Positions 1 through 64,000 of a stretch of DNA of 64,000 nt are shown piece after piece; position 1 is the first letter of the stretch, and the number at the start of each line of letters is the position of its first letter. The DNA is taken from positions 64,001 through 128,000 of the forward strand of contig CP060223.1 of assembly GCA_023898465.1 (NCBI GenBank), written 5' to 3'. The notes beneath the pieces were generated by a model. That model worked only from the letters and a program-made list of their open reading frames with translations. It had not been told where the DNA came from and searched no databases. A program made the position numbers and the translations under genes. The stretch comes from Candidatus Nomurabacteria bacterium. GTDB taxonomy: Bacteria; Patescibacteriota; Patescibacteriia; HK-STAS-PATE-3.

Positions 1-2
1 TT

Positions 3-3000
3 GGCACCGGCGCTTATGGATATGCTGGACTGAGTTTAGATGTGACGAATCCGGCGAATACATCTGTAAGTTTGGAAACTCGTACGTGCTCGGATGCTGG
101 ATGTGCTGGTGATGAAAACGATGCACATTGGAGTGATTGGGCAGAAGCGACCAGCACGCAAAGCCTTGGGAGCGTCACCTCATATACCGTTGCTTCCAGT
201 GTTGCGCAGTATGGTCAGGTTCGCATTCGCTTTGTGTCTGATCAACTCTATACCTCCAGCGTACATAGCCTTAGTTGGTCTTCGTATAGTGATGGAACTG
301 CACCAAATAATCCAAGCGCAGCTAGTGCGTATACTGATTCAGGCAAGACAACTGGAATCACGGACAATACTTGGACCGCTGAAACAACTCCGTATTTTGA
401 ATGGAGCTCCACAGATAATACCGGCGGTATAGGCGTACAGGGCGCTTATGTCTACTTTGGTACAAACAGCGCTCTTGATCCTGTCGACGATGCCGATGAT
501 GCAACGAACTTGGCCTATAAGAGTGGTACTAACTTCTATAACGCAAGTAGCGGAACAGTATCCTGGGATGCATCTACGCAGGCATCAGGATCCTTGAGCT
601 CTGGTACTTACTACCTCAAAGTAAAAACACAGGACTTTAATACAAATGTAACCGCATCGGCTGCATCTATCTTTACTTACAAAATTGATACACAGGTTCC
701 AACTGATCCAAGTGGTGTCTCAGCCGATCCAGCAGGATATACCTCGGTGAATAATTTTGACTTCTCTTGGACTGCTTCCTCCGACACACACTCAGGTGTG
801 ACTCAATATTGTTGGAAGACCGGGGACGTAGGCTCAACTGATACTTGTATCGATTCTAGCATAACAACGGTGACTGACATTCTGGCATATCAAACTCGTG
901 GCAATACCTTCTATGTTCGTGCCAAGGACAATGCGGGGAACTATTCTAACTACGCAACAACAACCTACTTCTATGCTGGTGATGCGCCGACGGAGCCGCT
1001 TACGCTTGTAGCCACTCCAACAACGGCTGAGAATACAAATGCCTTCTCATTCTCATGGAGCTTACCAAATACTTGTCTTGGCCGGACACCATGTCAGGCT
1101 GCTGACATTATTCGTTACTGTTATACGATTAACGAGTTGCCGAGTCAGGCAAACTGTGGCACAAATTTGGATGGCAACGCTACGCCAAGTCCGGACGGAG
1201 GATGGACCACGTCGACTCAGACATCTAATCGACTCTTGCCGGCCTTCTCAGCTGCGACTCAGCAGGATGTAAACACGCTCTACTTGGTAGCAGCTGATGC
1301 GATTAATAATATTGATTACGCGAATTACGCAGAAGTGAACTATACTTTCACTTCTACTGCCCCTGGACCTCCAGCCAGCTTGCAAGCAACTGACTCATCT
1401 GATCGGGCTAGCGAAGAATTTTCAACTACCTTAACTTGGAGCACGCCAAGCGATGTAGGGGACGGCGTTGAGTTATACAAAATTTATCGTTGTGACGAAA
1501 ATAGTACTGACTGTGATAATCCTTCATCAAGCGAAGATCCGCCAACCTATTACACCAATATCGCAAATACTACTACACGCGGTTATCTCGATGTTGAGCT
1601 AGATACGACCATTACTTATCGTTACTTTGTCCGGGCAATTGGGCCAGGTAATGCGCCGTCTGGTAATTCTGCTGTAGTAAGCATTAAGCCAGAGGGTAAG
1701 TTTGTGAATCCTCCACTCATTATTGGACAAGTATCAGCGGTGCCAAAGGTAACTACCGCTGAGATGGAGTGGTTGACCGCTGATGATGTAGGTACCGGTG
1801 GTGTTGTTATTCCTCACCCTGCTTCTTCCTTTGTTGAATATGGAGAAACTACCGCCTATGGTAACGAAACCGGTTCATCTGAATTGGTGAATGCGCACAG
1901 CGTGACTATAACCGGCTTAGCTGCTGATACCACCTATCATGCGCGGGCGTTCTGGATTGATGTCGATGGAAATCGTGGTGAGTCATCAGACTTTGAATTC
2001 ACTACCTTGGGCGCCCCATCTGCCCCAACAAACGTAACAGTAGATCCGACCACAAACACAGCAAATCGATTCACTTTCTCATGGGATGCACCAAGCGACG
2101 AAGGTATTGAGATTGGTGGGTATTTCTACTCAGTGAATACTTTGCCAAATGAAACGAATGCCAAGTTTACTGCGAACACCAGCGTGGGTCCGTTCCGAGC
2201 AGCTACTCAGCAGGATAAAAATACTTTCTACGTTGTGGCATCTGACACTTCAGCCAACGTCGATTTCGATAACTACGCTACGGTAGAATTTGAAGCACAT
2301 ACGACACCGCCTGAACCTCCGCTTAATCTCTTTATCGAAGACTCATCAAACCGTGATACTGAAAATTATCTCGCTACGCTGACCTGGTCCGAGCCGGGCA
2401 TTCCAACCAGTACAGGAGGTCTCGTTTCGAGTGAGGAAGTAGACGAGGAAATTTCTTACGAGGTGTATCGTAAAGCTGAAGGGGAGGATGACTTTAGTAA
2501 AATTGCTAGCGTCAGTTCAACCGCTTATCTTGATGCAGGACTAGAGGGTGGAAAAACATATGAGTATACTGTCACGGCAGCTGATTCGGCTGGTGCAACT
2601 TCAGACCAGGCTGAGGCGGTGGATGTCGTTCCAACTGGTCGCTACACAACACCGCCGGATATTACTCAGGGCCCAACAGTCACGGCTGATTCCTTTAGCG
2701 CCAAGGTAGAATGGGACACTGAACGTCCAACATCCTCATTCATAGAGTTTGGTCTCACAGCAGATTTAGGTGATGAGCAAGGCACCTCTGATCTTATTTC
2801 AGATCATAGTGTGATTGTTACTGGCTTGAAGCCTACTACAACATACTACTATCGCGTGAAGTCGATCGATATTGATGAAAACGTGGGCTATTCCAGCGTG
2901 GGTAGCTTTACTACCCTAGAGGCTCCGCGAGTGCTTGATGCAAAGATTAGTAACATACGTCTCTTTGACGCTACTATTACTTGGACCACCAACAAGGAAA

Positions 3001-3854
3001 CAACCACTGCCTTACAATATGGCACTACGACTAATTATGGATTTACAGTGAATGACACTAGTGGCTCATTTGCCTTCACACATACTTTGCAGCTACAAGG
3101 CTTGGCCGACGGCACGACATATAATGTCCAGTTAACCGGTACTGATCGTAGTGGAAATGCCGTCCAATCTGACAACTATGTATTTACTACGCTGACCTTC
3201 CCGCGCATCCTCAGCTTTGAAACTGAAAACAAAGCAGAGGGAGAGACTGAAGTTCGTTGGACTACCAATGTGCCAACTACTTCTCTCGTTGAGTACTATA
3301 ACGAAACAAGTCCGCCAAAAACACAAGGTAACACTGCCCTGGTGACTGATCACGCTATCCTCCTCTTTGGTCTCGAGGACGCTACAGTATACAACTATAC
3401 AATTCTCGGCGAAGATCAGTTTGGTAATAAGGTAGAGTCGGATGAAAATAATTTCCGTACCTTGGAAGATACCACGCCGCCAATTATTTCCAACGTAAAA
3501 GTAGAATCAAACACCATTGGTTCTGGTGAGGCTTCTCGTGTACAGATCATTGTTAGCTTCCGGACAAATGAACCCACCTCTACTCAAGTGCTCTATGGAC
3601 AGGGATCAGCAGGTACCACCCAAGAGACTGATGTAAATGGTGAGCTTGTGTATGATCATTTGATGGTTATTCAAGATCTTGATCCGGCGCGTACTTACGT
3701 CGTAAAAGCTGTGGCAGTTGATAAGGCCGGAAACGGTTCAGAGTCTGATGTGTACACTGTGTTGACGTCACGATCACGTGATTCCTTCCTCCAGCTTATC
3801 ATCGCCAACCTCGAAGACACCTTTGCCTGGCTCGGTAATTTGACTCCGGGTTAG
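3..3854 (+). CDS. giant FN3-repeat cell-surface protein (paralog 0), 5'-truncated by window edge; ends with conserved C-terminal tail
   Basis: The reading frame is open from nt 3, and the first in-frame GTG is at 42. There are multiple ~100-aa FN3-like repeats (TTPP...EW.T...YG...TTYYYRV). The C-terminus, RDSFLQLIIANLEDTFAWLGNLTPG, is homologous to the tails of the four downstream genes. Confidence 0.75.
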   Translation, partial: GTGAYGYAGLSLDVTNPANTSVSLETRTCSDAGCAGDENDAHWSDWAEATSTQSLGSVTSYTVASSVAQYGQVRIRFVSDQLYTSSVHSLSWSSYSDGTAPNNPSAASAYTDSGKTTGITDNTWTAETTPYFEWSSTDNTGGIGVQGAYVYFGTNSALDPVDDADDATNLAYKSGTNFYNASSGTVSWDASTQASGSLSSGTYYLKVKTQDFNTNVTASAASIFTYKIDTQVPTDPSGVSADPAGYTSVNNFDFSWTASSDTHSGVTQYCWKTGDVGSTDTCIDSSITTVTDILAYQTRGNTFYVRAKDNAGNYSNYATTTYFYAGDAPTEPLTLVATPTTAENTNAFSFSWSLPNTCLGRTPCQAADIIRYCYTINELPSQANCGTNLDGNATPSPDGGWTTSTQTSNRLLPAFSAATQQDVNTLYLVAADAINNIDYANYAEVNYTFTSTAPGPPASLQATDSSDRASEEFSTTLTWSTPSDVGDGVELYKIYRCDENSTDCDNPSSSEDPPTYYTNIANTTTRGYLDVELDTTITYRYFVRAIGPGNAPSGNSAVVSIKPEGKFVNPPLIIGQVSAVPKVTTAEMEWLTADDVGTGGVVIPHPASSFVEYGETTAYGNETGSSELVNAHSVTITGLAADTTYHARAFWIDVDGNRGESSDFEFTTLGAPSAPTNVTVDPTTNTANRFTFSWDAPSDEGIEIGGYFYSVNTLPNETNAKFTANTSVGPFRAATQQDKNTFYVVASDTSANVDFDNYATVEFEAHTTPPEPPLNLFIEDSSNRDTENYLATLTWSEPGIPTSTGGLVSSEEVDEEISYEVYRKAEGEDDFSKIASVSSTAYLDAGLEGGKTYEYTVTAADSAGATSDQAEAVDVVPTGRYTTPPDITQGPTVTADSFSAKVEWDTERPTSSFIEFGLTADLGDEQGTSDLISDHSVIVTGLKPTTTYYYRVKSIDIDENVGYSSVGSFTTLEAPRVLDAKISNIRLFDATITWTTNKETTTALQYGTTTNYGFTVNDTSGSFAFTHTLQLQGLADGTTYNVQLTGTDRSGNAVQSDNYVFTTLTFPRILSFETENKAEGETEVRWTTNVPTTSLVEYYNETSPPKTQGNTALVTDHAILLFGLEDATVYNYTILGEDQFGNKVESDENNFRTLEDTTPPIISNVKVESNTIGSGEASRVQIIVSFRTNEPTSTQVLYGQGSAGTTQETDVNGELVYDHLMVIQDLDPARTYVVKAVAVDKAGNGSESDVYTVLTSRSRDSFLQLIIANLEDTFAWLGNLTPG

Positions 3855-3991
3855 CGAGATAAGATAGGGTAAAAATCCTTTTTGGGTTTGAAAAAACTCA
3901 GAGTGTTTTGTTGTTGACGAAATGATGAAAATATATCAAAATAAAACGGTAGTTTAACTTTTCTTTACTGAAAGAAAAAGGGGGATTTGGC

Positions 3992-6900
3992 TTGAAGATT
4001 AGCCAAGGAAAGAAAAAACAGGACTGGAAGGCTAGAAAAAAGAGAAAGTCAGGAAGATTCAGCCTTTTCAGTAATTTTTTTCAGAAAAATCGACGTCGTC
4101 AGACTAAACTGGAGCAACCCCACAGCTTAAAGCCTGGGGCTGTTTTATTGCAGCTTTTTAGACAGACGCGACGTTACCGGGCTCAACAGCTTGTCTCTAT
4201 TAGTCTGGCAATTGTTTTGCTCTTGGCTTTTGGTTTTCAAATGTTTGTTGTAGCGGCGCCACCTGAAACTGCTTTTACGACGGTAAGCTCCGATGCTGAA
4301 TGGAATATGGGCACGCTTGAAGATGTCACTGTGAATAGTGGCAGCATTGAAATTTCTGGAGACGGGGGAGCTGGCTGGTTGAGTGGATGGCAAAATAGGC
4401 AGCCGGTCACAATTACCAATACCGGTTCAGCGCAGACAAACTATCAAGTAAGAGTTGATGTTACCTATGATGCCAAAATGCAGGCGGATTTTGATGATTT
4501 ACGTTTTGCAAAAGCTGATGGCACTGAGCTGGACTTTTGGCTGCAATCTAAAGTTGATTCTACCTCAGCCGTTGTTTGGGTGGAGGTGGATTCTTTGGCT
4601 GGATCGGGCGATACGGTGATCTACATGTATTACAATAATTCTGGCGCTTCGAGTACATCGGACGGAGCGGCGACTTTTCCTCTCTTTGATGATTTCAATG
4701 ATGCAAGTATAGACACGGGTAAATGGGTAGAAGTTGATCCCAGCTCAAAAATTGATGAATCAGCCGGATCGCTCCGTTTCCTTTACGGGTCTGGTAGTGG
4801 AGCATGGAATGCAAGTGTGTATGGCGTCACTTCTTTTACGCGGGCGGATTGGAGTTTTGAGTGGGATCAAACTTGGATTAGCGATTATAATCCATATGAC
4901 GCCTTCATGTTTGGCTGGAAAGATGATGGCGGAGCGGTAAGTTACACAAATCTCGTGTATGGCTACTACAATAGTGGGTCGGGTTTTTGTACAACGAACT
5001 GTACAGGGAATGTGTATGAAGATGGGAATAGTCGGGGAAATGCTGGAGTATGGGACAAAGATGTAACGTATAATCTGCGGGTTCGCATGCGAAGTGCTGG
5101 CGGAGCTTACTATGAAAAGAGTACAAACAATGGGGGATCATGGACAACCGATTATACAAGCACCTATTCAACTGAGGCTTCTCTTCATCCAGCCTGGATG
5201 CATTACGCAGGTGATTATTTGATTGATAATGTGCGGGTACGTAAATGGATGGCAAGCGAGCCAAGTCTTGTCTTTGGCACCGAAGAATCCGCCCTCCAAT
5301 CACCTGGGACCTACACCTCCCACAACCTTGATCTCCAGTATATCTACCAATGGGGAGACTGTGCCTCTGGCTGTAATGACTCTTCCACTGCCTTCACTAC
5401 CAACATCACGGTTCCCAGTAACACCTCAGTCCAGTTTGAACTCCGCCATTCAGCTGACGGCTCCACCAACTGGTCATCATGGACATCCCTGGCTACCTAC
5501 ACTACCTCTGGTACCAAAACGCTCACCCGAGGAGACCTAGTGGGTCTCATTGGTGATATCTTCAATCGTTATGTCCAAACTCGGATTACGCTGACCTCCT
5601 CAGATGGGAGTAGTAATCCTTCCATCGCTGACTACCGCTACGACTACACCAGAGAAACTGATCCGCCCAGTAATCCCAACACGCAGAATGGCTATGCCTC
5701 GAATGGAGGAGCAGCCATTACTTCAGGTAATTGGTACAACCATCCAGCTCCCTACTTCACCTGGAGTGGCGCCAGTGACACTGATGCTGGTATGTCCGGA
5801 GGCTACTCCGGCTACTGGGTCTGCTTTGGCACCTCATCCTGTGAACCTACCTCTGGTACCTTTGTGTCTTCCGCTGCCTACACGGCTGGGAGTCTCACTA
5901 CCAATACGACCTACTACCTCCGCATCAAAGCGAGAGATGCTGCCGGCAATGTGGCCACCTCAGCCTACGATGCCTTTACCTACAAATACGACGCCACCCC
6001 ACCAGCCAATCCCTCTGGTATCCTGCCTGATCCGGCTGGCTTTACCAATGTGAATGACTTTGACTTCACCTGGAATACCGGCTCCGATGCGGGTGGCTCT
6101 GGTATTGCTGAATACTGCTACAAGACCGGAGAAGATGGCTATGTCGAAACCTGTACCGCCTCCACCTCAGTCACGGGTATTACTGCCTACCAAGAAGGAG
6201 CCAATATCTTTTACGTGAGAAGTAAAGATATCGCTGGCAACCTCCCCACCTTCTACACCCAGGTCTCTTACTACTACTCTGCCAATGCGCCTTCACCACC
6301 GCAAGGACTCGAGGTGGACCCCACAGAGAACACGGCCAACTCCTTTACCTTTACCTGGCTACTTCCCGCCTCCTACTCCAATCCGATTGCCACCTACCAT
6401 TACTCGGTAAATGCCTTACCCACGGCAAGTAACACGACCGCAACGACCAACCTCAGTGTCGGTCCTGGTGCCTTTGCCACCCAACAAGGCACGAACATCT
6501 TCTATGTCGTCGCCAAAGACACCGCTGGCAACGTGGAATGGGACTCCTACGCTGCAGTTGAGTTCACCGCCAATACCACTGCTCCAGGTATTCCAACTGG
6601 TGTGACCCTGACAGACTCATCCATTCGGGCCCAGAACAAGTATTCCCTCACCCTCACCTGGGATGCTCCAGAGAACGAAGGCTCAGGTATTGATCACTAC
6701 GTCATTGACCGCTCAACCACTATCGGCTGCAGTGATGGTTCAGGTACCTGGGTCCAGCATGCCACCACCACCGCTGAAGGCTACTTTGATCCGAATCTTT
6801 CCAATACCACGACCTACTGCTACCGCGTGAAGGCAGCCGACAATGCCGGAGCCCAATCCGCCACCTCCTCTATTGTCTCCATGCGTCCAGAAGGCCGCTT

Positions 6901-7528
6901 CACTGAACCTCCAGAACTCATTGGCTCCCCAGGGGTTGAAGCCTACATCCAGTCGGCGACCGTCGAGTGGCTGACTGATCGCGAAGGCAGCTCCTTTGTG
7001 GAGTTTGGCACGTCCTCAGATACTCTTGATCGTGTCATGGGCCAAGACGACTTTGTGACCAGTCACAGTGTCACCCTCCTCGACCTTGATCCGGCTACTA
7101 CCTACTACTATCGTACGAAATACACTGACCAAGACAGTAATACCGGCTATTCTTCAGTCCTCTCCTTTACCACTGCTGATGCACCGTCAGCTCCGACCAA
7201 CCTCAGTGTGGACCCAGAGAGTAATACCCGAAACTCCTTTACCTTTGCCTGGGATCCCCCCAGTGATGCTGGAGTCACTATTCAAGGCTACTTCTACAGT
7301 GTGAATGATGTCCCCACCAGTACGAATACCTCCTTCACTGCTCAGCAAGAGCTTGGCCCTGGCGCATATGCCACGAGACAAGGGAGAACGTCTTCTACCT
7401 TGTCGCTATTGATGAAGGAACAATGTGAACTACGACAACTATGCTGCAGTCGCTTTCACTGCCACGACCCCCGCTCCTGCCATCCCCACCGGCCTCATCA
7501 TTACCGATGCCTCGAACCGAGAAACTGA
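3992..7528 (+). CDS. giant surface protein paralog 1, N-terminal 1178-aa part (basic tail + TM anchor, DUF2341-like, ConA/glucanase-like head, FN3 array); frame lost near 7381-7420
   Basis: A TTG start is preceded by the RBS aaaggggga. A K/R-rich N-terminus is followed by a hydrophobic helix. The motif W.NRQPVTI...DFDDLRFAKADGTELDFWLQ...VWVEV...IYMYYNN matches DUF2341, and FDDFND..IDTGKW opens a ConA-like domain, followed by FN3 repeats. The ORF stops after two 1-nt deletions (GGGG->GGG at ~7384, loss of c at ~7419) relative to the intact copy at 22700. Confidence 0.7.
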   Translation: MKISQGKKKQDWKARKKRKSGRFSLFSNFFQKNRRRQTKLEQPHSLKPGAVLLQLFRQTRRYRAQQLVSISLAIVLLLAFGFQMFVVAAPPETAFTTVSSDAEWNMGTLEDVTVNSGSIEISGDGGAGWLSGWQNRQPVTITNTGSAQTNYQVRVDVTYDAKMQADFDDLRFAKADGTELDFWLQSKVDSTSAVVWVEVDSLAGSGDTVIYMYYNNSGASSTSDGAATFPLFDDFNDASIDTGKWVEVDPSSKIDESAGSLRFLYGSGSGAWNASVYGVTSFTRADWSFEWDQTWISDYNPYDAFMFGWKDDGGAVSYTNLVYGYYNSGSGFCTTNCTGNVYEDGNSRGNAGVWDKDVTYNLRVRMRSAGGAYYEKSTNNGGSWTTDYTSTYSTEASLHPAWMHYAGDYLIDNVRVRKWMASEPSLVFGTEESALQSPGTYTSHNLDLQYIYQWGDCASGCNDSSTAFTTNITVPSNTSVQFELRHSADGSTNWSSWTSLATYTTSGTKTLTRGDLVGLIGDIFNRYVQTRITLTSSDGSSNPSIADYRYDYTRETDPPSNPNTQNGYASNGGAAITSGNWYNHPAPYFTWSGASDTDAGMSGGYSGYWVCFGTSSCEPTSGTFVSSAAYTAGSLTTNTTYYLRIKARDAAGNVATSAYDAFTYKYDATPPANPSGILPDPAGFTNVNDFDFTWNTGSDAGGSGIAEYCYKTGEDGYVETCTASTSVTGITAYQEGANIFYVRSKDIAGNLPTFYTQVSYYYSANAPSPPQGLEVDPTENTANSFTFTWLLPASYSNPIATYHYSVNALPTASNTTATTNLSVGPGAFATQQGTNIFYVVAKDTAGNVEWDSYAAVEFTANTTAPGIPTGVTLTDSSIRAQNKYSLTLTWDAPENEGSGIDHYVIDRSTTIGCSDGSGTWVQHATTTAEGYFDPNLSNTTTYCYRVKAADNAGAQSATSSIVSMRPEGRFTEPPELIGSPGVEAYIQSATVEWLTDREGSSFVEFGTSSDTLDRVMGQDDFVTSHSVTLLDLDPATTYYYRTKYTDQDSNTGYSSVLSFTTADAPSAPTNLSVDPESNTRNSFTFAWDPPSDAGVTIQGYFYSVNDVPTSTNTSFTAQQELGPGAYATRQGRTSSTLSLLMKEQCELRQLCCSRFHCHDPRSCHPHRPHHYRCLEPRN

Positions 7529-8999
7529 AGACTACTCTATTGCCTTGAAGTGGAAAGCAGTGACCACTGAACAAGCCGGTAGCCTGGAAGATGACGCGGT
7601 GACCTACGAGATTCTCCGTTCCACTGATGGAGACAGCTTCTCCACCGTGGCCAACATTACCTCGACTGGCTACCTGGACGTCGATCTCGACAATACGACG
7701 GAGTATTACTACCAAGTGAAAGCCAAAGACTCCGCCGGCGCTGCTTCAGCTCCTTCGACCACCGTCTCAGATATCCCTGAGGGGAGATATACCACTCCAC
7801 CGGAGATTACCAAAGCCCCCCACGTTACTCCTTCCAGCTTCTCAGCCAAGGTAGAGTGGAGTACTGGACGGCCAACTACCTCCTTTGTTCAATTTGGCAC
7901 TAACCCCGCCTCATTAACAGAAGAGCAGGGTACTTCAAACCTTATCGCTGACCACGAGGTAACCATTGAGGGTTTGCAGCCTGAAACTACGTATTCATAT
8001 AGAGTAAAAAGTGTTGATGTGGATGGAAACATTTCACATTCAAGTGTTGCTACATTTACCACCCAGGCTGCTCCACGTGTTTCAAATGTAGGCATCAGCG
8101 ACGTACGTTTATTTGATGCTCTCATTAGCTGGGAAACAAATAAAGCGACCACAACTTCACTTGAGTATGGCACCACCACGAACTATGGTACAACGGTGAG
8201 CGATGCAACAGGATCAACTACCACATCTCATTTATATAAGTTAGAGAATTTGCAAGATGACACGCTCTACCATCTTCGTTTCCGTGGCGTTGATGCAGAA
8301 GGGACGCAAGTTAGTTCCGACGACTACACCTTCACCACCCTGACTTTCCCCCGGGTCGAGAACATCACCTGGGCTAATCAAGCCGAAGGCGAGACCGAAG
8401 TGCAATGGACTACGAATGTCCCCACCACCTCCCAAGTGGAATATTACAACGAAACTACTCCAGCCAAGACCCAAGGTAATACGGTCCTGACCACGGAACA
8501 CTCCGTCCTCCTCTTTGGCCTCGACGATGCCACCATTTACCAATTCCAAGTCCGAGGCACTGACCAATTTGGCTACGAAGCCATCTCAGATGAGCAAGAG
8601 TTCCGTACCCTGGAAGATACTACCCCTCCAGTCGTGAGTAATGTGCAGGTAGAGTCCAATACCATTGGCTCAGGTGAGCTCTCTCGTGTGCAGATCATTG
8701 TCCGCTGGACCACCAATGAGCCTACCTCTTCTCAAGTCCGCTTTGGTGAAGGAAATAACCTTTCCTCTGAATCAGATGTGAACCCAGAGTTAGTCTATGA
8801 TCACCTCCTTGTCGTCTCAGACCTAGAACCAGCGAGAACCTACAATATTCAAGCTATTGCCGTCGACAAAGCAGGGAATAGTACTGACTCTGATACCTAC
8901 CGAGTGCTTACCACCCGTCGGAGAGATTCCTTCCTCCAACTGGTCATTGGCAACCTGGAAGACACCTTTGCCTGGTTTACTAATATTGGAGGACTCTGA
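7425..8999 (+). CDS. C-terminal continuation of paralog 1 (FN3 repeats + conserved C-terminal tail) in shifted frame
   Basis: It translates as ...YDNYAAVAFTATTPAPAIPTGLIITDASNRETE..., collinear with residues ~1190-1712 of the intact paralog 4. It ends in ...RRRDSFLQLVIGNLEDTFAWFTNIGGL. Confidence 0.65.
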   Translation: MNYDNYAAVAFTATTPAPAIPTGLIITDASNRETEDYSIALKWKAVTTEQAGSLEDDAVTYEILRSTDGDSFSTVANITSTGYLDVDLDNTTEYYYQVKAKDSAGAASAPSTTVSDIPEGRYTTPPEITKAPHVTPSSFSAKVEWSTGRPTTSFVQFGTNPASLTEEQGTSNLIADHEVTIEGLQPETTYSYRVKSVDVDGNISHSSVATFTTQAAPRVSNVGISDVRLFDALISWETNKATTTSLEYGTTTNYGTTVSDATGSTTTSHLYKLENLQDDTLYHLRFRGVDAEGTQVSSDDYTFTTLTFPRVENITWANQAEGETEVQWTTNVPTTSQVEYYNETTPAKTQGNTVLTTEHSVLLFGLDDATIYQFQVRGTDQFGYEAISDEQEFRTLEDTTPPVVSNVQVESNTIGSGELSRVQIIVRWTTNEPTSSQVRFGEGNNLSSESDVNPELVYDHLLVVSDLEPARTYNIQAIAVDKAGNSTDSDTYRVLTTRRRDSFLQLVIGNLEDTFAWFTNIGGL

Positions 9000-11900
9000 T
9001 GGCACGGACGATGAAACATTGGCATAGAGGTGCAAAGAAGCGACCAGCTCATCCAGCAACACGTACGAGCTATCGTCGAAAATATCGCCAGCAAGTAGGT
9101 ATCTCGATTGCGGTGTTTTCACTTTTCCTACTCACTATCTCGTCATTTATCCAGGCAGCCGCACCAGAAGCCACCTACGTTGAAGTAACTTCAGACGCGG
9201 ACTGGAACATGGGCACCTTGAGCGATGTTACGGTGAATAGTGGGAGTATTGAAATCTCTGGAGATGGGGGAGCAAACTGGATAGCAGAATCAGGATGGCA
9301 ATTGCGGCAAAAGATTACCTTTGATGCTTCTACGCTCACGACATCTCTGAGTTATTTTCCCATCATGGTGCATATTGATAATACAAATACGGATTTTTGG
9401 GCAGGAGCGGCAAGTCGTGACGAAGTACGCTTCGGTGATAGCGATGGTGCCGTTTTAGATTTTCATTTTGAAAAATTTGATCATACTGCCGATGATGCCA
9501 TTGCCTGGGTTGAAGTGCCAACGCTAACTAATGATTCTTCTGATCACATATATCTCTATTATGGACACGCTTCACCAGCTAACGGTGAAGATGAAGCGGG
9601 CACCTATGATAATGACGGAAATTTTGTTGGCGTTTGGCACATGGCAGAGACAAGTGGTACGTCATATGATTCTACAAGTAATAACGTTGACCTCACTCCT
9701 CGCAATGCACCAACCCAAGATGAAACTGGCAAGGTAAATGGAGGAGATGGCTTCACAGGAAACGGCGACGCGCTCCATAATCAAACGTCAAGTATCGTAT
9801 TTGGAAATAGTATTACTCTAGAAGGTTGGTTTAAGCGAACCGGATCCGGTACTGGGTCCGGAAGAATTTTAGAATTTTCCCTGGATGGCGACGCTGATAG
9901 CCACGCCTTAGCCGTCGATTCAGACGGTTCACTTCGAGCCTGGGTGCAATGTACGACTGGTCGAGTTGGCAGCGCTGATGATCCTACTGTATATGGTACA
10001 GGAACTTGGTATTACTTCGCTTACACCTATGACGGATCGATTGGTCGACTTTATGTGAATGGTGTTCAGAAAAAAACTGCAAGTGGATCTTGTGCAAATT
10101 TAGATGATGCAGGGGACACTATTCTTGGAGCAATTTCTGACCAGAGCGGTGCTTACTCCCTGCCGCAACATGAATTTGATGGATATTTAGATGAACATCG
10201 TGCTTCTGATGTAGCTCGATCAGCTGATTGGATTAAAGCTGCTTATCTCTCCGAAACCGACACCCTCATCTCGACCTGGGGAAGTGAAGAATCCGCCCTC
10301 CAATCACCTGGCACTTACACCTCCCACAACCTTGATCTCCAGTATATCTACCAATGGGGAGACTGTGCCTCTGGCTGTAATGACTCTTCCACTGCCTTCA
10401 CTACCAACATCACGGTTCCCAGTAACACCTCAGTTCAGTTTGAACTCCGCCATTCAGCTGACGGCTCCACCAACTGGTCATCATGGACATCCCTGGCCAC
10501 CTACACCTCCTCTGGTACCAAAACGCTCACCCGAGGAGAGATGGTCACCCTCGTAGGCGATATCTTCAATCGTTATGTCCAAACCAGAATTACCCTCAGC
10601 TCCTCAGATGGCAGTAGTAATCCTTCCATCGCTGACTACCGCTACGACTACACCAGAGAAACTGATCCCCCCAGTAATCCCAACACCCAGAATGGCTATG
10701 CCTCGAATGGAGGAGCAGCCATTACTTCAGGTAATTGGTACAACCATCCTGCTCCCTACTTCACCTGGAGTGGAGCCAGTGATACTGATGCTGGTATGTC
10801 CGGAGGCTACTCCGGCTACTGGGTCTGCTTTGGCACCTCATCCTGTGAACCTACCTCTGGTACCTTTGTGTCTTCCGCTGCCTACACGGCTGGGAGTCTC
10901 ACTACCAATACGACCTACTACCTCCGCATCAAAGCGAGAGATGCTGCCGGCAATGTGGCCACCTCAGCCTACGATGCCTTTACCTACAAATACGACGCCA
11001 CCCCACCAGCCAATCCCTCTGGTATCCTGCCTGATCCGGCTGGCTTTACCAATGTGAATGACTTTGACTTCACCTGGAATACCGGCTCCGATGCGGGTGG
11101 CTCTGGTATTGCTGAATACTGCTACAAGACCGGAGAAGACGGCTATGTCGAAACCTGTACCGCCTCCACCTCAGTCACGGGTATTACTGCCTACCAAGAA
11201 GGAGCCAATATCTTTTACGTGAGAAGTAAAGATATCGCTGGCAACCTTCCCACCTTCTACACCCAGGTGTCCTACTACTACTCGGCCAATGCTCCTTCAC
11301 CACCGCAGGGACTTGCGGTTGATCCGACCGAGAACACGGCGAACTCCTTTACCTTTACCTGGCTTGCTCCCGCCTCCTACTCCAACCCGATTGCCACCTA
11401 CCATTACTCGGTGAATGCCTTACCCACGGCAAGTAACACGACCGCAACGACCAACCTCAGTGTCGGTCCTGGTGCCTTTGCCACCCAACAAGGCACGAAC
11501 ATCTTCTATGTCGTCGCCAAAGACACCGCTGGCAACGTGGAATGGGACTCCTACGCTGCAGTTGAGTTCACCGCCAATACCACTGCTCCAGGTATTCCAA
11601 CTGGTGTGACCCTGACCGACTCATCCATTCGGGCCCAGAACAAGTATTCCCTCACCCTCACCTGGGATGCTCCAGAGAACGAAGGCTCAGGTATTGATCA
11701 CTACGTCATTGACCGCTCAACCACTATCGGCTGCAGTGATGGTTCAGGTACCTGGGTCCAGCATGCCACCACCACCGCTGAAGGCTACTTTGATCCGAAT
11801 CTTTCCAATACCACCACCTACTGCTACCGCGTGAAGGCAGCCGACAATGCCGGAGCCCAATCCGCCACCTCCTCTATTGTCTCCATGCGTCCAGAAGGCC

Positions 11901-12268
11901 GCTTCACTGAACCCCCAGAACTCATTGGTTCCCCAGGGGTTGAAGCCTACATCCAGTCGGCGACTATTGAATGGTTAACAGATCGTGAGGCGAATTCATT
12001 TGTTGAATTCGGAGTAGCGTCTGACACTTTGGACCGAATTATGGGACAGGACGATTTCGTTTCCTCGCATACAGTACAATTATTGGATCTAGAGCCTGCC
12101 ACAACATATTATTATCGAACCAAGCATACTGATCAGGATAGCAATACTGGTTACTCTACAATTTTGTCATTTTCAACGGCGGACGCCCTCTGCTCCAACA
12201 AATTTGACCGTGAGCCCAGAAAGCAACACACGCAATTCATTTACTTTTTCATGGGATGCGCCAAGTGA
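8999..12268 (+). CDS. giant surface protein paralog 2, N-terminal part (basic tail + TM anchor, DUF2341-like, Laminin_G_3-like head, FN3 array); frameshifted near 12185
   Basis: An ATG overlaps the upstream stop (cTGATGg). Both the DUF2341 motif (...DEVRFGDSDGAVLDFHFEKFD...IAWVEVP...IYLYYGH) and the LamG_3 motif (VWHM..TSG..DST..N...GTWYYFAYTYDG..GRLYVNGV) are present. From ~10290 the sequence is near-identical at nt level to 5280-7200, 15470-17400 and 21300-22700. Confidence 0.7.
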   Translation: MARTMKHWHRGAKKRPAHPATRTSYRRKYRQQVGISIAVFSLFLLTISSFIQAAAPEATYVEVTSDADWNMGTLSDVTVNSGSIEISGDGGANWIAESGWQLRQKITFDASTLTTSLSYFPIMVHIDNTNTDFWAGAASRDEVRFGDSDGAVLDFHFEKFDHTADDAIAWVEVPTLTNDSSDHIYLYYGHASPANGEDEAGTYDNDGNFVGVWHMAETSGTSYDSTSNNVDLTPRNAPTQDETGKVNGGDGFTGNGDALHNQTSSIVFGNSITLEGWFKRTGSGTGSGRILEFSLDGDADSHALAVDSDGSLRAWVQCTTGRVGSADDPTVYGTGTWYYFAYTYDGSIGRLYVNGVQKKTASGSCANLDDAGDTILGAISDQSGAYSLPQHEFDGYLDEHRASDVARSADWIKAAYLSETDTLISTWGSEESALQSPGTYTSHNLDLQYIYQWGDCASGCNDSSTAFTTNITVPSNTSVQFELRHSADGSTNWSSWTSLATYTSSGTKTLTRGEMVTLVGDIFNRYVQTRITLSSSDGSSNPSIADYRYDYTRETDPPSNPNTQNGYASNGGAAITSGNWYNHPAPYFTWSGASDTDAGMSGGYSGYWVCFGTSSCEPTSGTFVSSAAYTAGSLTTNTTYYLRIKARDAAGNVATSAYDAFTYKYDATPPANPSGILPDPAGFTNVNDFDFTWNTGSDAGGSGIAEYCYKTGEDGYVETCTASTSVTGITAYQEGANIFYVRSKDIAGNLPTFYTQVSYYYSANAPSPPQGLAVDPTENTANSFTFTWLAPASYSNPIATYHYSVNALPTASNTTATTNLSVGPGAFATQQGTNIFYVVAKDTAGNVEWDSYAAVEFTANTTAPGIPTGVTLTDSSIRAQNKYSLTLTWDAPENEGSGIDHYVIDRSTTIGCSDGSGTWVQHATTTAEGYFDPNLSNTTTYCYRVKAADNAGAQSATSSIVSMRPEGRFTEPPELIGSPGVEAYIQSATIEWLTDREANSFVEFGVASDTLDRIMGQDDFVSSHTVQLLDLEPATTYYYRTKHTDQDSNTGYSTILSFSTADALCSNKFDREPRKQHTQFIYFFMGCAK

Positions 12269-12279
12269 TGAAGGAGTAG

Positions 12280-13563
12280 ATGCAGGGATATTTCTACAGT
12301 ATTAATGACGTGCCAACTAGTACAAACACTTCCTTCACTACGCAAACTGAATTAGGTCCAGGTGCATATGCTAGCCGGCAGGGTGAAAATGTGTTTTATG
12401 TAGTAGCGATCGATGATGCAAATAATATTAATTATAGTAATTACGCAAGTATTTCATTTAGTGCTGAAACCCCCGCTCCTGCCATCCCCACCGGCCTCAT
12501 CATTACCGATGCCTCGAACCGAGAAACTGAAGACTACTCTATTGCCTTGAAGTGGAAAGCAGTGACCACTGAACAAGCCGGTAGCCTGGAAGATGATGCG
12601 GTGACCTACGAGATTCTCCGTTCCACTGATGGAGACAGCTTCTCCACCGTGGCCAACATTACCTCGACTGGCTACCTGGATGTCGATCTCGACAATACGA
12701 CGGAGTATTACTACCAAGTGAAAGCCAAAGACTCCGCCGGCGCTGCTTCAGCTCCTTCGACCACCGTCTCAGATATCCCTGAGGGGAGATATACCACTCC
12801 ACCGGAGATTACCAAAGCCCCCCACGTTACTCCTTCCAGCTTCTCAGCCAAGGTAGAGTGGAGTACTGACCGTGATGCTGATTCCCACGTAGAATATGGC
12901 AGCACCTCAGATCTCACTGAAGAGCAAGGGACGATTGATGAAACTGATGAACATAGCATCCAACTCGAAGGACTCCAACCAGAAACGACCTATTACTACC
13001 GCATTCGTTCACGTGACCAAGATGGCAATGTAGCCCTCTCGAGCATCACTACCTTTACTACCTTGGAGGCACCGAGGGTGTCAAACGTAAAGATAAGCGA
13101 CATTCGTTTATTTGATGCTTTTCTTACTTGGGATACGAATGTTGCTTTAACTACTGAACTTGAGTATGGCATTTCTACAAATTACGGAACCATTGTGAGT
13201 GATGCCACAGCCTCAAGAACAACCAGCCACACGGTAAGACTGCAAAACCTCACTGATGGTACACTTTACCACTTACGTTTACGAGGAACAGATAGTGAAG
13301 GAAACTTACTTTTGTCCGACGACTACACCTTCACCACCCTGACCTTCCCCCGGGTCGAGAACATCACCTGGGCTAATCAAGCCGAAGGCGAGACCGAAGT
13401 GCAATGGACTACGAATGTCCCCACCACCTCCCAAGTGGAATATTACAACGAAACGACTCCAGCCAAGACCCAAGGTAATACGGTCCTGACCACGGAACAC
13501 TCCGTCCTCTCCTCTTTGGCCTCGACGATGCCACCATTTACCAATTCAAGTCCGAGGTACTGA
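12280..13563 (+). CDS. paralog 2 middle fragment (FN3 repeats) after frameshifts
   Basis: It translates as QGYFYSINDVPTSTNTSF..., collinear with the other copies. The 11990-12480 stretch is a diverged, more AT-rich variant of the shared module with two frame changes. Confidence 0.6.
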   Translation: MQGYFYSINDVPTSTNTSFTTQTELGPGAYASRQGENVFYVVAIDDANNINYSNYASISFSAETPAPAIPTGLIITDASNRETEDYSIALKWKAVTTEQAGSLEDDAVTYEILRSTDGDSFSTVANITSTGYLDVDLDNTTEYYYQVKAKDSAGAASAPSTTVSDIPEGRYTTPPEITKAPHVTPSSFSAKVEWSTDRDADSHVEYGSTSDLTEEQGTIDETDEHSIQLEGLQPETTYYYRIRSRDQDGNVALSSITTFTTLEAPRVSNVKISDIRLFDAFLTWDTNVALTTELEYGISTNYGTIVSDATASRTTSHTVRLQNLTDGTLYHLRLRGTDSEGNLLLSDDYTFTTLTFPRVENITWANQAEGETEVQWTTNVPTTSQVEYYNETTPAKTQGNTVLTTEHSVLSSLASTMPPFTNSSPRY

Positions 13564-13632
13564 CCAATTTGGCTACGAAGCCATCTCAGATGAGCAAGAG
13601 TTCCGTACCCTGGAAGATACTACCCCTCAGTC

Positions 13633-13998
13633 GTGAGTAATGTGCAGGTAGAGTCCAATACCATTGGCTCAGGTGAGCTCTCTCGTGTGCAGATCATTGT
13701 CCGCTGGACCACCAATGAGCCTACCTCTTCCCAAGTCCGCTTTGGTGAAGGAAATAGCCTTTCCTCTGAATCAGATGTGAACCCAGAGTTAGTCTATGAT
13801 CACCTCCTTGTCGTCTCAGACCTAGAACCAGCGAGAACCTACAATATTCAGGCTATTGCCGTTGACAAAGCAGGGAATAGTACTGACTCTGATACCTACC
13901 GAGTGCTTACCACCCGTCGGAGAGATTCCTTCCTCCAACTGGTCATTGGCAACCTGGAAGACACCTTTGCCTGGTTTACCAATATTGGGGGGTTGTAG
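13633..13998 (+). CDS. paralog 2 C-terminal fragment (FN3 + conserved tail)
   Basis: It follows a 2-nt insertion (ctcTCctc) and single-C deletions at 13500-13630 relative to 8500-8640. It ends in the conserved tail ...DSFLQLVIGNLEDTFAWFTNIGGL. Confidence 0.6.
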   Translation: MSNVQVESNTIGSGELSRVQIIVRWTTNEPTSSQVRFGEGNSLSSESDVNPELVYDHLLVVSDLEPARTYNIQAIAVDKAGNSTDSDTYRVLTTRRRDSFLQLVIGNLEDTFAWFTNIGGL

Positions 13999-14036
13999 CA
14001 TAGAGAAAGTTGAAGAAGTTTTAGGAATTTCCTGAT

Positions 14037-14065
14037 TTGACTAAATCAAGGAAAAATTTTACAAT
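14037..14065 (+). promoter_or_regulatory. sigma70-like promoter for paralog 3 (TTGACT-N17-TACAAT)
   Basis: The sequence is ttgact aaatcaaggaaaaattt tacaat. It lies 50 nt upstream of the TTG start context at 14112. Confidence 0.45.
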
Positions 14066-14423
14066 ATAACAACAAAAAATAATTTTAATTTGCGAAATTA
14101 AGGATTTTGGCTTGAAGATTAGCCAAAAAATTTTTTTCGGGGAAGAGAAAAAGAGCCAAGGCTCAAATATCTCAAGCACGAAAAAAACAAGACTTCAAAG
14201 CTATCTAACTGGTAGCATGCTTCATAGAAAAGAAAAAAACCAGGCAACTCTGCGCGTGGTTTTTTTGTGCTGACAAAAAAATATCGCCTGCAGTCAGTCA
14301 TCTCGGTAATGCTTGCCATTACTTTAGGTTTCGGCATTTTTTGCAGTTTAATGCAATTGCCGCTCCACCAGAAGCCACTTACATTGAAGTAACTTCAGAC
14401 GCAGACTGGAACATGGGCACCTT

Positions 14424-17400
14424 TTGAGCGATGTTACAGTGAATAGCGGGAGTATTGAGATCTCCGGAGATGGGGGAGCGAACTGGATAGCAGAGTCTGG
14501 CTGGCAATTCAGACAGCAATTGACCTTTGATGCATCTTCATTAAGTGCTCCAGTCGCCAATATGCCGATTATGGTGCATATCAGTGCATCCAACACTGAC
14601 TACTGGGGCGAAGTGACCTCAAGAGATGAAACCCGTTTCGGCGATAGCGATGGTACGGCTTTAGACTTTCATTTTGAGAAATTTGATGATGCCAATGATG
14701 ATGCGATTGCCTGGGTAGAAGTGCCTCAGGTTGATAATGCTGATACCGACTCCATCTATCTTTACTATGGAAATGATGCGGCAACGAATGGTGAAGATGG
14801 GGCGGGCACCTATGATAATGATGGGAATTTTCAGGGTGTATGGCACATGAATAATGCAACCAGCACCACAATCAGCGATAGTACTGGACATGGTTATACC
14901 GGTACAAAGGGTGCGAGCACGGCTGCCCCAACTCAGGTCAACGGACAAATTGGTTATGCACAATCTTTCGACGGCGGTGACTATATTGATTTTGGCAACG
15001 TTCTTAATCCAGGAAGTAATGATTGGACTGTAGAAATTTGGTTTAAAACAACTTCAAATGGGAGTCCTAGTTCACGAATTCTCTATAATAAAGAGAATTT
15101 GTACGAGGCTGCGGCAGCCGGAAGTTCTTACCACGACTACGCCTGGCAGCCGCACTGGGCTTGGGATGGAGGAACTGCTTTTTCCGTTACAAATAATGTT
15201 TGGCATTTGTCTGGGACGACATACGATAAGTCCAAGCAACGTTTATATAAGAATGGTGTCCTTGTGTACAACCGGGACCAGGGTGGCGTCATGGGGACAA
15301 CCACTTCACGCTTACAATTTGGCGCCCGAGGAGATACTGGGCACTCATCTTTTTATATTGGAGAGATTGATGAAGTGCGCATGTCGAGTACGGCTCGGAG
15401 CGCAGACTGGTTAGCCTTAGCGCATCTCTCCGAAACCGACACCCTCATCTCGACCTGGGGAAGTGAAGAATCCGCCCTCCAATCACCTGGCACTTACACC
15501 TCCCACAACCTTGATCTCCAGTATATCTACCAATGGGGAGACTGTGCCTCTGGCTGTAATGACTCTTCCACTGCCTTCACTACCAACATCACGGTTCCCA
15601 GTAACACCTCAGTTCAGTTTGAACTCCGCCATTCAGCTGACGGCTCCACCAACTGGTCATCATGGACATCCCTGGCCACCTACACCTCCTCTGGTACCAA
15701 AACGCTCACCCGAGGAGAGATGGTCACCCTCGTAGGCGATATCTTCAATCGTTATGTCCAAACCAGAATTACCCTCAGCTCCTCAGATGGCAGTAGTAAT
15801 CCTTCCATCGCTGACTACCGCTACGACTACACCAGAGAAACTGATCCGCCCAGTAATCCCAACACCCAGAATGGCTATGCCTCGAATGGAGGAGCAGCCA
15901 TTACTTCAGGTAATTGGTACAACCATCCAGCTCCCTACTTCACCTGGAGTGGCGCCAGTGATACTGATGCTGGTATGTCCGGAGGCTACTCCGGCTACTG
16001 GGTCTGCTTTGGCACCTCATCCTGTGAACCTACCTCTGGTACCTTTGTGTCTTCCGCTGCCTACACGGCTGGGAGTCTCACTACCAATACGACCTACTAC
16101 CTCCGCATCAAAGCGAGAGATGCTGCCGGCAATGTGGCCACCTCAGCCTACGATGCCTTTACCTACAAATACGACGCCACCCCACCAGCCAATCCCTCTG
16201 GTATCCTGCCTGATCCGGCTGGCTTTACCAATGTGAATGACTTTGACTTCACCTGGAATACCGGCTCCGATGCGGGTGGCTCTGGTATTGCTGAATACTG
16301 CTACAAGACCGGAGAAGACGGCTATGTCGAAACCTGTACCGCCTCCACCTCAGTCACGGGTATTACTGCCTACCAAGAAGGAGCCAATATCTTTTACGTG
16401 AGAAGTAAAGATATCGCTGGCAACCTTCCCACCTTCTACACTCAGGTGTCCTACTACTACTCGGCCAATGCCCCTTCACCACCCCAGGGACTTGCGGTTG
16501 ATCCTACCGAGAACACGGCGAACTCCTTTACCTTTACCTGGCTACTTCCCGCCTCCTACTCCAACCCGATTGCCACCTACCACTACTCGGTGAATGCCTT
16601 ACCCACGGCAAGTAACACGACCGCAACGACCAACCTCAGTGTCGGTCCTGGTGCCTTTGCCACCCAACAAGGCACGAACATCTTCTATGTCGTCGCCAAA
16701 GACACGGCTGGCAACGTGGAATGGGACTCCTACGCTGCAGTTGAGTTCACTGCCAATACCACTGCTCCAGGTATTCCAACTGGTGTGACCCTGACCGACT
16801 CATCCATTCGGGCCCAGAACAAGTATTCCCTCACCCTCACCTGGGATGCTCCAGAGAACGAAGGCTCAGGTATTGATCACTACGTCATTGACCGCTCAAC
16901 CACTATCGGCTGCAGTGATGGTTCAGGTACCTGGGTCCAGCATGCCACCACCACCGCTGAAGGCTACTTTGATCCGAATCTTTCCAATACCACCACCTAC
17001 TGCTACCGCGTGAAGGCAGCCGACAATGCCGGAGCCCAATCCGCCACCTCCTCTATTGTCTCCATGCGTCCAGAAGGCCGCTTCACTGAACCCCCAGAAC
17101 TCATTGGTTCCCCAGGGGTTGAAGCCTACATCCAGTCGGCCACCGTCGAGTGGCTGACTGATCGCGAAGGCAGCTCCTTTGTGGAGTTTGGCACGTCCTC
17201 AGATACTCTTGATCGTGTCATGGGCCAAGATGACTTTGTGACCAGTCACAGCGTCACCCTCCTCGACCTTGATCCGGCTACTACCTACTACTATCGTACG
17301 AAATACACTGACCAAGACAGTAATACCGGCTATTCTTCAGTCCTCTCCTTTACCACTGCTGATGCACCGTCAGCTCCGACCAACCTCAGTGTGGACCCAG

Positions 17401-17597
17401 AGAGTAATACCCAGAAACTCCTTTACCTTTGCCTGGGATCCCCCAGTGATGCTGGAGTCACTATTCAAGGCTACTTCTACAGTGTGAATGATGTCCCCCA
17501 CCAGTACGAATACCTCCCTTCACTGCTCAGCAAGAGCTTGGCCCTGGCGCATATGCCACGAGACAAGGGAGAACGTCTTCTACCTTGTCGCTATTGA
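14424..17597 (+). CDS. giant surface protein paralog 3, main fragment (DUF2341-like, LamG_3-like head, FN3 array); N-terminal leader 14112-14424 disrupted, frame lost near 17413-17520
   Basis: Upstream, 14112 carries the same TTG-AAG-ATT-AGC-CAA start context as gene 1 but is broken at A/T homopolymers, and a tt insertion at ~14425 (ggcaccttTTgagcg) cuts the frame. The body contains DUF2341 and LamG_3 motifs. Its shared module is near-identical to paralogs 1, 2 and 4. Confidence 0.7.
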   Translation: MSDVTVNSGSIEISGDGGANWIAESGWQFRQQLTFDASSLSAPVANMPIMVHISASNTDYWGEVTSRDETRFGDSDGTALDFHFEKFDDANDDAIAWVEVPQVDNADTDSIYLYYGNDAATNGEDGAGTYDNDGNFQGVWHMNNATSTTISDSTGHGYTGTKGASTAAPTQVNGQIGYAQSFDGGDYIDFGNVLNPGSNDWTVEIWFKTTSNGSPSSRILYNKENLYEAAAAGSSYHDYAWQPHWAWDGGTAFSVTNNVWHLSGTTYDKSKQRLYKNGVLVYNRDQGGVMGTTTSRLQFGARGDTGHSSFYIGEIDEVRMSSTARSADWLALAHLSETDTLISTWGSEESALQSPGTYTSHNLDLQYIYQWGDCASGCNDSSTAFTTNITVPSNTSVQFELRHSADGSTNWSSWTSLATYTSSGTKTLTRGEMVTLVGDIFNRYVQTRITLSSSDGSSNPSIADYRYDYTRETDPPSNPNTQNGYASNGGAAITSGNWYNHPAPYFTWSGASDTDAGMSGGYSGYWVCFGTSSCEPTSGTFVSSAAYTAGSLTTNTTYYLRIKARDAAGNVATSAYDAFTYKYDATPPANPSGILPDPAGFTNVNDFDFTWNTGSDAGGSGIAEYCYKTGEDGYVETCTASTSVTGITAYQEGANIFYVRSKDIAGNLPTFYTQVSYYYSANAPSPPQGLAVDPTENTANSFTFTWLLPASYSNPIATYHYSVNALPTASNTTATTNLSVGPGAFATQQGTNIFYVVAKDTAGNVEWDSYAAVEFTANTTAPGIPTGVTLTDSSIRAQNKYSLTLTWDAPENEGSGIDHYVIDRSTTIGCSDGSGTWVQHATTTAEGYFDPNLSNTTTYCYRVKAADNAGAQSATSSIVSMRPEGRFTEPPELIGSPGVEAYIQSATVEWLTDREGSSFVEFGTSSDTLDRVMGQDDFVTSHSVTLLDLDPATTYYYRTKYTDQDSNTGYSSVLSFTTADAPSAPTNLSVDPESNTQKLLYLCLGSPSDAGVTIQGYFYSVNDVPHQYEYLPSLLSKSLALAHMPRDKGERLLPCRY

Positions 17598-18051
17598 TGA
17601 AGCGAACAATGTGAACTACGACAACTATGCTGCAGTCGCTTTCACTGCCACGACCCCTGCTCCTGCCATCCCCACCGGCCTCATCATTACCGATGCCTCG
17701 AACCGAGAAACTGAAGACTACTCTATTGCCTTGAAGTGGAAAGCAGTGACCACTGAACAAGCCGGTAGCCTGGAAGATGATGCGGTGACCTACGAGATTC
17801 TCCGTTCCACTGATGGAGACAGCTTCTCCACCGTGGCCAACATTACCTCGACTGGCTACCTGGATGTCGATCTCGACAATACGACGGAGTATTACTACCA
17901 AGTGAAAGCCAAAGACTCCGCCGGCGCTGCTTCAGCTCCTTCGACCACCGTCTCAGATATCCCTGAGGGAGATATACCACTCCACCGGAGATTACCAAAG
18001 CCCCCACGTTACTCCTTCCAGCTTCTCAGCCAAGGTAGAGTGGAGTACTGA
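17488..18051 (+). CDS. paralog 3 fragment (FN3 repeat) between frameshifts
   Basis: The portion from ~17570 on reads ENVFYLVAIDEANNVNYDNYAAVAFTATTPAPAIPTGLIITD..., collinear with the other copies. It is flanked by homopolymer indels (acccAgaaac, C6->C5, C insertions at 17495-17520, loss of g at ~17970). Confidence 0.5.
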   Translation: MMSPTSTNTSLHCSARAWPWRICHETRENVFYLVAIDEANNVNYDNYAAVAFTATTPAPAIPTGLIITDASNRETEDYSIALKWKAVTTEQAGSLEDDAVTYEILRSTDGDSFSTVANITSTGYLDVDLDNTTEYYYQVKAKDSAGAASAPSTTVSDIPEGDIPLHRRLPKPPRYSFQLLSQGRVEY

Positions 18052-18244
18052 CCGTGATGCTGATTCCCACGTAGAATATGGCAGCACCTCAGATCTCACT
18101 GAAGAGCAAGGGACGATTGATGAAACTGATGAACATAGCATCCAACTCGAAGGACTCCAACCAGAAACGACCTATTACTACCGTATTCGTTCACGTGACC
18201 AAGATGGCAATGTAGCCCTCTCGAGCATCACTACCTTTACTACC

Positions 18245-19180
18245 TTGGAGGCACCGAGGGTGTCGGATGTGGTCATTTCTGATATCAAACTTTACGATGC
18301 GCTTATTGCGTGGAAAACAAACAAGGCAACAACAACGGTTTTGGAATATGGTACGACTGAGCAATACGGCCAAAGTCTCGCAGATACTTCTGGGTCCCTT
18401 ACCACGAACCATATTGTGAAGCTTGATAGCTTAACCGATGATACACTGTATCATTTCCGTCCTACTGGTTTCGACGAGAGCGGGAATGCTCCAGAGAGTA
18501 GCGACTACACCTTCACCACCCTGACCTTCCCCCGGGTCGAGAACATCACCTGGGCTAATCAAGCCGAAGGCGAGACCGAAGTGCAATGGACTACCAATGT
18601 CCCCACCACCTCCCAAGTGGAATACTACAACGAAACTACTCCAGCCAAGACCCAAGGTAATACGGTCCTGACCACGGAACACTCCGTCCTTCTCTTTGGC
18701 CTCGACGATGCCACCATTTACCAATTCCAAGTCCGAGGCACTGACCAATTTGGCTACGAAGCCATCTCAGATGAGCAAGAGTTCCGTACCCTGGAAGATA
18801 CTACCCCCCCAGTCGTGAGTAATGTGCAGGTAGAGTCCAATACCATTGGCTCAGGTGAGCTCTCTCGTGTGCAGATCATTGTCCGCTGGACCACCAATGA
18901 GCCTACCTCTTCCCAAGTCCGCTTTGGTGAAGGAAATAACCTTTCCTCTGAATCAGATGTGAACCCAGAGTTAGTCTATGATCACCTCCTTGTCGTCTCA
19001 GACCTAGAACCAGCGAGAACCTACAATATTCAGGCTATTGCCGTTGACAAAGCAGGGAATAGTACTGACTCTGATACCTACCGAGTGCTTACCACCCGTC
19101 GGAGAGATTCCTTCCTCCAACTGGTCATTGGCAACCTGGAAGACACCTTTGCCTGGTTTACCAATATTGGGGGGTTGTGA
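18245..19180 (+). CDS. paralog 3 C-terminal fragment (FN3 repeats + conserved tail)
   Basis: The collinear in-frame region starts at about 18010 (after the stop ending ORF 17488..18051) and ends in ...RRRDSFLQLVIGNLEDTFAWFTNIGGL. Its stop overlaps the next start (gTGATGa). Confidence 0.6.
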   Translation: MEAPRVSDVVISDIKLYDALIAWKTNKATTTVLEYGTTEQYGQSLADTSGSLTTNHIVKLDSLTDDTLYHFRPTGFDESGNAPESSDYTFTTLTFPRVENITWANQAEGETEVQWTTNVPTTSQVEYYNETTPAKTQGNTVLTTEHSVLLFGLDDATIYQFQVRGTDQFGYEAISDEQEFRTLEDTTPPVVSNVQVESNTIGSGELSRVQIIVRWTTNEPTSSQVRFGEGNNLSSESDVNPELVYDHLLVVSDLEPARTYNIQAIAVDKAGNSTDSDTYRVLTTRRRDSFLQLVIGNLEDTFAWFTNIGGL

Positions 19181-22100
19181 TGAGTCGACGGATGCGACAT
19201 TTTAGCGTAGGACATAAAGGATTAACTCCGAGAGTAAGTCGGAAAAACTCACGTCATTCAAAATTATCACGATATAAGTCAAGATATCACGTTCAAGTTA
19301 TTCTCACCTTGACGGTTCTTGTTTTTGCTTCAGTGTTTGGGGTAGCTATTCCATACCTACAAGCGGTTCCAACAAATAATACCGAGACCTTTACGCTGAG
19401 TAGCGATTTTAGTGGAGGGGTATTAACTGATGTTGATGTGAGTAATGACGAAATTAAACTGTCTGGAGGAGCGGAAAATTGGTGGGACGCAAACTATCAA
19501 TATCGTCGACAACTTACGGTTACAAATGATTCTGCTGGAACTGCTGAAGTAGGCACAACAGCTACCATCAGCATTGATACTTCGGCGCTTGAGACAGCAG
19601 GGAAGTTGCGTTCAGATCGTAATGACTGGCGAGTAGTATATTGGAACGGCTCGAGTAATGAAGAGCTTGATCGTGTCTACGAAAGTACTAGTTCGACTGT
19701 TTTTGCTATTCAGGCCACTATCGCGGGAAGTGGTGGATCAAGTAGTGATTATTATGTGTACTACGGGTACTCAAGTGAGTCCTCAACTCCGCCAAGTACG
19801 GTGGGTAACGTAAAGACGGTACTCAGCATGCATACAACCGCTAACCAAGTTTTAACAAGTGGAGTTACAAACCTTGGTATTGCTACTGACGGTGACTACG
19901 TTTACATGTCAAATGGGTCTCAGTTATCAAAACTTAACCTTGATGGGTCATTAGTTGGCACTAAGACAGTGAGTATTGGTGGTGCAAATAGAGGACTCGG
20001 TTTTGCTGATGGACGGGTTATTGGTCGAGACTTAAGTAATAATCTTTATGCGTATGACTGGGATAGCTCAACATTATCTCCATTGAGTATTCCAGGTGGA
20101 CATCCACTTTTATCAGGTCAATCCTGGATGAATCATAATCTTGTGACTGATTCGAGCGATCGGATTGGTACCGTGCAGTATGCATCTGGCGGTATGATTC
20201 TGCGTCGCTACACTATTAGTGGTAACACGCTCACTTGGTTAGATGATATCACCCTAGGTGGAACCTATCACTCAGTAGATAATCATGGCTTTACTATGAG
20301 CAACGACTATCTCGTAATGGTGAGTTATAGTGATGGATGGCGACGATGGAGCTTGCCTGATGGTACAGAGGAAGTTGACTTTGGGAATTTTGGCGGGACT
20401 GGTACAAATACTGAAACTCACCCTAGTGGGATGTCGAATCCAACTTTTATTGATTATAACTGGAAGACCGGGGAAATATATCTTGGTGACTATAGTTCAG
20501 CTGAGTATTTTCGATATGCTAATGAAGCTTTAGTTACTTCTCCTACTTTATCTGTTACTGATGGAGGTGAAGTTGGATCACTTACTCCTATTGGTACCTT
20601 TGCTTCAAATCAAACTGATACAGGGGATGACGCATTTATAAATCTTGCTCGCATCTTTGCCTGGGGGAGTGGTGGCGGTGATAGTGATACAGCATTTACC
20701 GCAAACGTAACGATGAGCGATCCTTCTCATTCGACACTTAGCTTTGAGCTACGTAGTGCTTCATCTATTGCTAATCTAGCGTCAGCAACATATTACTCAC
20801 TTGGCTCGCCAACGAGCTCTGGTGCATATACGCTGACCAAAGGACAGATGGATGCTTTAAATAGTGGAAGCGGGGTTTTACCCTCCAGTGTGAATAAGTA
20901 TTTTCAGTTACGCATTTCATTTACCTCAAGTGATGGCTTAGCCAACCCTTCAGTGCAGGATTTTGCTTTTCATTATCAGGAAGACAACGACGCCCCATCA
21001 CCACCATCGCCGGTTAACGGAGCTGGGTATGATGAAGAGGGTGGAGATGTCATCTCTCAAACTACCTGGTATAACTACCCAACTCCATACTTTACTTGGG
21101 ATGATGCCATAGATGGAGATTCTAGTATTGATGGGTATTATGTTTGCTTTGGAACTAGCAGTTGCGATCCAAGCGCTGGTTCCTATGTGACTACTGCAGA
21201 GTATACTGCAGTGTCGTTAACAAGCAATCAAAAGTATTCTTTACGAGTGAAGGCTCGTGACACTGCTGGGAATGTTTCTGCAACCTTCTCGGTATTTGAA
21301 TATTGGTACGACGCCACCCCACCAGCCAATCCCTCTGGTATCCTGCCTGATCCGGCTGGCTTTACCAATGTGAATGACTTTGACTTCACCTGGAATACCG
21401 GCTCCGATGCGGGTGGCTCTGGTATTGCTGAATACTGCTACAAGACCGGAGAAGATGGCTATGTCGAAACCTGTACCGCCTCCACCTCAGTCACGGGTAT
21501 TACTGCCTACCAAGAAGGAGCCAATATCTTTTACGTGAGAAGTAAAGATATCGCTGGCAACCTCCCCACCTTCTACACCCAGGTCTCTTACTACTACTCT
21601 GCCAATGCGCCTTCACCACCGCAAGGACTCGAGGTGGACCCCACAGAGAACACGGCCAACTCCTTTACCTTTACCTGGCTACTTCCCGCCTCCTACTCCA
21701 ATCCGATTGCCACCTACCATTACTCGGTAAATGCCTTACCCACGGCAAGTAACACGACCGCAACGACCAACCTCAGTGTCGGTCCTGGTGCCTTTGCCAC
21801 CCAACAAGGCACGAACATCTTCTATGTCGTCGCCAAAGACACGGCTGGCAACGTGGAATGGGACTCCTACGCTGCAGTTGAGTTCACCGCCAATACCACT
21901 GCTCCAGGTATTCCAACTGGTGTGACCCTGACAGACTCATCCATTCGGGCCCAGAACAAGTATTCCCTCACCCTCACCTGGGATGCTCCAGAGAACGAAG
22001 GCTCAGGTATTGATCACTACGTCATTGACCGCTCAACCACTATCGGCTGCAGTGATGGTTCAGGTACCTGGGTCCAGCATGCCACCACCACCGCTGAAGG

Positions 22101-24318
22101 CTACTTTGATCCGAATCTTTCCAATACCACGACCTACTGCTACCGCGTGAAGGCAGCCGACAATGCCGGAGCCCAATCAGCGACCTCTTCTATTGTTTCC
22201 ATGCGTCCAGAAGGCCGCTTCACTGAACCCCCAGAACTCATTGGCTCCCCAGGGGTTGAGGCCTACATCCAGTCGGCCACCGTCGAGTGGCTGACTGATC
22301 GCGAAGGCAGCTCCTTTGTGGAGTTTGGCACTGCTGCAGATACCCTTGATCGCATCATGGGCCAAGATGACTTTGTGACGAGTCACAGTGTCACCCTCCT
22401 CGATCTTGAGCCAGCCACCACCTACTACTATCGTACGAAATACACTGACCAAGACAGTAATACCGGCTATTCTTCAGTCCTCTCCTTTACCACTGCTGAT
22501 GCACCGTCAGCTCCGACCAACCTCAGTGTGGACCCAGAGAGTAATACCCGAAACTCCTTTACCTTTGCCTGGGATCCCCCCAGTGATGCTGGAGTCACTA
22601 TTCAAGGCTACTTCTACAGTGTGAATGATGTCCCCACCAGTACGAATACCTCCTTCACTGCTCAGCAAGAGCTTGGCCCTGGCGCATATGCCACGAGACA
22701 AGGGGAGAACGTCTTCTACCTTGTCGCTATTGATGAAGCGAACAATGTGAACTACGACAACTATGCTGCAGTCGCTTTCACTGCCACGACCCCCGCTCCT
22801 GCCATCCCCACCGGCCTCATCATTACCGATGCCTCGAACCGAGAAACTGAAGACTACTCTATTGCCTTGAAGTGGAAAGCAGTGACCACTGAACAAGCCG
22901 GTAGCCTGGAAGATGACGCGGTGACCTACGAGATTCTCCGTTCCACTGATGGAGACAGCTTCTCCACCGTGGCCAACATTACCTCGACTGGCTACCTGGA
23001 CGTCGATCTCGACAATACGACGGAGTATTACTACCAAGTGAAAGCCAAAGACTCCGCCGGCGCTGCTTCAGCTCCTTCGACCACCGTCTCAGATATCCCT
23101 GAGGGGAGATATACCACTCCACCGGAGATTACGAAGGGTCCAAATGTAACCCCGGATTCATTTGAAGCAGGCATTGCCTGGGAAACCGATCGAGACGCAG
23201 ACTCGCATGTTGAGTACGGGACGAATTCTTCTTTAGGGGAGGAACAGGGTACAATCGATGAGACTGACGATCATTCCGTCCAACTCGAAGGACTCCAACC
23301 AGAAACGACTTATTACTATCGCATTCGTTCACGTGACCAAGATGGCAATGTAGCCCTCTCGAGCATCACTACCTTTACTACCTTGGAGGCACCTTTTGTT
23401 TCTGAAGTGCTTGTCTCAGATATTCGCCTCTATGATGCATATATTAATTGGACAACAAATAAAGCGACCACAACTTCACTTGAGTATGGTACTACGACTG
23501 GTTATGGACAGACTATTACTGACACTTCAGGATCACTCACAACAACCCATACCGTACATTTAGAGAATTTAACTGACGATACCACATACAATTTTAAGCC
23601 AACAGGAGTGGATATTACTGGCAATAACCCGGCGAGTGGTAACTACACCTTCACCACCCTGACCTTCCCCCGGGTCGAGAACATCACCTGGGCTAATCAA
23701 GCCGAAGGCGAGACCGAAGTGCAATGGACTACCAATGTCCCCACCACCTCCCAAGTGGAATATTACAACGAAACTACTCCAGCCAAGACCCAAGGTAATA
23801 CGGTCCTGACCACGGAACACTCCGTCCTTCTCTTTGGCCTCGACGATGCCACCATTTACCAATTCCAAGTCCGAGGCACTGACCAATTTGGCTACGAAGC
23901 CATCTCAGATGAGCAAGAGTTCCGTACCCTGGAAGATACTACCCCTCCAGTCGTGAGTAATGTGCAGGTAGAGTCCAATACCATTGGCTCAGGTGAGCTC
24001 TCTCGTGTGCAGATCATTGTCCGCTGGACCACCAATGAGCCTACCTCTTCCCAAGTCCGCTTTGGTGAAGGAAATAACCTTTCCTCTGAATCAGATGTGA
24101 ACCCAGAGTTAGTCTATGATCACCTCCTTGTCGTCTCAGACCTAGAACCAGCGAGAACCTACAATATTCAGGCTATTGCCGTTGACAAAGCAGGGAATAG
24201 TACTGACTCTGATACCTACCGAGTGCTTACCACCCGTCGGAGAGATTCCTTCCTCCAACTGGTCATTGGCAACCTGGAAGACACCTTTGCCTGGTTTACC
24301 AATATTGGGGGGTTTTAA
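19180..24318 (+). CDS. giant surface protein paralog 4, intact (~1712 aa): basic tail + TM anchor, DUF2341-like, unique ~550-aa head (repetitive, propeller-like), shared FN3 module, conserved C-terminal tail
   Basis: The ATG at 19180 overlaps the upstream TGA (an in-frame GTG lies at 19177). The frame is uninterrupted. N-terminal motifs are NYQYRRQLTV...DWRVVYWNG...YYVYYGY. The region 21300-22700 is ~identical to the other copies. Confidence 0.8.
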   Translation: MSRRMRHFSVGHKGLTPRVSRKNSRHSKLSRYKSRYHVQVILTLTVLVFASVFGVAIPYLQAVPTNNTETFTLSSDFSGGVLTDVDVSNDEIKLSGGAENWWDANYQYRRQLTVTNDSAGTAEVGTTATISIDTSALETAGKLRSDRNDWRVVYWNGSSNEELDRVYESTSSTVFAIQATIAGSGGSSSDYYVYYGYSSESSTPPSTVGNVKTVLSMHTTANQVLTSGVTNLGIATDGDYVYMSNGSQLSKLNLDGSLVGTKTVSIGGANRGLGFADGRVIGRDLSNNLYAYDWDSSTLSPLSIPGGHPLLSGQSWMNHNLVTDSSDRIGTVQYASGGMILRRYTISGNTLTWLDDITLGGTYHSVDNHGFTMSNDYLVMVSYSDGWRRWSLPDGTEEVDFGNFGGTGTNTETHPSGMSNPTFIDYNWKTGEIYLGDYSSAEYFRYANEALVTSPTLSVTDGGEVGSLTPIGTFASNQTDTGDDAFINLARIFAWGSGGGDSDTAFTANVTMSDPSHSTLSFELRSASSIANLASATYYSLGSPTSSGAYTLTKGQMDALNSGSGVLPSSVNKYFQLRISFTSSDGLANPSVQDFAFHYQEDNDAPSPPSPVNGAGYDEEGGDVISQTTWYNYPTPYFTWDDAIDGDSSIDGYYVCFGTSSCDPSAGSYVTTAEYTAVSLTSNQKYSLRVKARDTAGNVSATFSVFEYWYDATPPANPSGILPDPAGFTNVNDFDFTWNTGSDAGGSGIAEYCYKTGEDGYVETCTASTSVTGITAYQEGANIFYVRSKDIAGNLPTFYTQVSYYYSANAPSPPQGLEVDPTENTANSFTFTWLLPASYSNPIATYHYSVNALPTASNTTATTNLSVGPGAFATQQGTNIFYVVAKDTAGNVEWDSYAAVEFTANTTAPGIPTGVTLTDSSIRAQNKYSLTLTWDAPENEGSGIDHYVIDRSTTIGCSDGSGTWVQHATTTAEGYFDPNLSNTTTYCYRVKAADNAGAQSATSSIVSMRPEGRFTEPPELIGSPGVEAYIQSATVEWLTDREGSSFVEFGTAADTLDRIMGQDDFVTSHSVTLLDLEPATTYYYRTKYTDQDSNTGYSSVLSFTTADAPSAPTNLSVDPESNTRNSFTFAWDPPSDAGVTIQGYFYSVNDVPTSTNTSFTAQQELGPGAYATRQGENVFYLVAIDEANNVNYDNYAAVAFTATTPAPAIPTGLIITDASNRETEDYSIALKWKAVTTEQAGSLEDDAVTYEILRSTDGDSFSTVANITSTGYLDVDLDNTTEYYYQVKAKDSAGAASAPSTTVSDIPEGRYTTPPEITKGPNVTPDSFEAGIAWETDRDADSHVEYGTNSSLGEEQGTIDETDDHSVQLEGLQPETTYYYRIRSRDQDGNVALSSITTFTTLEAPFVSEVLVSDIRLYDAYINWTTNKATTTSLEYGTTTGYGQTITDTSGSLTTTHTVHLENLTDDTTYNFKPTGVDITGNNPASGNYTFTTLTFPRVENITWANQAEGETEVQWTTNVPTTSQVEYYNETTPAKTQGNTVLTTEHSVLLFGLDDATIYQFQVRGTDQFGYEAISDEQEFRTLEDTTPPVVSNVQVESNTIGSGELSRVQIIVRWTTNEPTSSQVRFGEGNNLSSESDVNPELVYDHLLVVSDLEPARTYNIQAIAVDKAGNSTDSDTYRVLTTRRRDSFLQLVIGNLEDTFAWFTNIGGF

Positions 24319-24367
24319 GAATTCTTTAATCTATGGTATAGTATTCAAGTAAAAAATACAGACCGAC

Positions 24368-25090
24368 ATGGCTGAGCAAAGCAGAAAAAAACCGATTATC
24401 GAACTCAAAAATATTATCAAAGAATTCCGAGTGGGGAAGAATACGATTCGTGTCCTTAAAGATATTAACGCACGAATTGAACCACAGGAGTTTATCATTA
24501 TTCTCGGACCATCTGGATCAGGAAAGTCGACGCTTTTGAATACCATAATTGGTTTAGAGCGCCCCACCTCCGGTCAAGTTTTGGTTGCGAATGAAGATCT
24601 CACTACACTCAGCTCTGATAAGTTGGCAGCTTTTCGTTTACAGAATTACGGCGTGGTATACCAGCGTCCTGACTGGATAAAAGCTTTGAATATCGTACAA
24701 AATGTAGCCTTTCCTTTAGCTATTGCAAATCATTCCATGACAGAAGCAATTCCTAAGGCAATCGAACTTCTAAAGCGCTTTGGTATGGACGATCATGCTG
24801 AATATGCGCCAAGCGAACTCTCTGGTGGACAACAACAGAAGTGCGAAATTGCTCGATCCTTAATAATGGATCCAGACATTGTTATTGCTGACGAGCCTAC
24901 AGGAAACCTGGATACTGATTCAGCTGAGCGCGTGATGAATATATTTACCGAATTGCGAGAAAAGGATAAGAAAACTGTAATCATGGTTACTCATAACATT
25001 GAATATGTTCGCTATGCGACCCATACTATTTATGTACGAGATGGTCGTGTATTAGAAGGTGAACAATCATTCGGCACAAAGAAGAAGTAG
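24368..25090 (+). CDS. ABC transporter ATP-binding protein, MacB/LolD/FtsE-type
   Basis: The Walker A motif is GPSGSGKST, the signature motif is LSGGQQQKCEIARSL, and the Walker B motif is IVIADEPTGNLD. It lies immediately upstream of the FtsX-domain permease. Confidence 0.85.
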   Translation: MAEQSRKKPIIELKNIIKEFRVGKNTIRVLKDINARIEPQEFIIILGPSGSGKSTLLNTIIGLERPTSGQVLVANEDLTTLSSDKLAAFRLQNYGVVYQRPDWIKALNIVQNVAFPLAIANHSMTEAIPKAIELLKRFGMDDHAEYAPSELSGGQQQKCEIARSLIMDPDIVIADEPTGNLDTDSAERVMNIFTELREKDKKTVIMVTHNIEYVRYATHTIYVRDGRVLEGEQSFGTKKK

Positions 25091-25093
25091 AGT

Positions 25094-26314
25094 ATGAAGT
25101 TTAGCTATATTGCTTTTCTCTCAACACAAAATTTGCGCAAACGTAAGCTGCGTAGCTTTTTGACAATTGGAGGTATGGCAATCGGTATCAGCTCAATTGT
25201 TTTCTTGGTTTCGCTTGGTTTTGGCTTACAGCGCCTCATTACCTCACAGGTAACTAATCTGGAAGCGCTTACCATACTTGATGTAAGTACCGGCACCTCA
25301 ACCTTGCTACAAATTGATGATGATCGCATTGCTGGCTTTAAAGAGATTCCTCACGTGCTTGATGTAAGTCCCTCGTACAGTATTTCTGGTCAGGTAGCCT
25401 ATACCGGGTCAGTCACTGATATTGCCATGTTTGGCATTCAACCGGAGTATGTAGGGCTAGAAGGTATAACACCGGCTTTTGGTCGAGTTTTTTCAATCCC
25501 TGATGGCAATGAAACAGTTATTAGCACTACGGCAGCTGAATTGCTTGGTGTTGAGGACTTTGCTTCTTTAATTGGCAAAACAGTTACGTATAGCGTTTCA
25601 GTAGAGCAAACGACTGATGAGAATGGCGCACCACTTGATCCAAATCTACCCCCACCGGCCCCTGAAGTAGTTGATTTTGATGTGGAGGTCATTGGAGTCG
25701 TGGATGATGAATTAACTCTAGCGTATTTACCTATTAGCATCTTGGAAATTACGCAACCAGAAAATTATGATTTAGCGCGCGTAAAAGTAGATAATAGAGA
25801 TAATCTGGTCGGTGTCCGCCAAGAAATTGAAGGGCTAGGGTATCAAGTTGATTCAGTGGCTGATACTGTTGGTCAGATTGATCGTATCTTCCTGGTCTTT
25901 GAAATAGTCATGGCTGGATTTGGCTTTATTGCCATGTTGGTCGCATCCTTGGGCGCATTTAACACCTTAACCGTTTCTTTACTTGAACGTACGCGTGAAG
26001 TAGGAATCATGAAGGCGTTAGGCACACCGAGTAAGGATGTGTACCGACTTTTCTTGAGCGAGTCATTTTTGATTGGATTTTCAGGTGGAAGCTTGGGAAT
26101 ATTAATAGGATATTCCTTAGGTGAAATTGCCAACGTGGTAGTAAATTATTTGGCGAATCGTTATGGTGGTCAATCAGTTGATATTTTCTTCACTCCATTT
26201 TTGCTCATTGTTGTCATTTTCTCAATTATCGTGTTGGTGAGTTTCTTGACTGGTGTTTATCCTGCTCGTCGTGCGTCTAAACTCAATCCTTTGGACGCTC
26301 TGCGCTACGAATAA
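25094..26314 (+). CDS. ABC transporter permease with FtsX-like domain (MacB-like: N-terminal TM, ~230-aa extracytoplasmic domain, 3 C-terminal TM)
   Basis: The order of hydrophobic segments fits this layout. The gene starts 4 nt after the ATPase. Confidence 0.75.
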   Translation: MKFSYIAFLSTQNLRKRKLRSFLTIGGMAIGISSIVFLVSLGFGLQRLITSQVTNLEALTILDVSTGTSTLLQIDDDRIAGFKEIPHVLDVSPSYSISGQVAYTGSVTDIAMFGIQPEYVGLEGITPAFGRVFSIPDGNETVISTTAAELLGVEDFASLIGKTVTYSVSVEQTTDENGAPLDPNLPPPAPEVVDFDVEVIGVVDDELTLAYLPISILEITQPENYDLARVKVDNRDNLVGVRQEIEGLGYQVDSVADTVGQIDRIFLVFEIVMAGFGFIAMLVASLGAFNTLTVSLLERTREVGIMKALGTPSKDVYRLFLSESFLIGFSGGSLGILIGYSLGEIANVVVNYLANRYGGQSVDIFFTPFLLIVVIFSIIVLVSFLTGVYPARRASKLNPLDALRYE

Positions 26315-26329
26315 TTTTTCCAAAAACGA

Positions 26330-26372
26330 ATAAACGAAAACGGACGCATGTAATTGCTTCCGTTTTCGTATC
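26330..26372. terminator. bidirectional intrinsic terminator between permease and convergent small ORF
   Basis: The hairpin gaaaacgga-N14-tccgttttc has T-runs on both sides. Confidence 0.5.
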
Positions 26373-26379
26373 TATCAGG

Positions 26380-26490
26380 TTAGGCGTTCTCGCCACCAGC
26401 CTCACCCATATCAGCGTCACCAGCGTTTTCTTCTGTGGTTTCGCCACCTTCCATTGGAGTCTGGTTCTCTTCTCCGTCGAATTTGAACAT
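26380..26490 (-). CDS. small acidic peptide (36 aa, MFKFDGEENQTPMEGGETTEENAGDADMGEAGGENA)
   Basis: A strong SD (aaaggaggtgat) sits 4 nt before the ATG. A terminator hairpin follows the stop. The ORF track reports a different frame here. Confidence 0.4.
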   Translation of the reverse strand: MFKFDGEENQTPMEGGETTEENAGDADMGEAGGENA

Positions 26491-26660
26491 GCAATCACCT
26501 CCTTTCAATTGATGTGATTTCACGTAGGGTCTAGTGTACGTGTCTGAGAACGTATTGTCTAGACTCTGTCAACCCCATACCACATTGGGTATAGGGTTGT
26601 ATCGCGCACCGATTCTGGTGCGAGGTCAACCCTTCGCGAGTGAACAAAAAAGACTTTCTG

Positions 26661-27761
26661 CTAAATTACTAGGTTTTTTGGCTTTTGTCGGAGAAAAGAA
26701 AGAATGTTATCTATCGTCGTATCAGCGATGCGCTGAATTGCCTCGGTTGTGTTATATGCATTATGAGGTGTGTAGAGCACATTTGGATGTCGAATCAACT
26801 CAGCATTCATCTGAGCAATTCGTGCTTCTTGTTTATTTGCAGGCTTCCAGGATGGTTTCAACACACTCGCTTCATCTTCTAGTACATCCAATCCTGCTCC
26901 GGCAATACTTCCATTTTTTATACCGCGATACAGTGCTTCAGTTTCGATGAGTTCTCCGCGAGCAGTGTTAATCAGGTACATACCTTTTTTACATTGGCTG
27001 AGATTTTTCTTATTTAAAATGTGATGCGTGCTTGGGAAATATGGCGCATGTACAGTGAGCACGTCAGATTTTTTAACTAAGCTGCTGAGGTTAGCATATT
27101 GAAAGCCTAATTCTTTTGCCAGTTGTGCGTTACGTTTAGGATCATAGGCGAGCACCTTCATACCGAAACCTAAGCCCATGCGAATTGCATGTTGGCCAAT
27201 GCGACCAGCGCCGACAACGCCAAGTGTTTTACCACGCAAGTCTATACCACGTAAATCATCGCGAGAACAATTTCCATCCTGAATGCGGCAATATGTCGGA
27301 TGAATTTTTCTCGTCATGCTTAACAACAAAGCAAAAGCCATCTCCGCCACTGTGTTTTCGCCGTAACTTGGCACGTTGGCTACCTTTACACCCCTCTCTT
27401 TGAGTAACGTGCTTTCACAATGATCATAACCAGTTGATCGAGTGGCAATATATTTAACATTCGGAAATTGCTTAAGCAGCGCTTCATCAATCGGTGTGGT
27501 GATAAAAACAGATAGCACAGTAGTTTTTTCACCGATTGCACGCTGTGACGGAGGCAAAGTTACCTGCTTGAGAAACGAAGCAGGCGTTGCACGGAACTTG
27601 GAACGAAAATAATTTAACTCCCAATCATCACAGCCTAGAAAAGTCGTGTGCTGATTTAAATTCTTTTTACGCGTTGAGATTTTTTTCACAAAATAAGTAT
27701 AGCAACCGAGTTGACATGCGTATACATCTCTTGTGGATAACTTGGTTGTCCACTGACTCAA
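26661..27761 (-). CDS. D-isomer-specific 2-hydroxyacid dehydrogenase family protein (glycerate/phosphoglycerate/lactate DH-like)
   Basis: The NAD-binding motif is GKTLGVVGAGRIGQ, and the core ...NTARGELIE...GAGLDVLEDE is present. The start is TTG with an AGAAGG RBS (an in-frame GTG at 27689 is an alternative). Confidence 0.8.
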   Translation of the reverse strand: MSQWTTKLSTRDVYACQLGCYTYFVKKISTRKKNLNQHTTFLGCDDWELNYFRSKFRATPASFLKQVTLPPSQRAIGEKTTVLSVFITTPIDEALLKQFPNVKYIATRSTGYDHCESTLLKERGVKVANVPSYGENTVAEMAFALLLSMTRKIHPTYCRIQDGNCSRDDLRGIDLRGKTLGVVGAGRIGQHAIRMGLGFGMKVLAYDPKRNAQLAKELGFQYANLSSLVKKSDVLTVHAPYFPSTHHILNKKNLSQCKKGMYLINTARGELIETEALYRGIKNGSIAGAGLDVLEDEASVLKPSWKPANKQEARIAQMNAELIRHPNVLYTPHNAYNTTEAIQRIADTTIDNILSFLRQKPKNLVI

Positions 27762-27856
27762 TACCTTCTAGGATGGAGACATGCAACGCACGGGGGGACT
27801 GTGCGTGTTTGGAACGTTGACATGCTATAAGGATGTTGATCCGGGAGTGAAGAGTC

Positions 27857-28957
27857 ATGGGAAACGTACTCGTGGTTGGGACGGGAACGATCGGCAAGCC
27901 GCTCATCGGTTTGCTCACCAAGAGAATGGAAGGTCTTGGTATCAGTCAGGTTGCTTTTCACAAGCGGACTCCGCAAGCCGATACCACGCCTTCGATTCGT
28001 CGACTAGTTGATCGTGGTGCGCTCTTGGTCTGTGATGAAGAGGCGAGGGATGATTTCCATCGCTATGGCCTGGAGCCGCAGATGACGCGCGATGAGGCGT
28101 TAGCCTGGGCTGACGTGGTGATAGACTGCACGCCAGCCGGCAACGCACACAAGACTGGTCGAGCGGTGAACAAGAAGGGTGTGGTGGTTGAGTGCCCACC
28201 CTGGTATCCAGCCCACGAAGACAGTACCCTCGGCTTCATCGCCCAGGGTTCAGAAGAGGGCTTTGGCCAGCCTTTTGCGTTGGACATCAACAACGAACAG
28301 GTTGATCCGAACGCACACAAGTACGTCCAGGTTGTGTCGTGTAACACGCATAACCTCCTCGTGCTACTTGATCTCTTCGGGAAGCTCGGAGTGGGCAGGA
28401 TCAAGGGTCGTTTCGTGATGATTCGCCGCGCGACGGACATCAGTCAACCGGACAATGTTTCTGCTCCCAAGGTCGATAAGCACAAGGAGCTTCGGGGCGA
28501 TCGACACTTCGGTACACACCACGCCTACGATGCTTGGCGGGTTCTTCAGACCATGGGCGTTGATTACGACCTGTTTTCTTCAGCACTGCAGACACCGACC
28601 CAGTACATGCATGTCTTGCATTTCTTCCTCGAGGTTGAGCGTCCACCGAGTCATGAAGAAATCATCGCAGCAATTCGCGAGCGTCCTCTCGTGGCAACTA
28701 CTGAGTACTGCAACACGGGACAGGCCTTCTCGGAAGCGCGCGACGACGGGTTCTACGGTCGAGTACTCGACCAGACGGTCATTCCAGTGAAGACCTTGGT
28801 AGTGAACGGGAATGAGATCACTGGTTTCGCGTTCACTCCGCAGGACGGCAACAGTCTGCTCTCAACCGCAGCGGCGGCTGCACGCTTCCTCGATCCAGTT
28901 GGTTGGAGAGATCGGATCACTAACTGTTTCGGGAAGTACATGTTCGACGAGGTCTGA
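27857..28957 (+). CDS. gap: glyceraldehyde-3-phosphate dehydrogenase, archaeal-type (class II)
   Basis: The N-terminal motif is VVGTGTIGK, followed by DVVIDCTPAG. The active-site region VQVVSCNTHNL and the motif VMIRRATD are hallmarks of class II GAPDH. The gene is visibly GC-richer than its neighbours. Confidence 0.7.
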   Translation: MGNVLVVGTGTIGKPLIGLLTKRMEGLGISQVAFHKRTPQADTTPSIRRLVDRGALLVCDEEARDDFHRYGLEPQMTRDEALAWADVVIDCTPAGNAHKTGRAVNKKGVVVECPPWYPAHEDSTLGFIAQGSEEGFGQPFALDINNEQVDPNAHKYVQVVSCNTHNLLVLLDLFGKLGVGRIKGRFVMIRRATDISQPDNVSAPKVDKHKELRGDRHFGTHHAYDAWRVLQTMGVDYDLFSSALQTPTQYMHVLHFFLEVERPPSHEEIIAAIRERPLVATTEYCNTGQAFSEARDDGFYGRVLDQTVIPVKTLVVNGNEITGFAFTPQDGNSLLSTAAAAARFLDPVGWRDRITNCFGKYMFDEV

Positions 28958-29002
28958 TCAAGCACACTGTTCATTCACGTCCCGCCTCAAGTGAGGATCA
29001 CT

Positions 29003-29536
29003 ATGATCCAAAATCAAGAGGCGGGACTTTTTCTTTTCTTCAAGATTGGGGAGTGCTATGATATAGCTACCATGCATATTAGTTTAAACTTGCCACAATT
29101 CCGTCGTCAGCGCGCACTATTTATCGTGACCGATAAGGAACACGCGAAGTTTTTTGAAGTTTCCAATGGTGAGATTAACGAGCTGGAAGAGATGGCAATT
29201 CATCCTGACCCGAGTGAAGGTAGATTAGCCAGCGGCGGTCGTCGTAAAAAAATTCCCCGCAAAGGTAGGCTTGTTAAGTCACCACTCGGCCAAGAGGGGC
29301 TTTATTATCAGTTTGCCAAAAAAGTAAGTCAGGGCGGTTTAGCTTTGGAAAAAAAGCGGCCCTATAAAGCGATTTATCTTTTTGCGCCACATCACTACCG
29401 ACATGAATTACTTGATCGCCTGCATGCCTATGTGACCAAAAAAATCGCCCACGTGATTGATGGCGACTATATTCATGAACATCCAGTGGAATTACTGCAT
29501 CGTGTTCGTTCAATTGCAAAACTGGATGGAGTATAA
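29003..29536 (+). CDS. Hap (host-attachment protein)/baeRF-like family protein
   Basis: The segments LFIVTDKEHAKFFEV ... IHPDP..GR ... YKAIYLFAPHHYRHELLDRLHAYV...HVIDGDY follow the Host_attach family layout. A GAGGA RBS lies 7 nt before the ATG at 29003. Confidence 0.45.
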   Translation: MIQNQEAGLFLFFKIGECYDIATMHISLNLPQFRRQRALFIVTDKEHAKFFEVSNGEINELEEMAIHPDPSEGRLASGGRRKKIPRKGRLVKSPLGQEGLYYQFAKKVSQGGLALEKKRPYKAIYLFAPHHYRHELLDRLHAYVTKKIAHVIDGDYIHEHPVELLHRVRSIAKLDGV

Positions 29537-29743
29537 GTAGTTTTGTATTGGGAAGGAGCTACACAATTAAATGAAATAATGTTGTAGTATTTCGTAAAAT
29601 CTTGCGAATTATTTTTTTATTTGCGCGTTTTTTTATATGTAATGAGTTTTGTGTGAATATTTTTTTGCGTACATTATGTAAAAAATATTTTATGTGTTGT
29701 TGTGTACAAATGTAATTTGTTGTATATTTTGTGTACAATGTAC

Positions 29744-29772
29744 TTGACAAGATTTCGGATGACTTTTTTAAT
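29744..29772 (+). promoter_or_regulatory. sigma70-like promoter (TTGACA-N17-TTTAAT) preceded by AT-rich region with two TGTGTACAA repeats
   Basis: The sequence is cttgacaagatttcggatgactttTTTAAT, followed by the RBS aaggggg and the ATG at 29815. The tgtgtacaa repeats sit at 29701 and 29730. Confidence 0.45.
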
Positions 29773-29814
29773 GAGAGTATATTGAATACATCGCACATGA
29801 AAGGGGGTGGCGAT

Positions 29815-29964
29815 ATGGCAACAAAGAAGCGCGCAACAAAGCGCAAGACCAAGAAGCCTGCAAAGCGAAAGGTAGTACGCCGCAAGGTAGCAAAAAAAAC
29901 TACAAAGCGAAAGACAACCAAGCGCAAAACAACAAAGCGTAAGACGACTAAGCGTAAGCGCTAG
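29815..29964 (+). CDS. small lysine-rich histone H1-like DNA-binding protein (49 aa, KRKTT repeats)
   Basis: The product is MATKKRATKRKTKKPAKRKVVRRKVAKKTTKRKTTKRKTTKRKTTKRKR. It has an RBS, a promoter and a downstream T-rich terminator. Confidence 0.6.
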   Translation: MATKKRATKRKTKKPAKRKVVRRKVAKKTTKRKTTKRKTTKRKTTKRKR

Positions 29965-30062
29965 TCTTTTTTCGTCTTCGTAAATCAGAAGGGGTCTCAC
30001 ACAGAGGCTCTTTCTGTTTTTTATATGCTATGGTATACTTTTTCGGTAAATATATTAGGGGG

Positions 30063-30935
30063 ATGTCCGATCACGCAATAACAATTCGTGAAGAGTATCA
30101 GCGAAAGGTCTTTATATTTATTTCGCTTTTTTTGTTACTCGCCTTAATCGCCGCTGGTATATTTGCTTTTTCATTCCGTAGTAACCAGATATTGCAAGAA
30201 CGCCAGCAAGAATTGCAGGAAGCTGCTTTTAGGGTTGCTAGAAAAATACCAATTACTGCGCATGAGGCTCTTATTTCGAGAGATCAACAAGAAAGCGATG
30301 AATATCTTGAAGTTCAGACATTATTGAAGGCAATTTTAGATGCAAATCCGGGCTTTGACGATGTGTATACATTACGCCCTACTCAAACAGCGCATATTTT
30401 TCAATTTATTGTAAGTGGTAAAGATACTGAAGATGAGAATAATGATGGTATTATTGATGAAAGCGAAGAAAAAGCTTATTTAACAGAATTATATGACGCC
30501 ACAAATTCTCCAGAATTAGAAAAAGGCTTACTTGCCCCTACTGCAGACAAAAATATTACTTATGATAAATGGGGATCGTGGTTGTCAGGGTACGCACCTT
30601 TACGTAATGCAAAAGGACAAGCAGTTGCAGTTGTGGGTGTAGACATGAAAGCGGAGCTAATTAAAGAACGACGCGCAGAGTTAGCAAGGAATGTTGGAAT
30701 TGCGATGCTGCTTGTCGTGCCAATTATTATTTTAGCCGCCTTTTTATTAGCGCGCTGGTTAAGCCGGCCTTTTGAGGTGCTTGCGCTAGGTATGTCACGA
30801 GTATCGCATGGTGACTACCATTATCGCTTGCCCATGAAGGGCGATAAGATAAATGATGCCTTTAGTGAACTGTTCAATAATATGTTGAACATGTACGATC
30901 CAGAACATCGACCAAAGCGGGATCAAAAAAATTAG
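30063..30935 (+). CDS. membrane sensor-like protein: TM, Cache/PDC-like extracytoplasmic domain, TM, HAMP domain, no output domain
   Basis: It has two hydrophobic helices and a HAMP-like segment (RPFEVLALGMSRVSHGDYHYRLPMKGDKINDAFSELFNNM). It stops 40 aa after the HAMP segment. The RBS ttaggggg precedes the ATG at 30063. Confidence 0.5.
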   Translation: MSDHAITIREEYQRKVFIFISLFLLLALIAAGIFAFSFRSNQILQERQQELQEAAFRVARKIPITAHEALISRDQQESDEYLEVQTLLKAILDANPGFDDVYTLRPTQTAHIFQFIVSGKDTEDENNDGIIDESEEKAYLTELYDATNSPELEKGLLAPTADKNITYDKWGSWLSGYAPLRNAKGQAVAVVGVDMKAELIKERRAELARNVGIAMLLVVPIIILAAFLLARWLSRPFEVLALGMSRVSHGDYHYRLPMKGDKINDAFSELFNNMLNMYDPEHRPKRDQKN

Positions 30936-31077
30936 CTAAATATATACTCGTTTATTTATACTCTTTGATCTTGTCATTTGTGGGTGACAGGGTTGACAAA
31001 AAGGGGTGTTTTGGCATACTTTATCTAGTTCTTTGATCCGCAGGCGAACCACAACTCTTTGACAAGGAGTGACACGG

Positions 31078-31260
31078 ATGAATCAGTCTGTAGCGCAGGG
31101 AAGCGAAGTCCAGAGTGTACACATCCACTGTGTACAGGAAGGCGGATCTCGCTGTTCGGTTTGCCATACCCAGTTTGCTGACGGCGATGACGTCTGCCAG
31201 CAGGGCCATCAGATCGGCGAGACCTACGAGGTTTCCGTCCCTATCAACAAGGCTGCCTAG
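31078..31260 (+). CDS. small Cys4 zinc-ribbon-like protein (60 aa)
   Basis: The Cys pattern is HCVQEGGSRCSVCHTQFADGDDVCQQGH. An aaggag RBS sits 8 nt upstream, and a hairpin plus T-run lies downstream. It is GC-richer than its flanks. Confidence 0.4.
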   Translation: MNQSVAQGSEVQSVHIHCVQEGGSRCSVCHTQFADGDDVCQQGHQIGETYEVSVPINKAA

Positions 31261-31322
31261 CAGCCACAATGCTCCTCTTCGCAGCTTGCGCGGAGGAGTA
31301 TTTCTTTATTTTAGGCTATCCC

Positions 31323-31351
31323 TTGACAAGATAGGGTTTTTCATGTAGTAT
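31323..31351 (+). promoter_or_regulatory. sigma70-like promoter (TTGACA-N17-TAGTAT)
   Basis: The sequence is cttgacaagatagggtttttcatgTAGTAT, 20 nt upstream of the pilin-like gene. Confidence 0.5.
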
Positions 31352-31371
31352 TCGCGGTTAACTTATCACCT

Positions 31372-31962
31372 ATGCAAAAGAACACCCTACAAGTCATCGC
31401 AATATTGGGCTTAAGCGTTCTCGTAGCACTCGAGCTCGCGCTACTCATTACCCGCTTTTTTGGCATAATTTCGCTAGAACAAGCCAAAAATGAGGAAAAA
31501 GCCAGTCAAAATACTGTGGTTGTGCTTTCTCCGCAAAAGCGGATCGAAGAAGTGCAAAGTATTGTTGCAGCATTGAAAGAGTATAACGAGGATCGCAAAA
31601 GCTATCCTAAGACGCTGCAAGGCTTAGTTCCGGCCTACTTATCAGGCCCAAGCGATCCGAGCACTGGATTTTCCGCCTATCGTTATGTCCCAATTGGTGA
31701 GCCGATTGAGTTTTACACGCTTACCTACACCATTACCGAGGACTACAACGAGCAATTACTGGCCGGCCAGCACGTGGCAAGTCCAAAAGGCTTAACTGGT
31801 GGAGAATTCCCACTAAGCGGCTCTGATTTAGATAATGATGGTGTGGATGACGCTGTAGAAATTTATGTCTATCGCACTGATAGTCAAAATCCTGACACTG
31901 ATAATGATGGATTCTCTGATGGTGTCGAGATTAGCAGCGGTCATAACCCACGAGGAAAATAG
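31372..31962 (+). CDS. type IV pilin/pseudopilin-like protein with C-terminal thrombospondin-type-3 Ca-binding repeats
   Basis: An N-terminal TM helix is followed by a GspG-like segment (IEEVQSIVAALKEYNEDRKSYPKTLQGLVPAYLS..PSDP). Two DxDxDGxxD repeats are present (DLDNDGVDDAVE, DTDNDGFSDGVE). There is no canonical G/FTLIE prepilin site. Confidence 0.45.
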   Translation: MQKNTLQVIAILGLSVLVALELALLITRFFGIISLEQAKNEEKASQNTVVVLSPQKRIEEVQSIVAALKEYNEDRKSYPKTLQGLVPAYLSGPSDPSTGFSAYRYVPIGEPIEFYTLTYTITEDYNEQLLAGQHVASPKGLTGGEFPLSGSDLDNDGVDDAVEIYVYRTDSQNPDTDNDGFSDGVEISSGHNPRGK

Positions 31963-31963
31963 T

Positions 31964-32728
31964 ATGGAATCTACGCAATCAACAACTTTTACAAGCAAAT
32001 TACTACGCCGCAAAGGCGTGGTCAGCATCGTGGTGTTATTGGCTCTGGCGATGAGCTACGGCGTGCTCTTAACTCAACCTTTTCTTTATCAGGCACGTGT
32101 GGAGCTGCTTATTATTCAGCAGCAGTCAGAGAATCAAGATTTACTCTCTGCACTTCGCGCCACTGAACAGGTTGGTAAAGGCTTAGTTGATGTTATTAGC
32201 ACCAGTTCATTCTTTGATAAGGTGCTGGCAACCGACTTTCCAATTACTGATGATTTCGGCACAAATCCGGAAGAGCGTCGCTTAGCTTGGCAAAAAACTG
32301 CCCATGCATCTATTTCTCAGCAATCTGGAATCTTAACAGTCACCGTGCTGCACAAGAATAAAGAGCAGGCAGCGGTGATTGCCCGCGGCGTGGCGCAAGT
32401 ACTTACCACCGAGAGTCAAGAGTTTCACGGTAAGGCAAATATCATTGTGAAGGTAGTAGATGATGTCTATACCAAGCAATGGCCTGTGCAACCAAACATT
32501 CTTGGTACTACCGTAGCCGCGCTTTTCTTTGGCATCATTGCCGGTGTTGGAATTGTCGCCCTCCTTCCTTTGCCAAAAGCAAAAGAAGCCGCGCCAGCAA
32601 TTCGTCGTACTGAAAATGATATGAGTGGAGCAGCGCCAAGTGCGCGAAAGACTTTGCATGAAATACGTATGAAGTCGACTCCGCCTCCGAGCCTACCGGG
32701 CATCGATGAAGAGGAAGACGATCTCTAA
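31964..32728 (+). CDS. Wzz/GumC-like polysaccharide chain-length determinant family protein
   Basis: It has N- and C-terminal TM helices flanking a ~170-aa domain. The ATG lies 2 nt after the upstream stop. Confidence 0.4.
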   Translation: MESTQSTTFTSKLLRRKGVVSIVVLLALAMSYGVLLTQPFLYQARVELLIIQQQSENQDLLSALRATEQVGKGLVDVISTSSFFDKVLATDFPITDDFGTNPEERRLAWQKTAHASISQQSGILTVTVLHKNKEQAAVIARGVAQVLTTESQEFHGKANIIVKVVDDVYTKQWPVQPNILGTTVAALFFGIIAGVGIVALLPLPKAKEAAPAIRRTENDMSGAAPSARKTLHEIRMKSTPPPSLPGIDEEEDDL

Positions 32729-32861
32729 CACGTCGTGCATTCTCAAGGGATGGAAGAGCTTCCATCCCGGAATGAGTGCGAGACCCGTACTCTGAACGTT
32801 GACAATTGAACGTATCAGGACTGGTTCCTGCATACGACGAGATAAACTTGGAGGTTTCCGT

Positions 32862-34085
32862 ATGCGCTGTTTGACCATGGCGTTGTGCCTTTGGCTCATC
32901 TTCGTGGCCAATGCGGCGCATGCAGGTGAGTATCAGAATCTCCGACCCGGTCCGCCGGTGTTGGAGCTGGGTGCGTTTTTCGCATCAACCTTTCCCGAAG
33001 CTCTACCACAGCTGCCAGCTGGCACGGTGGTAGCACACTTCCCGTGTCCGGTGCCGGCGACATTCGTGTTTGCCGATCGGAGTCTCCGCACCTACTCACT
33101 TCCGAGTGAGGCAAAGGTGGTGGCGACGGAGCTGCGTCGGGACGATGGTGGAGCGTACTACCAGTTGCTCTATCTCCTCTCGAATAAGCAGGCGAGCTAC
33201 GCGGAGCGATTCGCGTATCCGATCTGGCTGAATAGCGATCCGGTCTACGTCCCCAACAACACCAAACTCTTGGTATTGGAACGTGGTCCCGAGCAAGCGA
33301 CGGTTGTCACTTCTGCTCCTGTGACTGCGACACCGCAGCAGCAGGGTGAAGCGATCAAGACGACGCCGGTGGTGAGAAACACGCCCGTGTCCTCTGCGCC
33401 ATCGACTGGACGGGTTGAGGGTGAGCACATCATCCATCACCCCTTCATTCGCGGGCAGCTTGATTTGAGGACGGAGTTCCTCGGTGTGAAACCCGAGAAC
33501 ATCTTCACTCATCAAGTGATTCCATCGCTTTGGCTGAACCAACACCTTGGTTTGACCGGACGTTGGGAGCGGCACGAAGCGAAGGATCTCGATCCATCGC
33601 AGGGCTGGGGAGTCGGGCTCTGTTACCGGACAGCTCCTATACATCGATTGTCGGTCGAGTACGCTCGATTGACATTTGGTGAGATGAGTTCGTCCGGGCA
33701 AAGCATTCAGCTCGTGCATTTCGAATCCAGGCTACAAACCTGGTTCCTGCATCACGAGTTGGAAGCAGAGCAGCGGGATAACGACGCGAAGGAAGTTTGG
33801 ACTCGACTACGGTCGGGGCTTGCTTTCCAAGTCGGCTATCGTAGCCGGCTGCAGATGGGCGGAGAGTTAGCTAACCTGAACTACGAACTCGTAGCACAGG
33901 ACGGCTACTACTACGTGTCTGCACTTGGGACGCGCTTCAATCGATCTCACTACGGAGCATTTGCCAGCTTGGATACCCATCTGGGTGATCACTTCCCACT
34001 ACGACTTCTGGTCGGCGGCGGGAAGGGCAGTGTTCCAGAATGGAACTACATCAATGCCGAGCTGAGACTCGGAGTTGATTTCTGA
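32862..34085 (+). CDS. secreted OMP-like protein: signal peptide, N-domain, S/T/P linker, C-terminal beta-barrel-like domain ending in Phe
   Basis: The signal peptide is MRCLTMALCLWLIFVANAAHA, and a GGAGG RBS precedes the start. The C-terminal 230 aa show an alternating hydrophobic pattern and end in ...AELRLGVDF*. The GC content is high. Confidence 0.6.
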   Translation: MRCLTMALCLWLIFVANAAHAGEYQNLRPGPPVLELGAFFASTFPEALPQLPAGTVVAHFPCPVPATFVFADRSLRTYSLPSEAKVVATELRRDDGGAYYQLLYLLSNKQASYAERFAYPIWLNSDPVYVPNNTKLLVLERGPEQATVVTSAPVTATPQQQGEAIKTTPVVRNTPVSSAPSTGRVEGEHIIHHPFIRGQLDLRTEFLGVKPENIFTHQVIPSLWLNQHLGLTGRWERHEAKDLDPSQGWGVGLCYRTAPIHRLSVEYARLTFGEMSSSGQSIQLVHFESRLQTWFLHHELEAEQRDNDAKEVWTRLRSGLAFQVGYRSRLQMGGELANLNYELVAQDGYYYVSALGTRFNRSHYGAFASLDTHLGDHFPLRLLVGGGKGSVPEWNYINAELRLGVDF

Positions 34086-34335
34086 TGTACGAATCCTGGC
34101 CACTTGGTCAGTACTCATAACTCGTCGGGTGGTCAGGAGATCCGTAAGGATTTCTACAAAAGGACCTAAGGGTCCGCGACCTGTGCCGAACGCACACGGA
34201 GGACAACATGCGAAAGCGTGCTCCGCCGACTATCTGATGAGCTTGTGTAACTGACCATGCCCCAATCAACTTGTTTGGGGCTAGGGATTAACCTGCCCCG
34301 ACAACAAAAAATTGGGGCAAGCCAAGGAGGAAGCC

Positions 34336-35625
34336 TTGTTCAAGCTTCGCATCAGCGCGATCTTCGCGCTTCTCATCCTTCTGGGTGCCGGTCTCTATGG
34401 CTGCGCTCAGGAGCCCATCGTGTTCCAGCCCGATCAGGATGTGCCGACCGATCAGCTGCCGGGCGATGGCACAGCCACGCTCAGTCTGCAGATCGGCGGC
34501 GTACCGGCCCAGCACAATGGAGGCGCTTCGAGTGCTTTCATGGTGACCAATACGGTGCAGGTGATCGGCAACATCTTCCTCACCGGTGACCGACTGGACA
34601 CCGAGTGGAAGATGCAGAACTGGAGCAGCGGCGATGTCCAAATCCAGACCATGAACGGTCGTTGGTATTCGGTCGCTCCTTCGGTCGACGGCAACGTCCA
34701 GATCACCAACTTCCTCATCAACGACATCCAGCCGCAGCATTTCGTGCAGCTGGATGAGATGAAGGGGATCTTCGCCCAGGTCAAGCTGTTGCCGGATTCG
34801 TCTGGCTTCCAGTTGTATCAGCTCGAAGACAACCGGGATCAGCTGATGACGGTGCACTACCGAGTCTACGATCCTGCCCCGGCTGACTTCCAGGGACTCC
34901 AGATCGTGGGAACTTCCACGAACTGGAATCAGATGTATCCGGAGGCGATCTACAGCTCCGACTACGGTATCTGGGAGTGGTGGGGTCCGGCGTTGAAGGC
35001 GAGCGGCAACAAGGTCGCTTTCCGGATTCGCGGAAGTGGGGCTCTGCCGACCTCGTATTTGATCACTGCCCAAGGCGAAGTGAACGGTACGCCGGTTGGT
35101 GAAGAGGTCCAGCTCGACTGTACGGAGTTGGTGGAGAACGTGAATACGTACTTCGCCAGCACGACCTGGTTCACCGACCGCGGTTGGTTGGCTGGGAAGC
35201 GAGTCTACCGACTCATCATCCACGAAGATGGTGGTATCGAACAGGGATGCGGAGGCATCCCGATTCAGACGACCATCTCGATCACGAACAACCGCATTCC
35301 GCAGGATCACCACCTGATGTGTGTCTACGACGGCTACAACGACAATCAGCCGTTCGAGATTCCTCGGGTGAGCGGCAAGTGGGAAACCACGCAGATCACG
35401 CTCCATTCTGGTCCGGCGGCTCTGTCGGTCTGGGATACGAGTGACGGAGACAAGCCGATCATCACCACGGTGAAGATCGGCAGCCAGGAAGTGAAGCACC
35501 TCGAAGTGTTTCAGGATCCTGGTTCGGAGCCGACGGTTCACTTCACCTTCGTCCTTGGCGAGGGTCCGACCCTGCAACAGGGGACGGACAATCGCACTGG
35601 TACGATCGGAGGAGAGAACTACTAA
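34336..35625 (+). CDS. lipoprotein, unknown function
   Basis: The RBS aaggagg lies 5 nt before the TTG at 34336 (the ORF track uses TTG 34312). The lipobox is LLGAGLYGC. The antisense 456-aa ORF is Arg-rich and spurious. Confidence 0.6.
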   Translation: MFKLRISAIFALLILLGAGLYGCAQEPIVFQPDQDVPTDQLPGDGTATLSLQIGGVPAQHNGGASSAFMVTNTVQVIGNIFLTGDRLDTEWKMQNWSSGDVQIQTMNGRWYSVAPSVDGNVQITNFLINDIQPQHFVQLDEMKGIFAQVKLLPDSSGFQLYQLEDNRDQLMTVHYRVYDPAPADFQGLQIVGTSTNWNQMYPEAIYSSDYGIWEWWGPALKASGNKVAFRIRGSGALPTSYLITAQGEVNGTPVGEEVQLDCTELVENVNTYFASTTWFTDRGWLAGKRVYRLIIHEDGGIEQGCGGIPIQTTISITNNRIPQDHHLMCVYDGYNDNQPFEIPRVSGKWETTQITLHSGPAALSVWDTSDGDKPIITTVKIGSQEVKHLEVFQDPGSEPTVHFTFVLGEGPTLQQGTDNRTGTIGGENY

Positions 35626-35667
35626 TCGCCAGCCCTGGGAACGCTGACGATTGCACATTCTTGCCCC

Positions 35668-35712
35668 GCCCGCTACAACACTTTGTGTTGAAGCGCGGCG
35701 GGGCTTTCTTTT
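35668..35712 (+). terminator. intrinsic terminator (GC hairpin + ctttctttt)
   Basis: The sequence is gccccgcccgct...agcgcggcggggc followed by a T-run. A TTGACA promoter lies 70 nt downstream (35782). Confidence 0.5.
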
Positions 35713-36010
35713 ACCTTGGCAGGATGGAAATGTAACTAGTCTTCAAGTTCTGATGTTTGTTGAAGCAATGTTTCGTAGGGCTTGACAAAATAGCACTTTT
35801 CCTGCTAAAGTTCGCCGTTAACCAATGCGTAAAACCATCTAAAAAACGAACATTTTTACCACAACGACCTTAGTCGTTTGTGCTACTTATGGACATGAAT
35901 GGCTTGAGAAATGCCTAGCATTCCTCAACCGATTCTGGACCGGAAGTACTGCAGTAATTGTCATTCTTTGACAATTGAATTCAGAAGTCATTCTCACAGA
36001 GGAGGGTCTC

Positions 36011-37207
36011 ATGCGGACCTGGTATGTGGTTCTTGCGCTACTGGCGCTCGTCTCCTTTGGGTCCGCTCGGGCCCAGGTCATCGAAATCCCGATCGACTAC
36101 GTCGCGACGGATTCGGTGATTGCGAACTGGCCGCATCTCAACATCGGGGGCAACCCGGTGTACAAGAGCGGCTACCCGGCTGATTCCTTGGCAGTACATG
36201 CTGCTCGGGACGGCTGGTTCAAGACGACCTTCAACTTTCCCGTCGGGATCTACTGTCTCGATAAGGATGGGAAGATCATCAAGGGACGTGTCGAACCCGG
36301 ACAAACCATGAAGAATGGTGCCCGGGCCGATACGCTGATCGTGTCTATTCTAGCTGAGACGCCGGAGCAGACGCTGTATCAGATCCACGTTATTCAGGCG
36401 TGCGGTAACCCCGTGCTCTGGTCAGGCGTCGGTGTGTTGAAAGCACCGAAGCCGACTGGCCCACTGCCGCCGCCAACCCTGACTGTTCCGAAGCCCCCAG
36501 CACCACCTCCCATTGCGGAGACGGAGCCGCCGATCGTAGTAGAGCCTGAAAAACACTTCAGGCTACCGATCGATGGTTGGGCTGGAGTGGCAGGAAGTAA
36601 GTCACTCGAGTCCAAGGCTTGGTCGCTCTTCGAGGGCGTCTACATCGACTTTCCGTTGATCGTGGACAAGCTCACGTTCAAGTTTGGGGCGGCAACGTCT
36701 CAGGCAAACTACGAGAAGCTCCGTGGTCGGACGAGTTACCGAGGTGTTGGCGGCGATATGAGTCGCTGGCAAGTCGGCCTCTTCTACCGGCCTTGGGACA
36801 ACATCCAGGTTACCGGCCTGATTGGTCAGCAGTATGACCATAAGGCTGGCGACTGGCAGGATGGCGTCCAGCTGGAAGGAGTGCTGGGTTTCCCCATCGG
36901 TCGCTGGTGGAACGATGAGGATGTCAGCTACGGCACTACGACCAAAGCACTTTGGTTCCGCACTCGACATGCCTACAAGCTGTCGGGTGAAGGAATGCAT
37001 TGGTGGTCGATCGGCGGCGAGTTTGTCTATGACTCGTTCATGGACAACGATGGTCGATTCTACACTTCGCGCGTTCACGTATTTGGGAAGCGAGAGTTTC
37101 CCGGATTCTGGAATCGCGAGGCTGTCTTCATCTTCGGTGGCGGAAGAGGGAGTAAAGACGAGGCTTGGGGCCTCATAGCAGAACTAGGGCAGCGGCTCTG
37201 GTTCTAG
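36011..37207 (+). CDS. secreted OMP-like protein: signal peptide, N-domain, Pro-rich linker, C-terminal beta-barrel-like domain ending in Phe
   Basis: The signal peptide is MRTWYVVLALLALVSFGSARA, with a GGAGGG RBS. The linker is PKPTGPLPPPTLTVPKPPAPPPIAETEPP. It ends in ...GQRLWF*. The architecture matches the gene at 32862. Confidence 0.6.
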   Translation: MRTWYVVLALLALVSFGSARAQVIEIPIDYVATDSVIANWPHLNIGGNPVYKSGYPADSLAVHAARDGWFKTTFNFPVGIYCLDKDGKIIKGRVEPGQTMKNGARADTLIVSILAETPEQTLYQIHVIQACGNPVLWSGVGVLKAPKPTGPLPPPTLTVPKPPAPPPIAETEPPIVVEPEKHFRLPIDGWAGVAGSKSLESKAWSLFEGVYIDFPLIVDKLTFKFGAATSQANYEKLRGRTSYRGVGGDMSRWQVGLFYRPWDNIQVTGLIGQQYDHKAGDWQDGVQLEGVLGFPIGRWWNDEDVSYGTTTKALWFRTRHAYKLSGEGMHWWSIGGEFVYDSFMDNDGRFYTSRVHVFGKREFPGFWNREAVFIFGGGRGSKDEAWGLIAELGQRLWF

Positions 37208-37221
37208 AAGGGAGATTCCTG

Positions 37222-38385
37222 ATGCGTTTTCTCCGTTTCATGGCCGCTGCGCTGTTGCTGCTCGGTGCCTTCGGGTGCCAGAAGCTCCCCAGCGAGCCGA
37301 TCGACACCGGTGGCAGTCAGCCGCCGCAGGAGTACAACGGACCTGAGTCTGGTCTCGCGCTCAACTTCGAGCGTGGCGCCGGACAATACGAATTCGTTTC
37401 CGACATGTTCATCCATCAGGGTGGCGTGACGGATTGGGCGACTGTAACAGTCAACCCGGATAACTTCTTCCTCACCACCTACGCTGGACACTGGTATAGC
37501 GACATGCTGACCAGGGACGGTGTGCCGGTGCTGGGAGACTACACTCTGGCCGGTTCGACTCCGTCCAACTACTGGATGGATGAGAACCGCGGTGTTTTCG
37601 CGAGCCACATGGTTCTCGTCAGCGACGCTGACAGTGCCTGGGTCTGGCAGTGGCCCTCCAATGCCAGCCAGTTGGTCGACCTCGACATCGAGGTGCTCAA
37701 CTGGTCATCGGCAACGGATCTTGGCGTGGTCGGTACGCCGACGTGTTACGTCGTGCACCCGGCCATGTTGAACCACTTGCATGACAACGTCTACGGACGC
37801 TCGCTACGCCTCCTGCCCGGTGATGCCAAAATCGCTGTGATGGATATGTACGAGCGAGTTGGTCTGGGTGATGCAGTCACGGTCCGTATCAACGGCACCG
37901 AGCTGGTCGCCTACGTCGATGACTTCACGCATGACAACCAGCCGACGGTACATCGTTACTTCCGCTTTCACGTGAACGCGGATGGGACGGTGAGCTCGAT
38001 CGGTACTGAGAACCGATTCTCGTATGGGAACACGGTCTCGGTCAGCAATTCCAATATCGATCCCAGCGCTACGGTGTATCTCAACGGCACAGGCCTCACC
38101 AACGGTGAGATGATGCCGATGACCTATGTCGGCAGCTGGACCTGGCAGCTCACCGGTCTCACGACCTGGGTGGGCGAGCAGGATTTGAGGGTGAGTATGG
38201 AAGACGGGACTGGTGTGTTTCGTACCGTTCGCTTGAACGGAACGGAGTTGCACCACCTGGCTGCCGTGCCGCTCGACCCGGATCCTCCGATCCAGGTCTT
38301 CCGATGCACGCCCATGCATGACCACACGGTGATGCAGGGCGAGGACAACCGGGCCGCTGACATCGGCATGGAGACCGGCGGATGA
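37222..38385 (+). CDS. lipoprotein, unknown function
   Basis: The lipobox is LLLLGAFGCQK. An RBS gaagggag is present. Confidence 0.6.
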   Translation: MRFLRFMAAALLLLGAFGCQKLPSEPIDTGGSQPPQEYNGPESGLALNFERGAGQYEFVSDMFIHQGGVTDWATVTVNPDNFFLTTYAGHWYSDMLTRDGVPVLGDYTLAGSTPSNYWMDENRGVFASHMVLVSDADSAWVWQWPSNASQLVDLDIEVLNWSSATDLGVVGTPTCYVVHPAMLNHLHDNVYGRSLRLLPGDAKIAVMDMYERVGLGDAVTVRINGTELVAYVDDFTHDNQPTVHRYFRFHVNADGTVSSIGTENRFSYGNTVSVSNSNIDPSATVYLNGTGLTNGEMMPMTYVGSWTWQLTGLTTWVGEQDLRVSMEDGTGVFRTVRLNGTELHHLAAVPLDPDPPIQVFRCTPMHDHTVMQGEDNRAADIGMETGG

Positions 38386-39869
38386 GCGAAGAAGGTGATG
38401 CGACAAGTCGTGAGGTGCCTCCCCAAGTAAGAGAGGTACTTCGCCAAATGCAACGAGTCGCGAAGAGAGATCGCAAAAAGAAGGCGAAGCATCGAGCCCG
38501 CAGAGAGGAACGGAAAAAACAGGCAAAGGCAAGAGTGAAAGCTCGAACGGGTGAGCAGTCAACAGGTTCTCCAAGGAAAGGAGATGAACCTCGTCGTCCT
38601 GTTCCGCCGCCTCAGCCTGCACCAAGTGCTTCGCCGTCCTACGCATCTCTACTGGGAGATAAGCTTGGGGGAATTCCTCAAGTAAGACGAAATCCGAAGA
38701 GAGCAGAAACAAACCTGGGAGGCTCGCCGAGCTTCCCCCAAGATGAGGAGGGTCATGTAATGCCCGAGGTGTCCATGCGCGAAGAAGGAGGATCGAGGAA
38801 GCTTTTGATTGCCACTGTGGCGATCTTGTGCGTCCTCTTGGTCGGGGTGCTGATCTACACGCATCCCTGGAGTCCTCAGCAAGGTCTGACGGAGACCGAG
38901 GTGTCGGATATGATCAGGGAGTTCGCTGATCAGATGCCGGCTCCGGTCGCTGAAATCCCCGATGACGTGGTACGCAAGGGTGACCTTGCTTCGATGCAGC
39001 CGGCGGCGATCACTCTCAGCGCTTTCGACGAGACCTATCTCGATACGCTGTGGGCGACGGTCAAGGATCCGGTGACCGGGAAGATCGACTCGACGATGGT
39101 CGTGAAGACCCGGACGAGGAATCCCATCACTGATTTGCAGAAGGACGTGAAGAGTACCAATGCCGAGGCTCGTGCAGCCAAGGTTGCGGCACGGAATGCG
39201 GAGAAGCGTCTCAAGGAGACGCCGACCCAATTCGCCGTGACCGTGCCTTCGACTTCCACATCGACTTCGCTTCACCAGCCTGGTGGAGTGCAGTTGGGTG
39301 GTACCACGACCACGACGGCGCCTGTGCAGATGACGACTCGAACGAGTACGCAAGCCGGGCTGGTGGCTGGTACGATCGGAGGTGGTTCGCCGCCCCCGCC
39401 GCCGGCTAGCAACGTCGCTGTGTCCATGACTACCACGATGGTTCCGGCCGGTGAACAGGTGATGGGTGGGGACGGCTTGATGAAGCAGGGTCCGGCCGTT
39501 GCCTTTGTCTACAACGGTCAGACCTACGTTCGTCGGGATCTGGTGCAGCGCAACAAGTACGGCGACCCGATCAACCCCAGTCGAGCTGACCAGAACTTCT
39601 ACGTGATGGCCGGCGAGCAGGGGATGAACTGGAAGCTCGTCAATCCGGCCAAGCAGAAGATGACGGTCCAGGGCGACTATTTGGTCTGGCCTGGCGTGAT
39701 CAAAGGTCCTTTCCAGGTCGGCTGGGTGGATCCGAACGACCCGGCCTACATGCCTGAAAGTGGCGTAGTCTGGGCTCCGATCGCTGAGTTCTACTCCGGC
39801 TACGACGGGACCTTCTGTCGTGACCCCGACTATCAGTTGAGGGCTGTGGCGATCCAGCAGATGCCGTAG
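38382..39869 (+). CDS. membrane-anchored protein: K/R-rich cytoplasmic N-tail, one TM, T/S/P-rich region, C-terminal ~130-aa domain shared with the gene at 40047
   Basis: An ATGA overlap joins it to the upstream gene. The TM is LLIATVAILCVLLVGVLIY. The C-terminal segment GPAVAFVYNGQTYVRRDLVQRNKYGDPINP...GDYLVWPGVIKGPFQVGWVDPNDP...VWAPIAEFYSG aligns with residues ~265-375 of the next gene. Confidence 0.6.
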   Translation: MSEEGDATSREVPPQVREVLRQMQRVAKRDRKKKAKHRARREERKKQAKARVKARTGEQSTGSPRKGDEPRRPVPPPQPAPSASPSYASLLGDKLGGIPQVRRNPKRAETNLGGSPSFPQDEEGHVMPEVSMREEGGSRKLLIATVAILCVLLVGVLIYTHPWSPQQGLTETEVSDMIREFADQMPAPVAEIPDDVVRKGDLASMQPAAITLSAFDETYLDTLWATVKDPVTGKIDSTMVVKTRTRNPITDLQKDVKSTNAEARAAKVAARNAEKRLKETPTQFAVTVPSTSTSTSLHQPGGVQLGGTTTTTAPVQMTTRTSTQAGLVAGTIGGGSPPPPPASNVAVSMTTTMVPAGEQVMGGDGLMKQGPAVAFVYNGQTYVRRDLVQRNKYGDPINPSRADQNFYVMAGEQGMNWKLVNPAKQKMTVQGDYLVWPGVIKGPFQVGWVDPNDPAYMPESGVVWAPIAEFYSGYDGTFCRDPDYQLRAVAIQQMP

Positions 39870-39897
39870 TCCGCGACTGCAACGTTCTTTACTTCAA

Positions 39898-39936
39898 CCC
39901 CCGCTATATCTACGGATGTAGCGGGGCTTTCTTTTT
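39898..39936 (+). terminator. intrinsic terminator (cccccgcta-N12-tagcgggg + T-run)
   Basis: A perfect 8-bp stem is followed by ctttcttttt. Confidence 0.7.
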
Positions 39937-39943
39937 ACTATGC

Positions 39944-39972
39944 TTGACAAAATGCCAAAAATAGCATACTAT
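39944..39972 (+). promoter_or_regulatory. sigma70 consensus-like promoter (TTGACA-N17-TACTAT)
   Basis: The sequence is cttgacaaaatgccaaaaatagcaTACTAT, 75 nt upstream of the 40047 start. Confidence 0.6.
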
Positions 39973-40046
39973 AGCCGGTTCTTTTTGCACCTCACAATCT
40001 AGTTACACAAGCGAGAGACACTACACATCCCAACCGGGAGGACTAC

Positions 40047-41225
40047 ATGCTCCAACGTTTCTTTGCGTGGTCTTTGCTGGCGCTCTTCGCCTTCGGCTGT
40101 GCCGGAGGTAGTGCCACGCTGAAGCAGCATCAGCAGCCCGTCGGGCAGGTCTACGTGGGCGACTGCGTGCCGTCGGATGGCATTCATCCGACTGGCTACC
40201 TTCGCCTGACCAAGCCGCCGGAGGACTTCAACTCGATGCTGTCGATGTGGCACGCTGTTCAGGCCGAGGGTTCATCCGAGCCCTCGAAGATCGAGGTCGA
40301 CTACATCCGGGTCTACGCCCACGTAGCCGGCCGCGATTCACTGCTCGACAGCGACGAGTACAACGACATGATCGGGGACGGAGGTCTCTATCTTCGTCAT
40401 CCCTCGTGGTTCTACAACGATGACCATACGAGTCTGCCCTGCGAGTTCGACATGGTCAACGGTTACTTGGTCTTGCGACCGAGCGACTACCCGGATCGAG
40501 TCTTTCACTGGTGGAATTCCTACCATCCAGCGGAGGATGTCTGGCGTGTCACTATTCCGGCCGGTGCTACCAACTGCTGGGCAGAGACTCGGATTCGGAT
40601 TACGGGTCCAGCCTATGTCCAGGGCGGCATTGACTACTGGCGTTCACTCACTGCTCCGTACGGCGGCGTCGAAGTGAACAACCGGGAAGCCTGCATGTCC
40701 AACTGGACTTGCTCGGCTGATCCGGGTTGGCAGACCATCGTGGTTGGTAAGGACAAGCCGCAGGGCGACAGCGCTGTGGTCGATGCCGATGAGAACGGGA
40801 AACCGAAAGTCGTCCAGGCTCCGGTCTACGATCCTTTCGAGAGCAAGGCCGACGGTCTCCTCAAGAAAGGCGCTGCTGTCTGTTTTGTACAAGACGGACG
40901 CACCTACTTCCCGAAGGAGATCGTGGCGACGAACAAGTACAGCGATCCGGCTCGCCCCAAGAATGGCAAGTACTACTTGCTGGGCGGGGTGAAGCCATGG
41001 GCTATCGCCGGCGACGATCAAGAGCTCCGGGAAAACGGGGATTACCTCTACTATCCCGGCGTGGTCGACAAGGTGTGTCAGGTGGGCTGGGAGGATCCGG
41101 CCGACGCTTCGGCCGATCCGTCCGGAACCGTATGGAGCGCTTCAGCGGAACTTTTCTCGGGTCGCCCGGGATCAGTTTCGAAGAACGGTCAGTACGGCTA
41201 CCTGCCAGTCAATCTCTCCAACTAG
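40047..41225 (+). CDS. lipoprotein with C-terminal domain paralogous to the gene at 38382
   Basis: The lipobox is LLALFAFGCAGGS, with a GGGAGG RBS. The C-terminal segment AVCFVQDGRTYFPKEIVATNKYSDPARP...GDYLYYPGVVDKVCQVGWEDPAD...VWSASAELFSG aligns with the upstream gene. Confidence 0.6.
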   Translation: MLQRFFAWSLLALFAFGCAGGSATLKQHQQPVGQVYVGDCVPSDGIHPTGYLRLTKPPEDFNSMLSMWHAVQAEGSSEPSKIEVDYIRVYAHVAGRDSLLDSDEYNDMIGDGGLYLRHPSWFYNDDHTSLPCEFDMVNGYLVLRPSDYPDRVFHWWNSYHPAEDVWRVTIPAGATNCWAETRIRITGPAYVQGGIDYWRSLTAPYGGVEVNNREACMSNWTCSADPGWQTIVVGKDKPQGDSAVVDADENGKPKVVQAPVYDPFESKADGLLKKGAAVCFVQDGRTYFPKEIVATNKYSDPARPKNGKYYLLGGVKPWAIAGDDQELRENGDYLYYPGVVDKVCQVGWEDPADASADPSGTVWSASAELFSGRPGSVSKNGQYGYLPVNLSN

Positions 41226-41334
41226 GAGAAGGTGATTCACCCCGGTGCATGCAATGCGTGCGCCGGGTTTTCTTATTGACCATGGGCAATATTTTTGCTA
41301 TAGTCGCCTGTTCACTTTCTTTTACTGAGTTGTA

Positions 41335-43107
41335 ATGTTACGCAATATTCTTGTCATTCTCGGACTCGCCATTTCACTCACCAGCTTCACGCCAAAGCAG
41401 GAGAGTCGCGATGGCGTGTATGCGTTTACCACGCCTCCTTTAAGTATTGGTCAAGGAGTGGTGGTGACAAATGATGGCATTGTGATTGGCGATGGCGTGA
41501 CTGATTCCCGGCAAGGAATACAGGAGCTGCTTAGTGGTGATGACTTGGAACATTTTCTTGACCAAAGCTCTCAGCAGTTTGATGCCGTAGAGCTGCGTAT
41601 CTGGACATGGTTCCTGGGTCAAAACGATTTTACTATTGGCACGGTGAATAATTTCCTTGCCCGTGCTCATGCCCACGGCTTGCAAGTGTACTTAAATACT
41701 TGGGAATATCCTGGCACACATCCCGACCTTCTGCCTGCTGAGTATCAGGCATATAAACTTGCTGACACCGGACAACGCGTGCCGGCCCTAGTGAATGATG
41801 GACAAATCAGCGCGCAGCACATTGATAAAGCAAACCCCGCTGCACTGGAATGGATGAGTGGGCAACTGCGGAGTGCGCTGACTTCTTTTGACGTTTTCGA
41901 TGGATACCTCATTGTTGAGGATAGGGTTTCCGATTGGGTGCATGGGTCTTTCCCACAGTATGTACGTTATTGGGATTCACCGACCTATTCCGATGCAGCG
42001 CTTGATTCATTTCAACATTATCTCCTACTGCATGGTCAGGATGCAACACAGCGATTCCCAGTGGATCGTCCGGAGTTAGTTTCTCAATTCACCCAGTATG
42101 TTCCTTCAGCCCCAGAAAGTGCTTTATGGAAGTATTGGTATCAATGGCGCTTTGAACTTTTTGCTGACTATGTGGAGAGTCTGAGTAATGCGGTGAAGTC
42201 AGTGCAAAGGGTGCCAGTGCTTTACATGCCTTGGCAACGTGTGGTGGATGAATTTGATTACGCCTACGCTGATGATTGGTCAGCCAATCGTTGGGATGTT
42301 GGATACGGTCCGGGCAATCCCGAGAATGCCATCTTCGGCGTCTCGCTTCACACCCTGGCAAAACGCGGATCAATTGATGCCTACGTGCATGAATTTGGAG
42401 AGGATGGTACGCATGAGCTCTGGCCAATGTCTTTTAATGCGCTGCAGTTAGAAAAAGCCAAAATTGCTTTGTCAGATTCTTATGTTACCCTAGGCAGCTT
42501 TATTCAATTTTTTAATTACGAAGGTAGAGAAATAGTTTCCCCTGAACTACTTCAAGATGCCTTAGCCATCGGACGGCAAAACGAGGCAAAGATTTTTGTA
42601 GCTTACGATGTTGCCACACTGTATGATCGTTCAGGTCGCTATGATGCACATACCTCAGCGCTTTGGCAGCAAGCAAGAACACATGCATATGCCATTGATG
42701 AAGAGGAAATCCGAAACGCAAGTCAGCTAGCGCCAGCGCAGGTTTTTGCTCGAAAATTACCTGAACAGATTCCAGAAGGAGTGGCCGCCTGGACTGCCGA
42801 TGATGGGTATGTGTATGTGCGGACCGAGGCTCTGCCCGGTAACGGACCATACTATGTCGTATACGATCACTGGAATGCACCACTACTTGATGCGCAGCAC
42901 CTTATGGAATACTATCCAGAGCATGGTTTAGTCGCTATACATGCTGATGGGTTAAAAGGCGCTGCTTTTCAAATCATTACTCCGGGACCGCAGGGTAGCG
43001 TCGCGTGGTCAGAAATTCGTGAACAGCTTTGTGAGCTGGGGTATCAAGGGATCGTATGTAGCCCAAATAGTTGGCTTTATCAACCAGTGGGGCTTCATTC
43101 CATGTAG
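41335..43107 (+). CDS. secreted protein, putative TIM-barrel glycoside hydrolase-like (tentative)
   Basis: The signal peptide is MLRNILVILGLAISLTSF. NTWEYPG and YLIVEDRVSDW are possible clan GH-A acid/nucleophile-like motifs. A terminator and a promoter (TTGACC-N17-TATAGT) lie upstream. Confidence 0.35.
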   Translation: MLRNILVILGLAISLTSFTPKQESRDGVYAFTTPPLSIGQGVVVTNDGIVIGDGVTDSRQGIQELLSGDDLEHFLDQSSQQFDAVELRIWTWFLGQNDFTIGTVNNFLARAHAHGLQVYLNTWEYPGTHPDLLPAEYQAYKLADTGQRVPALVNDGQISAQHIDKANPAALEWMSGQLRSALTSFDVFDGYLIVEDRVSDWVHGSFPQYVRYWDSPTYSDAALDSFQHYLLLHGQDATQRFPVDRPELVSQFTQYVPSAPESALWKYWYQWRFELFADYVESLSNAVKSVQRVPVLYMPWQRVVDEFDYAYADDWSANRWDVGYGPGNPENAIFGVSLHTLAKRGSIDAYVHEFGEDGTHELWPMSFNALQLEKAKIALSDSYVTLGSFIQFFNYEGREIVSPELLQDALAIGRQNEAKIFVAYDVATLYDRSGRYDAHTSALWQQARTHAYAIDEEEIRNASQLAPAQVFARKLPEQIPEGVAAWTADDGYVYVRTEALPGNGPYYVVYDHWNAPLLDAQHLMEYYPEHGLVAIHADGLKGAAFQIITPGPQGSVAWSEIREQLCELGYQGIVCSPNSWLYQPVGLHSM

Positions 43108-43135
43108 GGAGTTCTTTGTCAGAGGAGGAGTGAAT

Positions 43136-43600
43136 ATGCAGTGGAGGTTGTGGATCTACGTGTTGGCTTGCGTACTGTGCGCATCGCAGTCTGCGTACGG
43201 TCAGTCTGAGCAATTCCAGCCAATGTACAGCATAGCGCCAGAGTATCCACTTTCAGCGTGGATTGCTGGTGAGTCTGGGTCGGTGATGGTGGGAATGCAG
43301 ATTGACCCGGTCGGCCGTGTGGAGGAGGTCTGGGTTCAGTCTTCAACAAGCTCGTTGTTTGAGCGGTATGCGCTCGAGGCGGCGAAGCAGTGGGTTTTTG
43401 TACCGATCATGCCCATGGTGGATCTGATCGACGCGGTGGATGGCGTTATGGTCTTGCGTAGAATTCCGGAGCTTGAAACAGCGAGTTACCTGGAAACACA
43501 TCCGGGAATCATTGACAGTCTCGTCTACGAGTGGACGGAAAAACAGGACCAACCGTCCCCGGTCCGTAGCGTCAGTATCCCTTTCAATTTCAACCACTAA
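43136..43600 (+). CDS. secreted TonB C-terminal domain protein (stand-alone, no Pro-rich/TM part)
   Basis: The RBS agaggagg precedes the start, and a signal peptide is present. The motif YSIAPEYPLSAWIAGESGSVMVGMQIDPVGRVEEVWVQSSTSSLFERYALEAAKQWVFVP matches the TonB_C fold signature (YP..A...G.SG.V.V.F.I...G.V). Confidence 0.55.
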   Translation: MQWRLWIYVLACVLCASQSAYGQSEQFQPMYSIAPEYPLSAWIAGESGSVMVGMQIDPVGRVEEVWVQSSTSSLFERYALEAAKQWVFVPIMPMVDLIDAVDGVMVLRRIPELETASYLETHPGIIDSLVYEWTEKQDQPSPVRSVSIPFNFNH

Positions 43601-43634
43601 GTACGAGCCGCTTATCCTCTGGGTAGGCGGCTTT

Positions 43635-43832
43635 CTATATATTCAAATCAAGCGATTGAATCAAGACAGGCAGAAGAAGCAGTACGCCAATCAAGGGGAG
43701 TAAGAATAAGAGAAGGTTGGCAACTAAGGACCATAGGAAATATTTCCGCGTTTTTTCTGTTGACTGATAGATGGCCTTGAGTAAAGCATCTTGATCATCA
43801 AGTCGTTTTTTTAGTTCGTCGTCCATATGCAT
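43635..43832 (-). CDS. small membrane protein (65 aa)
   Basis: It has a hydrophobic C-terminal half. Its start overlaps the stop of the upstream ORF, indicating an operon with the flavodoxin gene. Confidence 0.35.
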   Translation of the reverse strand: MHMDDELKKRLDDQDALLKAIYQSTEKTRKYFLWSLVANLLLFLLPLIGVLLLLPVLIQSLDLNI

Positions 43833-44221
43833 TAACTTAAGAAATCAAGGTAAATGCCAATAAGAATGGCCAGTGTTGAAGAGGTAAATATGACAATATA
43901 GTTCCAGCGTTCTTTCGATGAGCCAAGCGTTGTAAAGATATAACGCATTGCAGATCGCTCTTCCTCTGATAGGTTATCAAGTGATTGAATACGTTCAGCG
44001 AGCTTATATTCAGCAATGACACGCGCTCTTTTTTTCGCAACTTGGTAACGATGCAAAAAATAGAGCACAAAACCGACCGTACCAAAATACCAGACCACTT
44101 GCACCCAAACTGTTCCGATATTGTTCAGTACAATAATACTGCGATAGGCGATGGTGGCAAGTATGCCTATCCAAAAAAAGAGTAAGCGAAGTCCTGCCGA
44201 ATGAGGTTTCAAGGTTTCCAT
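43832..44221 (-). CDS. membrane protein (129 aa, ~3 TM), unknown function
   Basis: Its start ATG overlaps the flavodoxin stop (taATGg). Confidence 0.4.
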   Translation of the reverse strand: METLKPHSAGLRLLFFWIGILATIAYRSIIVLNNIGTVWVQVVWYFGTVGFVLYFLHRYQVAKKRARVIAEYKLAERIQSLDNLSEEERSAMRYIFTTLGSSKERWNYIVIFTSSTLAILIGIYLDFLS

Positions 44222-44700
44222 TACTTGCTGTTTGCTTTATCTAGTACATGTGTAGCCCAGGCCTGTACACGCTGACGATTTTTATCCAAATCGTAGAAAT
44301 AATGAAGCAGCCGAAGTGTTGCGCCTATCTTTTTTCCACCTACATCAGTAACCAATTTTTCGAGGTGGTCAGCAGCCGCGCAAGTTTCTTGATACGATTC
44401 GTCACCTAATCCGTAGACAGCAAAATTTTGCTTATGCAAGGAGACGCCATGAAGTTTTTCAACCAGTTCCCGCATATGTTGTTGCAGTTGACCTTCTAGA
44501 CGTTTACCATCTTCAGTAATATGTTCCCAGGTACAGGAGCCTAGGAAAACAAAATCCGGCTGGCGAAGCTCCTCTGCTTGTACAGAATCGGCCCGGCGGA
44601 TATGTACGGTGTGTCCAGCTTCTTGCCAGACTGATGCGATTTGTTTGGCCACGTCCAGCGTGCCGCCGGAATTCGTGCCATAGACAATGAAAACCTCCAT
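44221..44700 (-). CDS. flavodoxin (short-chain)
   Basis: The N-terminal flavodoxin signature is MEVFIVYGTNSGGT. It is ~159 aa. The longer ORF to 44919 runs through the tRNA gene and is rejected. Confidence 0.7.
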   Translation of the reverse strand: MEVFIVYGTNSGGTLDVAKQIASVWQEAGHTVHIRRADSVQAEELRQPDFVFLGSCTWEHITEDGKRLEGQLQQHMRELVEKLHGVSLHKQNFAVYGLGDESYQETCAAADHLEKLVTDVGGKKIGATLRLLHYFYDLDKNRQRVQAWATHVLDKANSK

Positions 44701-44792
44701 ATATATATAGTGTACGGTATTTTCTCGCATTCGGCTACTGTAGGATGTTGTAAAAAAGAAAAAGAACGGACACATAGCCCATTCTTTTTCTT

Positions 44793-44867
44793 TGGCTCCG
44801 GGGACAGGGATCGAACCTGCGACCAAGTGGTTAACAGCCACCTGCTCTACCACTGAGCTACCCCGGA
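44793..44867 (-). tRNA. tRNA-Asn (anticodon GTT), CCA encoded
   Basis: The reverse complement is TCCGGGGTAGCTCAGTGGTAGAGCAGGTGGCTGTTAACCACTTGGTCGCAGGTTCGATCCCTGTCCCCGGAGCCA. It has a 7-bp acceptor stem, a D-arm, an anticodon loop CTGTTAA and a T-arm GGTTCGATCC. Confidence 0.85.
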
Positions 44868-45047
44868 ATACACCCACTTGAACGAAGCCTAGTGTAGCGT
44901 GCTCAGCCTTTCTTGGCAACTATAGGCTTGAAAGAATAAGGCATTGACAAATGTATCATATATAGTATGATGGAATTGCTTGTTAGCTCTTTGCATCAAC
45001 GAGACACGTTGTTCGGCAAAGCTGACATCTAGAAAAAGGAGTATGAG

Positions 45048-45230
45048 ATGAGTGAAGGTAGCTCTGGGGGCGGACTCGCTTCTTTGTTGGGCCTTCTTTT
45101 CGGCGCTCTGATTTGGCAAGGACTTGCTGAGCGAACGCACGCGAAGGACAAGCCGCCGCCCGTTCAGAAGCCTGAACCTGCACCAGCCCCAGCACCGCGT
45201 CCAGTCATTCCGTTTCGGGAGCACAAGTAA
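45048..45230 (+). CDS. small protein (60 aa): hydrophobic N-terminal segment, Pro/Ala-rich tail
   Basis: An aaaggag RBS lies 7 nt before the ATG. A strong terminator lies downstream. Confidence 0.4.
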   Translation: MSEGSSGGGLASLLGLLFGALIWQGLAERTHAKDKPPPVQKPEPAPAPAPRPVIPFREHK

Positions 45231-45259
45231 CCAAGGGGTAGGGAATGCGTGTCTTATCA

Positions 45260-45298
45260 AAGATCCGTCACAGGGATATGACGGATCTTTTCTTTTAC
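45260..45298. terminator. bidirectional intrinsic terminator (11-bp perfect stem aagatccgtca/tgacggatctt + T-run)
   Basis: The + strand ends in ttcttttac. On the - strand a second hairpin, cggagctcacgggctccg + tttt (45304-45321), terminates rpoD. Confidence 0.7.
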
Positions 45299-45347
45299 AC
45301 AAAACGGAGCCCGTGAGCTCCGCTTTGCCTTCGCCTGAGTATTGCGA

Positions 45348-46580
45348 CTAGTAATCTTTGAGTTTACGCATGCCTTCATGTGACTGGATTTTTTCCAGTG
45401 CCTTAGCTTCAATCTGTCGGATACGCTCACGGGTCACGCCAAATTCCTGACCCACTTCCTCCAGGGTATGTGCGACACCGTCAGTTAGTCCGAAACGCAT
45501 CTCCAGGATTTTTTGCTCGCGAGGTTGTAGCTCGCGAATGATTTGCTGCACGTGATCTTTCAGTAGTTGCATCGCTGCAACACGATCCGGCGAAACCGAT
45601 TTCACATCTTCAATGAAATCGCCCAGGGTTGAGTCTTCGTCACCTTCACCCACGGAAGTTTCCAAGGAGACAGTGTCTTGGCTGATTTTGATGATTTGGT
45701 GAATTTTCTCAACCGGTTCACCCATTTCCGCGGCGATTTCTTCTGGCAGTGGTTCACGACCCAGATCTTGGATAAGCTGCCGTTCAATCTGCTGGAATTT
45801 ATTAATCGTTTCAACCATGTGTACCGGGATGCGGATAGTTCTTGATTGATCAGCGAGAGCGCGAGTAATGGCTTGGCGAATCCACCAAGTAGCATAGGTA
45901 GAGAATTTATATCCTTTACGATAATCGAATTTCTCTACTGCGCGGAAGAGTCCAATGTTACCCTCCTGAATGAGGTCAAGCAGAGAAAGTGATCGACCAG
46001 TAAACTTCTTCGCAATGGACACGACGAGACGTAGGTTTGCTTCAACCAAGCGACGGTGCGCTTCTTGCTCACCTCGTTCTTTACGTTTTGCTAAAGCCAC
46101 CTCTTCTTCAGTGGTTAACAAAGGCACCTTGCCGATTTCTCGAAGGTACATCTGGATAGAGTCGTTGGAGATATCACCCAGGTCGAAGTGTCGTTCCTCA
46201 GTGCTGAGGCCAATTTTTTCTCGAATGCTGGATTGATCGTCGTTGAGATTGAGAATGCTTTCTCCAGTTTCCACCACACTGATGCCTTGCATCTCGAAGC
46301 GATCAAGGAGCGTATCGTAGTAGTCCAGATACTCTTCTAATTCAGGTAGGGCAAAAAGAATCTCCGTTTCAGTTACAAAACCGCGAATACGTCCCTTGTG
46401 CACAAGCTGGTCTACTGCTGCAGCATCTGGTTCAATCGGCGCCTTAGCTTTTGCGCGTGGCTTCGTAGTGGTCTTTGCTTTGCCTGTAGTTTTTTTCTTT
46501 GCTACCGCTTTTGTGCTCTTTACTTTTTTTGTTTTTTTTACACTTTTGGTCGACTTCTTGGCAGGAGACTTTTTCTTCAT
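45348..46580 (-). CDS. rpoD: RNA polymerase sigma factor RpoD/SigA (primary sigma-70) with lysine-rich N-terminal extension
   Basis: Region 2 reads ...[39 protein letters not shown]. Regions 3 and 4.2 (...[19 protein letters not shown]) are present. It lies downstream of dnaG (MMS operon arrangement). Confidence 0.9.
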
Positions 46581-46623
46581 ACGTAAAAAGTTGCGCTAGA
46601 GAGTGAGAAATGAGAGCGATGTC

Positions 46624-48411
46624 TTATTCAGACAAGGCGTTGCGGCGAGCGCTTAGCTCACTAAATTGTTCGAGCAAGTGCTGTACCTGCTCCTGATTTT
46701 GCTCTGTCTCTGCCTGACGAAGGGCTGCTTGGACTGTTGCGATGGACTGCTCGATGCTTCGTTTGAGGAGGAAATGTGCGCAAGTGCGCAGCTCTTTTGA
46801 GAGCTCTCCAGTTTGGCGTCCATCAAAATATTGTGCAGCGAATAATTGAAGCTGCGGAATCTCAGAAGCGAGTTCCGGTGCTCGGCGTGTTATTTCGCGT
46901 TGCAAATCGTCAAGACTGACAGAGTGGTTACTAGTATACTGATCTCGTAGTATCTTGTAAAGGGTGTGATAGGGGGGGTGAAGCAGCTCAGCCTGGAAGT
47001 CCGCTGGCAGCGAGTCAAGGAATTCTAGCTGATGGATGAGTAGGGCGGCGAGAAGTTGACTGACCTGCCAATGGCGACCTTGGCGTGGTTGCGCTACTTG
47101 CGCGGGATTTACTGTGCTTGCTTTTGGTCGAGGCGTTTTTCCTTTTTGCATTTGTTCTCGTAGCAACTCCTCATTCACCTGGACGGCCTGCGCAAGTTTC
47201 GAGAGATAGTGACTCTGCTCAACGGGATTTGCCACCATGGTAAGTAAAGGAAGGAGATTTTTTACTGCCTTCTTTTTATCATCAACCTTTGTCAGATCAA
47301 GCGGGGCAAAAGTGCTGCGAAGCGCATAGTCGAGATAAGGCTCTGCTTTTGCCACTGCCTCGGGCCAAGCTTTTGGATCTTGTCGAATTAATTCATCCGG
47401 GTCTTTGCCGCTTGGTACGCTGATGACCTTAATGGTAAATTCTTGCTGCAAGGCTAGCTCAATACCGCGACGGGTAGCTGATTGTCCGGCCATGTCAGTA
47501 TCAAAGCCGATGAGGAGAGTATCAGTGAAGCGTCGGATAAGCTTCAATTGATCAGTGGTAAGCGCTGTTCCACTAGCAGCGATCGCCTGCGTGACGCCAA
47601 CGCGATGTGAGGCAATCACGTCCAGATAGCCTTCCACAACAATTGCATAACCAGCACTTCGGATTGACTGCTTCGCCAGATGCAGGCCATAGAGCACTGT
47701 GCTTTTGTTATACACGTCGCTTTGCGGGGAGTTCACATACTTTGCCGCATCCTCAGGTGCTGGCGGCATTACGCGACCACCAAAGCCAATCACATTGCCG
47801 TGCACATCAGCAATTGGAAACATGAGTCGGTTGCGGAAGCGGTCATAATAGCGAGCGCTACCTTCTTTTTGCTGGAGTAGGCCAGCTCGGGCCATGTCGA
47901 GGTCCTTGATATTTTTTTTGGCTAAAGCGTTTTTTACATTTTCCCAGCCCTCTGGCGCAAAGCCGATTTGGAAGTTTTCAATGTCCTCGCTCGTAATACT
48001 CCTCTGCTCTATATACTGCCGCGCCGAGGCTGCTTCTTTCGCCCGCAGGAGGACTTGGTGATAAAAACGAGACGCAGTAGCCAGGATATCCAGCAGGTGC
48101 GTTCGTTGATCTTGCAGTTTGGGGTCAAAGCGAGGAATCTCGACATTGGCCTTCTTTGCCAGCAGGCGGAGTGTCTCAGGGAAGTCCATACCTTCCATCT
48201 CTTGGATAAAGGTAAAGAGATCACCACCTTTACCACAGCCAAAGCAGTGCCAGATGCCATTTGCTCGATCCACCATAAAGGAAGGTGTCTTTTCATGGTG
48301 AATAGGACACAGAGCCTTATGATACTTCCCGGATGGTTTGAGCGTGACGTACTCGCCAATCAGCTCAACCAGGTCCAGACGCTGCTTAATTTCATCGGTG
48401 ACTTGGGCCAT
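46624..48411 (-). CDS. dnaG: DNA primase DnaG
   Basis: The CHC2 zinc finger is CPIHHEKTPSFMVDRANGIWHCFGCGKGGD. A TOPRIM segment (...VVEGYLDV...GFDTDMAGQSA) is present. Confidence 0.9.
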   Translation of the reverse strand: MAQVTDEIKQRLDLVELIGEYVTLKPSGKYHKALCPIHHEKTPSFMVDRANGIWHCFGCGKGGDLFTFIQEMEGMDFPETLRLLAKKANVEIPRFDPKLQDQRTHLLDILATASRFYHQVLLRAKEAASARQYIEQRSITSEDIENFQIGFAPEGWENVKNALAKKNIKDLDMARAGLLQQKEGSARYYDRFRNRLMFPIADVHGNVIGFGGRVMPPAPEDAAKYVNSPQSDVYNKSTVLYGLHLAKQSIRSAGYAIVVEGYLDVIASHRVGVTQAIAASGTALTTDQLKLIRRFTDTLLIGFDTDMAGQSATRRGIELALQQEFTIKVISVPSGKDPDELIRQDPKAWPEAVAKAEPYLDYALRSTFAPLDLTKVDDKKKAVKNLLPLLTMVANPVEQSHYLSKLAQAVQVNEELLREQMQKGKTPRPKASTVNPAQVAQPRQGRHWQVSQLLAALLIHQLEFLDSLPADFQAELLHPPYHTLYKILRDQYTSNHSVSLDDLQREITRRAPELASEIPQLQLFAAQYFDGRQTGELSKELRTCAHFLLKRSIEQSIATVQAALRQAETEQNQEQVQHLLEQFSELSARRNALSE

Positions 48412-48499
48412 ACCTGCATTCTGTCTTAGCTGAGCAAAAAGAACAAGTCAAGCTTCCTTGACAGCAGGGTGATGCTACAGTAGGCTCTGAATACGCACA

Positions 48500-48700
48500 T
48501 TAGTATCTCACTTCATAGATGAGGAACTCCGGTGAAAATCCGGGGCACTGCCGGTACGGTATCCTACCTTCGCTAAAGCTATGGTGGGGAGCCCGATACT
48601 CAGCTATGTTGTTTCAATCGTTCTTCCTCCGAGCAGAGGACAAGGCGTGCAAGTGCACTGTGCGTTATGACTTCTGCTCGAAACAGAAGTTTTATTCTTA
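48500..48700 (+). promoter_or_regulatory. structured 5' leader, candidate cobalamin-riboswitch-like element with intrinsic terminator (48671-48699)
   Basis: A TTGACA at 48458 precedes it. The motif GAGGAAcuccGGUGAAAAUCCgg resembles the cobalamin riboswitch core AGGGAA...GGUGNAANUCC. GCACUG B12-box-like elements are present. The terminator cttctg-ctcgaaa-cagaag+ttttattctt lies just before the RBS of the DUF4430 gene. A confident covariance-model hit is lacking. Confidence 0.3.
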
Positions 48701-48712
48701 TCTCAAAAAAGT

Positions 48713-49555
48713 ATGCGAGTATTTCAGGTATTCTTGTTTGTCCTCATGATGAGTTTCAGTTTGCCCGTAGTGGCGCAGACGAGCGCTCCTCAAGTAAATG
48801 TAAGAGTTGAATCCGCGGATTCCACCTTGTTCAATAGTTCGGTGCTGGTCGACGCCTGTACGGTGACTGATACCAGTGGAGATGTGCATGAGTATGCTGC
48901 TGGCGCAGGAGTTTGTGCAATGGTGGCAGCGGCCGATCAAGCGGGAATCAGCTACAGTTTTCAAAATTTTGATTTTGGTCTTTTGTTGGCTGCGGTGAAT
49001 GGTGTAGATAATGGAACTGATGAAAACTGGATCTATTGGGTGAATGATAAGGCGGCAACAGTTGGGATGACAGACTATGTATTGCAAGAAGGTGATGAGT
49101 TTCTATTAGCGTACGTGCCCTGGACTGCCTCACCACTTCGCTTAACGCTTGAAGAAAGTGCAACACAGGCAGGTGAAGCTATCGCGCGGGTGACTGCGTA
49201 TTCGATTGATGATGATGCTTTTCTCCCAGTCGATGGAGCAAAGGTGAAGGTAGGAGAAGTCGAGGGTGTAAGCAACGCAGCTGGTGAAGTAACCCTGCGA
49301 GCAAGTGCAGCTGGTCGCTATATGGTGCAAGCGGAAAAAGAAGGATATGTCCGCAGCACTATGCAAGATTTTCATCCAGAGGATGTTGCGACAGATGCCG
49401 AATCTGATGAAGAAGGTGTAGTGGTGCTCAGCTCAGCCGATGCTACGGCCTCAGAGTCTGATCAATTCTCTACTACGCAAAGAACCGTGCTTTGGTTAGC
49501 CGGAATCGGCGTCCTACTTGCCTTTAGTATTGGCTTTTTCCGTCGAAACGGATAA
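48713..49555 (+). CDS. secreted DUF4430 (transcobalamin-like) domain protein with C-terminal TM anchor
   Basis: The signal peptide is MRVFQVFLFVLMMSFSLPVVAQT. A ...NWIYWVNDKAAT...EGDEFLLAYVPW motif is present. A C-terminal hydrophobic helix is followed by RRNG. Confidence 0.55.
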   Translation: MRVFQVFLFVLMMSFSLPVVAQTSAPQVNVRVESADSTLFNSSVLVDACTVTDTSGDVHEYAAGAGVCAMVAAADQAGISYSFQNFDFGLLLAAVNGVDNGTDENWIYWVNDKAATVGMTDYVLQEGDEFLLAYVPWTASPLRLTLEESATQAGEAIARVTAYSIDDDAFLPVDGAKVKVGEVEGVSNAAGEVTLRASAAGRYMVQAEKEGYVRSTMQDFHPEDVATDAESDEEGVVVLSSADATASESDQFSTTQRTVLWLAGIGVLLAFSIGFFRRNG

Positions 49556-49600
49556 GGGTTTGGTCAGGGCAGTATCAACTTGATATACTGATACTGCCCT

Positions 49601-50599
49601 ATGACCACCTTATCAAAAAACGAACAGGGGATACTCGCCACCTTGGCATATTTTGATGTATTTGATTATCCTTTGCGTGAAGAGGAAATACTGCGCTGGT
49701 TTTACGTCACCTCTCCAAGCGAGCATTGGGAAAAGTCGACCGTCCAAGAAACCCTACGACACAGTCAGGCTTTGTCCGAGTATATTGAGCAGCGTGAGGG
49801 TTGGTATACCTTAAAACATCGAGGTCAGCTCATTGAACGTCGAGTTCAGCGAAGGAGGATAAGTATGCGAAAATGGCGAATCGCTCGTTTTGCTACTCGC
49901 TTGCTTCGGGTTATTCCTTTTATTCGCATGGTGGCGGTTTGCAACACGCTGGCTTTAAATAATGCCAGAGAAGAGAGTGACATTGATTTTTTCATTATTG
50001 CGCGTCAGGGTCGTATGTGGACCATGCGTTTCCTCACAACGACCCTGCTTGATTTTGCTCGCATACGGCGCAAGGGCGCGGCGATTAAGGATAAAATTTG
50101 TCTGAGTTTCTATGTAACTGACGCGGCTATGAATTTGGAGCCTTTGCGTTTGCAGCCGGTTGACCCGCACTTTGTGTATTGGGCTGATCAGTTTGTCCTG
50201 TTGTATGACACTGCCGCAGTGTTTCAGGACTACCAGCAGGCGAATGTCTGGGGCAAGCAATATTTGCCCTTTGCCTTTTCTCAGTCTTCCCAGCCACAGA
50301 TACGAGATACCTTATTGACCAGCATGATGAAGCAAAGCGCGGAGTGGATTTTAGGTGGGCGTATTGGCGATTGGTTTGAGAAGTTCTTCCGTCGCATTCA
50401 GCTGCGCAAGATGGATCGGAATGTGCATAGCCGAGCATGGGAGAATGACAGTCAGGTGATTATCTCTGACAACATCCTCAAATTTCATGAGCAAGATCGA
50501 CGCGAAGAATATCGCCGTCTTTTTGAAGGCCGCTTATGGGAAATTTTGCGCAAGCCACGACCCGTAGTAGGGGAAGAGCATAGACCGCCTTTGGAGTGA
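49601..50599 (+). CDS. hypothetical protein with putative nucleotidyltransferase-fold motif (...NAREESDIDFFII...)
   Basis: A 332-aa uninterrupted ORF. An h-x-x-SDID-hhh motif follows a G/S-poor loop. No further assignment is possible. Confidence 0.35.
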   Translation: MTTLSKNEQGILATLAYFDVFDYPLREEEILRWFYVTSPSEHWEKSTVQETLRHSQALSEYIEQREGWYTLKHRGQLIERRVQRRRISMRKWRIARFATRLLRVIPFIRMVAVCNTLALNNAREESDIDFFIIARQGRMWTMRFLTTTLLDFARIRRKGAAIKDKICLSFYVTDAAMNLEPLRLQPVDPHFVYWADQFVLLYDTAAVFQDYQQANVWGKQYLPFAFSQSSQPQIRDTLLTSMMKQSAEWILGGRIGDWFEKFFRRIQLRKMDRNVHSRAWENDSQVIISDNILKFHEQDRREEYRRLFEGRLWEILRKPRPVVGEEHRPPLE

Positions 50600-50619
50600 G
50601 TTTTCAATTATCTCTTAAC

Positions 50620-50648
50620 TTGACAGGGATTTTGCTTTTTCTTATACT
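50620..50648 (+). promoter_or_regulatory. sigma70 consensus-like promoter (TTGACA-N17-TATACT) upstream of groES
   Basis: The sequence is cttgacagggattttgctttttctTATACT. Confidence 0.6.
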
Positions 50649-50734
50649 GCGAACGCAGTATTTAGCACTCTATAAATTTGAGTGCTAATTTACTCCCTTA
50701 GATACTTATCTCATTAGTAATACCGTAATCTACT

Positions 50735-51010
50735 ATGCAATTACGTCCTCTCGGAGATCGGATTGTAGTGAAGCCTTCCACCGAGGAAGAAGTCACTAAG
50801 TCCGGTATTGTCTTACCTGACACTGTTGAAAAAGAAAAAAAGGAGCAAGGTGAAATCGTTGCCATTGGCAGCGGTGAAAAAATTCAAAAGCTCGGCCTCA
50901 AAGTTGGTGATATGGTCGTCTTTGGTAAATATGCCGGAGATGAATTCGAGCATGAAGATGTCGAATACAAAATCCTCAAGGAAGAGGATGTCTTAGCCGT
51001 ACTAGAATAA
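50735..51010 (+). CDS. groES: co-chaperonin GroES
   Basis: The N-terminus reads MQLRPLGDRIVVKP...VLPDT.... It is 91 aa and lies upstream of groEL. Confidence 0.9.
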   Translation: MQLRPLGDRIVVKPSTEEEVTKSGIVLPDTVEKEKKEQGEIVAIGSGEKIQKLGLKVGDMVVFGKYAGDEFEHEDVEYKILKEEDVLAVLE

Positions 51011-52678
<1,668 letters not shown>

Positions 52679-52703
52679 TTTTGCTCTGACGAATTGAATA
52701 GAC

Positions 52704-52745
52704 ATAGGCGAGGATGATCATCCTCGCCTATGTTGTATTTACTCC
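52704..52745 (+). terminator. intrinsic terminator after groEL (palindrome ataggcgaggatgatcatcctcgcctat)
   Basis: It is a 12-bp perfect stem. Confidence 0.55.
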
Positions 52746-52787
52746 TTCAAGCACTTCACGCTATACTGCAAGTGAAGCGGGGAAGTA

Positions 52788-53266
52788 TGGAACAAGCAAC
52801 ATCACAAAATACATCCGAGCAAGAAGTCTACGTAGCTGGTCTACGTTTGAGTGATTATTGGCGTATGGCTAGATGGCCAGTAGCCGCCGCAACGCTTGTG
52901 AACGCGGCGCTTCTCGCTGCCCAGCAGCCCTGGCCTTATCTCTGGGGAATAAATGTCCTAAGCTTTCTAGGTTTAGCCTATTGGCTGCAGCTAAAAAAGC
53001 GTCTTACTTTTGGCAGCGCCAGTGCGATGGGAATTGTCGCTGGTCTCAGTTTAGGTTTCTTTGTTGCGATATTCCGCTTAGTGATTGAGCGACACGCCTA
53101 CCTCTTCTTCAATCTGATTACCGAGCCGCTACTCACCGCGGCTGGCGGCTTTCTTTTTTCTACGCTACTCTATAGTCTCTTACATCGGAAGCCAAAAAAA
53201 CCGGCCACCGATGTCAAAATGCGAAAGGAGGTGAAAACGAATGAGCGAACCAATGACCAAGAATAA
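52788..53266 (+). CDS. membrane protein, unknown function (4 predicted TM)
   Basis: An RBS ggggaag is present. The ORF-track start at 52730 lies inside the terminator. Confidence 0.4.
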
Positions 53267-53540
53267 TAATGACGACCGACTGCTTGCTTTAGCTTCGTAT
53301 GTTTGGATACTCAGCGTGTTGATCTTATTGTTGAAGAAGGACAGTGACTTTGTACGTTTTCATGCGCGACAGGGTTTTGTTCTCTTTATTATCTCAGTAA
53401 TCTGCTCCATCTTGGCAATTTTCTGGTGGGTGAATCTTATTGTCGCCGTGATGGCGTTAATAGGTATGTACAAGGCCTACCAAGGCGAGAAATGGAAAAT
53501 GCCTTTAGTTGGCATGTTAGCAGAAAAAATAAATTTCTAA
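53241..53540 (+). CDS. small membrane protein, DUF4870-like (FHARQG motif)
   Basis: A strong RBS aaaggaggtgaaaacga precedes the ATG. Two TM helices flank FVRFHARQGFVLFI. Confidence 0.45.
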   Translation: MSEPMTKNNNDDRLLALASYVWILSVLILLLKKDSDFVRFHARQGFVLFIISVICSILAIFWWVNLIVAVMALIGMYKAYQGEKWKMPLVGMLAEKINF

Positions 53541-53687
53541 CCCAAGCTTTATCAAGGCAATCAGCGTCCTTATCGATTCTCTGTGTGCGTAGAATCGTTC
53601 GGGGCGCTTTGGGTTTGACTCCGTTGTTGCTCAAGCGATTTTCGCGTATACTAAGCATGTTTCTACTATTGAGATTATTAGGGGACT

Positions 53688-56099
53688 ATGGCACAACGCG
53701 CAAAAGAACACATCCTTTGGTTCAACCAGGTAAGTAATAAGGACGTAGGATTAGTTGGAGGCAAGAATGCAAGCTTGGGTGAAATGTATCGTCGTTTAAC
53801 CAAGAAGGGCGTGTATGTGCCAAATGGCTTCGCTATCACGGCTGAGGCCTACCAGCATTTTATTACCAAGGGCGGCATTAAGAAGGAAATTCGCCGCATT
53901 TTAAAGACCCTCAATACGCGAGATACTCGTAACTTGATGGCGCACGGTGAAAAAGTGCGTGCACTGTTACTAAAGACTCCAATGCCAGCTGACCTGGAGG
54001 AGGAGATTAAGCTAGCCTATGACAAGCTTTCGAAGGAGTTTGGGACGGCTAACGTGGATGTCGCCGTCCGTTCGTCGGCAACAGCTGAGGATTTGCCTGA
54101 TGCTTCTTTCGCTGGCCAACAAGAGACCTATTTGAATATTCGAGGTCATGAGGCTTTACTCGATGCCTGCCGCAAAGGTTTTGCCTCACTCTTCACTAAC
54201 CGTGCAATTTCTTATCGCGAAGATAAGGGCTTTGATCACTTCAAAATCTCCCTTTCCCTTGGCGTGCAAAAGATGGTCCGATCTGACTTGTCATCCTCTG
54301 GTGTGATGTTCTCGATTGATACCGAGTCTGGTTTCCGCGATGCTGTATTGGTCAGCGGTTCCTACGGTCTAGGTGAAAACATTGTCCAGGGCGCTGTGAC
54401 GCCAGATGAGTGGTATGTATTTAAGCCAACCCTAGCTCAAGGCTATCAGGCGATTATCTCCCGCAAGTTGGGCGATAAGAAGATTAAAATGATCTACACA
54501 AAGGATTTGAAAAATCCAACTAAGAATGTTCCTGTTCCAACGGTAGATCGTCCAAAATATTGTTTAACAGATAAAGAAGTCACGCAGTTGGCAAAGTGGG
54601 CCGTGCTCATTGAAAAGCACTATAAGAAGCCAATGGATATGGAGTGGGCTAAGGATGGTCAGACTGGTCAGCTCTATATTGTGCAGGCTCGACCGGAAAC
54701 GGTTATGAGTCAGCGTGATACCAGCGTGCTTGAGGAATACAGCATTGGCAAGCGTGGCCGTGTCCTAAGCGAAGGTACGAGCGTCGGCAGTAAGATCGGC
54801 GTGGGTAAAGTACGAGTCATTAAGGATGTTTCCCAAATTCACAGCTTCAAAGCCGGCGAGGTTTTGGTAACGCGCATGACAGATCCGGACTGGGAACCAA
54901 TTATGAAAATCGCCAGCGCGATTGTTACTGAAGAGGGTGGACGCACTTCGCACGCGGCAATTGTTTCTCGTGAGTTAGGTTTACCAGCTGTGGTTGGTAC
55001 AGGAAACGCCACCAAGAAGCTGAAGACCGGCCAAATGGTCACGATAAGCTGTGCGGAAGGTGAGCGTGGATATATTTACGCTGGCAAGCTTCCTTTCACG
55101 GTGAATACAACCAATTTGAAGAATCTCAAAAAGCCAAAGACCAAGATACAAATTATCTTTGGTACGCCGGAATTCGCCTTCCAGACCTCGCAGATTCCAA
55201 ACGATGGCGTGGGGTTGGCTCGTGAAGAAGTAATCACTGCTTCACACATTCAGGTCCACCCGCTTGCTTTGATTCACTTTGCGAAATTGAAGGACCAAGA
55301 GGCAAAGAAGAAAATTGAAGCGCTGACCGTAGGCTACGACAACAAGAAGCAATACTACGTTGATACTTTGGCGCAAGGTATTGCCATGATTGCGGCAGCC
55401 TTTTATCCCAAAGAAGTTATTCTACGTTTGGCTGACTTCCGATCAAACGAATATGCTGAGTTAATCGGTGGGCATGAATTTGAGCCGGAGGAGCGTAACC
55501 CGATGATTGGTTGGCGCGGCGCTTCCCGCTACTATGATCCAAAATACCGACCAGCCTTTGATCTGGAGTGTAAGGCAATTAAAAAAGTGCGTGATGAGAT
55601 GGGTCTGAAAAACCTCAAGATCATGGTGCCGTTCTGCCGTACCGTAGAAGAGGGTAAAAAGGTTATCGCTATTTTGAAGGAGAATGGCCTGGTCCAGCAC
55701 AAAGATGGTTTGGAAATCTTCGTCATGTGTGAAATTCCTTCCAACGTTGTTTTAGCTGATAAGTTTGCTGATATCTTTGATGGCTTCTCCATTGGTTCGA
55801 ACGACCTGACGCAGTTAACTCTAGGACTCGACCGTGACTCCGCCCTGATTGCGCACGTGGGGAATGAAAACAACGAGGCAGTGCATCGACTCCTCGCTCA
55901 GGTGATTGAAGTAGCGAAGCGCCGTAAGAAAAAGATCGGTATTTGCGGACAAGGTCCATCAGACTATCCGCAGCTAGCTCGCTTCCTGGTTGAGCAAGGT
56001 ATTGATGCGCTCTCGATTAACCCTGATACGGTTTTGAAGACCATGGTTGATATAACAAAGTTTGAGAAGCGCAAACGCGGGAAGCGCCGTAAGAAGTAA
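53688..56099 (+). CDS. ppsA: phosphoenolpyruvate synthase (pyruvate, water dikinase)
   Basis: The N-terminal PEP-utilising domain (GGKNASLGEM) is present. The phosphohistidine region reads TEEGGRTSHAAIVSRELGLPAVVG. It is 803 aa with a C-terminal TIM domain. Confidence 0.9.
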   Translation: MAQRAKEHILWFNQVSNKDVGLVGGKNASLGEMYRRLTKKGVYVPNGFAITAEAYQHFITKGGIKKEIRRILKTLNTRDTRNLMAHGEKVRALLLKTPMPADLEEEIKLAYDKLSKEFGTANVDVAVRSSATAEDLPDASFAGQQETYLNIRGHEALLDACRKGFASLFTNRAISYREDKGFDHFKISLSLGVQKMVRSDLSSSGVMFSIDTESGFRDAVLVSGSYGLGENIVQGAVTPDEWYVFKPTLAQGYQAIISRKLGDKKIKMIYTKDLKNPTKNVPVPTVDRPKYCLTDKEVTQLAKWAVLIEKHYKKPMDMEWAKDGQTGQLYIVQARPETVMSQRDTSVLEEYSIGKRGRVLSEGTSVGSKIGVGKVRVIKDVSQIHSFKAGEVLVTRMTDPDWEPIMKIASAIVTEEGGRTSHAAIVSRELGLPAVVGTGNATKKLKTGQMVTISCAEGERGYIYAGKLPFTVNTTNLKNLKKPKTKIQIIFGTPEFAFQTSQIPNDGVGLAREEVITASHIQVHPLALIHFAKLKDQEAKKKIEALTVGYDNKKQYYVDTLAQGIAMIAAAFYPKEVILRLADFRSNEYAELIGGHEFEPEERNPMIGWRGASRYYDPKYRPAFDLECKAIKKVRDEMGLKNLKIMVPFCRTVEEGKKVIAILKENGLVQHKDGLEIFVMCEIPSNVVLADKFADIFDGFSIGSNDLTQLTLGLDRDSALIAHVGNENNEAVHRLLAQVIEVAKRRKKKIGICGQGPSDYPQLARFLVEQGIDALSINPDTVLKTMVDITKFEKRKRGKRRKK

Positions 56100-56104
56100 G
56101 GGTT

Positions 56105-56809
56105 ATGCCAACTCAATCTGAACATATTCATGAGCGATACGGGGATGACTCGTATCGCTCAGTGGAATTACGAAACCCGGAAGAACTTCGAGAGTTTGCA
56201 TTAGCATTTCGTCAGTACTACGGTAAGTCTATAGCGGATGTGACACAGGAAGAGAAAGAGGTAGATGCTTTGACTGAGCGTTTACTTGAGCAGCAAAAGG
56301 ATTCGGCGGCGAGTGTGCGTTTCTATGGTATGCGATACGGCACGAAGTTGGTTGCTACTGGACGCTTAAAAGTGAGCACTGATCCAAGTACTGGAGAGCG
56401 AGTTGCTTTACTTTCGCATTTGTCAGTTGATCCAGATCATCGTGGCAAAAAAATAAGCACTCGATTAAGTGTTGAACGTATTGCAGAAGCGCAGCACCTA
56501 GGGGCAAGTCGTATCCTGGCTCATGTAGCGCAGCATAATGTTGCCTCACTAAGCTTGAAGCTGCGTGAAGGATTTCAGGTGACCGGATTTGTCTATTATG
56601 ATGCAGCGAAGCAGCACGGTCGTTTTGAGCTATCGCAAAACCTTCCCAGCAATAAGGCCGGCTCAGTTTCATTTGAACAACGTGAAGTGTTGCTGAGCGA
56701 CACAAAAACGCTTGATGAGCTATTACACTCGGACTGGGTGGGGATTGCGCTTAGGGGCACTAGAGAGGAACCAAGCCTGGAGATTCGCAAACATCTCTCT
56801 TCCCAATAG
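56105..56809 (+). CDS. GNAT family N-acetyltransferase
   Basis: A motif A-like segment reads ALLSHLSVDPDHRGKKISTRLSVERIAEAQHLGASRILAHV. Confidence 0.5.
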   Translation: MPTQSEHIHERYGDDSYRSVELRNPEELREFALAFRQYYGKSIADVTQEEKEVDALTERLLEQQKDSAASVRFYGMRYGTKLVATGRLKVSTDPSTGERVALLSHLSVDPDHRGKKISTRLSVERIAEAQHLGASRILAHVAQHNVASLSLKLREGFQVTGFVYYDAAKQHGRFELSQNLPSNKAGSVSFEQREVLLSDTKTLDELLHSDWVGIALRGTREEPSLEIRKHLSSQ

Positions 56810-56812
56810 ATA

Positions 56813-56902
56813 TGGCGGAGAGGGGGAGATTCGAACTCCCGAAGGGCTTTCACCCTTACTTGCTTTCCAAGCAAGCGCACTAGGCCACTATGCGACCTCT
56901 CC
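56813..56902 (-). tRNA. tRNA-Ser (anticodon GGA), long variable arm, CCA encoded
   Basis: The reverse complement is GGAGAGGTCGCATAGTGGCCTAGTGCGCTTGCTTGGAAAGCAAGTAAGGGTGAAAGCCCTTCGGGAGTTCGAATCTCCCCCTCTCCGCCA. Confidence 0.85.
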
Positions 56903-57207
56903 ACGAATTATTTTTTTCTTATCGTGCCGTTCAGTAAGGCGTGAAATTGCACACCGCCTTTGTATTTCTTTATTCTTAACTCTGCTTTTCGTGCCTCGCT
57001 CCTTGTTCCATACTTTTCCGCATATATTATTTCCAGGGAACTCCAGACTTCGTTGATCGAACACGAGACGCATTGTGCTCAATTATTCTTGTGGATATAT
57101 TTTCACAATGGCCTATATAATACCTTCCTGTTTTTTCGCTTTGTAGAATATATGTTATAAACATACATTTTGCTTTCTGCCGCGGAGCGGCATCCCGCCC
57201 CGCGGGA

Positions 57208-57242
57208 CAAGCAAGCGCACTAGGCCACTATGCGACCTCTCC
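57208..57242 (-). repeat. 35-nt exact copy of the 5' half of tRNA-Ser(GGA) (acceptor/D-arm/anticodon stem) followed by unrelated hairpin sequence
   Basis: The segment caagcaagcgcactaggccactatgcgacctctcc is identical to 56868-56902. After the anticodon-stem position the copy continues tcccgcggggcgggatgccgctccgcggcagAAAGCAA, then diverges. There is no T-arm. Confidence 0.7.
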
Positions 57243-57346
57243 AGGTTGCGTGATTTGTAACGGGACAATCCTAGCGAAAAATTACCTATTTGGCAAGGCG
57301 AAAATACAGAGTAAAATTCGACAAACAGGTCCCGCTCGGCTAGGAT

Positions 57347-57922
57347 ATGGATATGCGCGTAGAAGCAAGTCCAGAAACCCAGGTAGTAAAAAAGAAAAAA
57401 GGGAGCTGGCGGAAACTCGTCCTTTCGCTCTTTGTGTTGACCGCTCTAGTAGTAATCGTGCAGCAAGCTTTTGACACTTCCACATCCTCAAGCGAAACAG
57501 ACACTCAGGAGCAAAACGTCTTAGGTGAGAGTACGAGTCAACCCGAAAATACTGTTCGAGTACGTTTGAGTGAGGAAGAATTGAATAACCGTTTACAAGA
57601 ACAGATTGGACAGAGTAGTCAGGGAAATACTTTAGCTGATGCACATATAGAGATCCAAGACAGCCTCGGCATTTTACGTATGCGCTGGGAGGGAGGACAA
57701 ACTCTCGAAGCGCAAATTGTGGTAGGTGATTCTCAAAAGGAATTAGTTGTACGTAATGCGAGAGTTGAGGGTGCCGGAATTCTCAATAGCGTTTTTGAAA
57801 CGCTGGCCAAAAGTACGATTGATCAAGCATTGAAGATTATTACCAATAAGCAGGGAGATCGATTGGTTTCTCTGGCGATGGTGGATGGTGCACTTCACGC
57901 GTATTATCGCTTAGCACAATAA
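57347..57922 (+). CDS. membrane-anchored hypothetical protein (N-terminal TM, Ser/Thr-rich linker)
   Basis: A 191-aa uninterrupted ORF. Its stop overlaps the next start. Confidence 0.4.
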   Translation: MDMRVEASPETQVVKKKKGSWRKLVLSLFVLTALVVIVQQAFDTSTSSSETDTQEQNVLGESTSQPENTVRVRLSEEELNNRLQEQIGQSSQGNTLADAHIEIQDSLGILRMRWEGGQTLEAQIVVGDSQKELVVRNARVEGAGILNSVFETLAKSTIDQALKIITNKQGDRLVSLAMVDGALHAYYRLAQ

Positions 57923-58185
57923 TGCCTCGCACATTGCCGAAGGACGTGTTGCTAGAAATCCCCGGTGTAGGAAAAAGTATTGCAAAGGATTTACACGAAT
58001 TAAACATCCATAAGGTAGAAGATTTGCGCCGGCAAAACCCGGAACAACTTTATGAAAACCTGCAGCGTCAGCAAGGAGCGCCAATTGATCGTTGTATACT
58101 CTATGTATTTCGTTGTGCAGTGTATTACGCGAGTCATACTCGTCACGATGTAGAAAAATTGAAATGGTGGAATTGGAAAGATTAA
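57922..58185 (+). CDS. helix-hairpin-helix domain small protein
   Basis: The HhH-like motif is LLEIPGVGKSIAKDL. Confidence 0.4.
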   Translation: MPRTLPKDVLLEIPGVGKSIAKDLHELNIHKVEDLRRQNPEQLYENLQRQQGAPIDRCILYVFRCAVYYASHTRHDVEKLKWWNWKD

Positions 58186-58189
58186 AAAT

Positions 58190-59395
58190 ATGTGGAAGCA
58201 TTCATTTATAGTTATCCTTACCTGCCTCTTCTTCCTTTTCGGTGTAGGTTTTGCAATACAAACTTCTACCTTTAACGCCCCAGATGAGCGAGGGCATTAT
58301 TTATATGTGCAATACGTGCATGAGACCGGGTTATTGCCGGTGCTCTCGGCTGATTCACCAAATAAGGAGGCGCATCAACCACCCTTGTACTATTGGCTGA
58401 GTCAGCCAGTCTTTTCTTTGACCCAGCATTGGTCAGAGCGGGCGCAGGTACTAGCACTTCGTTTTTGGTCGCTTATACTCAGTAGTGGTGTGGTCTTGCT
58501 GACCTATGCGGCAATTCGCCGACTCCTCCCAACCCGTCGACTCCTTGCCTACCTCGCCACGGTTTTTGTGGCCCTAAATCCTCAGTTTCTTTTCATGAGC
58601 AGCGTGATTAATAATGATGCGCTCACAAATCTTCTGGGTGCAGCATGGGTCTTTGCCATTGTTTTTCTTTTTACGCGACAAAGTGTTTTATTAAAAAAAT
58701 CTACCAATGTTTGGATGGTGCTTTTAGCTGCGGCAATGTTTCTCACAAAAGCATCACTCTGGCCATTAGTCGCGCTTCTTGGTCTTGTGCATTTTTTCCG
58801 AGTGCCCATCTCAGAGCGTAAACGTGTAGCGTTGTATTGGATACCCGCCCTTCTGATTATGCTTTGGTGGCTGACTCGAAATACTCTTATCTACGGTGAT
58901 CCGACGGTACATCAAGTGCAGCATGATTTGTGGTATGCTGAGCAGCATCGAAATTTTCTTAGCCCTTCAGGTGTATGGCAGTGGCTAGTTACCCTGGTTG
59001 AAAGTTTTTGGGCGAGATTTGCCTATTTTAATATTGCCCTGCCTGGGATTTTTTATCTTTTTATCAAGCTAGGTCTCATGATGGGGGCGATTGGTTTTCT
59101 GCGCTACACCTTCCAGCATTGGAGTGAAAAATGGCAGCCTCGAATGCAAGCGATCTGGATACTTTGTTTGGGCGCGCTGAGTGTTTTTGTCGGTGTGTTC
59201 TGGTATAGCTTGAGTTTTTATCAGCCACAAGGGCGTTATCTCTTTGCTGTCCTGCCCGTTTTTAGTGCGCTGCTTAGTCTGGGTCTCCTGGTATGGTTGC
59301 CAAAAAAACTTCAATGGTTAGTATTTGCTCTTATCGTTGTTGCTCTCGTCCTGGCTGATGTGAAGAGCTATGCATTGCTCAGTAAGTACGGATAA
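58190..59395 (+). CDS. GT-C fold membrane glycosyltransferase-like protein (PMT_2/ArnT-like)
   Basis: It has ~10 TM helices. The first extracytoplasmic loop carries a DE motif (NAPDERGHYLY). Confidence 0.4.
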   Translation: MWKHSFIVILTCLFFLFGVGFAIQTSTFNAPDERGHYLYVQYVHETGLLPVLSADSPNKEAHQPPLYYWLSQPVFSLTQHWSERAQVLALRFWSLILSSGVVLLTYAAIRRLLPTRRLLAYLATVFVALNPQFLFMSSVINNDALTNLLGAAWVFAIVFLFTRQSVLLKKSTNVWMVLLAAAMFLTKASLWPLVALLGLVHFFRVPISERKRVALYWIPALLIMLWWLTRNTLIYGDPTVHQVQHDLWYAEQHRNFLSPSGVWQWLVTLVESFWARFAYFNIALPGIFYLFIKLGLMMGAIGFLRYTFQHWSEKWQPRMQAIWILCLGALSVFVGVFWYSLSFYQPQGRYLFAVLPVFSALLSLGLLVWLPKKLQWLVFALIVVALVLADVKSYALLSKYG

Positions 59396-59525
59396 ACTTC
59401 GAAACCTCAATACCGAAATACTAAGCAAATTCTAAATAAGAACTTCAAAATACGCCAAATTACTTTGGGAAGCATGTTTAGATATAGTTTTTGTTTCGAG
59501 ATTCGAACTTAGAATTTAGGAATTA

Positions 59526-60626
59526 TTATTCGCATTCCGGATCGTCGTAGCGATGTACGATTCCATGAATAACTTGTCCCAGCATGAGTAGGCTAAGTGC
59601 GAGAAGGAAGAAAGTGGCACCAAGTCGTGGAGCAAAAGTTCCTACGAGGATAATAAGCAGTGCGCCACCAAAGCGAATGCCGCGATCGCTTTTTTTATGC
59701 TCAACATCGTGTTGGTCAGGCACCAGAGTCAGCTCTAGTAAGCCATTAAAGAGGAGAGTAATAGCTGCTCCGCCACAGAGGAGCCATATGATTTCGCTGC
59801 GCAGGAGATTAGCCCCATTTGCAATGATGGCTAACATGGCAGCTCCAATTGCGCCAGTGCCGATATGCAAGGGCAAATGTCCATAGCCCCAAGCTGCCTT
59901 AACCCATTCGTTCTGTCTCACTCGGCGTACCGGTATGGTATTGAAGTAGAGCCACCATAATCCAAATGCGAGTAACATTCCTAGACCGCCAATGAGGAGA
60001 GAGTGAGTAGTCATAACAGGAAGGTCAGCAATTTTTTCTGCTGTTGCGATAATGGTCTCACCTAGGACAATAATCACTAATAAACCAAAACGTTCAGGTA
60101 GATGAGAGTTGCTGAAGCGTGGAAGCTTGCTTTGCTCTCCAAAGGTAAGCGCTGGAGTAAACAGGTCGATAGCGAGTCCAAGTCCTCGTAATATAAGTTG
60201 GAGTGGGGCTGGGACAAAGAGTGAAATGGTCCACAGGATAACTGAGGTGCTGAAGCCAATGGAATAGATACCGGTAGTTTTTCGGATTTCTGGATTATGA
60301 TATCCGCCCCGTATCCAAAGGAAGATGAGTACAAGTCGGGCAAGAATATATGAGACCCCGAAGCCAAATGCGGTACTATCGAGTCCATCGCGTGCAAATA
60401 TTGCCAATCCAGCGATCGGCAGCATCATCAGGAAGGTCAGGAGCTTGTGACTCACATCGTCTGTCTCAAAGCGATCGTTGTAGAGCGTGTGTCCAATCCA
60501 AACCCACCAGATTGGGATAAAGAGTAAAACAAAGCGAAGTACGCCGCTCCAGTCTGGCTGGTCAGCGAGAGCATGGATAAGCTCTCTGATTGCCGCAACA
60601 AAAACAAGGTCAAAAAATAGCTCTAA
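59526..60626 (-). CDS. ltrA: low-temperature-requirement A (LtrA) family membrane protein; N-terminus interrupted by a frameshift at a T-run (~60620)
   Basis: An ERFGLLVIIVLGE motif is present. In-frame upstream of the ORF-track start the sequence reads LELFFDLVFVAAIRELIH, the LtrA N-terminal signature. The likely true start MKMKIKSVEQR (60660) lies in the -1 frame across gattagagctattttttgac. Confidence 0.55.
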   Translation of the reverse strand, partial: LELFFDLVFVAAIRELIHALADQPDWSGVLRFVLLFIPIWWVWIGHTLYNDRFETDDVSHKLLTFLMMLPIAGLAIFARDGLDSTAFGFGVSYILARLVLIFLWIRGGYHNPEIRKTTGIYSIGFSTSVILWTISLFVPAPLQLILRGLGLAIDLFTPALTFGEQSKLPRFSNSHLPERFGLLVIIVLGETIIATAEKIADLPVMTTHSLLIGGLGMLLAFGLWWLYFNTIPVRRVRQNEWVKAAWGYGHLPLHIGTGAIGAAMLAIIANGANLLRSEIIWLLCGGAAITLLFNGLLELTLVPDQHDVEHKKSDRGIRFGGALLIILVGTFAPRLGATFFLLALSLLMLGQVIHGIVHRYDDPECE

Positions 60627-60807
60627 TCACGTTGCTCGACGCTCTTGATTTTCATCTTCATCACGCCGTAAAACCGGATGTTGCCACCAGTGTTTGTGAG
60701 GATTCCATTCGTGTCCCGTATGCATTGCGCGCCGATTGTAGCACATATTTTTAAGCTTGTCATGGCTGGCCTGAGCGATAAAAATGTGTTAAAGTTGTGA
60801 TGAAAAT

Positions 60808-61194
60808 ATGCCACGAGTCATTCATTTTGAAATTCATGCCAGTGATCCAGAACGAGCTGCGCAGTTTTATGCACGCGTTTTTGATTGGGATATACAGAAG
60901 TGGGATGGTCCAGAAGAGTACTGGCTAGTAAACACCGGTGCAGATACGCAAGCCGGTATCAATGGCGCAATTTTTAGGCGTCAGGGTGAATTAAGCCAGC
61001 ATGATGCGGTGATCGCCTTTGTGTGTACTATTGATGTGCCGAATGTTGATGCGTATATAGAGAAAGTGAAGCAACATGGTGGACATGTCGAATTGCAAAA
61101 AATGGCCGTGCCCGGAGTGGGCTGGATGGCATATTGCAAAGACACCGAAGGAAATATTTTTGGGATGATGCAAGCTGACCCGGAGGCAGTTTAA
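60808..61194 (+). CDS. VOC (glyoxalase/bleomycin-resistance) family protein
   Basis: It is 128 aa. The motifs HFEIHASDPERAAQFY...GNIFGM are present. Confidence 0.6.
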   Translation: MPRVIHFEIHASDPERAAQFYARVFDWDIQKWDGPEEYWLVNTGADTQAGINGAIFRRQGELSQHDAVIAFVCTIDVPNVDAYIEKVKQHGGHVELQKMAVPGVGWMAYCKDTEGNIFGMMQADPEAV

Positions 61195-61195
61195 G

Positions 61196-61774
61196 ATGCA
61201 ACACGAACTACTCGATATTATCAATGAAGAGGACGAGGTAATAGGCCAAGCAACTCGGCAAGAGTTGTATGATAAGGGCCTTACTTGTCGCATCGTGCAT
61301 GTGTTTGTGCAAAATAGCCAAGGCCAGTTTGCCATTCAGAAACGCAGTGAAGTGGTGAGCTTTCTCCCGGGCCACTGGAGCTCCTCGGCCAGTGGACATG
61401 TCAAAAAAGGCGAGTCATATGACGAAGCGGCTGCACGTGAACTGCAAGAAGAGTTAGGCATTGAAGCACCTTTAGAAAATGCCTTAACAACTTGGTACAC
61501 CGTGCCAGACCGAAATATCCGCCGTCGTATTGGCGTTTACCTTGCTAAGCACGAGGGACCTTTTGAGCTTGAGGCAATTGAAGTGGCTGAAGTTGTTTGG
61601 CATGAGCCTGAAGAAGTCTTAGCAATGGCCAAGAAAGGCGAGCCATTCCAACCGGAATTGGCAATTAGGAAATCATATTCACCCTATCGAAAGAGTATCT
61701 GGTCATTACATTGCTTTATTGCTCGTAATTGTCAGAAGGCAGGCGAACCACAATTGGACGGGGGAGAAAAATAG
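61196..61774 (+). CDS. NUDIX hydrolase
   Basis: The Nudix box is GHVKKGESYDEAAARELQEELGI. The C-terminal 38 aa have no counterpart in the downstream decayed copy. Confidence 0.7.
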   Translation: MQHELLDIINEEDEVIGQATRQELYDKGLTCRIVHVFVQNSQGQFAIQKRSEVVSFLPGHWSSSASGHVKKGESYDEAAARELQEELGIEAPLENALTTWYTVPDRNIRRRIGVYLAKHEGPFELEAIEVAEVVWHEPEEVLAMAKKGEPFQPELAIRKSYSPYRKSIWSLHCFIARNCQKAGEPQLDGGEK

Positions 61775-62281
61775 AAGACCAGCTTATTACTTTTGAAGAC
61801 TTCTCGCGTGTAATGATTATGTTTACTGAGCGCGAGACTTGTTCCAGGTTTTACCAGATGCGACTGGATCCACAGAAGAAGAAAGAATTCTATAAGATTC
61901 TTTTAATACCTAAAATGGAAGAATCCGGAAATATTAAAATATTCGGCATGGATTGGCTGAAATTTGCACGATCTTTTAATTTTCACTTGCAGGGGCTGGG
62001 TGTGATGTTATTTTACAATCAAAAACTCATAAAGATAAACGATTGAATATTGATTTTTATCTCCATCAATTCTTTTTAACATTAAACATTCATTAGAGTT
62101 GTTTGTAAAAATGACAATGGAGATATTAGATCAAAAAGTTAAAAGACAACACAATACATTAAGCAATTTAATAATAGTCGAAGGTGTTATAAGGAAGTTG
62201 GATAATATCGTTTGTAGATATTTGGCTTCAAAGCAGACTAAGTAAATCAAAAGGTAAGTATGATACGTATTATCTAGACAC

Positions 62282-62575
62282 ATGGAGGAACGGATGGAGG
62301 GAAATTCGAGTGATGGTGGAGTACTACAGCAATTTAAACTTTTGAAAGATCGTGGACTTTCTCAAAAATTATTAAAAGATACTGAGAACACCTTATTTCG
62401 ATATCCTGATTCCAGCATGATAAAGAAGTTGAAGTATAATGAGGTTTTTGCAAAAATTAATATTCTTGACGTTAAAAACTTTAAGAAAGACGTTAATAAT
62501 TCCGGAACACTATTTACAGATCTTTTTCTCATACTTTTATTTTTTCGATACGAGATAGTCGAAGGTGTTGATTAG
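62282..62575 (+). CDS. hypothetical protein (97 aa) inside AT-rich inserted segment
   Basis: The ORF is uninterrupted in ~30% GC DNA. It is flanked by 14-nt direct repeats atagtcgaaggtgtt (62180, 62553). There is no recognisable motif. Confidence 0.25.
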   Translation: MEERMEGNSSDGGVLQQFKLLKDRGLSQKLLKDTENTLFRYPDSSMIKKLKYNEVFAKINILDVKNFKKDVNNSGTLFTDLFLILLFFRYEIVEGVD

Positions 62576-62596
62576 AGAGTTATTATATAAATATGT

Positions 62597-63110
62597 ATGC
62601 AACATGAACTACTCGATATTATCAACGAAAGGACGAAATGTCAGGCCAAACAACTCGGCAAGAGTTGTATGATAAGGAGCCTTACTTGTCGTATCGTGCA
62701 TGTGTTTGTGCAAAATAGCCAAGGCCAGTTTGCCATTCAGAAACGCAGTGAAGTGGTGAGAGCTTTCTCCCGGGCCACTGGAGCTCCTCGGCCAGTGGAC
62801 AGTCAAAAAGGCGAGTCATATGACGATGCGGCTGCACGTGGAGTGCAAGAAAGAGCTAGGCATTGAAGCACCTTTAGAAAATGCCTTAACAACTTGGTAC
62901 ACCGTGCCAGATCGAGATATTCGTCGTCGTATTGGTGTTTATCTTGCCAAGCACGAGGGACCATTTGAGCTTGAGGCAATTGAAGTGGCCGAAGTTGTTT
63001 GGCATAAGCCCGAAGAAGTCTTAGCAATGGCTAAGAAAGGTGAGCCATTCCAACCAGAATTTCTCGACATGTTTAAGCTTGTTATTGAGAGGGACACCAA
63101 TGAAAATTAA
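62597..63110 (+). pseudogene. decayed duplicate of the NUDIX hydrolase 5' 465 bp (multiple indels)
   Basis: About 90% nt identity to 61196-61660. Frameshifts fall at 62630-62650, 62680, 62765 and 62800. It ends in a unique tail overlapping the MBL gene start. Confidence 0.65.
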
Positions 63111-63750
63111 AAAGTATCTTCATTCCTGTCTCCTCATTGAAGAAAATGGAAAGCGCTTGTTGATTGATCCGGGCAAGTTTTCTTTTGGAGATGAGGGGAT
63201 AAAAGCTGAAGAAGTAGGTGCAGTGGATGCAATACTAATCACGCACGAACATCAGGATCATTACTTTCCCGAAGCACTACGCGCTTTTAAAAACCTAGGC
63301 GATTGCGAGATTATCACCCATGCAGCAATTGGTAAGCTGCTTGATGAGGAAGGAATCGCTCATACACTTCTACAGGATGGTGAAGAAAGGGAGGTGGTTG
63401 GTTTTCATGTAAAGGGCTTTGCACGAAGTCACGGTCCTCTACCTTTACCTGTGCCAGACAACTTTGCATATCTTATTAATAGTAGATTATTGCATCCAGG
63501 TGATTCCTATGAGGCAAGTGATATTAGCTGCGAAGTGCTCGCCTTACCAGTCGTCGCGCCCTGGGCCAAGCTGACCGAAACAGTGGAATATGCAAAAGCG
63601 GTTGGCGCAAAAACAGTTATTCCAATTCACGACGCCTTTCTCAAAGACTTTATGCGTCACGGCGTGTACTACAATGTAGCAAAGATGAAGCTTGAGGAGC
63701 AGCATATTGCTTTTCAGGTTTTAGAAAGCGGCGACGAATTCGAGATCTAA
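63100..63750 (+). CDS. MBL-fold metallo-hydrolase
   Basis: The HxHxDH motif is ITHEHQDHY. An RBS gagaggga is present. It is 216 aa. Confidence 0.7.
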   Translation: MKIKKYLHSCLLIEENGKRLLIDPGKFSFGDEGIKAEEVGAVDAILITHEHQDHYFPEALRAFKNLGDCEIITHAAIGKLLDEEGIAHTLLQDGEEREVVGFHVKGFARSHGPLPLPVPDNFAYLINSRLLHPGDSYEASDISCEVLALPVVAPWAKLTETVEYAKAVGAKTVIPIHDAFLKDFMRHGVYYNVAKMKLEEQHIAFQVLESGDEFEI

Positions 63751-64000
63751 AATGAGTTAAAAAGACGGCAGTTGAGACAAGCCCAACTGCCGCGTGGACG
63801 CCTTCTCTGTGTTTCAGAGATGGTGTGGACCTGTTTGGTCCAACTCGACTGTAGTACAGTTGAGGGGATTTGTATAGCGGCATTTTTATTAGAAAAAGTC
63901 CCATACCACACTGGAATGTAAGGTATCTTTTTAAGCGGGACAGGAAACGCTGACATTTTTGCTTGACGACTTCCTTCTTAAGGAGTATGTAAAGAAGGCT

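What the first reader, a model, noticed from the sequence alone, without database searches (positions are those of the whole stretch)
27857..28957. Archaeal-type (class II) GAPDH with anomalous GC in a bacterial context
The VVSCNT active-site motif, MIRRATD and the N-terminal GTGTIGK fit class II (archaeal) GAPDH, not bacterial GapA. The gene is clearly GC-richer than the divergently transcribed 2-hydroxyacid dehydrogenase next to it and the genes downstream. This suggests horizontal acquisition. No bacterial-type gap gene is visible in the window.
Basis: partly seen in the sequence, partly recalled or inferred. Interest (0 to 1): 0.5.

Follow-up and report, generated by a model that had tools for sequence, protein, structure and literature searches.

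The report
Bacterial class II-like GAPDH in a CPR genome
The gene is a real, intact, GC-rich relative of the archaeal-type sugar-metabolism enzyme GAPDH, but it belongs to a large, mostly bacterial and uncharacterised sister family that has sat in this tiny-genome bacterial lineage for a long time, so it is not a recent gift from archaea.

Summary
The protein has the class II GAPDH fold. Every class II catalytic, phosphate-site and NADP-specifying residue is present. It is not a canonical archaeal enzyme: it scores 82.7 bits against a curated cutoff of 185. With 91-100% bootstrap support it falls in a separate sister family. That family occurs in at least 590 species genomes, nearly all bacterial, and NCBI mostly names its members 'hypothetical protein'.

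The host is a Candidatus Nomurabacteria (Patescibacteria/CPR) genome. The GC excess is real: gene GC 0.559 and GC3 0.63, against GC3 0.36-0.40 in the neighbours (z about 3). The same excess appears in 4 of 5 related Patescibacteria genomes carrying orthologues 54-82% identical. The closest relative has the gene at the same chromosomal position. Independent assemblies reproduce the junctions.

Best reading: a functional, probably NADP(H)-linked phosphorylating GAPDH, acquired long ago by a narrow CPR lineage from GC-richer bacteria.

Supporting context: in two Thermoplasmatota MAGs the family gene lies directly downstream of pgk.

Not settled: whether this is the genome's only GAPDH.

The parts
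27857..28957 (+). CDS, 366 aa: class II-like (bacterial sister family) phosphorylating GAPDH homologue
   Evidence: ORF. NCBIfam type II GAPDH 82.7 bits, below the 185 cutoff. AlphaFold pLDDT 95.5. Foldseek top hits are archaeal GAPDH 2czc/1cf2/2yyy/1b7g. Residue mapping.
27962..27964 (+). Codon for Lys36, equivalent to M. fervidus Lys33, the residue that specifies NADP in class II GAPDH (class I has Asn here)
   Evidence: Alignment mapping. Role taken from review PMC12041015 section 38. K in 9/9 archaeal references, 11/11 Patescibacteria clade members and 36/39 other family members.
28337..28348 (+). Codons for Ser161-Cys162-Asn163-Thr164: catalytic nucleophile motif SCNT (M. fervidus S139-C140-N141-T142)
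   Evidence: Cys is present in 103/108 family sequences.
28424..28429 (+). Codons for Arg190-Arg191 (M. fervidus R167/R168): substrate-phosphate and inorganic-phosphate sites
   Evidence: Invariant in alignments A1 and A2. Mapping. Role.
28517..28522 (+). Codons for His221-His222 (M. fervidus H193/H194): inorganic-phosphate site
   Evidence: H222 is Gln in about a quarter of family members (27/108) but His in the window protein.
28610..28612 (+). Codon for His252 (M. fervidus H219): the class II-specific catalytic base
   Evidence: Present in 105/108 family sequences.
27843..27847 (+). Shine-Dalgarno-like GGGAG, 9 nt upstream of the ATG
   Evidence: Read directly from the sequence.
28979..29042 (+). 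Terminator-like element: hairpin 28979-29027 whose outer stem is a 10-bp GC-rich helix (GUCCCGCCUC/GAGGCGGGAC), followed by a U-rich tract 29028-29042
   Evidence: RNA fold -29.5 kcal/mol, z = -3.77, 0 of 200 shuffles fold as well. Sequence. The simple terminator scan missed it because its loop limit is 3-8 nt.

Best explanation
The gene encodes a functional phosphorylating glyceraldehyde-3-phosphate dehydrogenase of a class II-like sister family. It interconverts glyceraldehyde-3-phosphate and 1,3-bisphosphoglycerate. The family is mostly bacterial.

Mechanism, inferred from conserved residues. Cys162 forms the thiohemiacetal and then the thioester. His252 acts as the base. Arg190 and Arg191 hold the substrate phosphate. 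Ser161, Asn163, Arg190, His221 and His222 hold inorganic phosphate. Lys36 favours NADP(H), as in the anabolic archaeal enzymes.

Setting. The host is a Candidatus Nomurabacteria (Patescibacteria/CPR) genome. The gene looks like a self-contained unit with its own Shine-Dalgarno sequence and terminator hairpin.

Origin. It was probably acquired by an ancestor of a narrow Patescibacteria clade from a GC-richer bacterium, or from a GC-richer Patescibacterium. It was not acquired from archaea. It has since been inherited or exchanged within that clade and keeps a G+C-rich third-position signature.

Shown: fold, residue conservation, phylogenetic position, GC pattern, synteny. Inferred: enzymatic activity, cofactor preference, direction of transfer.
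For: Fold and family. The AlphaFold model has pLDDT 95.5 and pTM 0.92. Foldseek top hits are the four archaeal class II GAPDHs. The family profile hits only those four in the PDB.

Active site. All class II residues listed in PMC12041015 are present in the window protein and in 11/11 clade members.

Context. In both Thermoplasmatota loci that carry the family gene, pgk lies 33-34 nt upstream on the same strand.

Phylogeny. Archaeal references are monophyletic in 100/100 bootstraps, the family in 91/100, and the Patescibacteria clade, nested inside the family, in 76/100.

Distribution. At least 590 GTDB species genomes across many bacterial phyla carry the family, but only 2 species belong to the close clade. 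Only about 10 clusters exceed 50% identity to the window protein.

Host. The window GroEL is 100% identical to a Candidatus Nomurabacteria MAG protein, and all close GroEL relatives are Patescibacteria.

Composition. The gene has the highest GC3 among local ORFs in the window (outside the 32.8-41.2 kb block) and in 4 of 5 relatives (z 2.4-3.1), but equals the background in the GC-richer relative L096. Third positions are enriched in both G and C, like the GC-rich block and unlike GroEL. In GC-rich hosts the gene has GC 0.63-0.64.

Integrity. Independent assemblies reproduce the locus.
Against: No biochemical data exist for any member of this family, as far as the literature searches showed.

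The protein fails the curated type II GAPDH thresholds and the Pfam Gp_dh_C gathering score (24.1 vs 24.4 bits).

No bacterial locus shows linkage to pgk, tpi or fba.

Orthologues within the Patescibacteria clade are as divergent as 54% identity. Synonymous sites should therefore have equilibrated long ago. A persisting GC3 excess is hard to explain as simple residual donor composition. It may instead need repeated exchange within the clade or gene-specific selection.

The trees are neighbour-joining only, and no donor lineage is resolved. All non-Patescibacteria members are about equally distant, at 43-49% identity.
Confidence: 0.62

Rival explanations
1. One reading: a canonical archaeal class II GAPDH recently transferred from an archaeon into a bacterium, with the GC excess being the donor's composition.
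For: Class II fold and motifs. The gene is GC-richer than its neighbours.
Against: It fails the archaeal equivalog models (82.7 vs 185 bits; 58.4 vs 232.9). It is 23-27% identical to archaeal enzymes. It lies outside the archaeal clade with 91-100% bootstrap support. Its nearest non-CPR relatives, at 43-49% identity, are bacterial. The closest relative has the gene at the same locus. The GC excess is shared by orthologues down to 54% identity. No insertion scars are present.
Confidence: 0.03
2. The gene is vertically inherited in this lineage. Its GC excess reflects gene-specific selection, for example on codon usage, mRNA structure or amino-acid composition, and not foreign origin.
For: The excess is present across a clade spanning 54-89% identity, longer than mutational amelioration should take. 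Gene GC stays within 0.56-0.64 while host GC ranges from 0.43 to 0.72, which suggests constraint. GC1 is also somewhat high, at 0.627.
Against: The third-position profile is G- and C-enriched like the GC-rich block. It is unlike the highly expressed GroEL of the same genome, which is C/T-rich and G-poor at fourfold sites. The clade is very rare among Patescibacteria: 2 GTDB species and about 10 protein clusters. It is nested within a family from other phyla. The gene occupies two different neighbourhoods whose distribution does not follow the gene tree.
Confidence: 0.2
3. The protein is a class II GAPDH-fold paralogue acting on a different substrate, such as another phosphorylated aldehyde or acyl-phosphate, possibly linked to nucleotide or pentose salvage. 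On this view it is not the glycolytic or gluconeogenic GAPDH.
For: It fails the curated GAPDH thresholds. It carries family-specific invariant motifs that archaeal enzymes lack, AQGSExGFG and FTPQDGNSLLS. Many host phyla usually carry a class I gapA as well (background knowledge, not tested here). Krumholzibacteria-type loci have adenosine deaminase and 5'-nucleotidase genes upstream.
Against: Both phosphate sites, the nucleophile, the base and the NADP lysine are all conserved. pgk is directly adjacent in two of two Thermoplasmatota loci. No alternative family scores in NCBIfam or the PDB.
Confidence: 0.13
4. An assembly or binning artefact: a GC-rich fragment from another organism was joined into a CPR contig.
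For: The GC steps at both gene boundaries are sharp (100-bp profile).
Against: The identical protein with the same FtsX - 2-Hacid_dh - gene - baeRF arrangement occurs in independent assemblies of two other runs. The arrangement is syntenic in L001 and L096.
Confidence: 0.01

Closest known systems
Archaeal class II (type II) phosphorylating GAPDH, NAD(P)-dependent (EC 1.2.1.59). Examples: Methanothermus fervidus 1CF2, Saccharolobus solfataricus 1B7G, Pyrococcus horikoshii 2CZC, Methanocaldococcus jannaschii 2YYY. Models: NCBIfam NF003251, TIGR01546, CDD cd18127.
   Same: Same fold (TM 0.77-0.87, rmsd 2.7-3.8 A). Same catalytic set S-C-N-T, R-R, H-H and H, plus the NADP lysine. Similar length.
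   Different: Only 21-27% identity. Scores less than half the curated equivalog cutoffs. Forms a separate monophyletic sister family. Carries family-specific invariant motifs, AQGSExGFG and FTPQDGNSLLS, plus a clade-specific insertion at about residues 100-118. Hosts are overwhelmingly bacterial. No member has been characterised biochemically.
Class I GAPDH (bacterial/eukaryotic GapA, EC 1.2.1.12; Pfam Gp_dh_N and Gp_dh_C)
   Same: Same superfamily and chemistry. Shares the Ser-Cys nucleophile motif and the Rossmann GxGxxG.
   Different: 20% identity to E. coli GapA. No Gp_dh_N hit, and Gp_dh_C is below the gathering score. The class I base, His176, is replaced: the aligned column is Arg190. 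Class I Asn32 is replaced by Lys36. Lower structural similarity, TM about 0.6-0.7.
Archaeal-type enzymes already reported in CPR bacteria (form II/III and III-like RuBisCO of the nucleoside salvage pathway)
   Same: Another central-carbon enzyme of 'archaeal type' found patchily in CPR genomes and attributed to lateral transfer (PMC5113843 and PMC6389311, listed).
   Different: Here the immediate relatives are bacterial, not archaeal. No RuBisCO or AMP-phosphorylase linkage is seen in the window or in related loci.

Membership tests
Class II (archaeal-type) GAPDH | Class II GAPDH three-dimensional architecture | tested here: met
   AlphaFold pLDDT 95.5. The six best Foldseek PDB hits are all archaeal GAPDH chains, E 9e-23 to 5e-21, TM 0.77-0.87.
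Class II (archaeal-type) GAPDH | Nucleophile motif Ser139-Cys140-Asn141-Thr142 (M. fervidus numbering) | tested here: met
   S161-C162-N163-T164.
Class II (archaeal-type) GAPDH | Class II-specific catalytic base His219 | tested here: met
   H252, in 11/11 clade members and 38/39 other family members. Role.
Class II (archaeal-type) GAPDH | Phosphate sites Arg167, Arg168, His193, His194 | tested here: met
   R190, R191, H221, H222. R190 and R191 are invariant in A1 and A2.
Class II (archaeal-type) GAPDH | Lys in the dinucleotide-binding domain that specifies NADP (class I has Asn32) | tested here: met
   K36 aligns with M. fervidus K33; E. coli GapA has N in that column. Actual cofactor preference was not measured.
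Class II (archaeal-type) GAPDH | Score at or above the curated equivalog cutoffs (NF003251 at least 185 bits; TIGR01546 at least 232.9 bits) | tested here: not met
   82.7 and 58.4 bits. Ten other family representatives also fail: eight score 27-91 bits and two have no hit.
Class II (archaeal-type) GAPDH | Phylogenetic placement within the clade of characterised archaeal enzymes | tested here: not met
   Archaeal references (Sulfolobus, Pyrococcus, Methanocaldococcus, Methanobacteriales) are monophyletic in 100/100 bootstraps. The window's family is monophyletic and separate in 91/100 (NJ).
Class II (archaeal-type) GAPDH | GAP + Pi + NAD(P)+ <-> 1,3-BPG + NAD(P)H activity | not testable with these tools
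   Requires an enzyme assay. The indirect support is pgk adjacency in 2 of 2 Thermoplasmatota loci.
Class I GAPDH (GapA) | Pfam Gp_dh_N plus Gp_dh_C above gathering scores, with catalytic His176 | tested here: not met
   No Gp_dh_N hit. Gp_dh_C scores 24.1 bits, below the 24.4 cutoff. The His176 column is Arg.
Recently horizontally acquired gene (genomic island) | Compositional deviation from the host genome | tested here: met
   GC3 0.632 against 0.444 +/- 0.062 (z = 3.0). G- and C-enriched third positions.
Recently horizontally acquired gene (genomic island) | Absent from the syntenic position in close relatives, or flanked by mobile-element or insertion signatures | tested here: not met
   Present at the same position in L001 (82% identity) and L096 (57% identity). 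No bracketing repeats. No integrase or transposase adjacent.
Recently horizontally acquired gene (genomic island) | Gene phylogeny incongruent with organismal phylogeny, or patchy distribution | tested here: inconclusive
   The Patescibacteria clade is nested among sequences from other phyla (76/100) and is very rare among Patescibacteria. However, no donor is resolved and no species tree was built.

The most novel reading that the evidence does not exclude
The family could be a third, essentially bacterial lineage of phosphorylating GAPDH: class II fold, NADP-type, a sister group to the archaeal enzymes. On this reading it is the only GAPDH in this Nomurabacteria lineage. It is invisible to Pfam and to NCBI's annotation pipeline. 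Central-carbon reconstructions for hundreds of uncultivated species (CPR, Krumholzibacteriota, Marinimicrobia, Acidobacteriota, Myxococcota, marine Thermoplasmatota) would then either miss the step or misjudge its cofactor and direction.
Probability: 0.3. Interest if true: 0.5.

Novelty: new member of a known kind. Interest (0 to 1): 0.3.

Why it matters
This is mainly an annotation and evolution point. A widespread family holds at least 590 species genomes and 79 clusters (50% identity) at E <= 1e-30. It has a complete class II GAPDH active site, yet it falls below Pfam and NCBIfam thresholds, and NCBI names its members 'hypothetical protein'. Pipelines that rely on those models can wrongly report GAPDH as missing. 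Pipelines that transfer the 'archaeal type II' label can imply an archaeal origin that the phylogeny does not support.

For CPR biology, GAPDH, TIM and PGK are reported as a near-universal core (PMC7304191). It therefore matters whether some lineages use this NADP-type enzyme in place of GapA, because that bears on cofactor use and on the direction of flux. The persistent GC excess across a deep clade is a small but clear caution against reading local GC anomalies as recent transfer.

Tried and rejected
1. Conserved-neighbour analysis. I clustered flanking ORFs from the 55 of 80 genome loci that my motif filter picked up. No neighbour was shared across phyla. The largest clusters (12 loci) are lineage-specific synteny.

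2. tblastn with E. coli GapA, Pgk, FbaA and TpiA against the window and 91 loci (1.48 Mb). The only hits were pgk in the two Thermoplasmatota loci.

3. Literature searches for a characterised bacterial class II GAPDH, or for a CPR-specific report. None was found. Jaffe et al. 2020 treat GAPDH as one trait.

4. The first genome scan with the 43-sequence alignment failed because the alignment was too diverse. It was repeated with 19 sequences.

6. Model coordinates are not exposed, so active-site distances could not be measured. I used alignment mapping instead.

7. The exact GroEL look-up to name the source assembly returned nothing.

8. The sigma-70 consensus scan found no promoter upstream of the gene, and the terminator scan missed the long-loop hairpin.

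9. Translational selection as the cause of high GC3 was rejected, because GroEL has a different third-position profile.

10. Assembly chimera was rejected.

11. Functional coupling to the adjacent 2-hydroxyacid dehydrogenase was rejected, because that gene is absent from the syntenic relatives L001 and L096.
Full report
OBSERVATION. The window contains an ATG-initiated ORF at 27857..28957 on the + strand, 366 aa. A GGGAG Shine-Dalgarno-like sequence lies 9 nt before the ATG. The N-terminus aligns with the N-termini of 18 homologues. Directly after the stop codon the RNA folds into a strong hairpin spanning 28979-29027, with a 10-bp GC-rich outer stem (-29.5 kcal/mol, z = -3.8, 0 of 200 shuffles as good). 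A U-rich tract follows it. The gene therefore looks like a self-contained unit.

The divergently oriented neighbour is a D-2-hydroxyacid dehydrogenase (2-Hacid_dh_C, E = 6.5e-54). The downstream genes encode a baeRF/Host_attach protein and a HAMP-domain protein.

The gene has GC 0.559 and GC3 0.632. Its neighbours have GC 0.396-0.438 and GC3 0.325-0.401. Relative to the 36 window ORFs outside the 32.8-41.2 kb block (GC3 0.444 +/- 0.062, maximum 0.574), it lies at z = 3.0. The window also holds a larger GC-rich block at 32799-41225. No class I gapA is in the window. The identical protein with the same flanking genes occurs in independent assemblies from two other sequencing runs, so the composition steps are not a chimera.

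WHAT THE PROTEIN IS. Pfam gives only a sub-threshold Gp_dh_C match (24.1 bits against a gathering score of 24.4) and no Gp_dh_N match. NCBIfam finds the two type II GAPDH equivalog models, but far below their cutoffs: NF003251 at 82.7 against 185 bits, and TIGR01546 at 58.4 against 232.9 bits. In the PDB, only the four archaeal class II GAPDHs are hit. The single sequence gives E = 1e-13 to 6e-7. A family profile gives E = 1e-28 to 1e-34, with no class I chain at E <= 1e-5.

An AlphaFold model built on a 43-sequence alignment is very confident, with pLDDT 95.5 and pTM 0.92. Foldseek ranks the archaeal enzymes 2CZC, 1CF2, 2YYY and 1B7G first (TM 0.77-0.87, 21-22% identity). Class I GAPDH and E4PDH follow at TM about 0.6-0.7.

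The review PMC12041015, citing Charron et al. 2000, lists the class II active site in M. fervidus numbering. The nucleophile motif is Ser139, Cys140, Asn141 and Thr142. His219 is the base. Arg167 and Arg168 bind the substrate phosphate. Ser139, Asn141, Arg167, His193 and His194 bind inorganic phosphate. A Lys replaces class I Asn32 and specifies NADP. In the multiple alignment these map to S161, C162, N163, T164, H252, R190, R191, H221, H222 and K36 of the window protein. All are present in 11 of 11 members of the window's clade and in nearly all other family members. So the protein works like a class II phosphorylating, probably NADP(H)-linked, GAPDH. This is an inference from conserved residues, not a measurement.

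FAMILY AND PHYLOGENY. The word-indexed search found 5,870 proteins at E <= 1e-3 among the 8,000 candidates it scored. The exhaustive search of 50%-identity representatives found 546 clusters at E <= 1e-3 and 79 at E <= 1e-30. None of ten diverse representatives reaches the type II equivalog cutoff: eight score 27-91 bits and two have no hit. NCBI names the members it holds 'hypothetical protein'. JGI calls many of them 'GAPDH type II / NAD(P)'.

I obtained true archaeal references by searching with the M. fervidus sequence and from the PDB alignments. A bootstrapped neighbour-joining tree used 60 sequences, 347 columns and 100 replicates, rooted on E. coli GapA. The results were:
- Archaeal references (Sulfolobus, Pyrococcus, Methanocaldococcus, Methanobacteriales, Methanomicrobiales): monophyletic in 100/100.
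- The class II-like family: monophyletic and separate in 91/100.
- WINDOW + P0001-P0010: a clade in 76/100, nested within the family.
- WINDOW + P0001 + P0002: 100/100.

The window protein is 23-27% identical to the archaeal enzymes, 20% to GapA, 43-49% to family members from other phyla, and 54-89% within its own clade. It is therefore a member of a sister family and not of the characterised archaeal clade.

DISTRIBUTION AND HOST. Labelled hosts include Krumholzibacteriota, Myxococcota, Neomarinimicrobiota, Acidobacteriota, Fibrobacterota, Gemmatimonadota, Acidimicrobiia, Lentisphaeria, Desulfomonilales, Entotheonella, Eisenbacteria and Fidelibacterota. Two Thermoplasmatota archaeal MAGs also carry it. 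Their copies never group with the archaeal references (0/100).

Only two species genomes carry close relatives, at 82% and 68% identity. Only about ten 90%-identity clusters exceed 50% identity.

The window's GroEL is 100% identical to a protein of a 'Candidatus Nomurabacteria bacterium' MAG on a 1,082,586-bp contig, and every close GroEL relative is Patescibacteria or Parcubacteria. The 'bacterial context' is therefore a CPR genome. The titles 'uncultured Gammaproteobacteria' on the two closest MAGs are almost certainly mislabels, because one of them is the contig that is syntenic with the window.

GENOMIC CONTEXT. L001 (82% identity) and L096 (57% identity) share the window's arrangement: GAPDH-like, baeRF, HAMP, TSP3, Wzz-like. 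L001 also shares the upstream part, giant surface proteins followed by ABC and FtsX genes. Both lack the 2-hydroxyacid dehydrogenase, so that neighbour is not a functional partner.

L003 (68%), L095 (62%) and L009 (54%) share a different neighbourhood: VanW and HSP20 genes upstream, then the GAPDH-like gene, an optional BcrAD/DUF2229 gene, a 528-aa ORF and an HD_4 gene. The two neighbourhoods are distributed across both gene-tree subclades. That implies relocation or exchange within the clade.

Across phyla there is no conserved neighbour. tblastn with E. coli GapA, Pgk, FbaA and TpiA against the window and 91 loci (1.48 Mb) found only pgk. It lies in both Thermoplasmatota loci, 33-34 nt upstream of the family gene on the same strand. 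That operon-like pairing with the enzyme that consumes or produces 1,3-bisphosphoglycerate is independent support for a GAPDH function of the family.

THE GC ANOMALY. The values across the six Patescibacteria loci are given below.

| Locus | Gene GC3 | Other local ORFs, mean GC3 | z |
|---|---|---|---|
| window | 0.632 | 0.444 (block excluded) | 3.0 |
| L001 | 0.763 | 0.547 | 2.6 |
| L003 | 0.829 | 0.590 | 2.35 |
| L095 | 0.709 | 0.437 | 2.85 |
| L009 | 0.717 | 0.520 | 3.1 |
| L096 | 0.693 | 0.687 | 0.09 |

In the window (outside the block) and in L001, L003, L095 and L009, the gene has the highest GC3 of any local ORF. L096 is the GC-richest host (locus GC 0.574), and there the gene matches its surroundings. 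In GC-rich hosts of other phyla (0.67-0.72) the gene has GC 0.63-0.64 and GC3 0.91-0.95.

In the window gene, G at fourfold sites is 0.29, against 0.12-0.25 in the other host genes examined. G among NNR codons is 0.78 against 0.33-0.62. C among NNY codons is 0.62 against 0.25-0.58. This is the same profile as the GC-rich block. It is unlike GroEL, which has fourfold G of 0.14. So the excess is a general G+C signature and not translational selection.

No repeats bracket the gene. No mobility genes are adjacent. The anomaly is therefore old and shared across the clade.

The most economical account has three elements. A narrow Patescibacteria lineage acquired the gene laterally from a GC-richer bacterium. 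The gene was possibly exchanged later among Patescibacteria with different GC contents. Amelioration has been incomplete. A weakness is that 46% protein divergence within the clade should have erased donor GC3. Gene-specific constraint remains a live rival, at about 0.2.

VERDICT. The label 'archaeal' and the implied recent acquisition are not supported.

The gene is a new member of a known kind: an uncharacterised, mainly bacterial sister family of class II GAPDH. Its main significance is for annotation and for CPR central metabolism. Whether it is the genome's only GAPDH could not be tested, because only 64 kb of the genome is available here.

Interest is modest, at 0.3. The most novel surviving reading is a distinct bacterial GAPDH lineage that replaces GapA in some CPR bacteria. 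It has perhaps a 0.3 probability and would merit about 0.5.

Noticed in passing
window 32799-41225: A block of six ORFs (392-495 aa, five on the + strand and one on the - strand) with GC 0.56-0.595 and GC3 up to 0.74, against a window mean GC of 0.487. Several have lipoprotein- or signal-like N-termini. None has a Pfam hit at E <= 1e-3. The third-position profile matches that of the GAPDH-like gene. A run of similar-sized ORFs lies at the equivalent position in L096 (6506-12268), where GC3 is 0.72-0.79, so the block is also conserved and not recent.
   Followed up: partly
window 42-24318: An array of giant ORFs (about 1,060-1,710 aa) on the + strand with a GC periodicity of about 5 kb (peaks near 6-7, 11-12, 16-17 and 22-23 kb). 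The homologous region in relatives carries Kelch, FN3, DUF2341, Laminin_G_3 and Pur_ac_phosph_N matches, which suggests paralogous surface proteins.
   Followed up: no
window 26661-27689 (-): The D-2-hydroxyacid dehydrogenase (VanH/PGDH/glyoxylate-reductase-like; called as 342 aa in independent assemblies) is present here. It is absent from the syntenic position in L001, the relative whose GAPDH-like protein is 82% identical. There, only a 51-aa ORF separates the FtsX and GAPDH-like genes. It is a recent indel with host-like GC (0.423).
   Followed up: partly
L058 2652-4823; L070 8875-11053: In two Thermoplasmat(ot)a archaeon MAGs, a pgk gene (31-32% identical to E. coli Pgk) lies 33-34 nt upstream of the class II-like GAPDH gene on the same strand. 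Their GAPDH copies group with the bacterial family and not with archaeal class II enzymes.
   Followed up: partly
L013 (= L001 contig CAZWTD010000007.1), L014: The record titles call these MAGs 'uncultured Gammaproteobacteria bacterium'. However, L013 is syntenic with the window, and the window's GroEL is 100% identical to a Candidatus Nomurabacteria protein. The titles look like taxonomic mislabels.
   Followed up: partly
L001, L096 vs L003, L095, L009: Within the Patescibacteria clade the gene sits in two unrelated neighbourhoods: FtsX ... gene - baeRF - HAMP, and HSP20 ... gene - (BcrAD/DUF2229) - 528-aa ORF - HD_4. Their distribution does not follow the gene tree, which hints at relocation or exchange within the clade.
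   Followed up: partly
window 28154-28210 (about residues 100-118 of the protein): A clade-specific insertion (HKTGRAVNKKGVVVECPPWYP and longer variants) is found in most of the Patescibacteria sequences aligned (shorter in P0005 and P0006) and in none of the other family members aligned. It is modelled with pLDDT above 90. About a quarter of family members elsewhere have Gln in place of the second phosphate-site His (H222).
   Followed up: no
window 28991-29536 (+): The baeRF/Host_attach-family ORF downstream is conserved next to the GAPDH-like gene in L001 and L096. Its listed GTG start overlaps the terminator-like hairpin. Independent assemblies call it as 177 aa, starting near 29003, and homologues are 147-174 aa. 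The real start is therefore downstream of 28991.
   Followed up: no
window 26334-26369: A 15-nt inverted repeat (93% complementary, 6-nt loop) lies 20 nt after the FtsX stop codon. It is probably the terminator of the ABC/FtsX operon.
   Followed up: no

Follow-up and report, generated by a model that had tools for sequence, protein, structure and literature searches.

The window, meaning the whole 64-kb stretch of DNA analysed here, belongs to a 1,082,586-bp genome record (a MAG of ~47% GC), and the window proteins are USN53622-USN53634. All eight open reading frames that the initial annotation had listed for this locus were present on the forward strand with the starts that it had assigned (Table 1). 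To their left lie genes for a TSP3-repeat protein, with orthologues directly 5' of the cluster in the related lineages L009 (66% identity) and L012 (62%), and for a Wzz-like protein with two hydrophobic segments that start at about residues 17-23 and 177-188. The Wzz-like protein is 60% identical to its orthologue in L009, itself a weak Pfam Wzz match, and 55% identical to that in L012; a Pfam search with the window protein gave no match. On the right, the 65-aa and 129-aa proteins have orthologues of 44-57% identity in L008 and L009.

Table 1. Genes and signals at the locus, in window coordinates
Feature	Position	Strand	Basis or remark
TSP3-repeat protein, membrane-anchored, 196 aa (left flank)	31372..31962	+	Pfam TSP3_bac, E=2e-6
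Wzz/PCP-like protein, two TM segments, 254 aa (left flank)	31964..32728	+	GC3 0.435
Perfect 10-bp palindrome gggatggaag-ag-cttccatccc, 3' of the Wzz-like stop	32747..32768	+	sequence reading
A1, 407 aa	32862..34085	+	GC3 0.63; signal peptide, N-domain, linker, barrel-type C-domain ending LGVDF
B1, lipoprotein, 429 aa	34336..35625	+	GC3 0.76; TTG start at 34336, AAGGAGG upstream
Terminator after B1	35664..35712	+	GC hairpin and T-run, by eye
Promoter-like TTGACA-18-TAAAGT, 5' of A2	35782..35811	+	consensus match only
A2	36011..37207	+	signal peptide, N-domain, linker, predicted 12-stranded barrel; ends LWF
B2, lipoprotein, 387 aa	37222..38385	+	all-beta; starts 14 nt past A2
C1, single-pass membrane protein with C-terminal domain X	38382..39869	+	4-nt overlap with the B2 stop
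Terminator after C1	39899..39935	+	12-bp stem, 7 GC pairs
Promoter-like TTGACA-17-TACTAT, 5' of C2	39944..39972	+	consensus match only
C2, lipoprotein with C-terminal domain X, 392 aa	40047..41225	+	homology to C1
Terminator after C2, at the end of the GC-rich block	41241..41277	+	strong terminator
Promoter-like TTGACC-17-TATAGT, 5' of D	41276..41304	+	consensus match only
D, secreted, 590 aa	41335..43107	+	conserved cluster member
TonB_C protein, secreted, stand-alone, 154 aa	43136..43600	+	between D and the 65-aa gene; Pfam, PDB
Terminator after the TonB_C gene	43605..43643	+	13-bp stem
65-aa and 129-aa small membrane proteins, then flavodoxin (right flank)	43635..44221	-	gene calls, orthologues

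Each gene had initially been described as an independent promoter/terminator unit. Only four strong terminators and three promoter-like sites are present, and the description does not hold for the packed genes A2-B2-C1 or for D and the TonB_C gene, which are only 28 nt apart. The predicted transcription units are A1, B1, A2-B2-C1, C2 and D-TonB_C. The tail of the terminator after B1, GCGGGGCTTTCTTTT, recurs at 39921. The palindrome reported for the left boundary is present, and no T-run follows it downstream. Independent gene calls also gave 429 aa for B1, and the start of C1 can be placed in two ways, which give 495 aa or, from 38760, 369 aa.

By sequence comparison, six of these genes fall into three paralogous pairs, A1/A2, B1/B2 and C1/C2. 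Profiles of the A1 and A2 types matched in hhalign with E=1.9e-15 and a probability of 98.5%, and B1 and B2 are related with E=1e-10; both pairings are additional to the initial annotation. The paralogous domain that it did report was recovered as a common 130-aa C-terminal region of C1 and C2 (38% identity, E=1e-21), which is a new domain, X. In C1, a hydrophobic segment from about residue 136 is followed by a Ser/Thr/Pro-rich spacer and then domain X; C2 has an orthologue in L012 with 42% identity. Each B gene lies directly 3' of an A gene. The three proteins annotated as lipobox lipoproteins, B1, B2 and C2, have visible signal peptides with lipoboxes ending ...LYGC, ...AFGC and ...AFGC (by pattern inspection only), and the Gly-Cys at this position is invariant in nine B-family sequences. 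Matches to CBM-like beta-sandwiches were obtained for B2. Identities to orthologues are 25-29% for A1 (L009, L012 and L008), and 48.5% (L009) and 38% (L008) for D. A TIM-barrel-like fold had been proposed for D and found no support, as neither D nor its four homologues gave a Pfam, NCBIfam or PDB sequence match.

The last gene of the series was correctly read as a stand-alone TonB C-terminal domain. The protein exceeds the cut-offs of both Pfam PF03544 (44.8 bits against 24.6, E=1.7e-11) and TIGR01352 (44.1 bits against 27.1), and it aligns with TonB2 in the PDB (2k9k, E=2.5e-8) over the YP motif and the following strands. The bare domain begins at residue 34, directly past a signal-peptide-like segment of ~22 aa. 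Although this C-terminal domain is that of TonB, TonB itself has a TM anchor and a Pro-rich periplasmic spacer, whereas the 154-aa window protein has neither and carries an apparently cleavable signal peptide. No ExbB, ExbD or TonB-dependent receptor was found among the ORFs of at least 150 aa in the window; incomplete Ton systems occur occasionally in monoderms (PMC12204202). A tblastn search against L008, L009 and L012 did not retrieve an orthologue, and on these comparisons the gene is an insertion specific to this lineage, between D and the 65-aa gene. Only one other gene, at 27857-28957, is likewise missing from the corresponding locus of the relatives, and the two behave, separately, like lineage-specific gains.

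Within the window, profiles of GC, GC3 and tetranucleotides bore out the GC-richer block noted for 32.75-41.3 kb. In 1-kb windows, GC is 0.53-0.59 from 33 to 41 kb and ~0.39-0.50 on either side, and at 300-bp resolution the composition changes abruptly at ~32.9 kb and ~41.3 kb. The block so delimited holds the six genes A1, B1, A2, B2, C1 and C2, with GC of 0.57-0.60 and GC3 of 0.63-0.76, against GC3 of 0.33-0.53 in 30 other window genes. Tetranucleotide correlation with the remaining window is 0.07-0.15 in 4-kb windows starting at 34-38 kb and 0.61-0.82 in windows distant from the block. The segment from 41.3 to 43.6 kb had been called intermediate; instead, gene D is host-like (GC 0.483, GC3 0.425) and the TonB_C gene is GC3-rich again (0.65). 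Because GroEL has a GC3 of only 0.449, the GC3 of the block is not an expression effect.

The surrounding gene order is shared. In three related lineages (L008/L020, L009/L010 and L012) we found the common order TSP3-like, Wzz-like, A1, B1, A2, B2, C, D, 65-aa, 129-aa, flavodoxin and RpoD-DnaG, with flank identities of 47-84%; in L020 the synteny reaches RpoD (83.6% identity) and DnaG. The protein families are nearly missing from public sequence data. A word search returned five homologues for the A family and an exhaustive search of 1.84e9 representatives 12 matches at E<=1e-3; the B family has five homologues and the D family only four in 5.8 billion clusters, and A2 has relatives in only two GTDB species representatives. 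All relatives of A, B and D with enough sequence context (L008/L020, L009, L012) are syntenic with the window. The identity patterns are in no clear conflict with vertical descent. We consider it probable, at roughly 60%, that the block is a cell-envelope gene cluster that is lineage-specific and has been conserved by vertical descent in a small clade of Patescibacteria related to Nomurabacteria.

Some GC3 enrichment of the cluster is found in every relative and is strongest in this genome, the excess over the flanks being +0.28 in the window, +0.17 in L020 and +0.08 in both L009 and L012, and genome by genome the GC3 of the cluster tracks the GC of the host. At ~0.70, the cluster GC3 here equals that in the GC-rich relatives L012, L017 and L020 (0.66-0.84). 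The excess is a property of the cluster across the clade, maximal in this genome. Its most likely cause is homologous replacement by an allele from a GC-richer relative, and recombination-linked GC bias is a possible second cause. Taken as an account of the whole block, such a replacement would have been recent: an ancestral cluster whose copy was swapped for that of a relative of ~55-60% GC by recombination in the conserved Wzz-like gene and in D, with D and the flanks staying native. We regard this as a serious possibility, short of even odds. The excess here is 1.6 to 3.5 times that of the relatives, the GC3 of the cluster equals that of the clusters of L012, L017 and L020, the compositional edges fall exactly in intergenic regions adjoining conserved genes, and D is host-like. 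In addition, the flanks and D of the window are nearest to L009, but for A1, B1 and C2 the lineages L012 and L008 are as near or nearer. However, this incongruence of identities is small, the searches turned up no closely related donor allele (the nearest homologues are 57% identical for B2 and 46-47% for A2), and a single swap would leave unexplained why every relative shows some GC3 excess.

A2 consists of a beta-rich N-domain (residues ~40-143) in which Cys82 and Cys131 are invariant, a Pro-rich linker (146-184) that is predicted to be disordered (pLDDT <50, no helix by DSSP), and a C-terminal domain (188-398). AF2, working from a shallow alignment of 13 sequences, placed 12 strands across residues 188-398, with pLDDT ~90 for the greater part of this domain, and its five models are consistent with one another (mean pLDDT 74-78.5). 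A Foldseek search with the model gave 62 matches at E<=1e-3, the best 50 of which are all outer-membrane (OM) barrels, and across the two independent structure-comparison methods used, Foldseek being one, the matches listed were almost only OM barrels. Ten of 11 A-family members end in an aromatic residue, and several barrel strands alternate charged with hydrophobic residues. By profile-profile comparison the C-domain of A1 is homologous to the A2 barrel. The initial annotation was correct in assigning the locus to the cell envelope and in describing beta-barrel-like C-domains that end in Phe. We conclude that, for the C-domain of A1 and A2, a 12-stranded transmembrane-type beta-barrel is a strong prediction.

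It is improbable, in our judgement, that the barrel is a modelling artefact, with A1 and A2 not inserted in a membrane but acting as beta-rich proteins (adhesin or S-layer-like) that are secreted or associated with the wall, in an ordinary fast-evolving Patescibacteria surface-protein locus. The shallowness of the alignment would allow it, as would the amphipathic moment of the predicted strands, which in a family-averaged test was only weakly above that of shuffled sequences (z=1.7, with 98 of 2000 shuffles reaching the observed value). Neither A1 nor A2 matched any Pfam or NCBIfam family at E<=1, OMP families included; the A-family profile gave no match to PDB sequences; and the phylum counts as monoderm (PMC12102498). 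Against an artefact stand the concordant, high-confidence models of the 210-residue domain, the structural matches, the conserved terminal aromatic and the alternation within the strands. Moreover, in the distant relatives P0038 and P0039 a TM helix takes the place of the barrel behind the A2 N-domain and a Pro-rich linker.

Several known systems resemble the predicted A proteins. Type Va autotransporters (BrkA 3qq2, Hbp 3aeh, NalP 1uyo) have the same order of signal peptide, N-domain, linker and C-terminal 12-strand barrel with an aromatic end, and the barrels of intimin and invasin (5g26, 4e1t) are 12-stranded OM barrels like that predicted for A2. However, no Pfam Autotransporter match was obtained for A1 or A2 at E<=1, the autotransporter pore is filled by a helix whereas the Pro-rich A2 linker has none, and the passenger is a beta-helix whereas the beta-rich A2 N-domain has ~100 aa. 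Autotransporters also depend on an OM and BAM, and the host phylum of the A proteins is considered to have neither; no BamA-like gene was seen within the 64-kb window. The KdgM/NanC porins (4pr7, 8xua, 2wjr) are monomeric 12-strand barrels of ~200-220 aa, as is the A2 prediction, and an adjoining glycan-binding-like lipoprotein would suit sugar uptake; these porins have no extra N-terminal domain, and the A proteins gave no Pfam KdgM match. The OmpM/SlpA (functionally OmpA) tethers of Terrabacteria combine a wall-directed N-domain, a spacer and a C-terminal beta-barrel, an arrangement that the A proteins may share. Their barrels are considerably larger than 12 strands. The A proteins further differ in having no SLH, OmpA_C or coiled coil, and LysM, which matched weakly in two of five A1-type proteins, both distant relatives (E ~1e-3; 19 bits, Pfam cut-off 20.9), is absent from the window A1 and A2. 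The architecture of OmpM/SlpA-type and toga barrel proteins is given in PMC10160955 and PMC10628300. For the toga of Thermotogae, barrel families that are restricted to the lineage and lack homologues elsewhere among the phyla have been reported (PMC10160955), and the A barrel family is likewise lineage-specific.

The initial annotation had offered an envelope module acquired from a diderm donor as one explanation. A recent island of this kind, with OM proteins that are functionless or repurposed in the new host, would fit the sharply bounded deviation in GC, GC3 and tetranucleotides, the predicted OMP-like fold of A2 and the TonB_C domain. We consider it very improbable. Unlike genomic islands, the cluster has the same position and neighbours in three related lineages, no integrase, flanking direct or att-like repeat or border tRNA was found, and there was no phage or plasmid match. 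None of the 12 relatives from the exhaustive search could be assigned to a known diderm; the only one titled Gammaproteobacteria is the relative that is syntenic with the window and shares the 83.6% identical RpoD. The tracking of host GC by cluster GC3 also speaks against an island, and because only a handful of sequences are related to the A, B and D families, a diderm donor is unsupported.

A chimeric assembly of two organisms joined at 32.7 kb and at 41.3 or 43.6 kb, another explanation offered, agrees with the sharp composition steps only and was rejected as having next to no chance, since a 100% identical 20,564-bp short-read contig from SRR12358675 spans both borders (window 24285-44848), contigs of a second run cover 24285-37232 and 37208-44848 with 100% identity, the 43.6-kb border lies inside 100% identical contigs of three unrelated ENA assemblies, and both junctions are syntenic in the relatives.

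If the block is a conserved envelope cluster of this clade, the A proteins may be anchored in a membrane or surface layer by their barrel; distant relatives have a C-terminal TM helix in its place. The barrel would lie in a layer outside the wall, and the N-domain would span to the wall through the Pro-rich spacer, much as OmpM/SlpA- or OmpA-type tethers do. The B lipoproteins could act as glycan-binding partners, and the barrels might, like KdgM/NanC, also let small solutes or oligosaccharides through. To the cluster a secreted bare TonB_C domain has been added in this lineage only, after the conserved D.

The phylum is described as having no outer membrane (PMC12102498, PMC8871954); neither a membrane nor BAM machinery to receive such a barrel is therefore known, and 12-stranded OM-like barrels are unexpected in it. 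The initial annotation had also offered the block as evidence that the host itself is diderm. The host may be so: the barrel prediction is strong, while a sequence test for a lipid-facing surface gave a weak signal (z=1.7). The cluster would represent a new envelope module of predicted barrel proteins in a presumed monoderm. Tentatively, a small clade of Patescibacteria may build a barrel-containing outer layer, either a residual or reinvented OM or a toga-like sheath, or may plant barrels in the membrane of the host to which it is attached, with the A proteins as tether-porins and the B proteins as their glycan-binding partners.

Homologues of A2, one of two secreted proteins (A1 and A2) with an N-domain, a Pro-rich linker and a C-terminal barrel-type domain, numbered five among 5.8 billion clusters, and the contigs reached through them carried the whole cluster with gene order and flanking genes as in the window. 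A Rifle groundwater scaffold (L012) reads 2-Hacid_dh, Host_attach, TSP3-like, Wzz-like, A1, B1, A2, B2, C1, C2, where B1 and B2 are lipoproteins and C1 and C2 share a domain. A second pair of contigs (L009/L010) reads TSP3-like, Wzz-like, A1, B1, an IS, A2, B2, C, the secreted protein D, then the 62-aa and 129-aa genes, and a third (L008/L020) reads A1, B1, A2, B2, C1, two extra genes, D, the 129-aa gene, flavodoxin, RpoD and DnaG. Identity between the window and its relatives was 47-66% in the flanks, 83.6% for RpoD and 25-49% for the cluster proteins, the last being what fast-evolving surface proteins would show. The comparison shows an envelope module, conserved and built of duplicated genes, that is confined to a small CPR clade and whose lead proteins are predicted OMP-type barrels.

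Coordinates of features (window nucleotides unless a contig or residues are named)
Feature	Position	Strand	Description
Surface-protein array	42-24318	+	giant fn3/Pur_ac_phosph_N/DUF2341/LamG proteins
Segments in array	5-8, 10-12, 15-18, 21-23 kb		GC-rich, strongly C-skewed
Overlapping ORF pairs in array	3992-7528/7425-8999; 14424-17597/17488-18051		resemble paralogues that have been split or frameshifted
Single GC-rich gene	27857-28957	+	366 aa; GC 0.559, GC3 0.63; weak Gp_dh_C match only
Palindrome	32747-32768		boundary region
A1	32862-34085	+	barrel-type protein
B1	34336-35625	+	lipoprotein
Shared tail of terminator behind B1	35698-35712
A2	36011-37207	+	barrel-type protein
A2 N-domain	residues 40-143		predicted beta-rich, pLDDT 82-91
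A2 linker	residues 146-184		Pro-rich, predicted disordered
A2 C-domain	residues 188-398		twelve long antiparallel strands predicted, pLDDT about 90
B2	37222-38385	+	lipoprotein
C1	38382-39869	+	start ambiguous (38382-38760)
Shared tail of terminator behind C1	39921-39935
C2	40047-41225	+
D	41335-43107	+	secreted, 590 aa; GC3 0.425
TonB_C gene	43136-43600	+	GC3 0.65
Long ORF	44221-44919	-	3' part (about 157-160 codons) is the real flavodoxin gene
tRNA-Asn	44793-44867	-	within the long ORF
IS (rve transposase)	L009 4487-5365		between B1 and A2
Serine recombinase + Toprim-primase block	L009 12294-16363 / L010 7191-11260		after the 129-aa gene; probably a mobile element
Two added genes	L008 6266-8277		a 161-aa protein and a 452-aa DUF4832 protein, between C1 and D; absent from the window

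The initial annotation had offered an island from a diderm donor as one reading of this block, which was rejected on the synteny in relatives and the lack of mobility signatures. The cluster has no integrase, flanking repeat or border tRNA, and no flanking direct or inverted repeats were convincing as att sites. A phage or plasmid origin was likewise rejected, with no PHROG, IMG/VR locus or PLSDB match. The suggestion of a chimeric join fell to assembly evidence: a 20,564-bp short-read contig from SRR12358675 matches 24285-44848 at 100% identity and so runs through the block and both proposed boundaries (32.7 and 43.6 kb), a second sequencing run gave contigs over 24285-37232 and 37208-44848, and the stretch 42933-44443 is also present in three ENA assemblies of separate projects. 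Two independent short-read assemblies break at the same points, 44848 and 24285, which suggests that repeats are present there.

The contig containing L008, L018 and L020 (CAZWTD010000006.1) is titled 'uncultured Gammaproteobacteria bacterium'; it has the same cluster and flanks, with RpoD 83.6% identical, and its taxon label or binning is probably wrong. The DUF4832 protein of L008, which we take to belong to a glycoside-hydrolase-like family, adjoins D and was rejected as a relative of it (hhalign probability 0.1%).

The six GC-rich genes comprise three paralogous pairs. B1 and B2 share 23% identity across 345 aa (E=1e-10), and C1 and C2 have in common a 130-aa C-terminal domain (38% identity, E=1e-21), the paralogous domain noticed initially, which is kept in all lineages in the alignment and matches no family. 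Compared pairwise, A1 and A2 seem unrelated (E=0.11), but their family profiles match across the C-terminal 170 columns (E=1.9e-15). When 1.84 billion representatives were searched exhaustively with the A2-type profile HMM, only 12 proteins matched at E<=1e-3. Among them were A1-type proteins, of which two had weak LysM matches, and two distant relatives (P0038 and P0039) that retain the A2-type N-domain (IGANPV...CxNP motifs) and Pro-rich linker and end in a single TM helix rather than the C-domain. Because the helix replaces it in this natural anchor swap, the C-domain itself is suggested to be an anchor. Across all eight proteins, Pfam, NCBIfam and PHROGs gave TonB_C as the sole match; run on all sequences in the D, C and A1-type alignments, Pfam returned no consistent match, just coiled-coil noise and the two weak LysM matches. 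The A, B and D profiles had no match among PDB sequences, D, for which a TIM-barrel-like fold had been suggested initially, had four homologues, no family match and no assigned fold, and a metagenome scan contained no A2 relatives.

AlphaFold2 modelling of A2 from a 13-sequence alignment (mean pLDDT 78.5) predicted the barrel-like C-terminal domain that had been proposed. The A family retains an aromatic residue at the C-terminus and shows hydrophobic/charged alternation in several strands, and the barrel call is supported at the level of the model. The family-averaged amphipathic moment of the strands was weakly above shuffles (z=1.7), so insertion into a membrane is inferred rather than shown. 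On these predictions, the A proteins would give a known fold a new and rare sequence family and architecture, in a phylum where it is not expected.

The raised GC of the block is real and its edges are sharp. GC was 0.53-0.59 in 1-kb windows from 33 to 41 kb vs 0.39-0.50 in the neighbours, with steps at about 32.9 and 41.3 kb (300-bp resolution), and tetranucleotide correlation to the remaining window was 0.07-0.15 inside vs 0.61-0.82 away from the block. Most of the signal lies in third codon positions (GC3 0.63-0.76 in the six genes vs 0.33-0.53 in 30 others). The initial observation was confirmed in part: the compositional claim stands for the six genes, D is, contrary to it, fully host-like, whereas the TonB_C gene is GC3-rich. 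A GC3 excess over flanks was found in the cluster of every relative (L020 +0.17, L009 +0.08, L012 +0.08), and is larger in the window (+0.28), where cluster GC3 of about 0.70 resembles GC-rich relatives (0.66-0.84) though the genome is about 47% GC. The cluster allele may have been replaced from a GC-richer relative through recombination in the conserved flanks, as the composition edges are exactly intergenic and D looks native; a close donor was not found, however, and we therefore rate this replacement as a tentative possibility. A clade-wide, recombination-associated GC bias at the locus is the other candidate explanation. GroEL is typically highly expressed and has a GC3 of only 0.449, and on this one data point expression-linked codon bias was rejected as an unlikely cause. 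The cluster is a clean case of strong compositional deviation without recent foreign origin, and urges caution when islands are called in small MAG genomes.

The stand-alone TonB_C domain is genuine and directly follows a signal peptide. The protein has no TM anchor or Pro-rich spacer, the scanned ORFs of the window (150 aa or more) include neither ExbBD nor a TonB-dependent receptor, and the protein appears not to be a functional TonB. Sporadic cases of incomplete Ton components are known from monoderms (PMC12204202). Because in no relative does a corresponding gene lie between D and the genes for small membrane proteins, we count it as a probable gain specific to the window lineage; the metagenome scan yielded no relatives.

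Four strong terminators and three promoter-like sites were found across the cluster, and the boundary palindrome is present. The view of every gene as an independent unit was nevertheless overstated, because A2-B2-C1 (14-nt gap, then 4-nt overlap) and D-TonB_C (28 nt apart) are packed like operons. The terminators behind B1 and C1 end alike, in the same 15 nt of stem end and T-tail, GCGGGGCTTTCTTTT. One gene call makes C1 495 aa with a Lys/Arg-rich tail and the NCBI annotation 369 aa; the long form is favoured by the L008 orthologue, in which a long charged N-tail and the identical 4-nt overlap with B2 are likewise present.

By exact-sequence look-up, the eight cluster proteins, RpoD and DnaG lie together on one NCBI record (USN53622-USN53634, with locus tags from H6760_00405 on). 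The rest of the window fits a Patescibacteria/CPR genome: it encodes a Host_attach protein, a MacB/FtsX pair and giant surface proteins of the fn3/DUF2341/LamG kind, with RpoD-DnaG, GroEL and a PEP-utilising enzyme downstream of the cluster. The single GC-rich gene between 2-Hacid_dh and Host_attach looks like a separate gain, because these two adjoin at the syntenic position in L012.

Patescibacteria are described as having no outer membrane (PMC12102498, PMC8871954), and for this reason the closest analogies are the OmpM/SlpA tethers of Terrabacteria, with an N-terminal domain and a barrel, and, in the Thermotoga toga, barrel proteins specific to that lineage (PMC10160955). We infer that the barrels hold the A proteins in a layer outside the wall and that the B lipoproteins are their partners. 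That the organism itself is diderm, another reading offered initially, is one possibility. A real barrel-containing outer layer, or insertion in the membrane of the host to which the cells attach, seems less likely than not. An outer layer with membrane-type beta-barrels in any Candidate Phyla Radiation member would bear on the loss or gain of the outer membrane in Terrabacteria and on how tiny epibionts contact hosts and feed on them. A1, A2 and the adjacent lipoproteins, conserved in at least four lineages, are concrete testable candidates, and the A/B cluster opens a direct experimental route to the architecture of CPR envelopes.

Follow-up and report, generated by a model that had tools for sequence, protein, structure and literature searches.

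Two neighboring genes in the window, the 64,000-nucleotide stretch of DNA analyzed here, encode proteins that begin differently and end alike, which poses the question of what their common C-terminal part is and what it does for two such dissimilar carriers. A sequence-only reading of the window had proposed that these genes, here called A and B, share a domain of about 130 amino acids (aa). Comparison by BLASTP aligned residues 364 to 493 of A with residues 269 to 392 of B at 49 of 130 identities (38%) and 55% positives (E = 1e-21), and the peptide pairs cited in that reading align exactly as claimed. This was the only significant segment, all others having E > 1, and the N-terminal parts are unrelated by BLASTP, as their earlier description as different implied. 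No further copy was found within the window by tblastn or by a 12-sequence HMM in six frames, the next match having E = 0.9. The similarity far exceeds what chance would give, and orthologues from other samples show it too. An artefact of chance, low complexity, or a mis-called frame is refuted by the pairwise E value, ten further independent homologues that align over the full length of the domain, a confident fold obtained from the alignment, and conserved synteny.

Gene A (38382..39869, + strand) encodes a 495-aa protein that is anchored in the membrane with a cytoplasmic N-terminus and exactly matches NCBI USN53626.1 (H6760_00425) in its 369-aa form. The start at 38382 forms an ATGA overlap with the stop codon of the upstream gene; the alternative start at 38760, where there is a strong GAGGAGGG ribosome-binding site, gives the 369-aa product of the NCBI call. 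The choice between these starts has no bearing on the shared domain. A Kyte-Doolittle scan found a single transmembrane (TM) helix behind a basic N-terminal tail (residues 141 to 159, LLIATVAILCVLLVGVLIY; 38802..38858, +), with one strong hydrophobic segment that peaks at 2.99 over residues 136 to 165 and a T/S/P-rich linker C-terminal to it. The stalk (39159..39470, +) consists of an Ala/Lys-rich helical stretch followed by this linker, which includes a poly-Pro run and the motif GLVAGTIGGGSPPPPP (39357-39404), common to the A-type orthologues P0005 and P0006. The first copy of the shared domain (39471..39860, +; HMM E = 2e-53) completes the protein. Consensus scans then marked, as pattern matches only, a terminator-like hairpin 3' of A (39899..39926, +), whose 12-bp stem precedes a T run, and a promoter-like site 5' of B, TTGACA-17-TACTAT (39944..39972, +).

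Gene B (40047..41225, +; exact match to NCBI USN53627.1, H6760_00430) has a GGGAGG ribosome-binding site 6 nt 5' of its start and encodes a 392-aa lipoprotein. Its signal peptide (40047..40100, +) ends at Cys18 (LALFAFGC), and the orthologue P0003 has the canonical lipobox LVSGC. An N-terminal domain of its own, at approximately residues 40 to 235 (40164..40751, +), was delimited by alignment and 19 homologues and carries the motifs IEVDYIRVY, HWWN, GIDYWR, and VNNREA. The second copy of the shared domain follows (40851..41222, +; HMM E = 5e-52), and a consensus scan found a further terminator-like hairpin 3' of B, with a 12-bp stem of 9 G-C pairs and then a T run (41241..41267, +). The TM segment and linker in A and the lipoprotein-type signal in B thus bear out the earlier description of a membrane-anchored protein with a T/S/P-rich region next to a lipoprotein. 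From this topology, with the TM helix of A behind a basic tail and a lipoprotein signal on B, the shared domain probably lies outside the cytoplasm in both.

How widespread is this domain? A word-indexed search for homologues, queried with the two-copy alignment, had no hits. Exhaustive scanning of 1.84 billion cluster representatives with HMMER, a profile search of large protein sets of the kind that the sequence-only reading had proposed, returned 14 hits and 12 true members; P0009 and P0012 were rejected as false positives driven by repeats. Repeating the word-indexed search with the 12 sequences recovered three distant members and no others, so that this method was insufficient and the exhaustive scan was needed to uncover the family. 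With a four-sequence alignment, the domain was absent from 185,579 GTDB species genomes and from IMG/VR, and JGI metagenome contigs contained one locus with it. Full-length B found nothing in GTDB genomes, and BFVD gave no match to the shared domain. None of the 12 members matched Pfam-A in a scan at E <= 1; Pfam-A, NCBIfam, PHROGs, and PADLOC had no match to A or B, and the latter two had none to the distant members P0010, P0011, and P0014. A sequence profile search of the PDB with the shared domain gave nothing significant, and literature searches turned up no description of the domain or of the gene cluster around it. The view that the domain belongs to no recognised family therefore holds: it is a very rare, previously undescribed family that matches no described one and has an ordinary type of fold.

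The distant members P0014, P0011, and P0010 each occur singly, in unrelated contexts and with no further copy in the vicinity. P0011 has neither a signal peptide nor a TM helix. We considered whether it is the tail of the TM protein that precedes it, which was ruled out: two in-frame TAA stops lie between them, and these are therefore separate genes.

Structure prediction and comparison, which had also been suggested, gave a confident model. From the family alignment, AlphaFold2 produced a beta-sandwich, almost all beta, at pLDDT 89.6; from the two sequences alone, the pLDDT was 52. The shared domain is predicted to be an independently folding beta-sandwich of about 125 residues. Its best structural neighbors are carbohydrate-binding modules, at weak scores, with fibronectin-III and cytokine-receptor folds nearly as high. 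Aromatic residues (W63, W94, W110, and Y130) are frequent among the invariant positions. Four members have Cys at both positions 90 and 108, where three others have F/V (or F/I), a pattern that looks like a disulfide exchangeable for hydrophobic contacts.

Two invariant polar residues, Q91 and E115, stand among the otherwise hydrophobic or aromatic conserved positions, and a W-x-D-P-x-D loop is conserved as well. Such residues could belong to a small enzyme that acts, for instance, on a wall polymer by cleavage or modification, with Gln91 and Glu115 as catalytic residues. We consider this very unlikely, however, as the domain has no likeness to catalytic families in sequence or fold and the structural neighbors of the model are all non-catalytic sandwich modules.

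Among the closest known systems are the starch- and glycogen-binding modules CBM48 and CBM20, found in the AMPK-beta glycogen-binding domain, the GlgB N-terminal domain, the glucoamylase starch-binding domain, laforin, and SEX4. Pfam CBM_48, AMPK1_CBM, and CBM_20 matched neither the 12 members (Pfam-A, E <= 1) nor full-length A and B. Profile comparison with a CBM48 sequence (AMPK-beta1, verified against 1z0m) and a CBM20 sequence was not significant at a probability of 0.5%, and global alignment gave nothing. Sugar-binding site 1 of these modules is formed by two surface tryptophans; hhalign paired W63 locally with W100 of AMPK-beta1, at the same 0.5% probability. The sequence-only reading had named GH16 or a lectin sandwich as known families to which the region might be assigned. 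Profile searches gave no such assignment, and the domain has neither a profile match to the concanavalin-A-like lectin-glucanase clan nor a jelly-roll fold.

The surroundings of A and B are conserved. An A-type gene directly adjoins a following B-type gene in four lineages (the window, L008, L011, and L012/L013) at identities of only 36 to 47%, and every related locus that covers both genes has exactly two copies of the domain. In all three lineages with enough flanking DNA, the pair closes the same cluster of unannotated envelope genes. The upstream part of this cluster (31372..38385, +), defined by Pfam/NCBIfam matches, a topology scan, and orthologues that keep this order in L008 and L011, comprises genes on the + strand for a TM protein with pseudopilin-like and TSP3 parts (31372), a Wzz-like protein with two TM helices (31865), a secreted protein (32799), a lipoprotein (34312), a secreted protein (35975), and a lipoprotein (37165). 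B is followed by a gene for a 590-aa secreted protein of unknown family (41335..43107, +), with no Pfam, NCBIfam, or PDB match; it is 40% identical over 572 aa to a 612-aa L013 protein that is likewise encoded 3' of a B-type gene. PDB profile searches were also negative for the B N-terminal domain, the 35975 family, and the 34312/37165 family, and no glycan-active enzyme was recognised in the cluster.

The C-termini of two barrel-like secreted proteins of the cluster resemble outer-membrane-protein signals. If these are outer-membrane proteins, they would mean an outer-membrane-like layer in a CPR bacterium. NCBI labels the source genome of the window, that of an uncultured, ultra-small bacterium, a Candidatus Nomurabacteria (CPR) MAG.

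The sequence-only reading had also spoken of an envelope island. The block from 32.8 to 41.2 kb is indeed GC rich (56 to 60%, versus approximately 46 to 47% for the genome), an anomaly that remains. A mobile island is nonetheless weakened as an explanation, and we read the cluster as conserved because the upstream neighbor genes, too, are common to three divergent lineages.

One explanation of this arrangement is that the domain is a protein-protein docking module, with the A and B copies pairing or sharing a protein partner from the cluster, so that the lipoprotein would be tethered to the end of a TolA/TonB-like stalk in a lineage-specific envelope apparatus. In the four lineages, the pair lies adjacent, A before B, and ends a conserved cluster whose products are secreted, lipid-anchored, or membrane-spanning; this would suit docking, as would the layout of A. 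The plan of A is that of TonB and TolA: the N-terminus forms a short tail in the cytoplasm, a single TM helix follows, then a long, extended linker that includes an Ala/Lys-rich helical portion and a run of prolines, and the C-terminal globular domain would project outward from the membrane. A protein encoded two genes downstream, at 43019, matches TonB_C (E = 3e-11), which neither A nor B does. Furthermore, beta-sandwiches commonly pair edge to edge, and the fibronectin-III and cytokine-receptor folds score almost as high as the carbohydrate-binding modules. A does not, however, end in TonB_C or TolA domain III, to which Pfam gave no match; its C-terminal domain is nearly all beta in the model, and TonB_C (PF03544) is a mixed alpha/beta domain. 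ExbB/ExbD or TolQ/TolR partners were not found in the cluster. A further difference is that the genome is labelled CPR, and CPR cells described so far are monoderm (PMC8871954). The single copies in P0014, P0011, and P0010 run contrary to an obligate A-B pair, and A and B appear to have terminator-like and promoter-like signals of their own, albeit as pattern matches only. We regard docking as rather unlikely.

The history of the domain bears on this as well. The duplication that gave rise to the A and B copies is old. In L008, the B copy was evidently overwritten by the A copy of the neighboring gene in one domain swap: it is 62% identical to its A-type neighbor and groups with that neighbor (95.5% bootstrap), apart from the other B-type copies. 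Therefore, the two copies look functionally interchangeable, which suits a homotypic interface as well as a common ligand.

The B N-terminal domain, in turn, belongs to a wider unannotated family with 19 homologues; in other bacteria it stands alone or is fused to dockerin (P0025), TIG (P0027), or DUF4214 repeats (P0021). Elsewhere it is never joined to the shared C-terminal domain, which is therefore a lineage-specific accessory, an add-on. The gene contexts of P0022 and P0025 are uninformative. In this accessory slot, the domain resembles dockerins, the T9SS C-terminal domain, and cell-wall-binding repeats. Dockerin is a small calcium-binding helical module; unlike it, the shared domain has no sequence or fold relation to dockerin and only two copies per locus, and we know of no cohesin-like partner for it.

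Its extreme C-terminal position behind differing N-terminal parts also recalls a signal for sorting or secretion, on the model of the T9SS C-terminal domain, that an export or anchoring machine would recognise and perhaps remove. T9SS sorting domains are likewise small beta-sandwiches, and the Bacteroidota-like homologues of the B N-terminal domain (P0028-P0034) end in a tail of another kind, which matches T9SS type C faintly (E = 0.006, below the cut-off). Against this, sorting signals usually occur on many cargo proteins, and the window, like each related locus spanning both genes, has just two copies; A and B each already have an N-terminal membrane anchor; T9SS and other sorting-domain models (NCBIfam, Pfam) gave no match; and nothing in the cluster was recognised as part of a T9SS or as sortase-like. 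A sorting signal is thus highly improbable.

The reading we prefer, at a probability of roughly 40%, is that the shared domain is an extracytoplasmic accessory module for binding or targeting that takes A and B to one ligand, most likely a glycan polymer. In this capacity, A would hold the domain at the tip of a long stalk made up of its TM helix, helical stretch, and T/S/P-rich poly-Pro linker, and B would carry it on a lipoprotein behind a separate domain of about 190 residues. Both would be brought to the same glycan, of the cell's own envelope or of the host-cell surface, much as a carbohydrate- or wall-binding module serves proteins whose business ends differ. We infer both that the domain binds and what kind of ligand it binds. 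The earlier suggestion of a binding module is favored by the beta-sandwich model with carbohydrate-binding modules as its best, weak neighbors, the add-on position, and the interchangeability of the two copies, all of which are indirect. Against it stand the nonsignificant comparison with CBM48 and CBM20, the lack of a recognised glycan-active enzyme in the cluster, and the distant member P0011, which shows no signal peptide or TM helix.

CPR bacteria are abundant, uncultured, and mostly host dependent, and little has been learned of how they form their surfaces or attach. In a bolder picture, which we think improbable, the domain would be the coupling piece of an unseen envelope apparatus in a small clade of Parcubacteria, with the A stalk and the B lipoprotein docking, as the cell attaches as an episymbiont, to one another or to a glycan of the host cell. 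This apparatus would comprise the pilin-like TSP3 protein, the Wzz-like protein, the two barrel-like secreted proteins, the two paralogous lipoproteins, and A and B themselves. On its own, the domain is yet another orphan beta-sandwich; it would gain importance only if it proved to bind a component of the host surface or of the envelope that is central to how CPR bacteria live. With a confident model of 125 residues and two natural carriers, it offers expressible targets for work on binding and localisation. What the locus adds is an extremely rare family of surface domains, some ten orphan genes for the envelope in a conserved cluster, and a broader second domain family, also unnamed, which in other settings is fused to dockerin.

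A BLASTP comparison of the proteins encoded by two adjacent forward-strand genes, A (38382..39869; 495 aa; NCBI USN53626.1, hypothetical protein) and B (40047..41225; 392 aa; USN53627.1, hypothetical protein), returned one significant segment, the remainder being noise. Residues 364 to 493 of A align with residues 269 to 392 of B at 38% identity and 55% positives over 130 residues (E=1e-21). This bears out the C-terminal similarity proposed in a sequence-only reading, and the alignment agrees with the peptide pairs cited there; the chance that the similarity is an artefact is negligible. No third copy of the shared domain was found in the six frames of the window by tblastn or with the family HMM. 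The gene after B (41335..43107, encoding 590 aa) is likewise listed as a hypothetical protein (USN53628.1).

From the N terminus, A comprises a very basic tail, a single strong hydrophobic helix (residues 141 to 159), an Ala/Lys-rich helical stretch, a T/S/P-rich linker with GLVAGTIGGGSPPPPP in it, and finally the shared domain, in line with its earlier description as a membrane-anchored protein with a T/S/P-rich region. Two starts can be considered: 38382, where an ATGA overlaps the stop codon upstream, and 38760, the NCBI choice (369 aa), which follows a strong GAGGAGGG ribosome-binding site. B, earlier described as a lipoprotein, has a lipoprotein-type signal up to Cys18, and its orthologue P0003 carries a canonical lipobox, LVSGC. 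Given the hydrophobic helix after the basic tail in A and the lipoprotein signal in B, the shared domain of both proteins should lie outside the cytoplasmic membrane. That it serves as a sorting signal is very unlikely. Terminator-like hairpins after A (39899-39926) and B (41241-41267) and promoter-like sites upstream of B and of the following gene are pattern matches only. Just 5' of the domain in A (39357-39404) is a G[LI]VxGTIGG motif followed by a run of five or six prolines, present in the A-type orthologues P0005 and P0006 and missing from P0004; it might act as a hinge or be processed or modified.

Neither A nor B matched Pfam-A, NCBIfam, PHROGs, or PADLOC. A profile of the two copies found nothing in a word-indexed search of 5.8 billion proteins, and HMMER, run exhaustively against 1.84 billion cluster representatives, gave 14 matches. 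P0009 and P0012 were rejected as repeat-driven false positives (hhalign probability below 1%), leaving a family of 12 members, with A and B counted. None of the 12 matched a Pfam family, and a sequence profile search of the PDB with the family gave nothing significant, so the claim that the domain falls outside all recognised families holds in every profile test run. Searches of 185,579 GTDB species genomes and of IMG/VR detected no member, and JGI metagenome contigs yielded one locus.

An AlphaFold2 model required the 12-sequence alignment (pLDDT 89.6, pTM 0.82), two-sequence input having given a pLDDT of 52. It comprises about ten beta strands with short helices, which we read as a predicted Ig-like or CBM-like sandwich. 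Foldseek found no significant match to the model (best E, 0.11 in the PDB and 0.46 among viral models). Profile comparisons with CBM48 (a sequence verified as identical to 1z0m) and with a CBM20 sequence were not significant; in short, non-significant local alignments their "VYLxGS..W" element pairs with the family's "FYLxGG..W," and homology to CBM48/CBM20 is an unestablished lead. Alignment positions 90 and 108 hold a pair of Cys residues in four members, replaced in three others by F/V (or F/I). In the model, Cys90 and Cys108 fit a disulfide joining neighbouring strands 90-94 and 108-110, and such a pair would be compatible with an oxidising, extracytoplasmic location. We conclude that the shared domain is a new family of a common fold type.

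The N-terminal domain of B (about 190 residues; B ~40-235, window 40164-40751) is unannotated and belongs to a wider family, with 16 further homologues in other bacteria (19 matches with B's own lineage). Its conserved polar motifs (EVDYxRxY, HWW, GIDYWR, and VNNxEAG) could mark an active or binding site; an enzymatic role for the shared C-terminal domain is itself improbable. The N-terminal domain stands alone, mostly in lipoproteins (P0020, P0022, P0024), or is fused to dockerin (P0025), TIG (P0027), or three DUF4214 repeats (P0021), and in a Bacteroidota-like group of ~442-aa proteins it is preceded by an N-terminal module and followed by a C-terminal tail of another kind. The shared domain is absent from all of these homologues in other bacteria. 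Its own distant members (loci L004 5987-6661, L005 4687-5127, and L006 8246-8629) belong to other bacteria and occur on other carriers, in variable or mobile surroundings. In P0014 the domain follows a TM helix and a Pro-rich linker, and the gene lies between one for a KAP-family NTPase and DUF8370/DUF8371, DUF4411, and M78-HTH genes. P0010 combines the domain with a TM helix and further regions. P0011, small and stand-alone, is encoded just after a TraG/TrwB-like ATPase, on an element with integrase and resolvase genes. Because the N-terminal domain of B has homologues without it and distant members carry it on other proteins, the shared domain is a portable accessory module, usually on a membrane tether.

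The other close members have the same two architectures in adjacent genes, A-type first and B-type directly 3': P0004 and P0003 in L008 (a groundwater scaffold), P0005 and P0007 in L011, and P0006 and a B-type fragment in L012. In L013, a B-type C terminus (P0008) precedes a homologue of the 590-aa gene. This strict adjacency favors the main rival to a ligand-binding role, protein-protein docking, in which each copy would bind the other, or both a common partner from the cluster, with A serving as a TolA/TonB-like stalk. As an obligate pair, docking is at odds with the distant members, which are single-copy, and we consider this alternative somewhat less likely than ligand binding.

Upstream genes in L008 and L011 are orthologous to those of the window in conserved order, beginning at a Host_attach/baeRF12 gene. 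Identity between lineages is 50-55% for a Wzz-like protein and 26-46% for the orthologues of genes 32799, 34312, 35975, and 37165. All cluster products carry a signal peptide, lipobox, or TM helices, and beyond TSP3 and Wzz-like matches none has a recognisable family in Pfam, NCBIfam, or PDB profiles. Elsewhere, the window encodes chromosomal genes (RpoD, DnaG, GroEL, PEP synthase). The locus is a conserved, lineage-specific envelope cluster and not obviously a mobile island: of the earlier term "envelope island," the first word stands and the synteny speaks against the second, notwithstanding a GC anomaly. The six consecutive genes from 32799 through B (32799-41225) have 56-60% GC, compared with 46-47% for the cluster genes just upstream (31372 and 31865) and ~46-47% for the remaining window; related loci have 53-60% overall. 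Replacement by DNA of a higher-GC relative, or an effect of amino acid composition, could account for this. A two-gene unit seems to have been duplicated in tandem in the region 32799-38385: its lipoproteins 34312 and 37165 are paralogous (345 aa aligned at 22.6% identity, E=1e-9), and the secreted proteins 32799 and 35975 share a weak C-terminal likeness of ~90 residues (hhalign E=4.5e-4, probability 33%).

Conservation within the cluster is highest for gene 31372-31962 (62-65% identity between lineages). Its 196-aa product starts with a TM helix, includes a stretch resembling, by eye, a type II secretion pseudopilin, and has calcium-binding TSP3 repeats at the C terminus (Pfam E=2e-6). The 32799 and 35975 proteins end in ...LRLGVDF and ...GQRLWF (34065-34085 and 37187-37207), resembling the C-terminal signal of outer-membrane beta-barrel proteins, and matched no OMP family model; gene 43019 (43019-43600) has a clear TonB_C domain (E=3e-11). 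These features are odd in a genome labelled CPR, since the CPR cells described to date are monoderm (PMC8871954). Outside the cluster, 42-24318 encodes a series of very large secreted proteins, the longest of 1713 aa, composed of fn3, DUF2341, and Laminin_G_3 modules; GC-rich blocks of strongly negative GC skew recur there at 6-8, 10-12, 16-18, and 22-24 kb. An ABC ATPase and a MacB/FtsX-type permease come next (24368-26314). A tRNA-Asn (44793-44867) lies just outside the right end of the cluster; a long flavodoxin-domain ORF (44221-44919) overlaps this tRNA in the same orientation and must therefore really begin further downstream.

A neighbour-joining tree of the 12 domains places the four distant proteins as the outgroup, unites the window, L011, and L013 copies of B type (77.5% bootstrap), and shows a loose grouping of the A-type copies, which makes the duplication older than the separation of these lineages. 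L008 is the exception: the domain of P0003 (B-type) is 62% identical to that of the adjacent A-type P0004, branches with it at 95.5% bootstrap, and shows GTFCRDPDY, a motif of the A type. One copy has thus overwritten its neighbour there. Because the gene itself survived, the A and B copies look functionally interchangeable.

The best-supported reading (probability about 0.4) is that the shared domain is a binding or targeting module that would bring A and B to one common ligand; a glycan, either in the bacterium's own envelope or on the surface of a host, is the likeliest candidate. The predicted sandwich fold, with weakly similar CBM neighbours, invariant residues that are largely aromatic (W63, W94, W110, Y130), the domain's place as an accessory, its predicted extracytoplasmic tether, and the interchangeability of the copies all point this way, making the binding module suggested earlier plausible. 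A new domain family will not surprise specialists, as CPR genomes are rich in orphan surface proteins. Embedded in a cluster of orphan envelope genes that a small Parcubacteria clade conserves, the shared domain offers a defined target for CPR surface biology.

Follow-up and report, generated by a model that had tools for sequence, protein, structure and literature searches.

The described family that best matches the element reported here is the AdoCbl riboswitch aptamer RF01482 (clan CL00101), which we take to be the eut-type element of Enterococcus and Listeria, of class Cbl-IIb. Members of Cbl-IIb are defined by the absence of a P2 arm, a J1/3 that is paired or mismatched, and a short P6 hairpin (PMC7367189). 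A kissing loop between L5 and L13 is shared by every class of cobalamin riboswitches (PMC7367189; PMC6158498), and in one survey, 37 of 38 functional cobalamin riboswitches had a terminator-type expression platform (PMC9600662).

We examined a leader in the window, which is the 64-kb stretch of DNA that was analyzed as a whole. An earlier note had proposed that this leader is a cobalamin-type riboswitch, perhaps a variant one. We think it likely that positions 48497-48699 form a Cbl-IIb-like class-II cobalamin riboswitch, a transcriptional OFF switch for one gene whose product is a membrane-anchored, extracytoplasmic protein with the transcobalamin beta-domain fold. More generally, the leader is very probably a B12-sensing RNA switch that turns off the gene for a surface-anchored, transcobalamin-like protein. 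It very probably belongs to a known type of element, as a divergent member overlooked at standard annotation thresholds, rather than to a new one. The host is most likely one of the ultrasmall Patescibacteria (CPR). All features described below are on the + strand, and the motif, hexamers, hairpin, and start codon that had been described in the leader all lie where the earlier note placed them.

A full-length match to RF01482 below the curated threshold

At the gathering thresholds, an Rfam scan of the whole window reported two tRNAs and no riboswitch. Below these thresholds, cmscan aligned 48497-48650 to the whole of RF01482 (positions 1-149 of the 149 in the model) with a score of 43.5 bits, which falls short of the curated gathering score of 50 bits. 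The match is nevertheless significant: E = 7e-7 on a 401-nt region, and E = 1.1e-4 for the window, as computed over 64 kb, both strands, and 4227 Rfam families. Across those 4227 families, it is the sole riboswitch-family match in the 64 kb, and no other family competes for it. RF00174 ranks below RF01482 and was not reported in the window at its gathering score of 31.5 bits, so neither of these CL00101 families reaches its threshold (43.5 vs. 50 bits for RF01482; 31.5 bits for RF00174).

The aptamer core alone scores 32.9 bits against RF01482, and the P13 hairpin contributes the other 10.6 bits. When the core was scanned without P13, RF01482 was again the best family, while the score of RF00174 was masked by the same-clan filter. 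The leader also folds more stably than shuffled sequences (z = -2.49). A custom covariance model of the core (R1) found no other instances in ~950 kb of loci, including ~25 CPR loci.

Thus, a covariance-model check of the original proposal gives a divided answer. No score is above threshold, but the match is full length, its window-wide E-value is low, and all of the core helices are intact, which supports the cobalamin-type reading. The suggestion of a possible divergent variant also held up.

Structure of the proposed aptamer

The aptamer core lies at 48510-48612, as placed by cmscan with RF01482, and we checked its helices base by base. The four-way junction of P3, P4, P5, and P6 is present, with GGAA in J3/4 and A in J5/6. 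P1/P3 (48514-23 with 48599-608) forms 9 of 10 pairs and is continuous except for a single A.G mismatch. J3/4 is GAA (48524-26), and GAGGAAC is found at 48521-48527. All pairs form in P4/L4 (48527-44, with the T-loop UGAAAAU), in P5/L5 (48547-55, ACU[GCC]GGU), and in P6 (48557-59 with 48593-95). The L4 T-loop hairpin, CCGGUGAAAAUCCGG at 48529-48543, is an exact match to the clan consensus GGUGNNAAUCC. J5/6 is A48556, J6/3 is AUA (48596-98), and P6 carries a small, fully paired extension hairpin (48563-68 with 48583-88) with a 6-bp stem and a 14-nt loop.

As far as sequence can tell, this architecture is Cbl-IIb-like: there is no P2 arm and no J1/3 loop, and the P6 hairpin is short. The traits of Cbl-I are absent from the RNA, which has neither a P2 arm nor a large P7-P11 extension of P6. 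Given class IIb and the best match to RF01482, the cobalamin that is sensed would be AdoCbl.

As comparators, we used three metagenomic, canonical members of RF00174 (L083, L084, and L085), which score 37-41.5 bits against the gathering score of 31.5 bits. These were the only returns of a DNA-pattern search of metagenomes; they have higher GC content and are not orthologues. In the alignment of the leader with these three, 54 of 54 cells pair. Three pairs differ in both partners, and no pair is lost: the closing pair of P4 is C-G instead of G-C, and two pairs of P5 are A-U and C-G instead of U-A and G-C. If the partner columns are slid, pairing drops to 20-53%.

The original proposal described the match as partial because the canonical segment CCCGCCACUGU was not obvious. 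We found this segment in a covaried form, GCCGGUACGGU, with its flanking helices re-paired. More specifically, the highly conserved GCCACUG (the 3' strand of P5, the A of J5/6, and the 5' strand of P6) is GGUACGG here. The A is kept and both of the adjoining helices are re-paired; ACGG is shared with canonical L083-85 and GGU is not. Read from the letters, the segment has kept its structural role and not its sequence.

The B12 box (AGYCMG) is on the 3' side of P6 and J6/3, where the sequence is AGCCCG-AUAC-UCAGC (48590-604). Its AGCCCGAUACU portion is also found in three above-threshold members of RF00174. The hexamer GCACUG occurs twice in the leader (48545-50 and 48655-60) and had been described as B12-box-like. 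We do not agree, because the real equivalent of the B12 box is AGCCCGAUACUCAGC at 48590-48604: the first hexamer is J4/5 and the 5' strand of P5, and the second belongs to the apical hairpin of the antiterminator, where it falls in the loop and the 3' strand.

Predicted expression platform

A putative promoter lies at 48458-48486. The TTGACA that was reported earlier is indeed present as a -35 box (48458-48463) and is followed by a 17-nt spacer and a weak -10 box, TAGGCT (48481-86). However, even this best -10 box matches just 3 of 6 positions, so a scan for the sigma-70 consensus gave no promoter call. If the assignment is correct, then transcription would start near 48493.

Three overlapping and mutually exclusive pairings follow the core, an arrangement to be expected of a transcriptional OFF switch. 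The first is the P13/L13 hairpin (48619-48647), which forms completely and aligns to the 3' hairpin of RF01482. It has an inner stem of UCCUC (48625-29) and GAGGA (48636-40), a loop of CGAGCA (48630-35), and an outer stem of CGUU and GGCG. P13 is presumed to be the kissing-loop partner of L5, and either CUGC (48548-51) with GCAG (48633-36) or CGG (48552-54) with CCG (48629-31) may be the pairing. L5 is UGCCG, which is not C-rich, and its complementarity to L13 is 3-4 bp and ambiguous between these two candidates.

The second is an antiterminator (48630-48680), in which CGAGCAGAGG (48630-39) pairs with CUUCUGCUCG (48671-80). Its apical hairpin is formed by GGCGUGCA (48644-51) and UGUGCGUU (48659-66), with the loop AGUGCAC. 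The antiterminator dominates both the minimum free energy and the centroid structures from RNAfold. Its predicted energy is -27.2 kcal/mol, versus -7.9 for P13 plus -8.2 for the terminator, which implies that the default state is ON and that switching requires P13 to be locked by the ligand.

The third is an intrinsic-terminator-like hairpin (48669-48699) of GACUUCUG and CAGAAGUU, with the loop CUCGAAA and the tail UUUUAUUCUU. The earlier note had recognized its inner part, CUUCUG (48671-76) with CAGAAG (48684-89) followed by UUUUAUUCUU ending at 48699, as an attenuator. In agreement with that, a consensus scan called a terminator-like site at 48669-48691 (8 pairs, 3 of them G-C, and a loop of 7), and this hairpin overlaps both P13 and the antiterminator. 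The terminator is weak (-8.2 kcal/mol), and its run of four U's is interrupted by an A. A ribosome-binding site had also been placed after the terminator, but we found no recognizable Shine-Dalgarno sequence before the ATG (48713); only about one-third of the genes in the window have one.

An orthologous leader

We found a single orthologous leader (L001), whose protein is 47% identical. It is a partial sequence in which the 5' half of the aptamer, including L5, is missing. The two leaders share blocks of 17, 14, 11, and 10 nt that are 100% identical, while third-codon positions of the two genes are just 36-43% identical and synonymous sites are saturated. As had been anticipated for homologous leaders, structure is conserved in this single, partial sequence, although any comparison of the platform effectively involves two lineages, the window and L001. 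The pairs that form in L001 include 7 of 7 in the P6 extension, 5 of 5 in P13, 9 of 9 in the antiterminator, 5 of 5 in the apical hairpin, and 8 of 9 in the terminator, which retains its U-run.

Some of these helices have changed in sequence. The P6 extension of L001 is a 7-bp stem of other sequence: five of the first six pairs are standard in both leaders, with two one-sided changes. In P13, CCUCCGAGCAGAGG is identical and the outermost pair is G-U in L001 instead of U-A. The apical hairpin has one compensatory change, from G-C to A-U. The equivalent of the terminator is ACUUCUGCU-uug-AGCUGAAGU followed by UGUUUUGUUUUU, with 8 of 9 pairs.

The DUF4430 protein had just two matches in indexed searches, whether the query was the single sequence or a two-sequence profile: an identical copy and the relative at 47% identity. 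A protein search of genome and metagenome collections found no relatives, and neither did a DNA-pattern search of a viral collection. An exhaustive HMMER search identified 1432 distant homologues of the module. Using a 17-sequence profile, we obtained five more distant DUF4430 proteins, with DNA for four of them. No cobalamin riboswitch accompanies any of these four genes, which belong to archaea, lie inside an operon, or follow an unstructured gap.

The presumed target gene

The gene at 48713-49555 encodes a 280-aa protein with a signal peptide, a DUF4430 (transcobalamin beta-domain-like) domain, an Ig-like domain, an acidic linker, and a C-terminal transmembrane anchor. The description of its product as a secreted, transcobalamin-like DUF4430 protein is borne out. 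It matches Pfam PF14478 (DUF4430) with 32.9 bits, above the cutoff of 23.8 (E = 9e-8), and the family profile matches the beta domain of transcobalamin-2 (5no0; E = 3.5e-4). The AlphaFold model (pLDDT 87.7) has transcobalamin, haptocorrin, and intrinsic factor as its best matches in Foldseek, with a TM score of 0.80 to the isolated beta domain (5no0). In the literature, we found no experimental report of B12 binding by any bacterial DUF4430 protein. We considered BtuH of Bacteroides as a characterized relative and rejected it, as its literature never mentions transcobalamin. The 64-kb window contains no B12-dependent enzyme or B12 transporter that we could find.

A perfect 12-bp hairpin (49566-49600) lies between the stop codon of the DUF4430 gene and the start of the next gene, and may mark where the riboswitch-controlled transcript ends. 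It is kept in L001 with compensatory changes, and it is absent upstream of homologues of the next gene (p332) in CPR genomes without a DUF4430 gene. A -10-like box for the next gene, TATACT, lies in the loop of this hairpin. We also considered whether the downstream gene, which encodes 332 amino acids, belongs to the regulon. This was rejected: in CPR genomes without the DUF4430 gene, the downstream gene keeps its synteny with groES, and its own -10-like box is close to its ATG.

Proposed mechanism and alternative explanations

We propose that, without B12, the 3' part of P13 (48630-39) would pair with 48671-80 to form the long antiterminator, so that polymerase would read through and the B12-capture protein would be made. 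When cobalamin binds in the P3-P6 four-way junction, the kissing interaction of L5 with L13 would be stabilized and P13 would be locked. This would leave 48669-76 free to pair with 48684-91, and transcription would stop in the U-run before the ATG. Our analysis shows that the aptamer is homologous to the cobalamin clan, that its helices are all intact, that the three pairings exclude one another and are conserved in an orthologous leader, and that the regulated protein has the carrier fold. Binding of the ligand, the form of cobalamin, which bases kiss, and a readout by termination are the parts of this scheme that we infer.

First, the leader might be a genuine cobalamin sensor whose output is translation initiation, Rho-dependent termination, or mRNA decay, with the hairpin and U-run being incidental or auxiliary. 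Translational riboswitches are known to employ Rho and decay as well (PMC6158498). The terminator is marginal (-8.2 kcal/mol, three G-C pairs, and four U's before an A), and the gene, like many in this genome, lacks a Shine-Dalgarno sequence, so initiation may depend on the unstructured, A-rich start region UCAAAAAAGUAUG, which folding could mask. On the other hand, we found no pairing in the folded leader that sequesters the start region. Also, L001 keeps the hairpin and the U-run with another loop and a longer stem, and in both sequences the 3' strand of the antiterminator is the 5' strand of the terminator, which is the classical geometry. We therefore consider an output other than termination to be unlikely.

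Second, the fold might have changed in specificity. The re-coded P5 and L5, the GGUACGG segment, and the class-II architecture might together change which ligand is sensed: another corrinoid (MeCbl, HyCbl, another cobamide, or a precursor) or, conceivably, a ligand that is not a corrinoid. The selectivity of class II is plastic and is set by peripheral elements (PMC7367189; PMC6158498), the sequences of L5 and L13 depart from the consensus, and the element is below threshold against all three models of the clan. However, the junction nucleotides that in canonical members line the pocket (GGAA, the L4 T-loop, the A of J5/6, and AGCCCG-AUA-C) are identical to those of three above-threshold RF00174 riboswitches, the differences in the stems are all compensatory, and the regulated protein has the fold of a cobalamin carrier. 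A change of ligand thus seems very unlikely.

A related idea, which we hold to be quite unlikely, is that the element represents a class-II subclass specific to Patescibacteria, with a re-coded L5:L13 kissing pair (UGC:GCA instead of C-rich:G-rich), a further conserved switching contact, and perhaps unusual selectivity for corrinoids. The candidate for the further contact is AGUGCAC (48652-58), which forms the palindromic loop at the apex of the antiterminator and belongs to a 10-nt block with 100% conservation in L001. Because this loop is complementary over 5 nt to GCACU of J4/5 and P5 (48545-49), it could unfold P5 in the ligand-free state. Such an "anti-aptamer lock" may be a contact that is undescribed for cobalamin riboswitches. 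If this idea is correct, then the subclass and the DUF4430 anchor protein would make up a minimal module with which ultrasmall, episymbiotic bacteria scavenge B12.

Third, the resemblance might be due to chance, or the element might be a decayed and nonfunctional relic. Its score is below the curated thresholds and only two lineages carry it, but we view this as highly improbable given the window-wide E-value of 1.1e-4, the intact helices, and the fitting gene context, along with compensatory changes and blocks that stay 100% identical while the proteins are just 47% identical and synonymous sites are saturated.

Finally, an ATG-initiated ORF (48519-48749, 76 aa) was listed mechanically, but we discount almost entirely that the region encodes a small protein or leader peptide and is not a structured RNA: indels of 2, 5, 1, and 6 nt between the window and L001 break any reading frame, the conserved blocks are unrelated to codon phase, and the ORF overlaps the start of the DUF4430 gene in another frame.

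Implications

The preferred reading, a terminator-based cobalamin OFF switch, provides a worked example of a functional-looking riboswitch from a deeply branching and poorly sampled lineage that the curated Rfam thresholds miss. Censuses of riboswitches in Patescibacteria may therefore be undercounts. The link to a riboswitch is independent, regulatory evidence that places bacterial DUF4430 (transcobalamin beta-domain) proteins in B12 biology, and it suggests that these bacteria with reduced genomes capture B12 at their surface and repress its capture when they are replete. For inducible expression in Patescibacteria, a recent perspective singled out riboswitches as promising tools (PMC11665869), and a native, ligand-responsive leader would be a natural starting point. 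Our understanding of how cobalamin riboswitches work is left unchanged by this element.

Comparison with known systems

Like transcobalamin, intrinsic factor, and haptocorrin, the regulated protein has, in its modeled N-terminal domain, their beta-domain fold. Unlike these eukaryotic carriers, it is missing the alpha6/alpha6 barrel domain and instead has an Ig-like domain and a C-terminal membrane anchor joined to its beta domain. Among bacterial homologues, P0152 and P0153 do have prenyltransferase-like repeats.

With Cbl-IIa riboswitches (the env8 HyCbl/MeCbl type, and the AdoCbl-variant RF01689), the leader shares the P3-P6 four-way junction, the L4 T-loop, and the small extension of P6. 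Cbl-IIa is regulated via the L5-L13 kissing loop (PMC7367189), which is presumed in the window's RNA. In contrast, the internal loop at J1/3 of Cbl-IIa folds into a second T-loop, which supports the pocket (PMC6158498), whereas P1/P3 is continuous here except for the one A.G mismatch.

With the canonical RF00174 members L083-85, the leader has GAGGAA, CCGGUGAAAAUCCGG, GGUGAAAAUCC, GC, A-CGG, and AGCCCGAUACU in common, and L083 and L084 likewise end in a terminator hairpin and a U-run. However, in all three a P2 arm separates P1 from P3, whereas the window's RNA has no such arm, and their P5 is UG/CA with UCCCG in L5, instead of AC/GU with UGCCG.

RF01482 remains the closest described relative, as the best-scoring family and the one that is matched from end to end. 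In both, the structure is closed by one continuous helix and has no P2 arm. They share the GGAA junction, the GGUGAAAAUCC hairpin at L4, and the AGYCMG box; P5 and P6 are each 3 bp long, P6 is extended by a short hairpin, and a P13 hairpin with CGAG(G)CA in its loop follows on the 3' side. They differ in that P5 and P6 are re-coded in the window (ACU/GGU and CGG/CCG, versus GGU/GCC and CUG/CAG in the family), J6/3 is AUAC instead of GUCUUU, and L13 has one G fewer. The element from the window also stands apart in its setting, a Patescibacteria-like genome in which it lies 5' of a B12-binder-like gene.

Evidence for a divergent cobalamin riboswitch

The leader between the divergent dnaG gene (46624-48411, minus strand) and the DUF4430 gene (48713-49555, plus strand; a 280-aa ORF) is very probably a divergent cobalamin riboswitch, judging from its sequence, with a conventional predicted mechanism in an unusual host. 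With permissive filters, RF01482, the Rfam AdoCbl riboswitch aptamer (clan CL00101), matched 48497-48650 on the plus strand across 149/149 model positions at 43.5 bits (curated threshold, 50 bits). The match is statistically solid despite its sub-threshold score: E = 7e-7 when the 401-nt region is searched and 1.1e-4 over the entire window. At gathering thresholds, Rfam identified two tRNAs and no riboswitch in the whole window, and no other riboswitch-family resemblance appeared elsewhere in the 64 kb. The earlier note had proposed RF00174, but in the window scan this family scored below RF01482 and under its own threshold (31.5 bits), its match being suppressed as a same-clan overlap; RF01482 was still best without the 3' hairpin (32.9 bits). 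Because both scores are sub-threshold, the element lies outside both families by the operational Rfam criterion. The note's core reading, a cobalamin-type riboswitch and possibly a variant, is nevertheless borne out: the match is full length, the helices are intact, and the sequence is divergent. Curated thresholds would then undercount riboswitches in CPR.

Aptamer anatomy

The sequence elements that the note reported are all present on the plus strand: TTGACA (48458-63), GAGGAAC (48521-27), the L4 core CCGGUGAAAAUCCGG (48529-43), two copies of GCACUG (48545-50 and 48655-60), and a terminator hairpin with its tail, CUUCUG-cucgaaa-CAGAAG then UUUUAUUCUU (48671-99). We verified the aptamer helices, on the same strand, base by base. 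P1/P3 pairs CAUAGAUGAG (48514-23) with CUCAGCUAUG (48599-608), with 9/10 pairs and one A.G mismatch. J3/4 (GAA) leads to P4/L4, C-U-CCGG[UGAAAAU]CCGG-G, and J4/5 (GC) to P5/L5, ACU[GCC]GGU. After J5/6 (A48556), P6 pairs CGG with CCG (48593-95) and is extended by CCUACC with GGUGGG around a 14-nt loop; J6/3 is AUA. The motif CCCGCCACUGU, which the note did not find, is indeed absent as such but is present in a re-paired form, GCCGGUACGGU (48550-60), which retains the A while both flanking helices are re-paired. The B12-box equivalent is AGCCCGAUACUCAGC (48590-604). The GCACUG hexamers, described as B12-box-like, instead form J4/5 plus P5 and the antiterminator's apical hairpin.

An orthologous leader

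An index of 5.8 billion proteins yielded only two relatives of the DUF4430 protein: an identical copy (L002, same locus) and P0002, which is 47% identical and is encoded on L001, a 1.7-kb contig with 151 nt upstream of the gene. The L001 leader is without P3-P5, so this comparison covers the 3' part, leaving aside the kissing loop and the 5' core. Across the stretch that they share, the leaders are 62.8% identical, with exact blocks GGGGAGCCCGAUACUCA, CCUCCGAGCAGAGG, GUGCACUGUG, and UGACUUCUGCU; identity is 54% and 68% in the neighbouring coding sequences and 36-43% at third-codon positions. Every helix that L001 covers forms: the P6 extension (CCUGCGC with GCGUAGG, 7/7 pairs), P13 (5/5, with the outer pair changed from U-A to G-U), the antiterminator (9/9), its apical hairpin (5/5, with a G-C to A-U change), and the terminator (8/9, then UGUUUUGUUUUU). 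A mechanical ORF at 48519-48749 has no coding explanation, because the two leaders differ by indels of 2, 5, 1, and 6 nt.

Expression platform and start region

Three mutually overlapping pairings on the plus strand make up the predicted platform. P13 is UCCUC[CGAGCA]GAGGA (48625-40) with an outer CGUU/GGCG stem (-7.9 kcal/mol). The antiterminator pairs CGAGCAGAGG (48630-39) with CUUCUGCUCG (48671-80), enclosing the apical hairpin GGCGUGCA[AGUGCAC]UGUGCGUU (-27.2 kcal/mol). The terminator is GACUUCUG[CUCGAAA]CAGAAGUU plus a U-run (-8.2 kcal/mol), and a consensus scan independently called a terminator-like site at 48669-91. The antiterminator dominates both the MFE and centroid folds, so the predicted default fold is ON. 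The OFF state would need P13 to be locked via a ligand-stabilised L5-L13 kissing loop, as in all cobalamin riboswitches (PMC7367189; PMC9600662). Candidate kissing pairs are CUGC (48548-51) with GCAG (48633-36) or CGG (48552-54) with CCG (48629-31).

The 10-nt block GUGCACUGUG (48652-48662), which spans the antiterminator's apical loop and its 3' strand, is 100% conserved in L001 although the stem that it caps covaries. The loop's AGUGC could form five Watson-Crick pairs with GCACU (48545-48549) in J4/5-P5; by sequence, this pairing may be a second switching contact or a coincidence.

Of the promoter proposed at 48458, the TTGACA stands, but no promoter was called there by the consensus scan because the sole -10 candidate at 17-nt spacing, TAGGCT, matches at 3/6 positions. 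The proposed ribosome-binding site is not identifiable, because the DUF4430 ATG has no Shine-Dalgarno sequence 5' of it; such a sequence precedes only about one-third of the window's genes. Overlapping the -35-like hexamer in the divergent region is a perfect palindrome, GTCAAG-CTTC-CTTGAC (48447-48462), which the scan called a minus-strand terminator-like site although its position is upstream of dnaG; it may be an operator or a chance palindrome.

The regulated protein

The DUF4430 assignment is confirmed by Pfam (E = 9e-8), and the protein runs from a signal peptide through a DUF4430 and an Ig-like domain to a C-terminal transmembrane helix. The family profile matches the human transcobalamin beta-domain (5no0, E = 3.5e-4). 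The top structural matches of the AlphaFold model (pLDDT 87.7) are transcobalamin, haptocorrin, and intrinsic factor; the TM to the beta-domain alone is 0.80. The module occurs widely, with 1432 representatives at E up to 0.001, and in some homologues the two-domain carrier layout is complete, with prenyltransferase-like alpha/alpha-barrel repeats. Our literature search turned up no experiment showing that a bacterial DUF4430 protein binds B12. Homology suggests that this one would bind B12, and it is plausibly a B12-capture protein; the leader would link bacterial DUF4430 proteins to B12 through regulation. The window contains neither a B12-dependent enzyme nor a B12 transporter.

Two Methanosarcinales contigs with tandem DUF4430 genes share an identical 50-nt stretch (L087 1018-1067, L089 767-816) within the 3'-terminal part of the upstream copy, some 50 nt short of the gene's end. 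It is small, conserved, and hairpin-rich; its weak mt-tmRNA-like match (34.4 bits vs 65, E = 0.0035) is probably noise.

Neighbourhood and host

The next gene, p332 (49601-50599; 332 aa, without a Pfam or NCBIfam family), lies directly upstream of groES-groEL in many Patescibacteria genomes (L003, L005, L008, L016, L010, L009, and others), with homologues at 32-39% identity (74% in L001). In CPR genomes with no DUF4430 gene, it remains syntenic with groES, and, as in most homologues, a -10-like box stands 11-15 nt ahead of its ATG. Because of this synteny and p332's own -10-like box, the riboswitch unit most likely comprises only the DUF4430 gene, as an insertion between dnaG and a conserved p332-groESL block.

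A perfect 12-bp hairpin, AGGGCAGUAUCA...UGAUACUGCCCU (49566-49600), fills the spacer from the DUF4430 stop to the p332 ATG and has a counterpart with compensatory changes at L001 1001-1036, GGCAGCGU...ACGCUGCC. The loop retains TATACT, a -10-like box, and the stem is not followed by a U-run. Where CPR genomes have no DUF4430 gene, their p332 homologues are not preceded by this hairpin. Possible roles are a 3'-end or stability stem, or control of p332.

The window's GroEL best matches Patescibacteria/CPR MAGs (70-73% identity), and giant fn3/DUF2341 surface proteins and many unannotated ORFs also fit that assignment. A tandem array at 42-24318 encodes very large secreted proteins of up to 1713 aa, which combine fn3, purple-acid-phosphatase-N, DUF2341, and Laminin_G_3 modules; the array includes near-duplicate segments (e.g., 8999-12268 vs 14424-17597) and is followed by an ABC/FtsX (MacB-like) pair. 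Pfam, at E up to 1e-5, matches none of the consecutive ORFs (287-590 aa) that fill about 15 kb at 27857-43107. A TonB_C-domain protein (43019-43600) is unexpected, as the host lineage is thought to be without an outer membrane. A weak match to sX4, a proteobacterial sRNA (56794-56907, minus strand; 30.8 bits vs 70), is almost certainly an artefact of the overlapping tRNA, which has a long variable arm (56816-56902).

The leader would be a native, putatively ligand-responsive element for Patescibacteria/CPR, where such tools are wanted (PMC11665869).

Comparison with known cobalamin riboswitches

A metagenome pattern search for the L4 core joined to AGCCCGAUACU returned three higher-GC loci (L083-85), all bona fide RF00174 riboswitches (37-41.5 bits vs the 31.5-bit threshold). 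All of their junction and loop sequences, A-CGG and AGCCCGAUAC among them, are the same as in the window element; these features therefore fall inside known family diversity. When the four were aligned, 54/54 cells of P3, P4, P5, and P6 were standard pairs, and the stem differences (the P4 closing pair and two P5 pairs) were all two-sided. As a control, sliding the 3' partners by 1-3 columns reduced pairing to 20-53% and abolished the covariation. The alignment is supportive rather than statistical proof because the sample is small and effectively two lineages. L083 and L084 likewise end in terminators, the norm for the class (37/38 functional examples; PMC9600662).

All classes share the L5-L13 kissing loop. 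A P2 arm and a large P7-P11 extension mark Cbl-I; Cbl-IIa carries a T-loop in J1/3, and its P6 extension is minimal; in Cbl-IIb, which binds AdoCbl, J1/3 is short and either paired or mismatched, and the P6 hairpin is short (PMC7367189). The E. faecalis type is without an identifiable J1/3 (PMC6158498). The window RNA, with its continuous P1/P3 containing one mismatch and its single P6 hairpin, has the Cbl-IIb layout, which is consistent with RF01482 as the best model; by analogy only, it may prefer AdoCbl.
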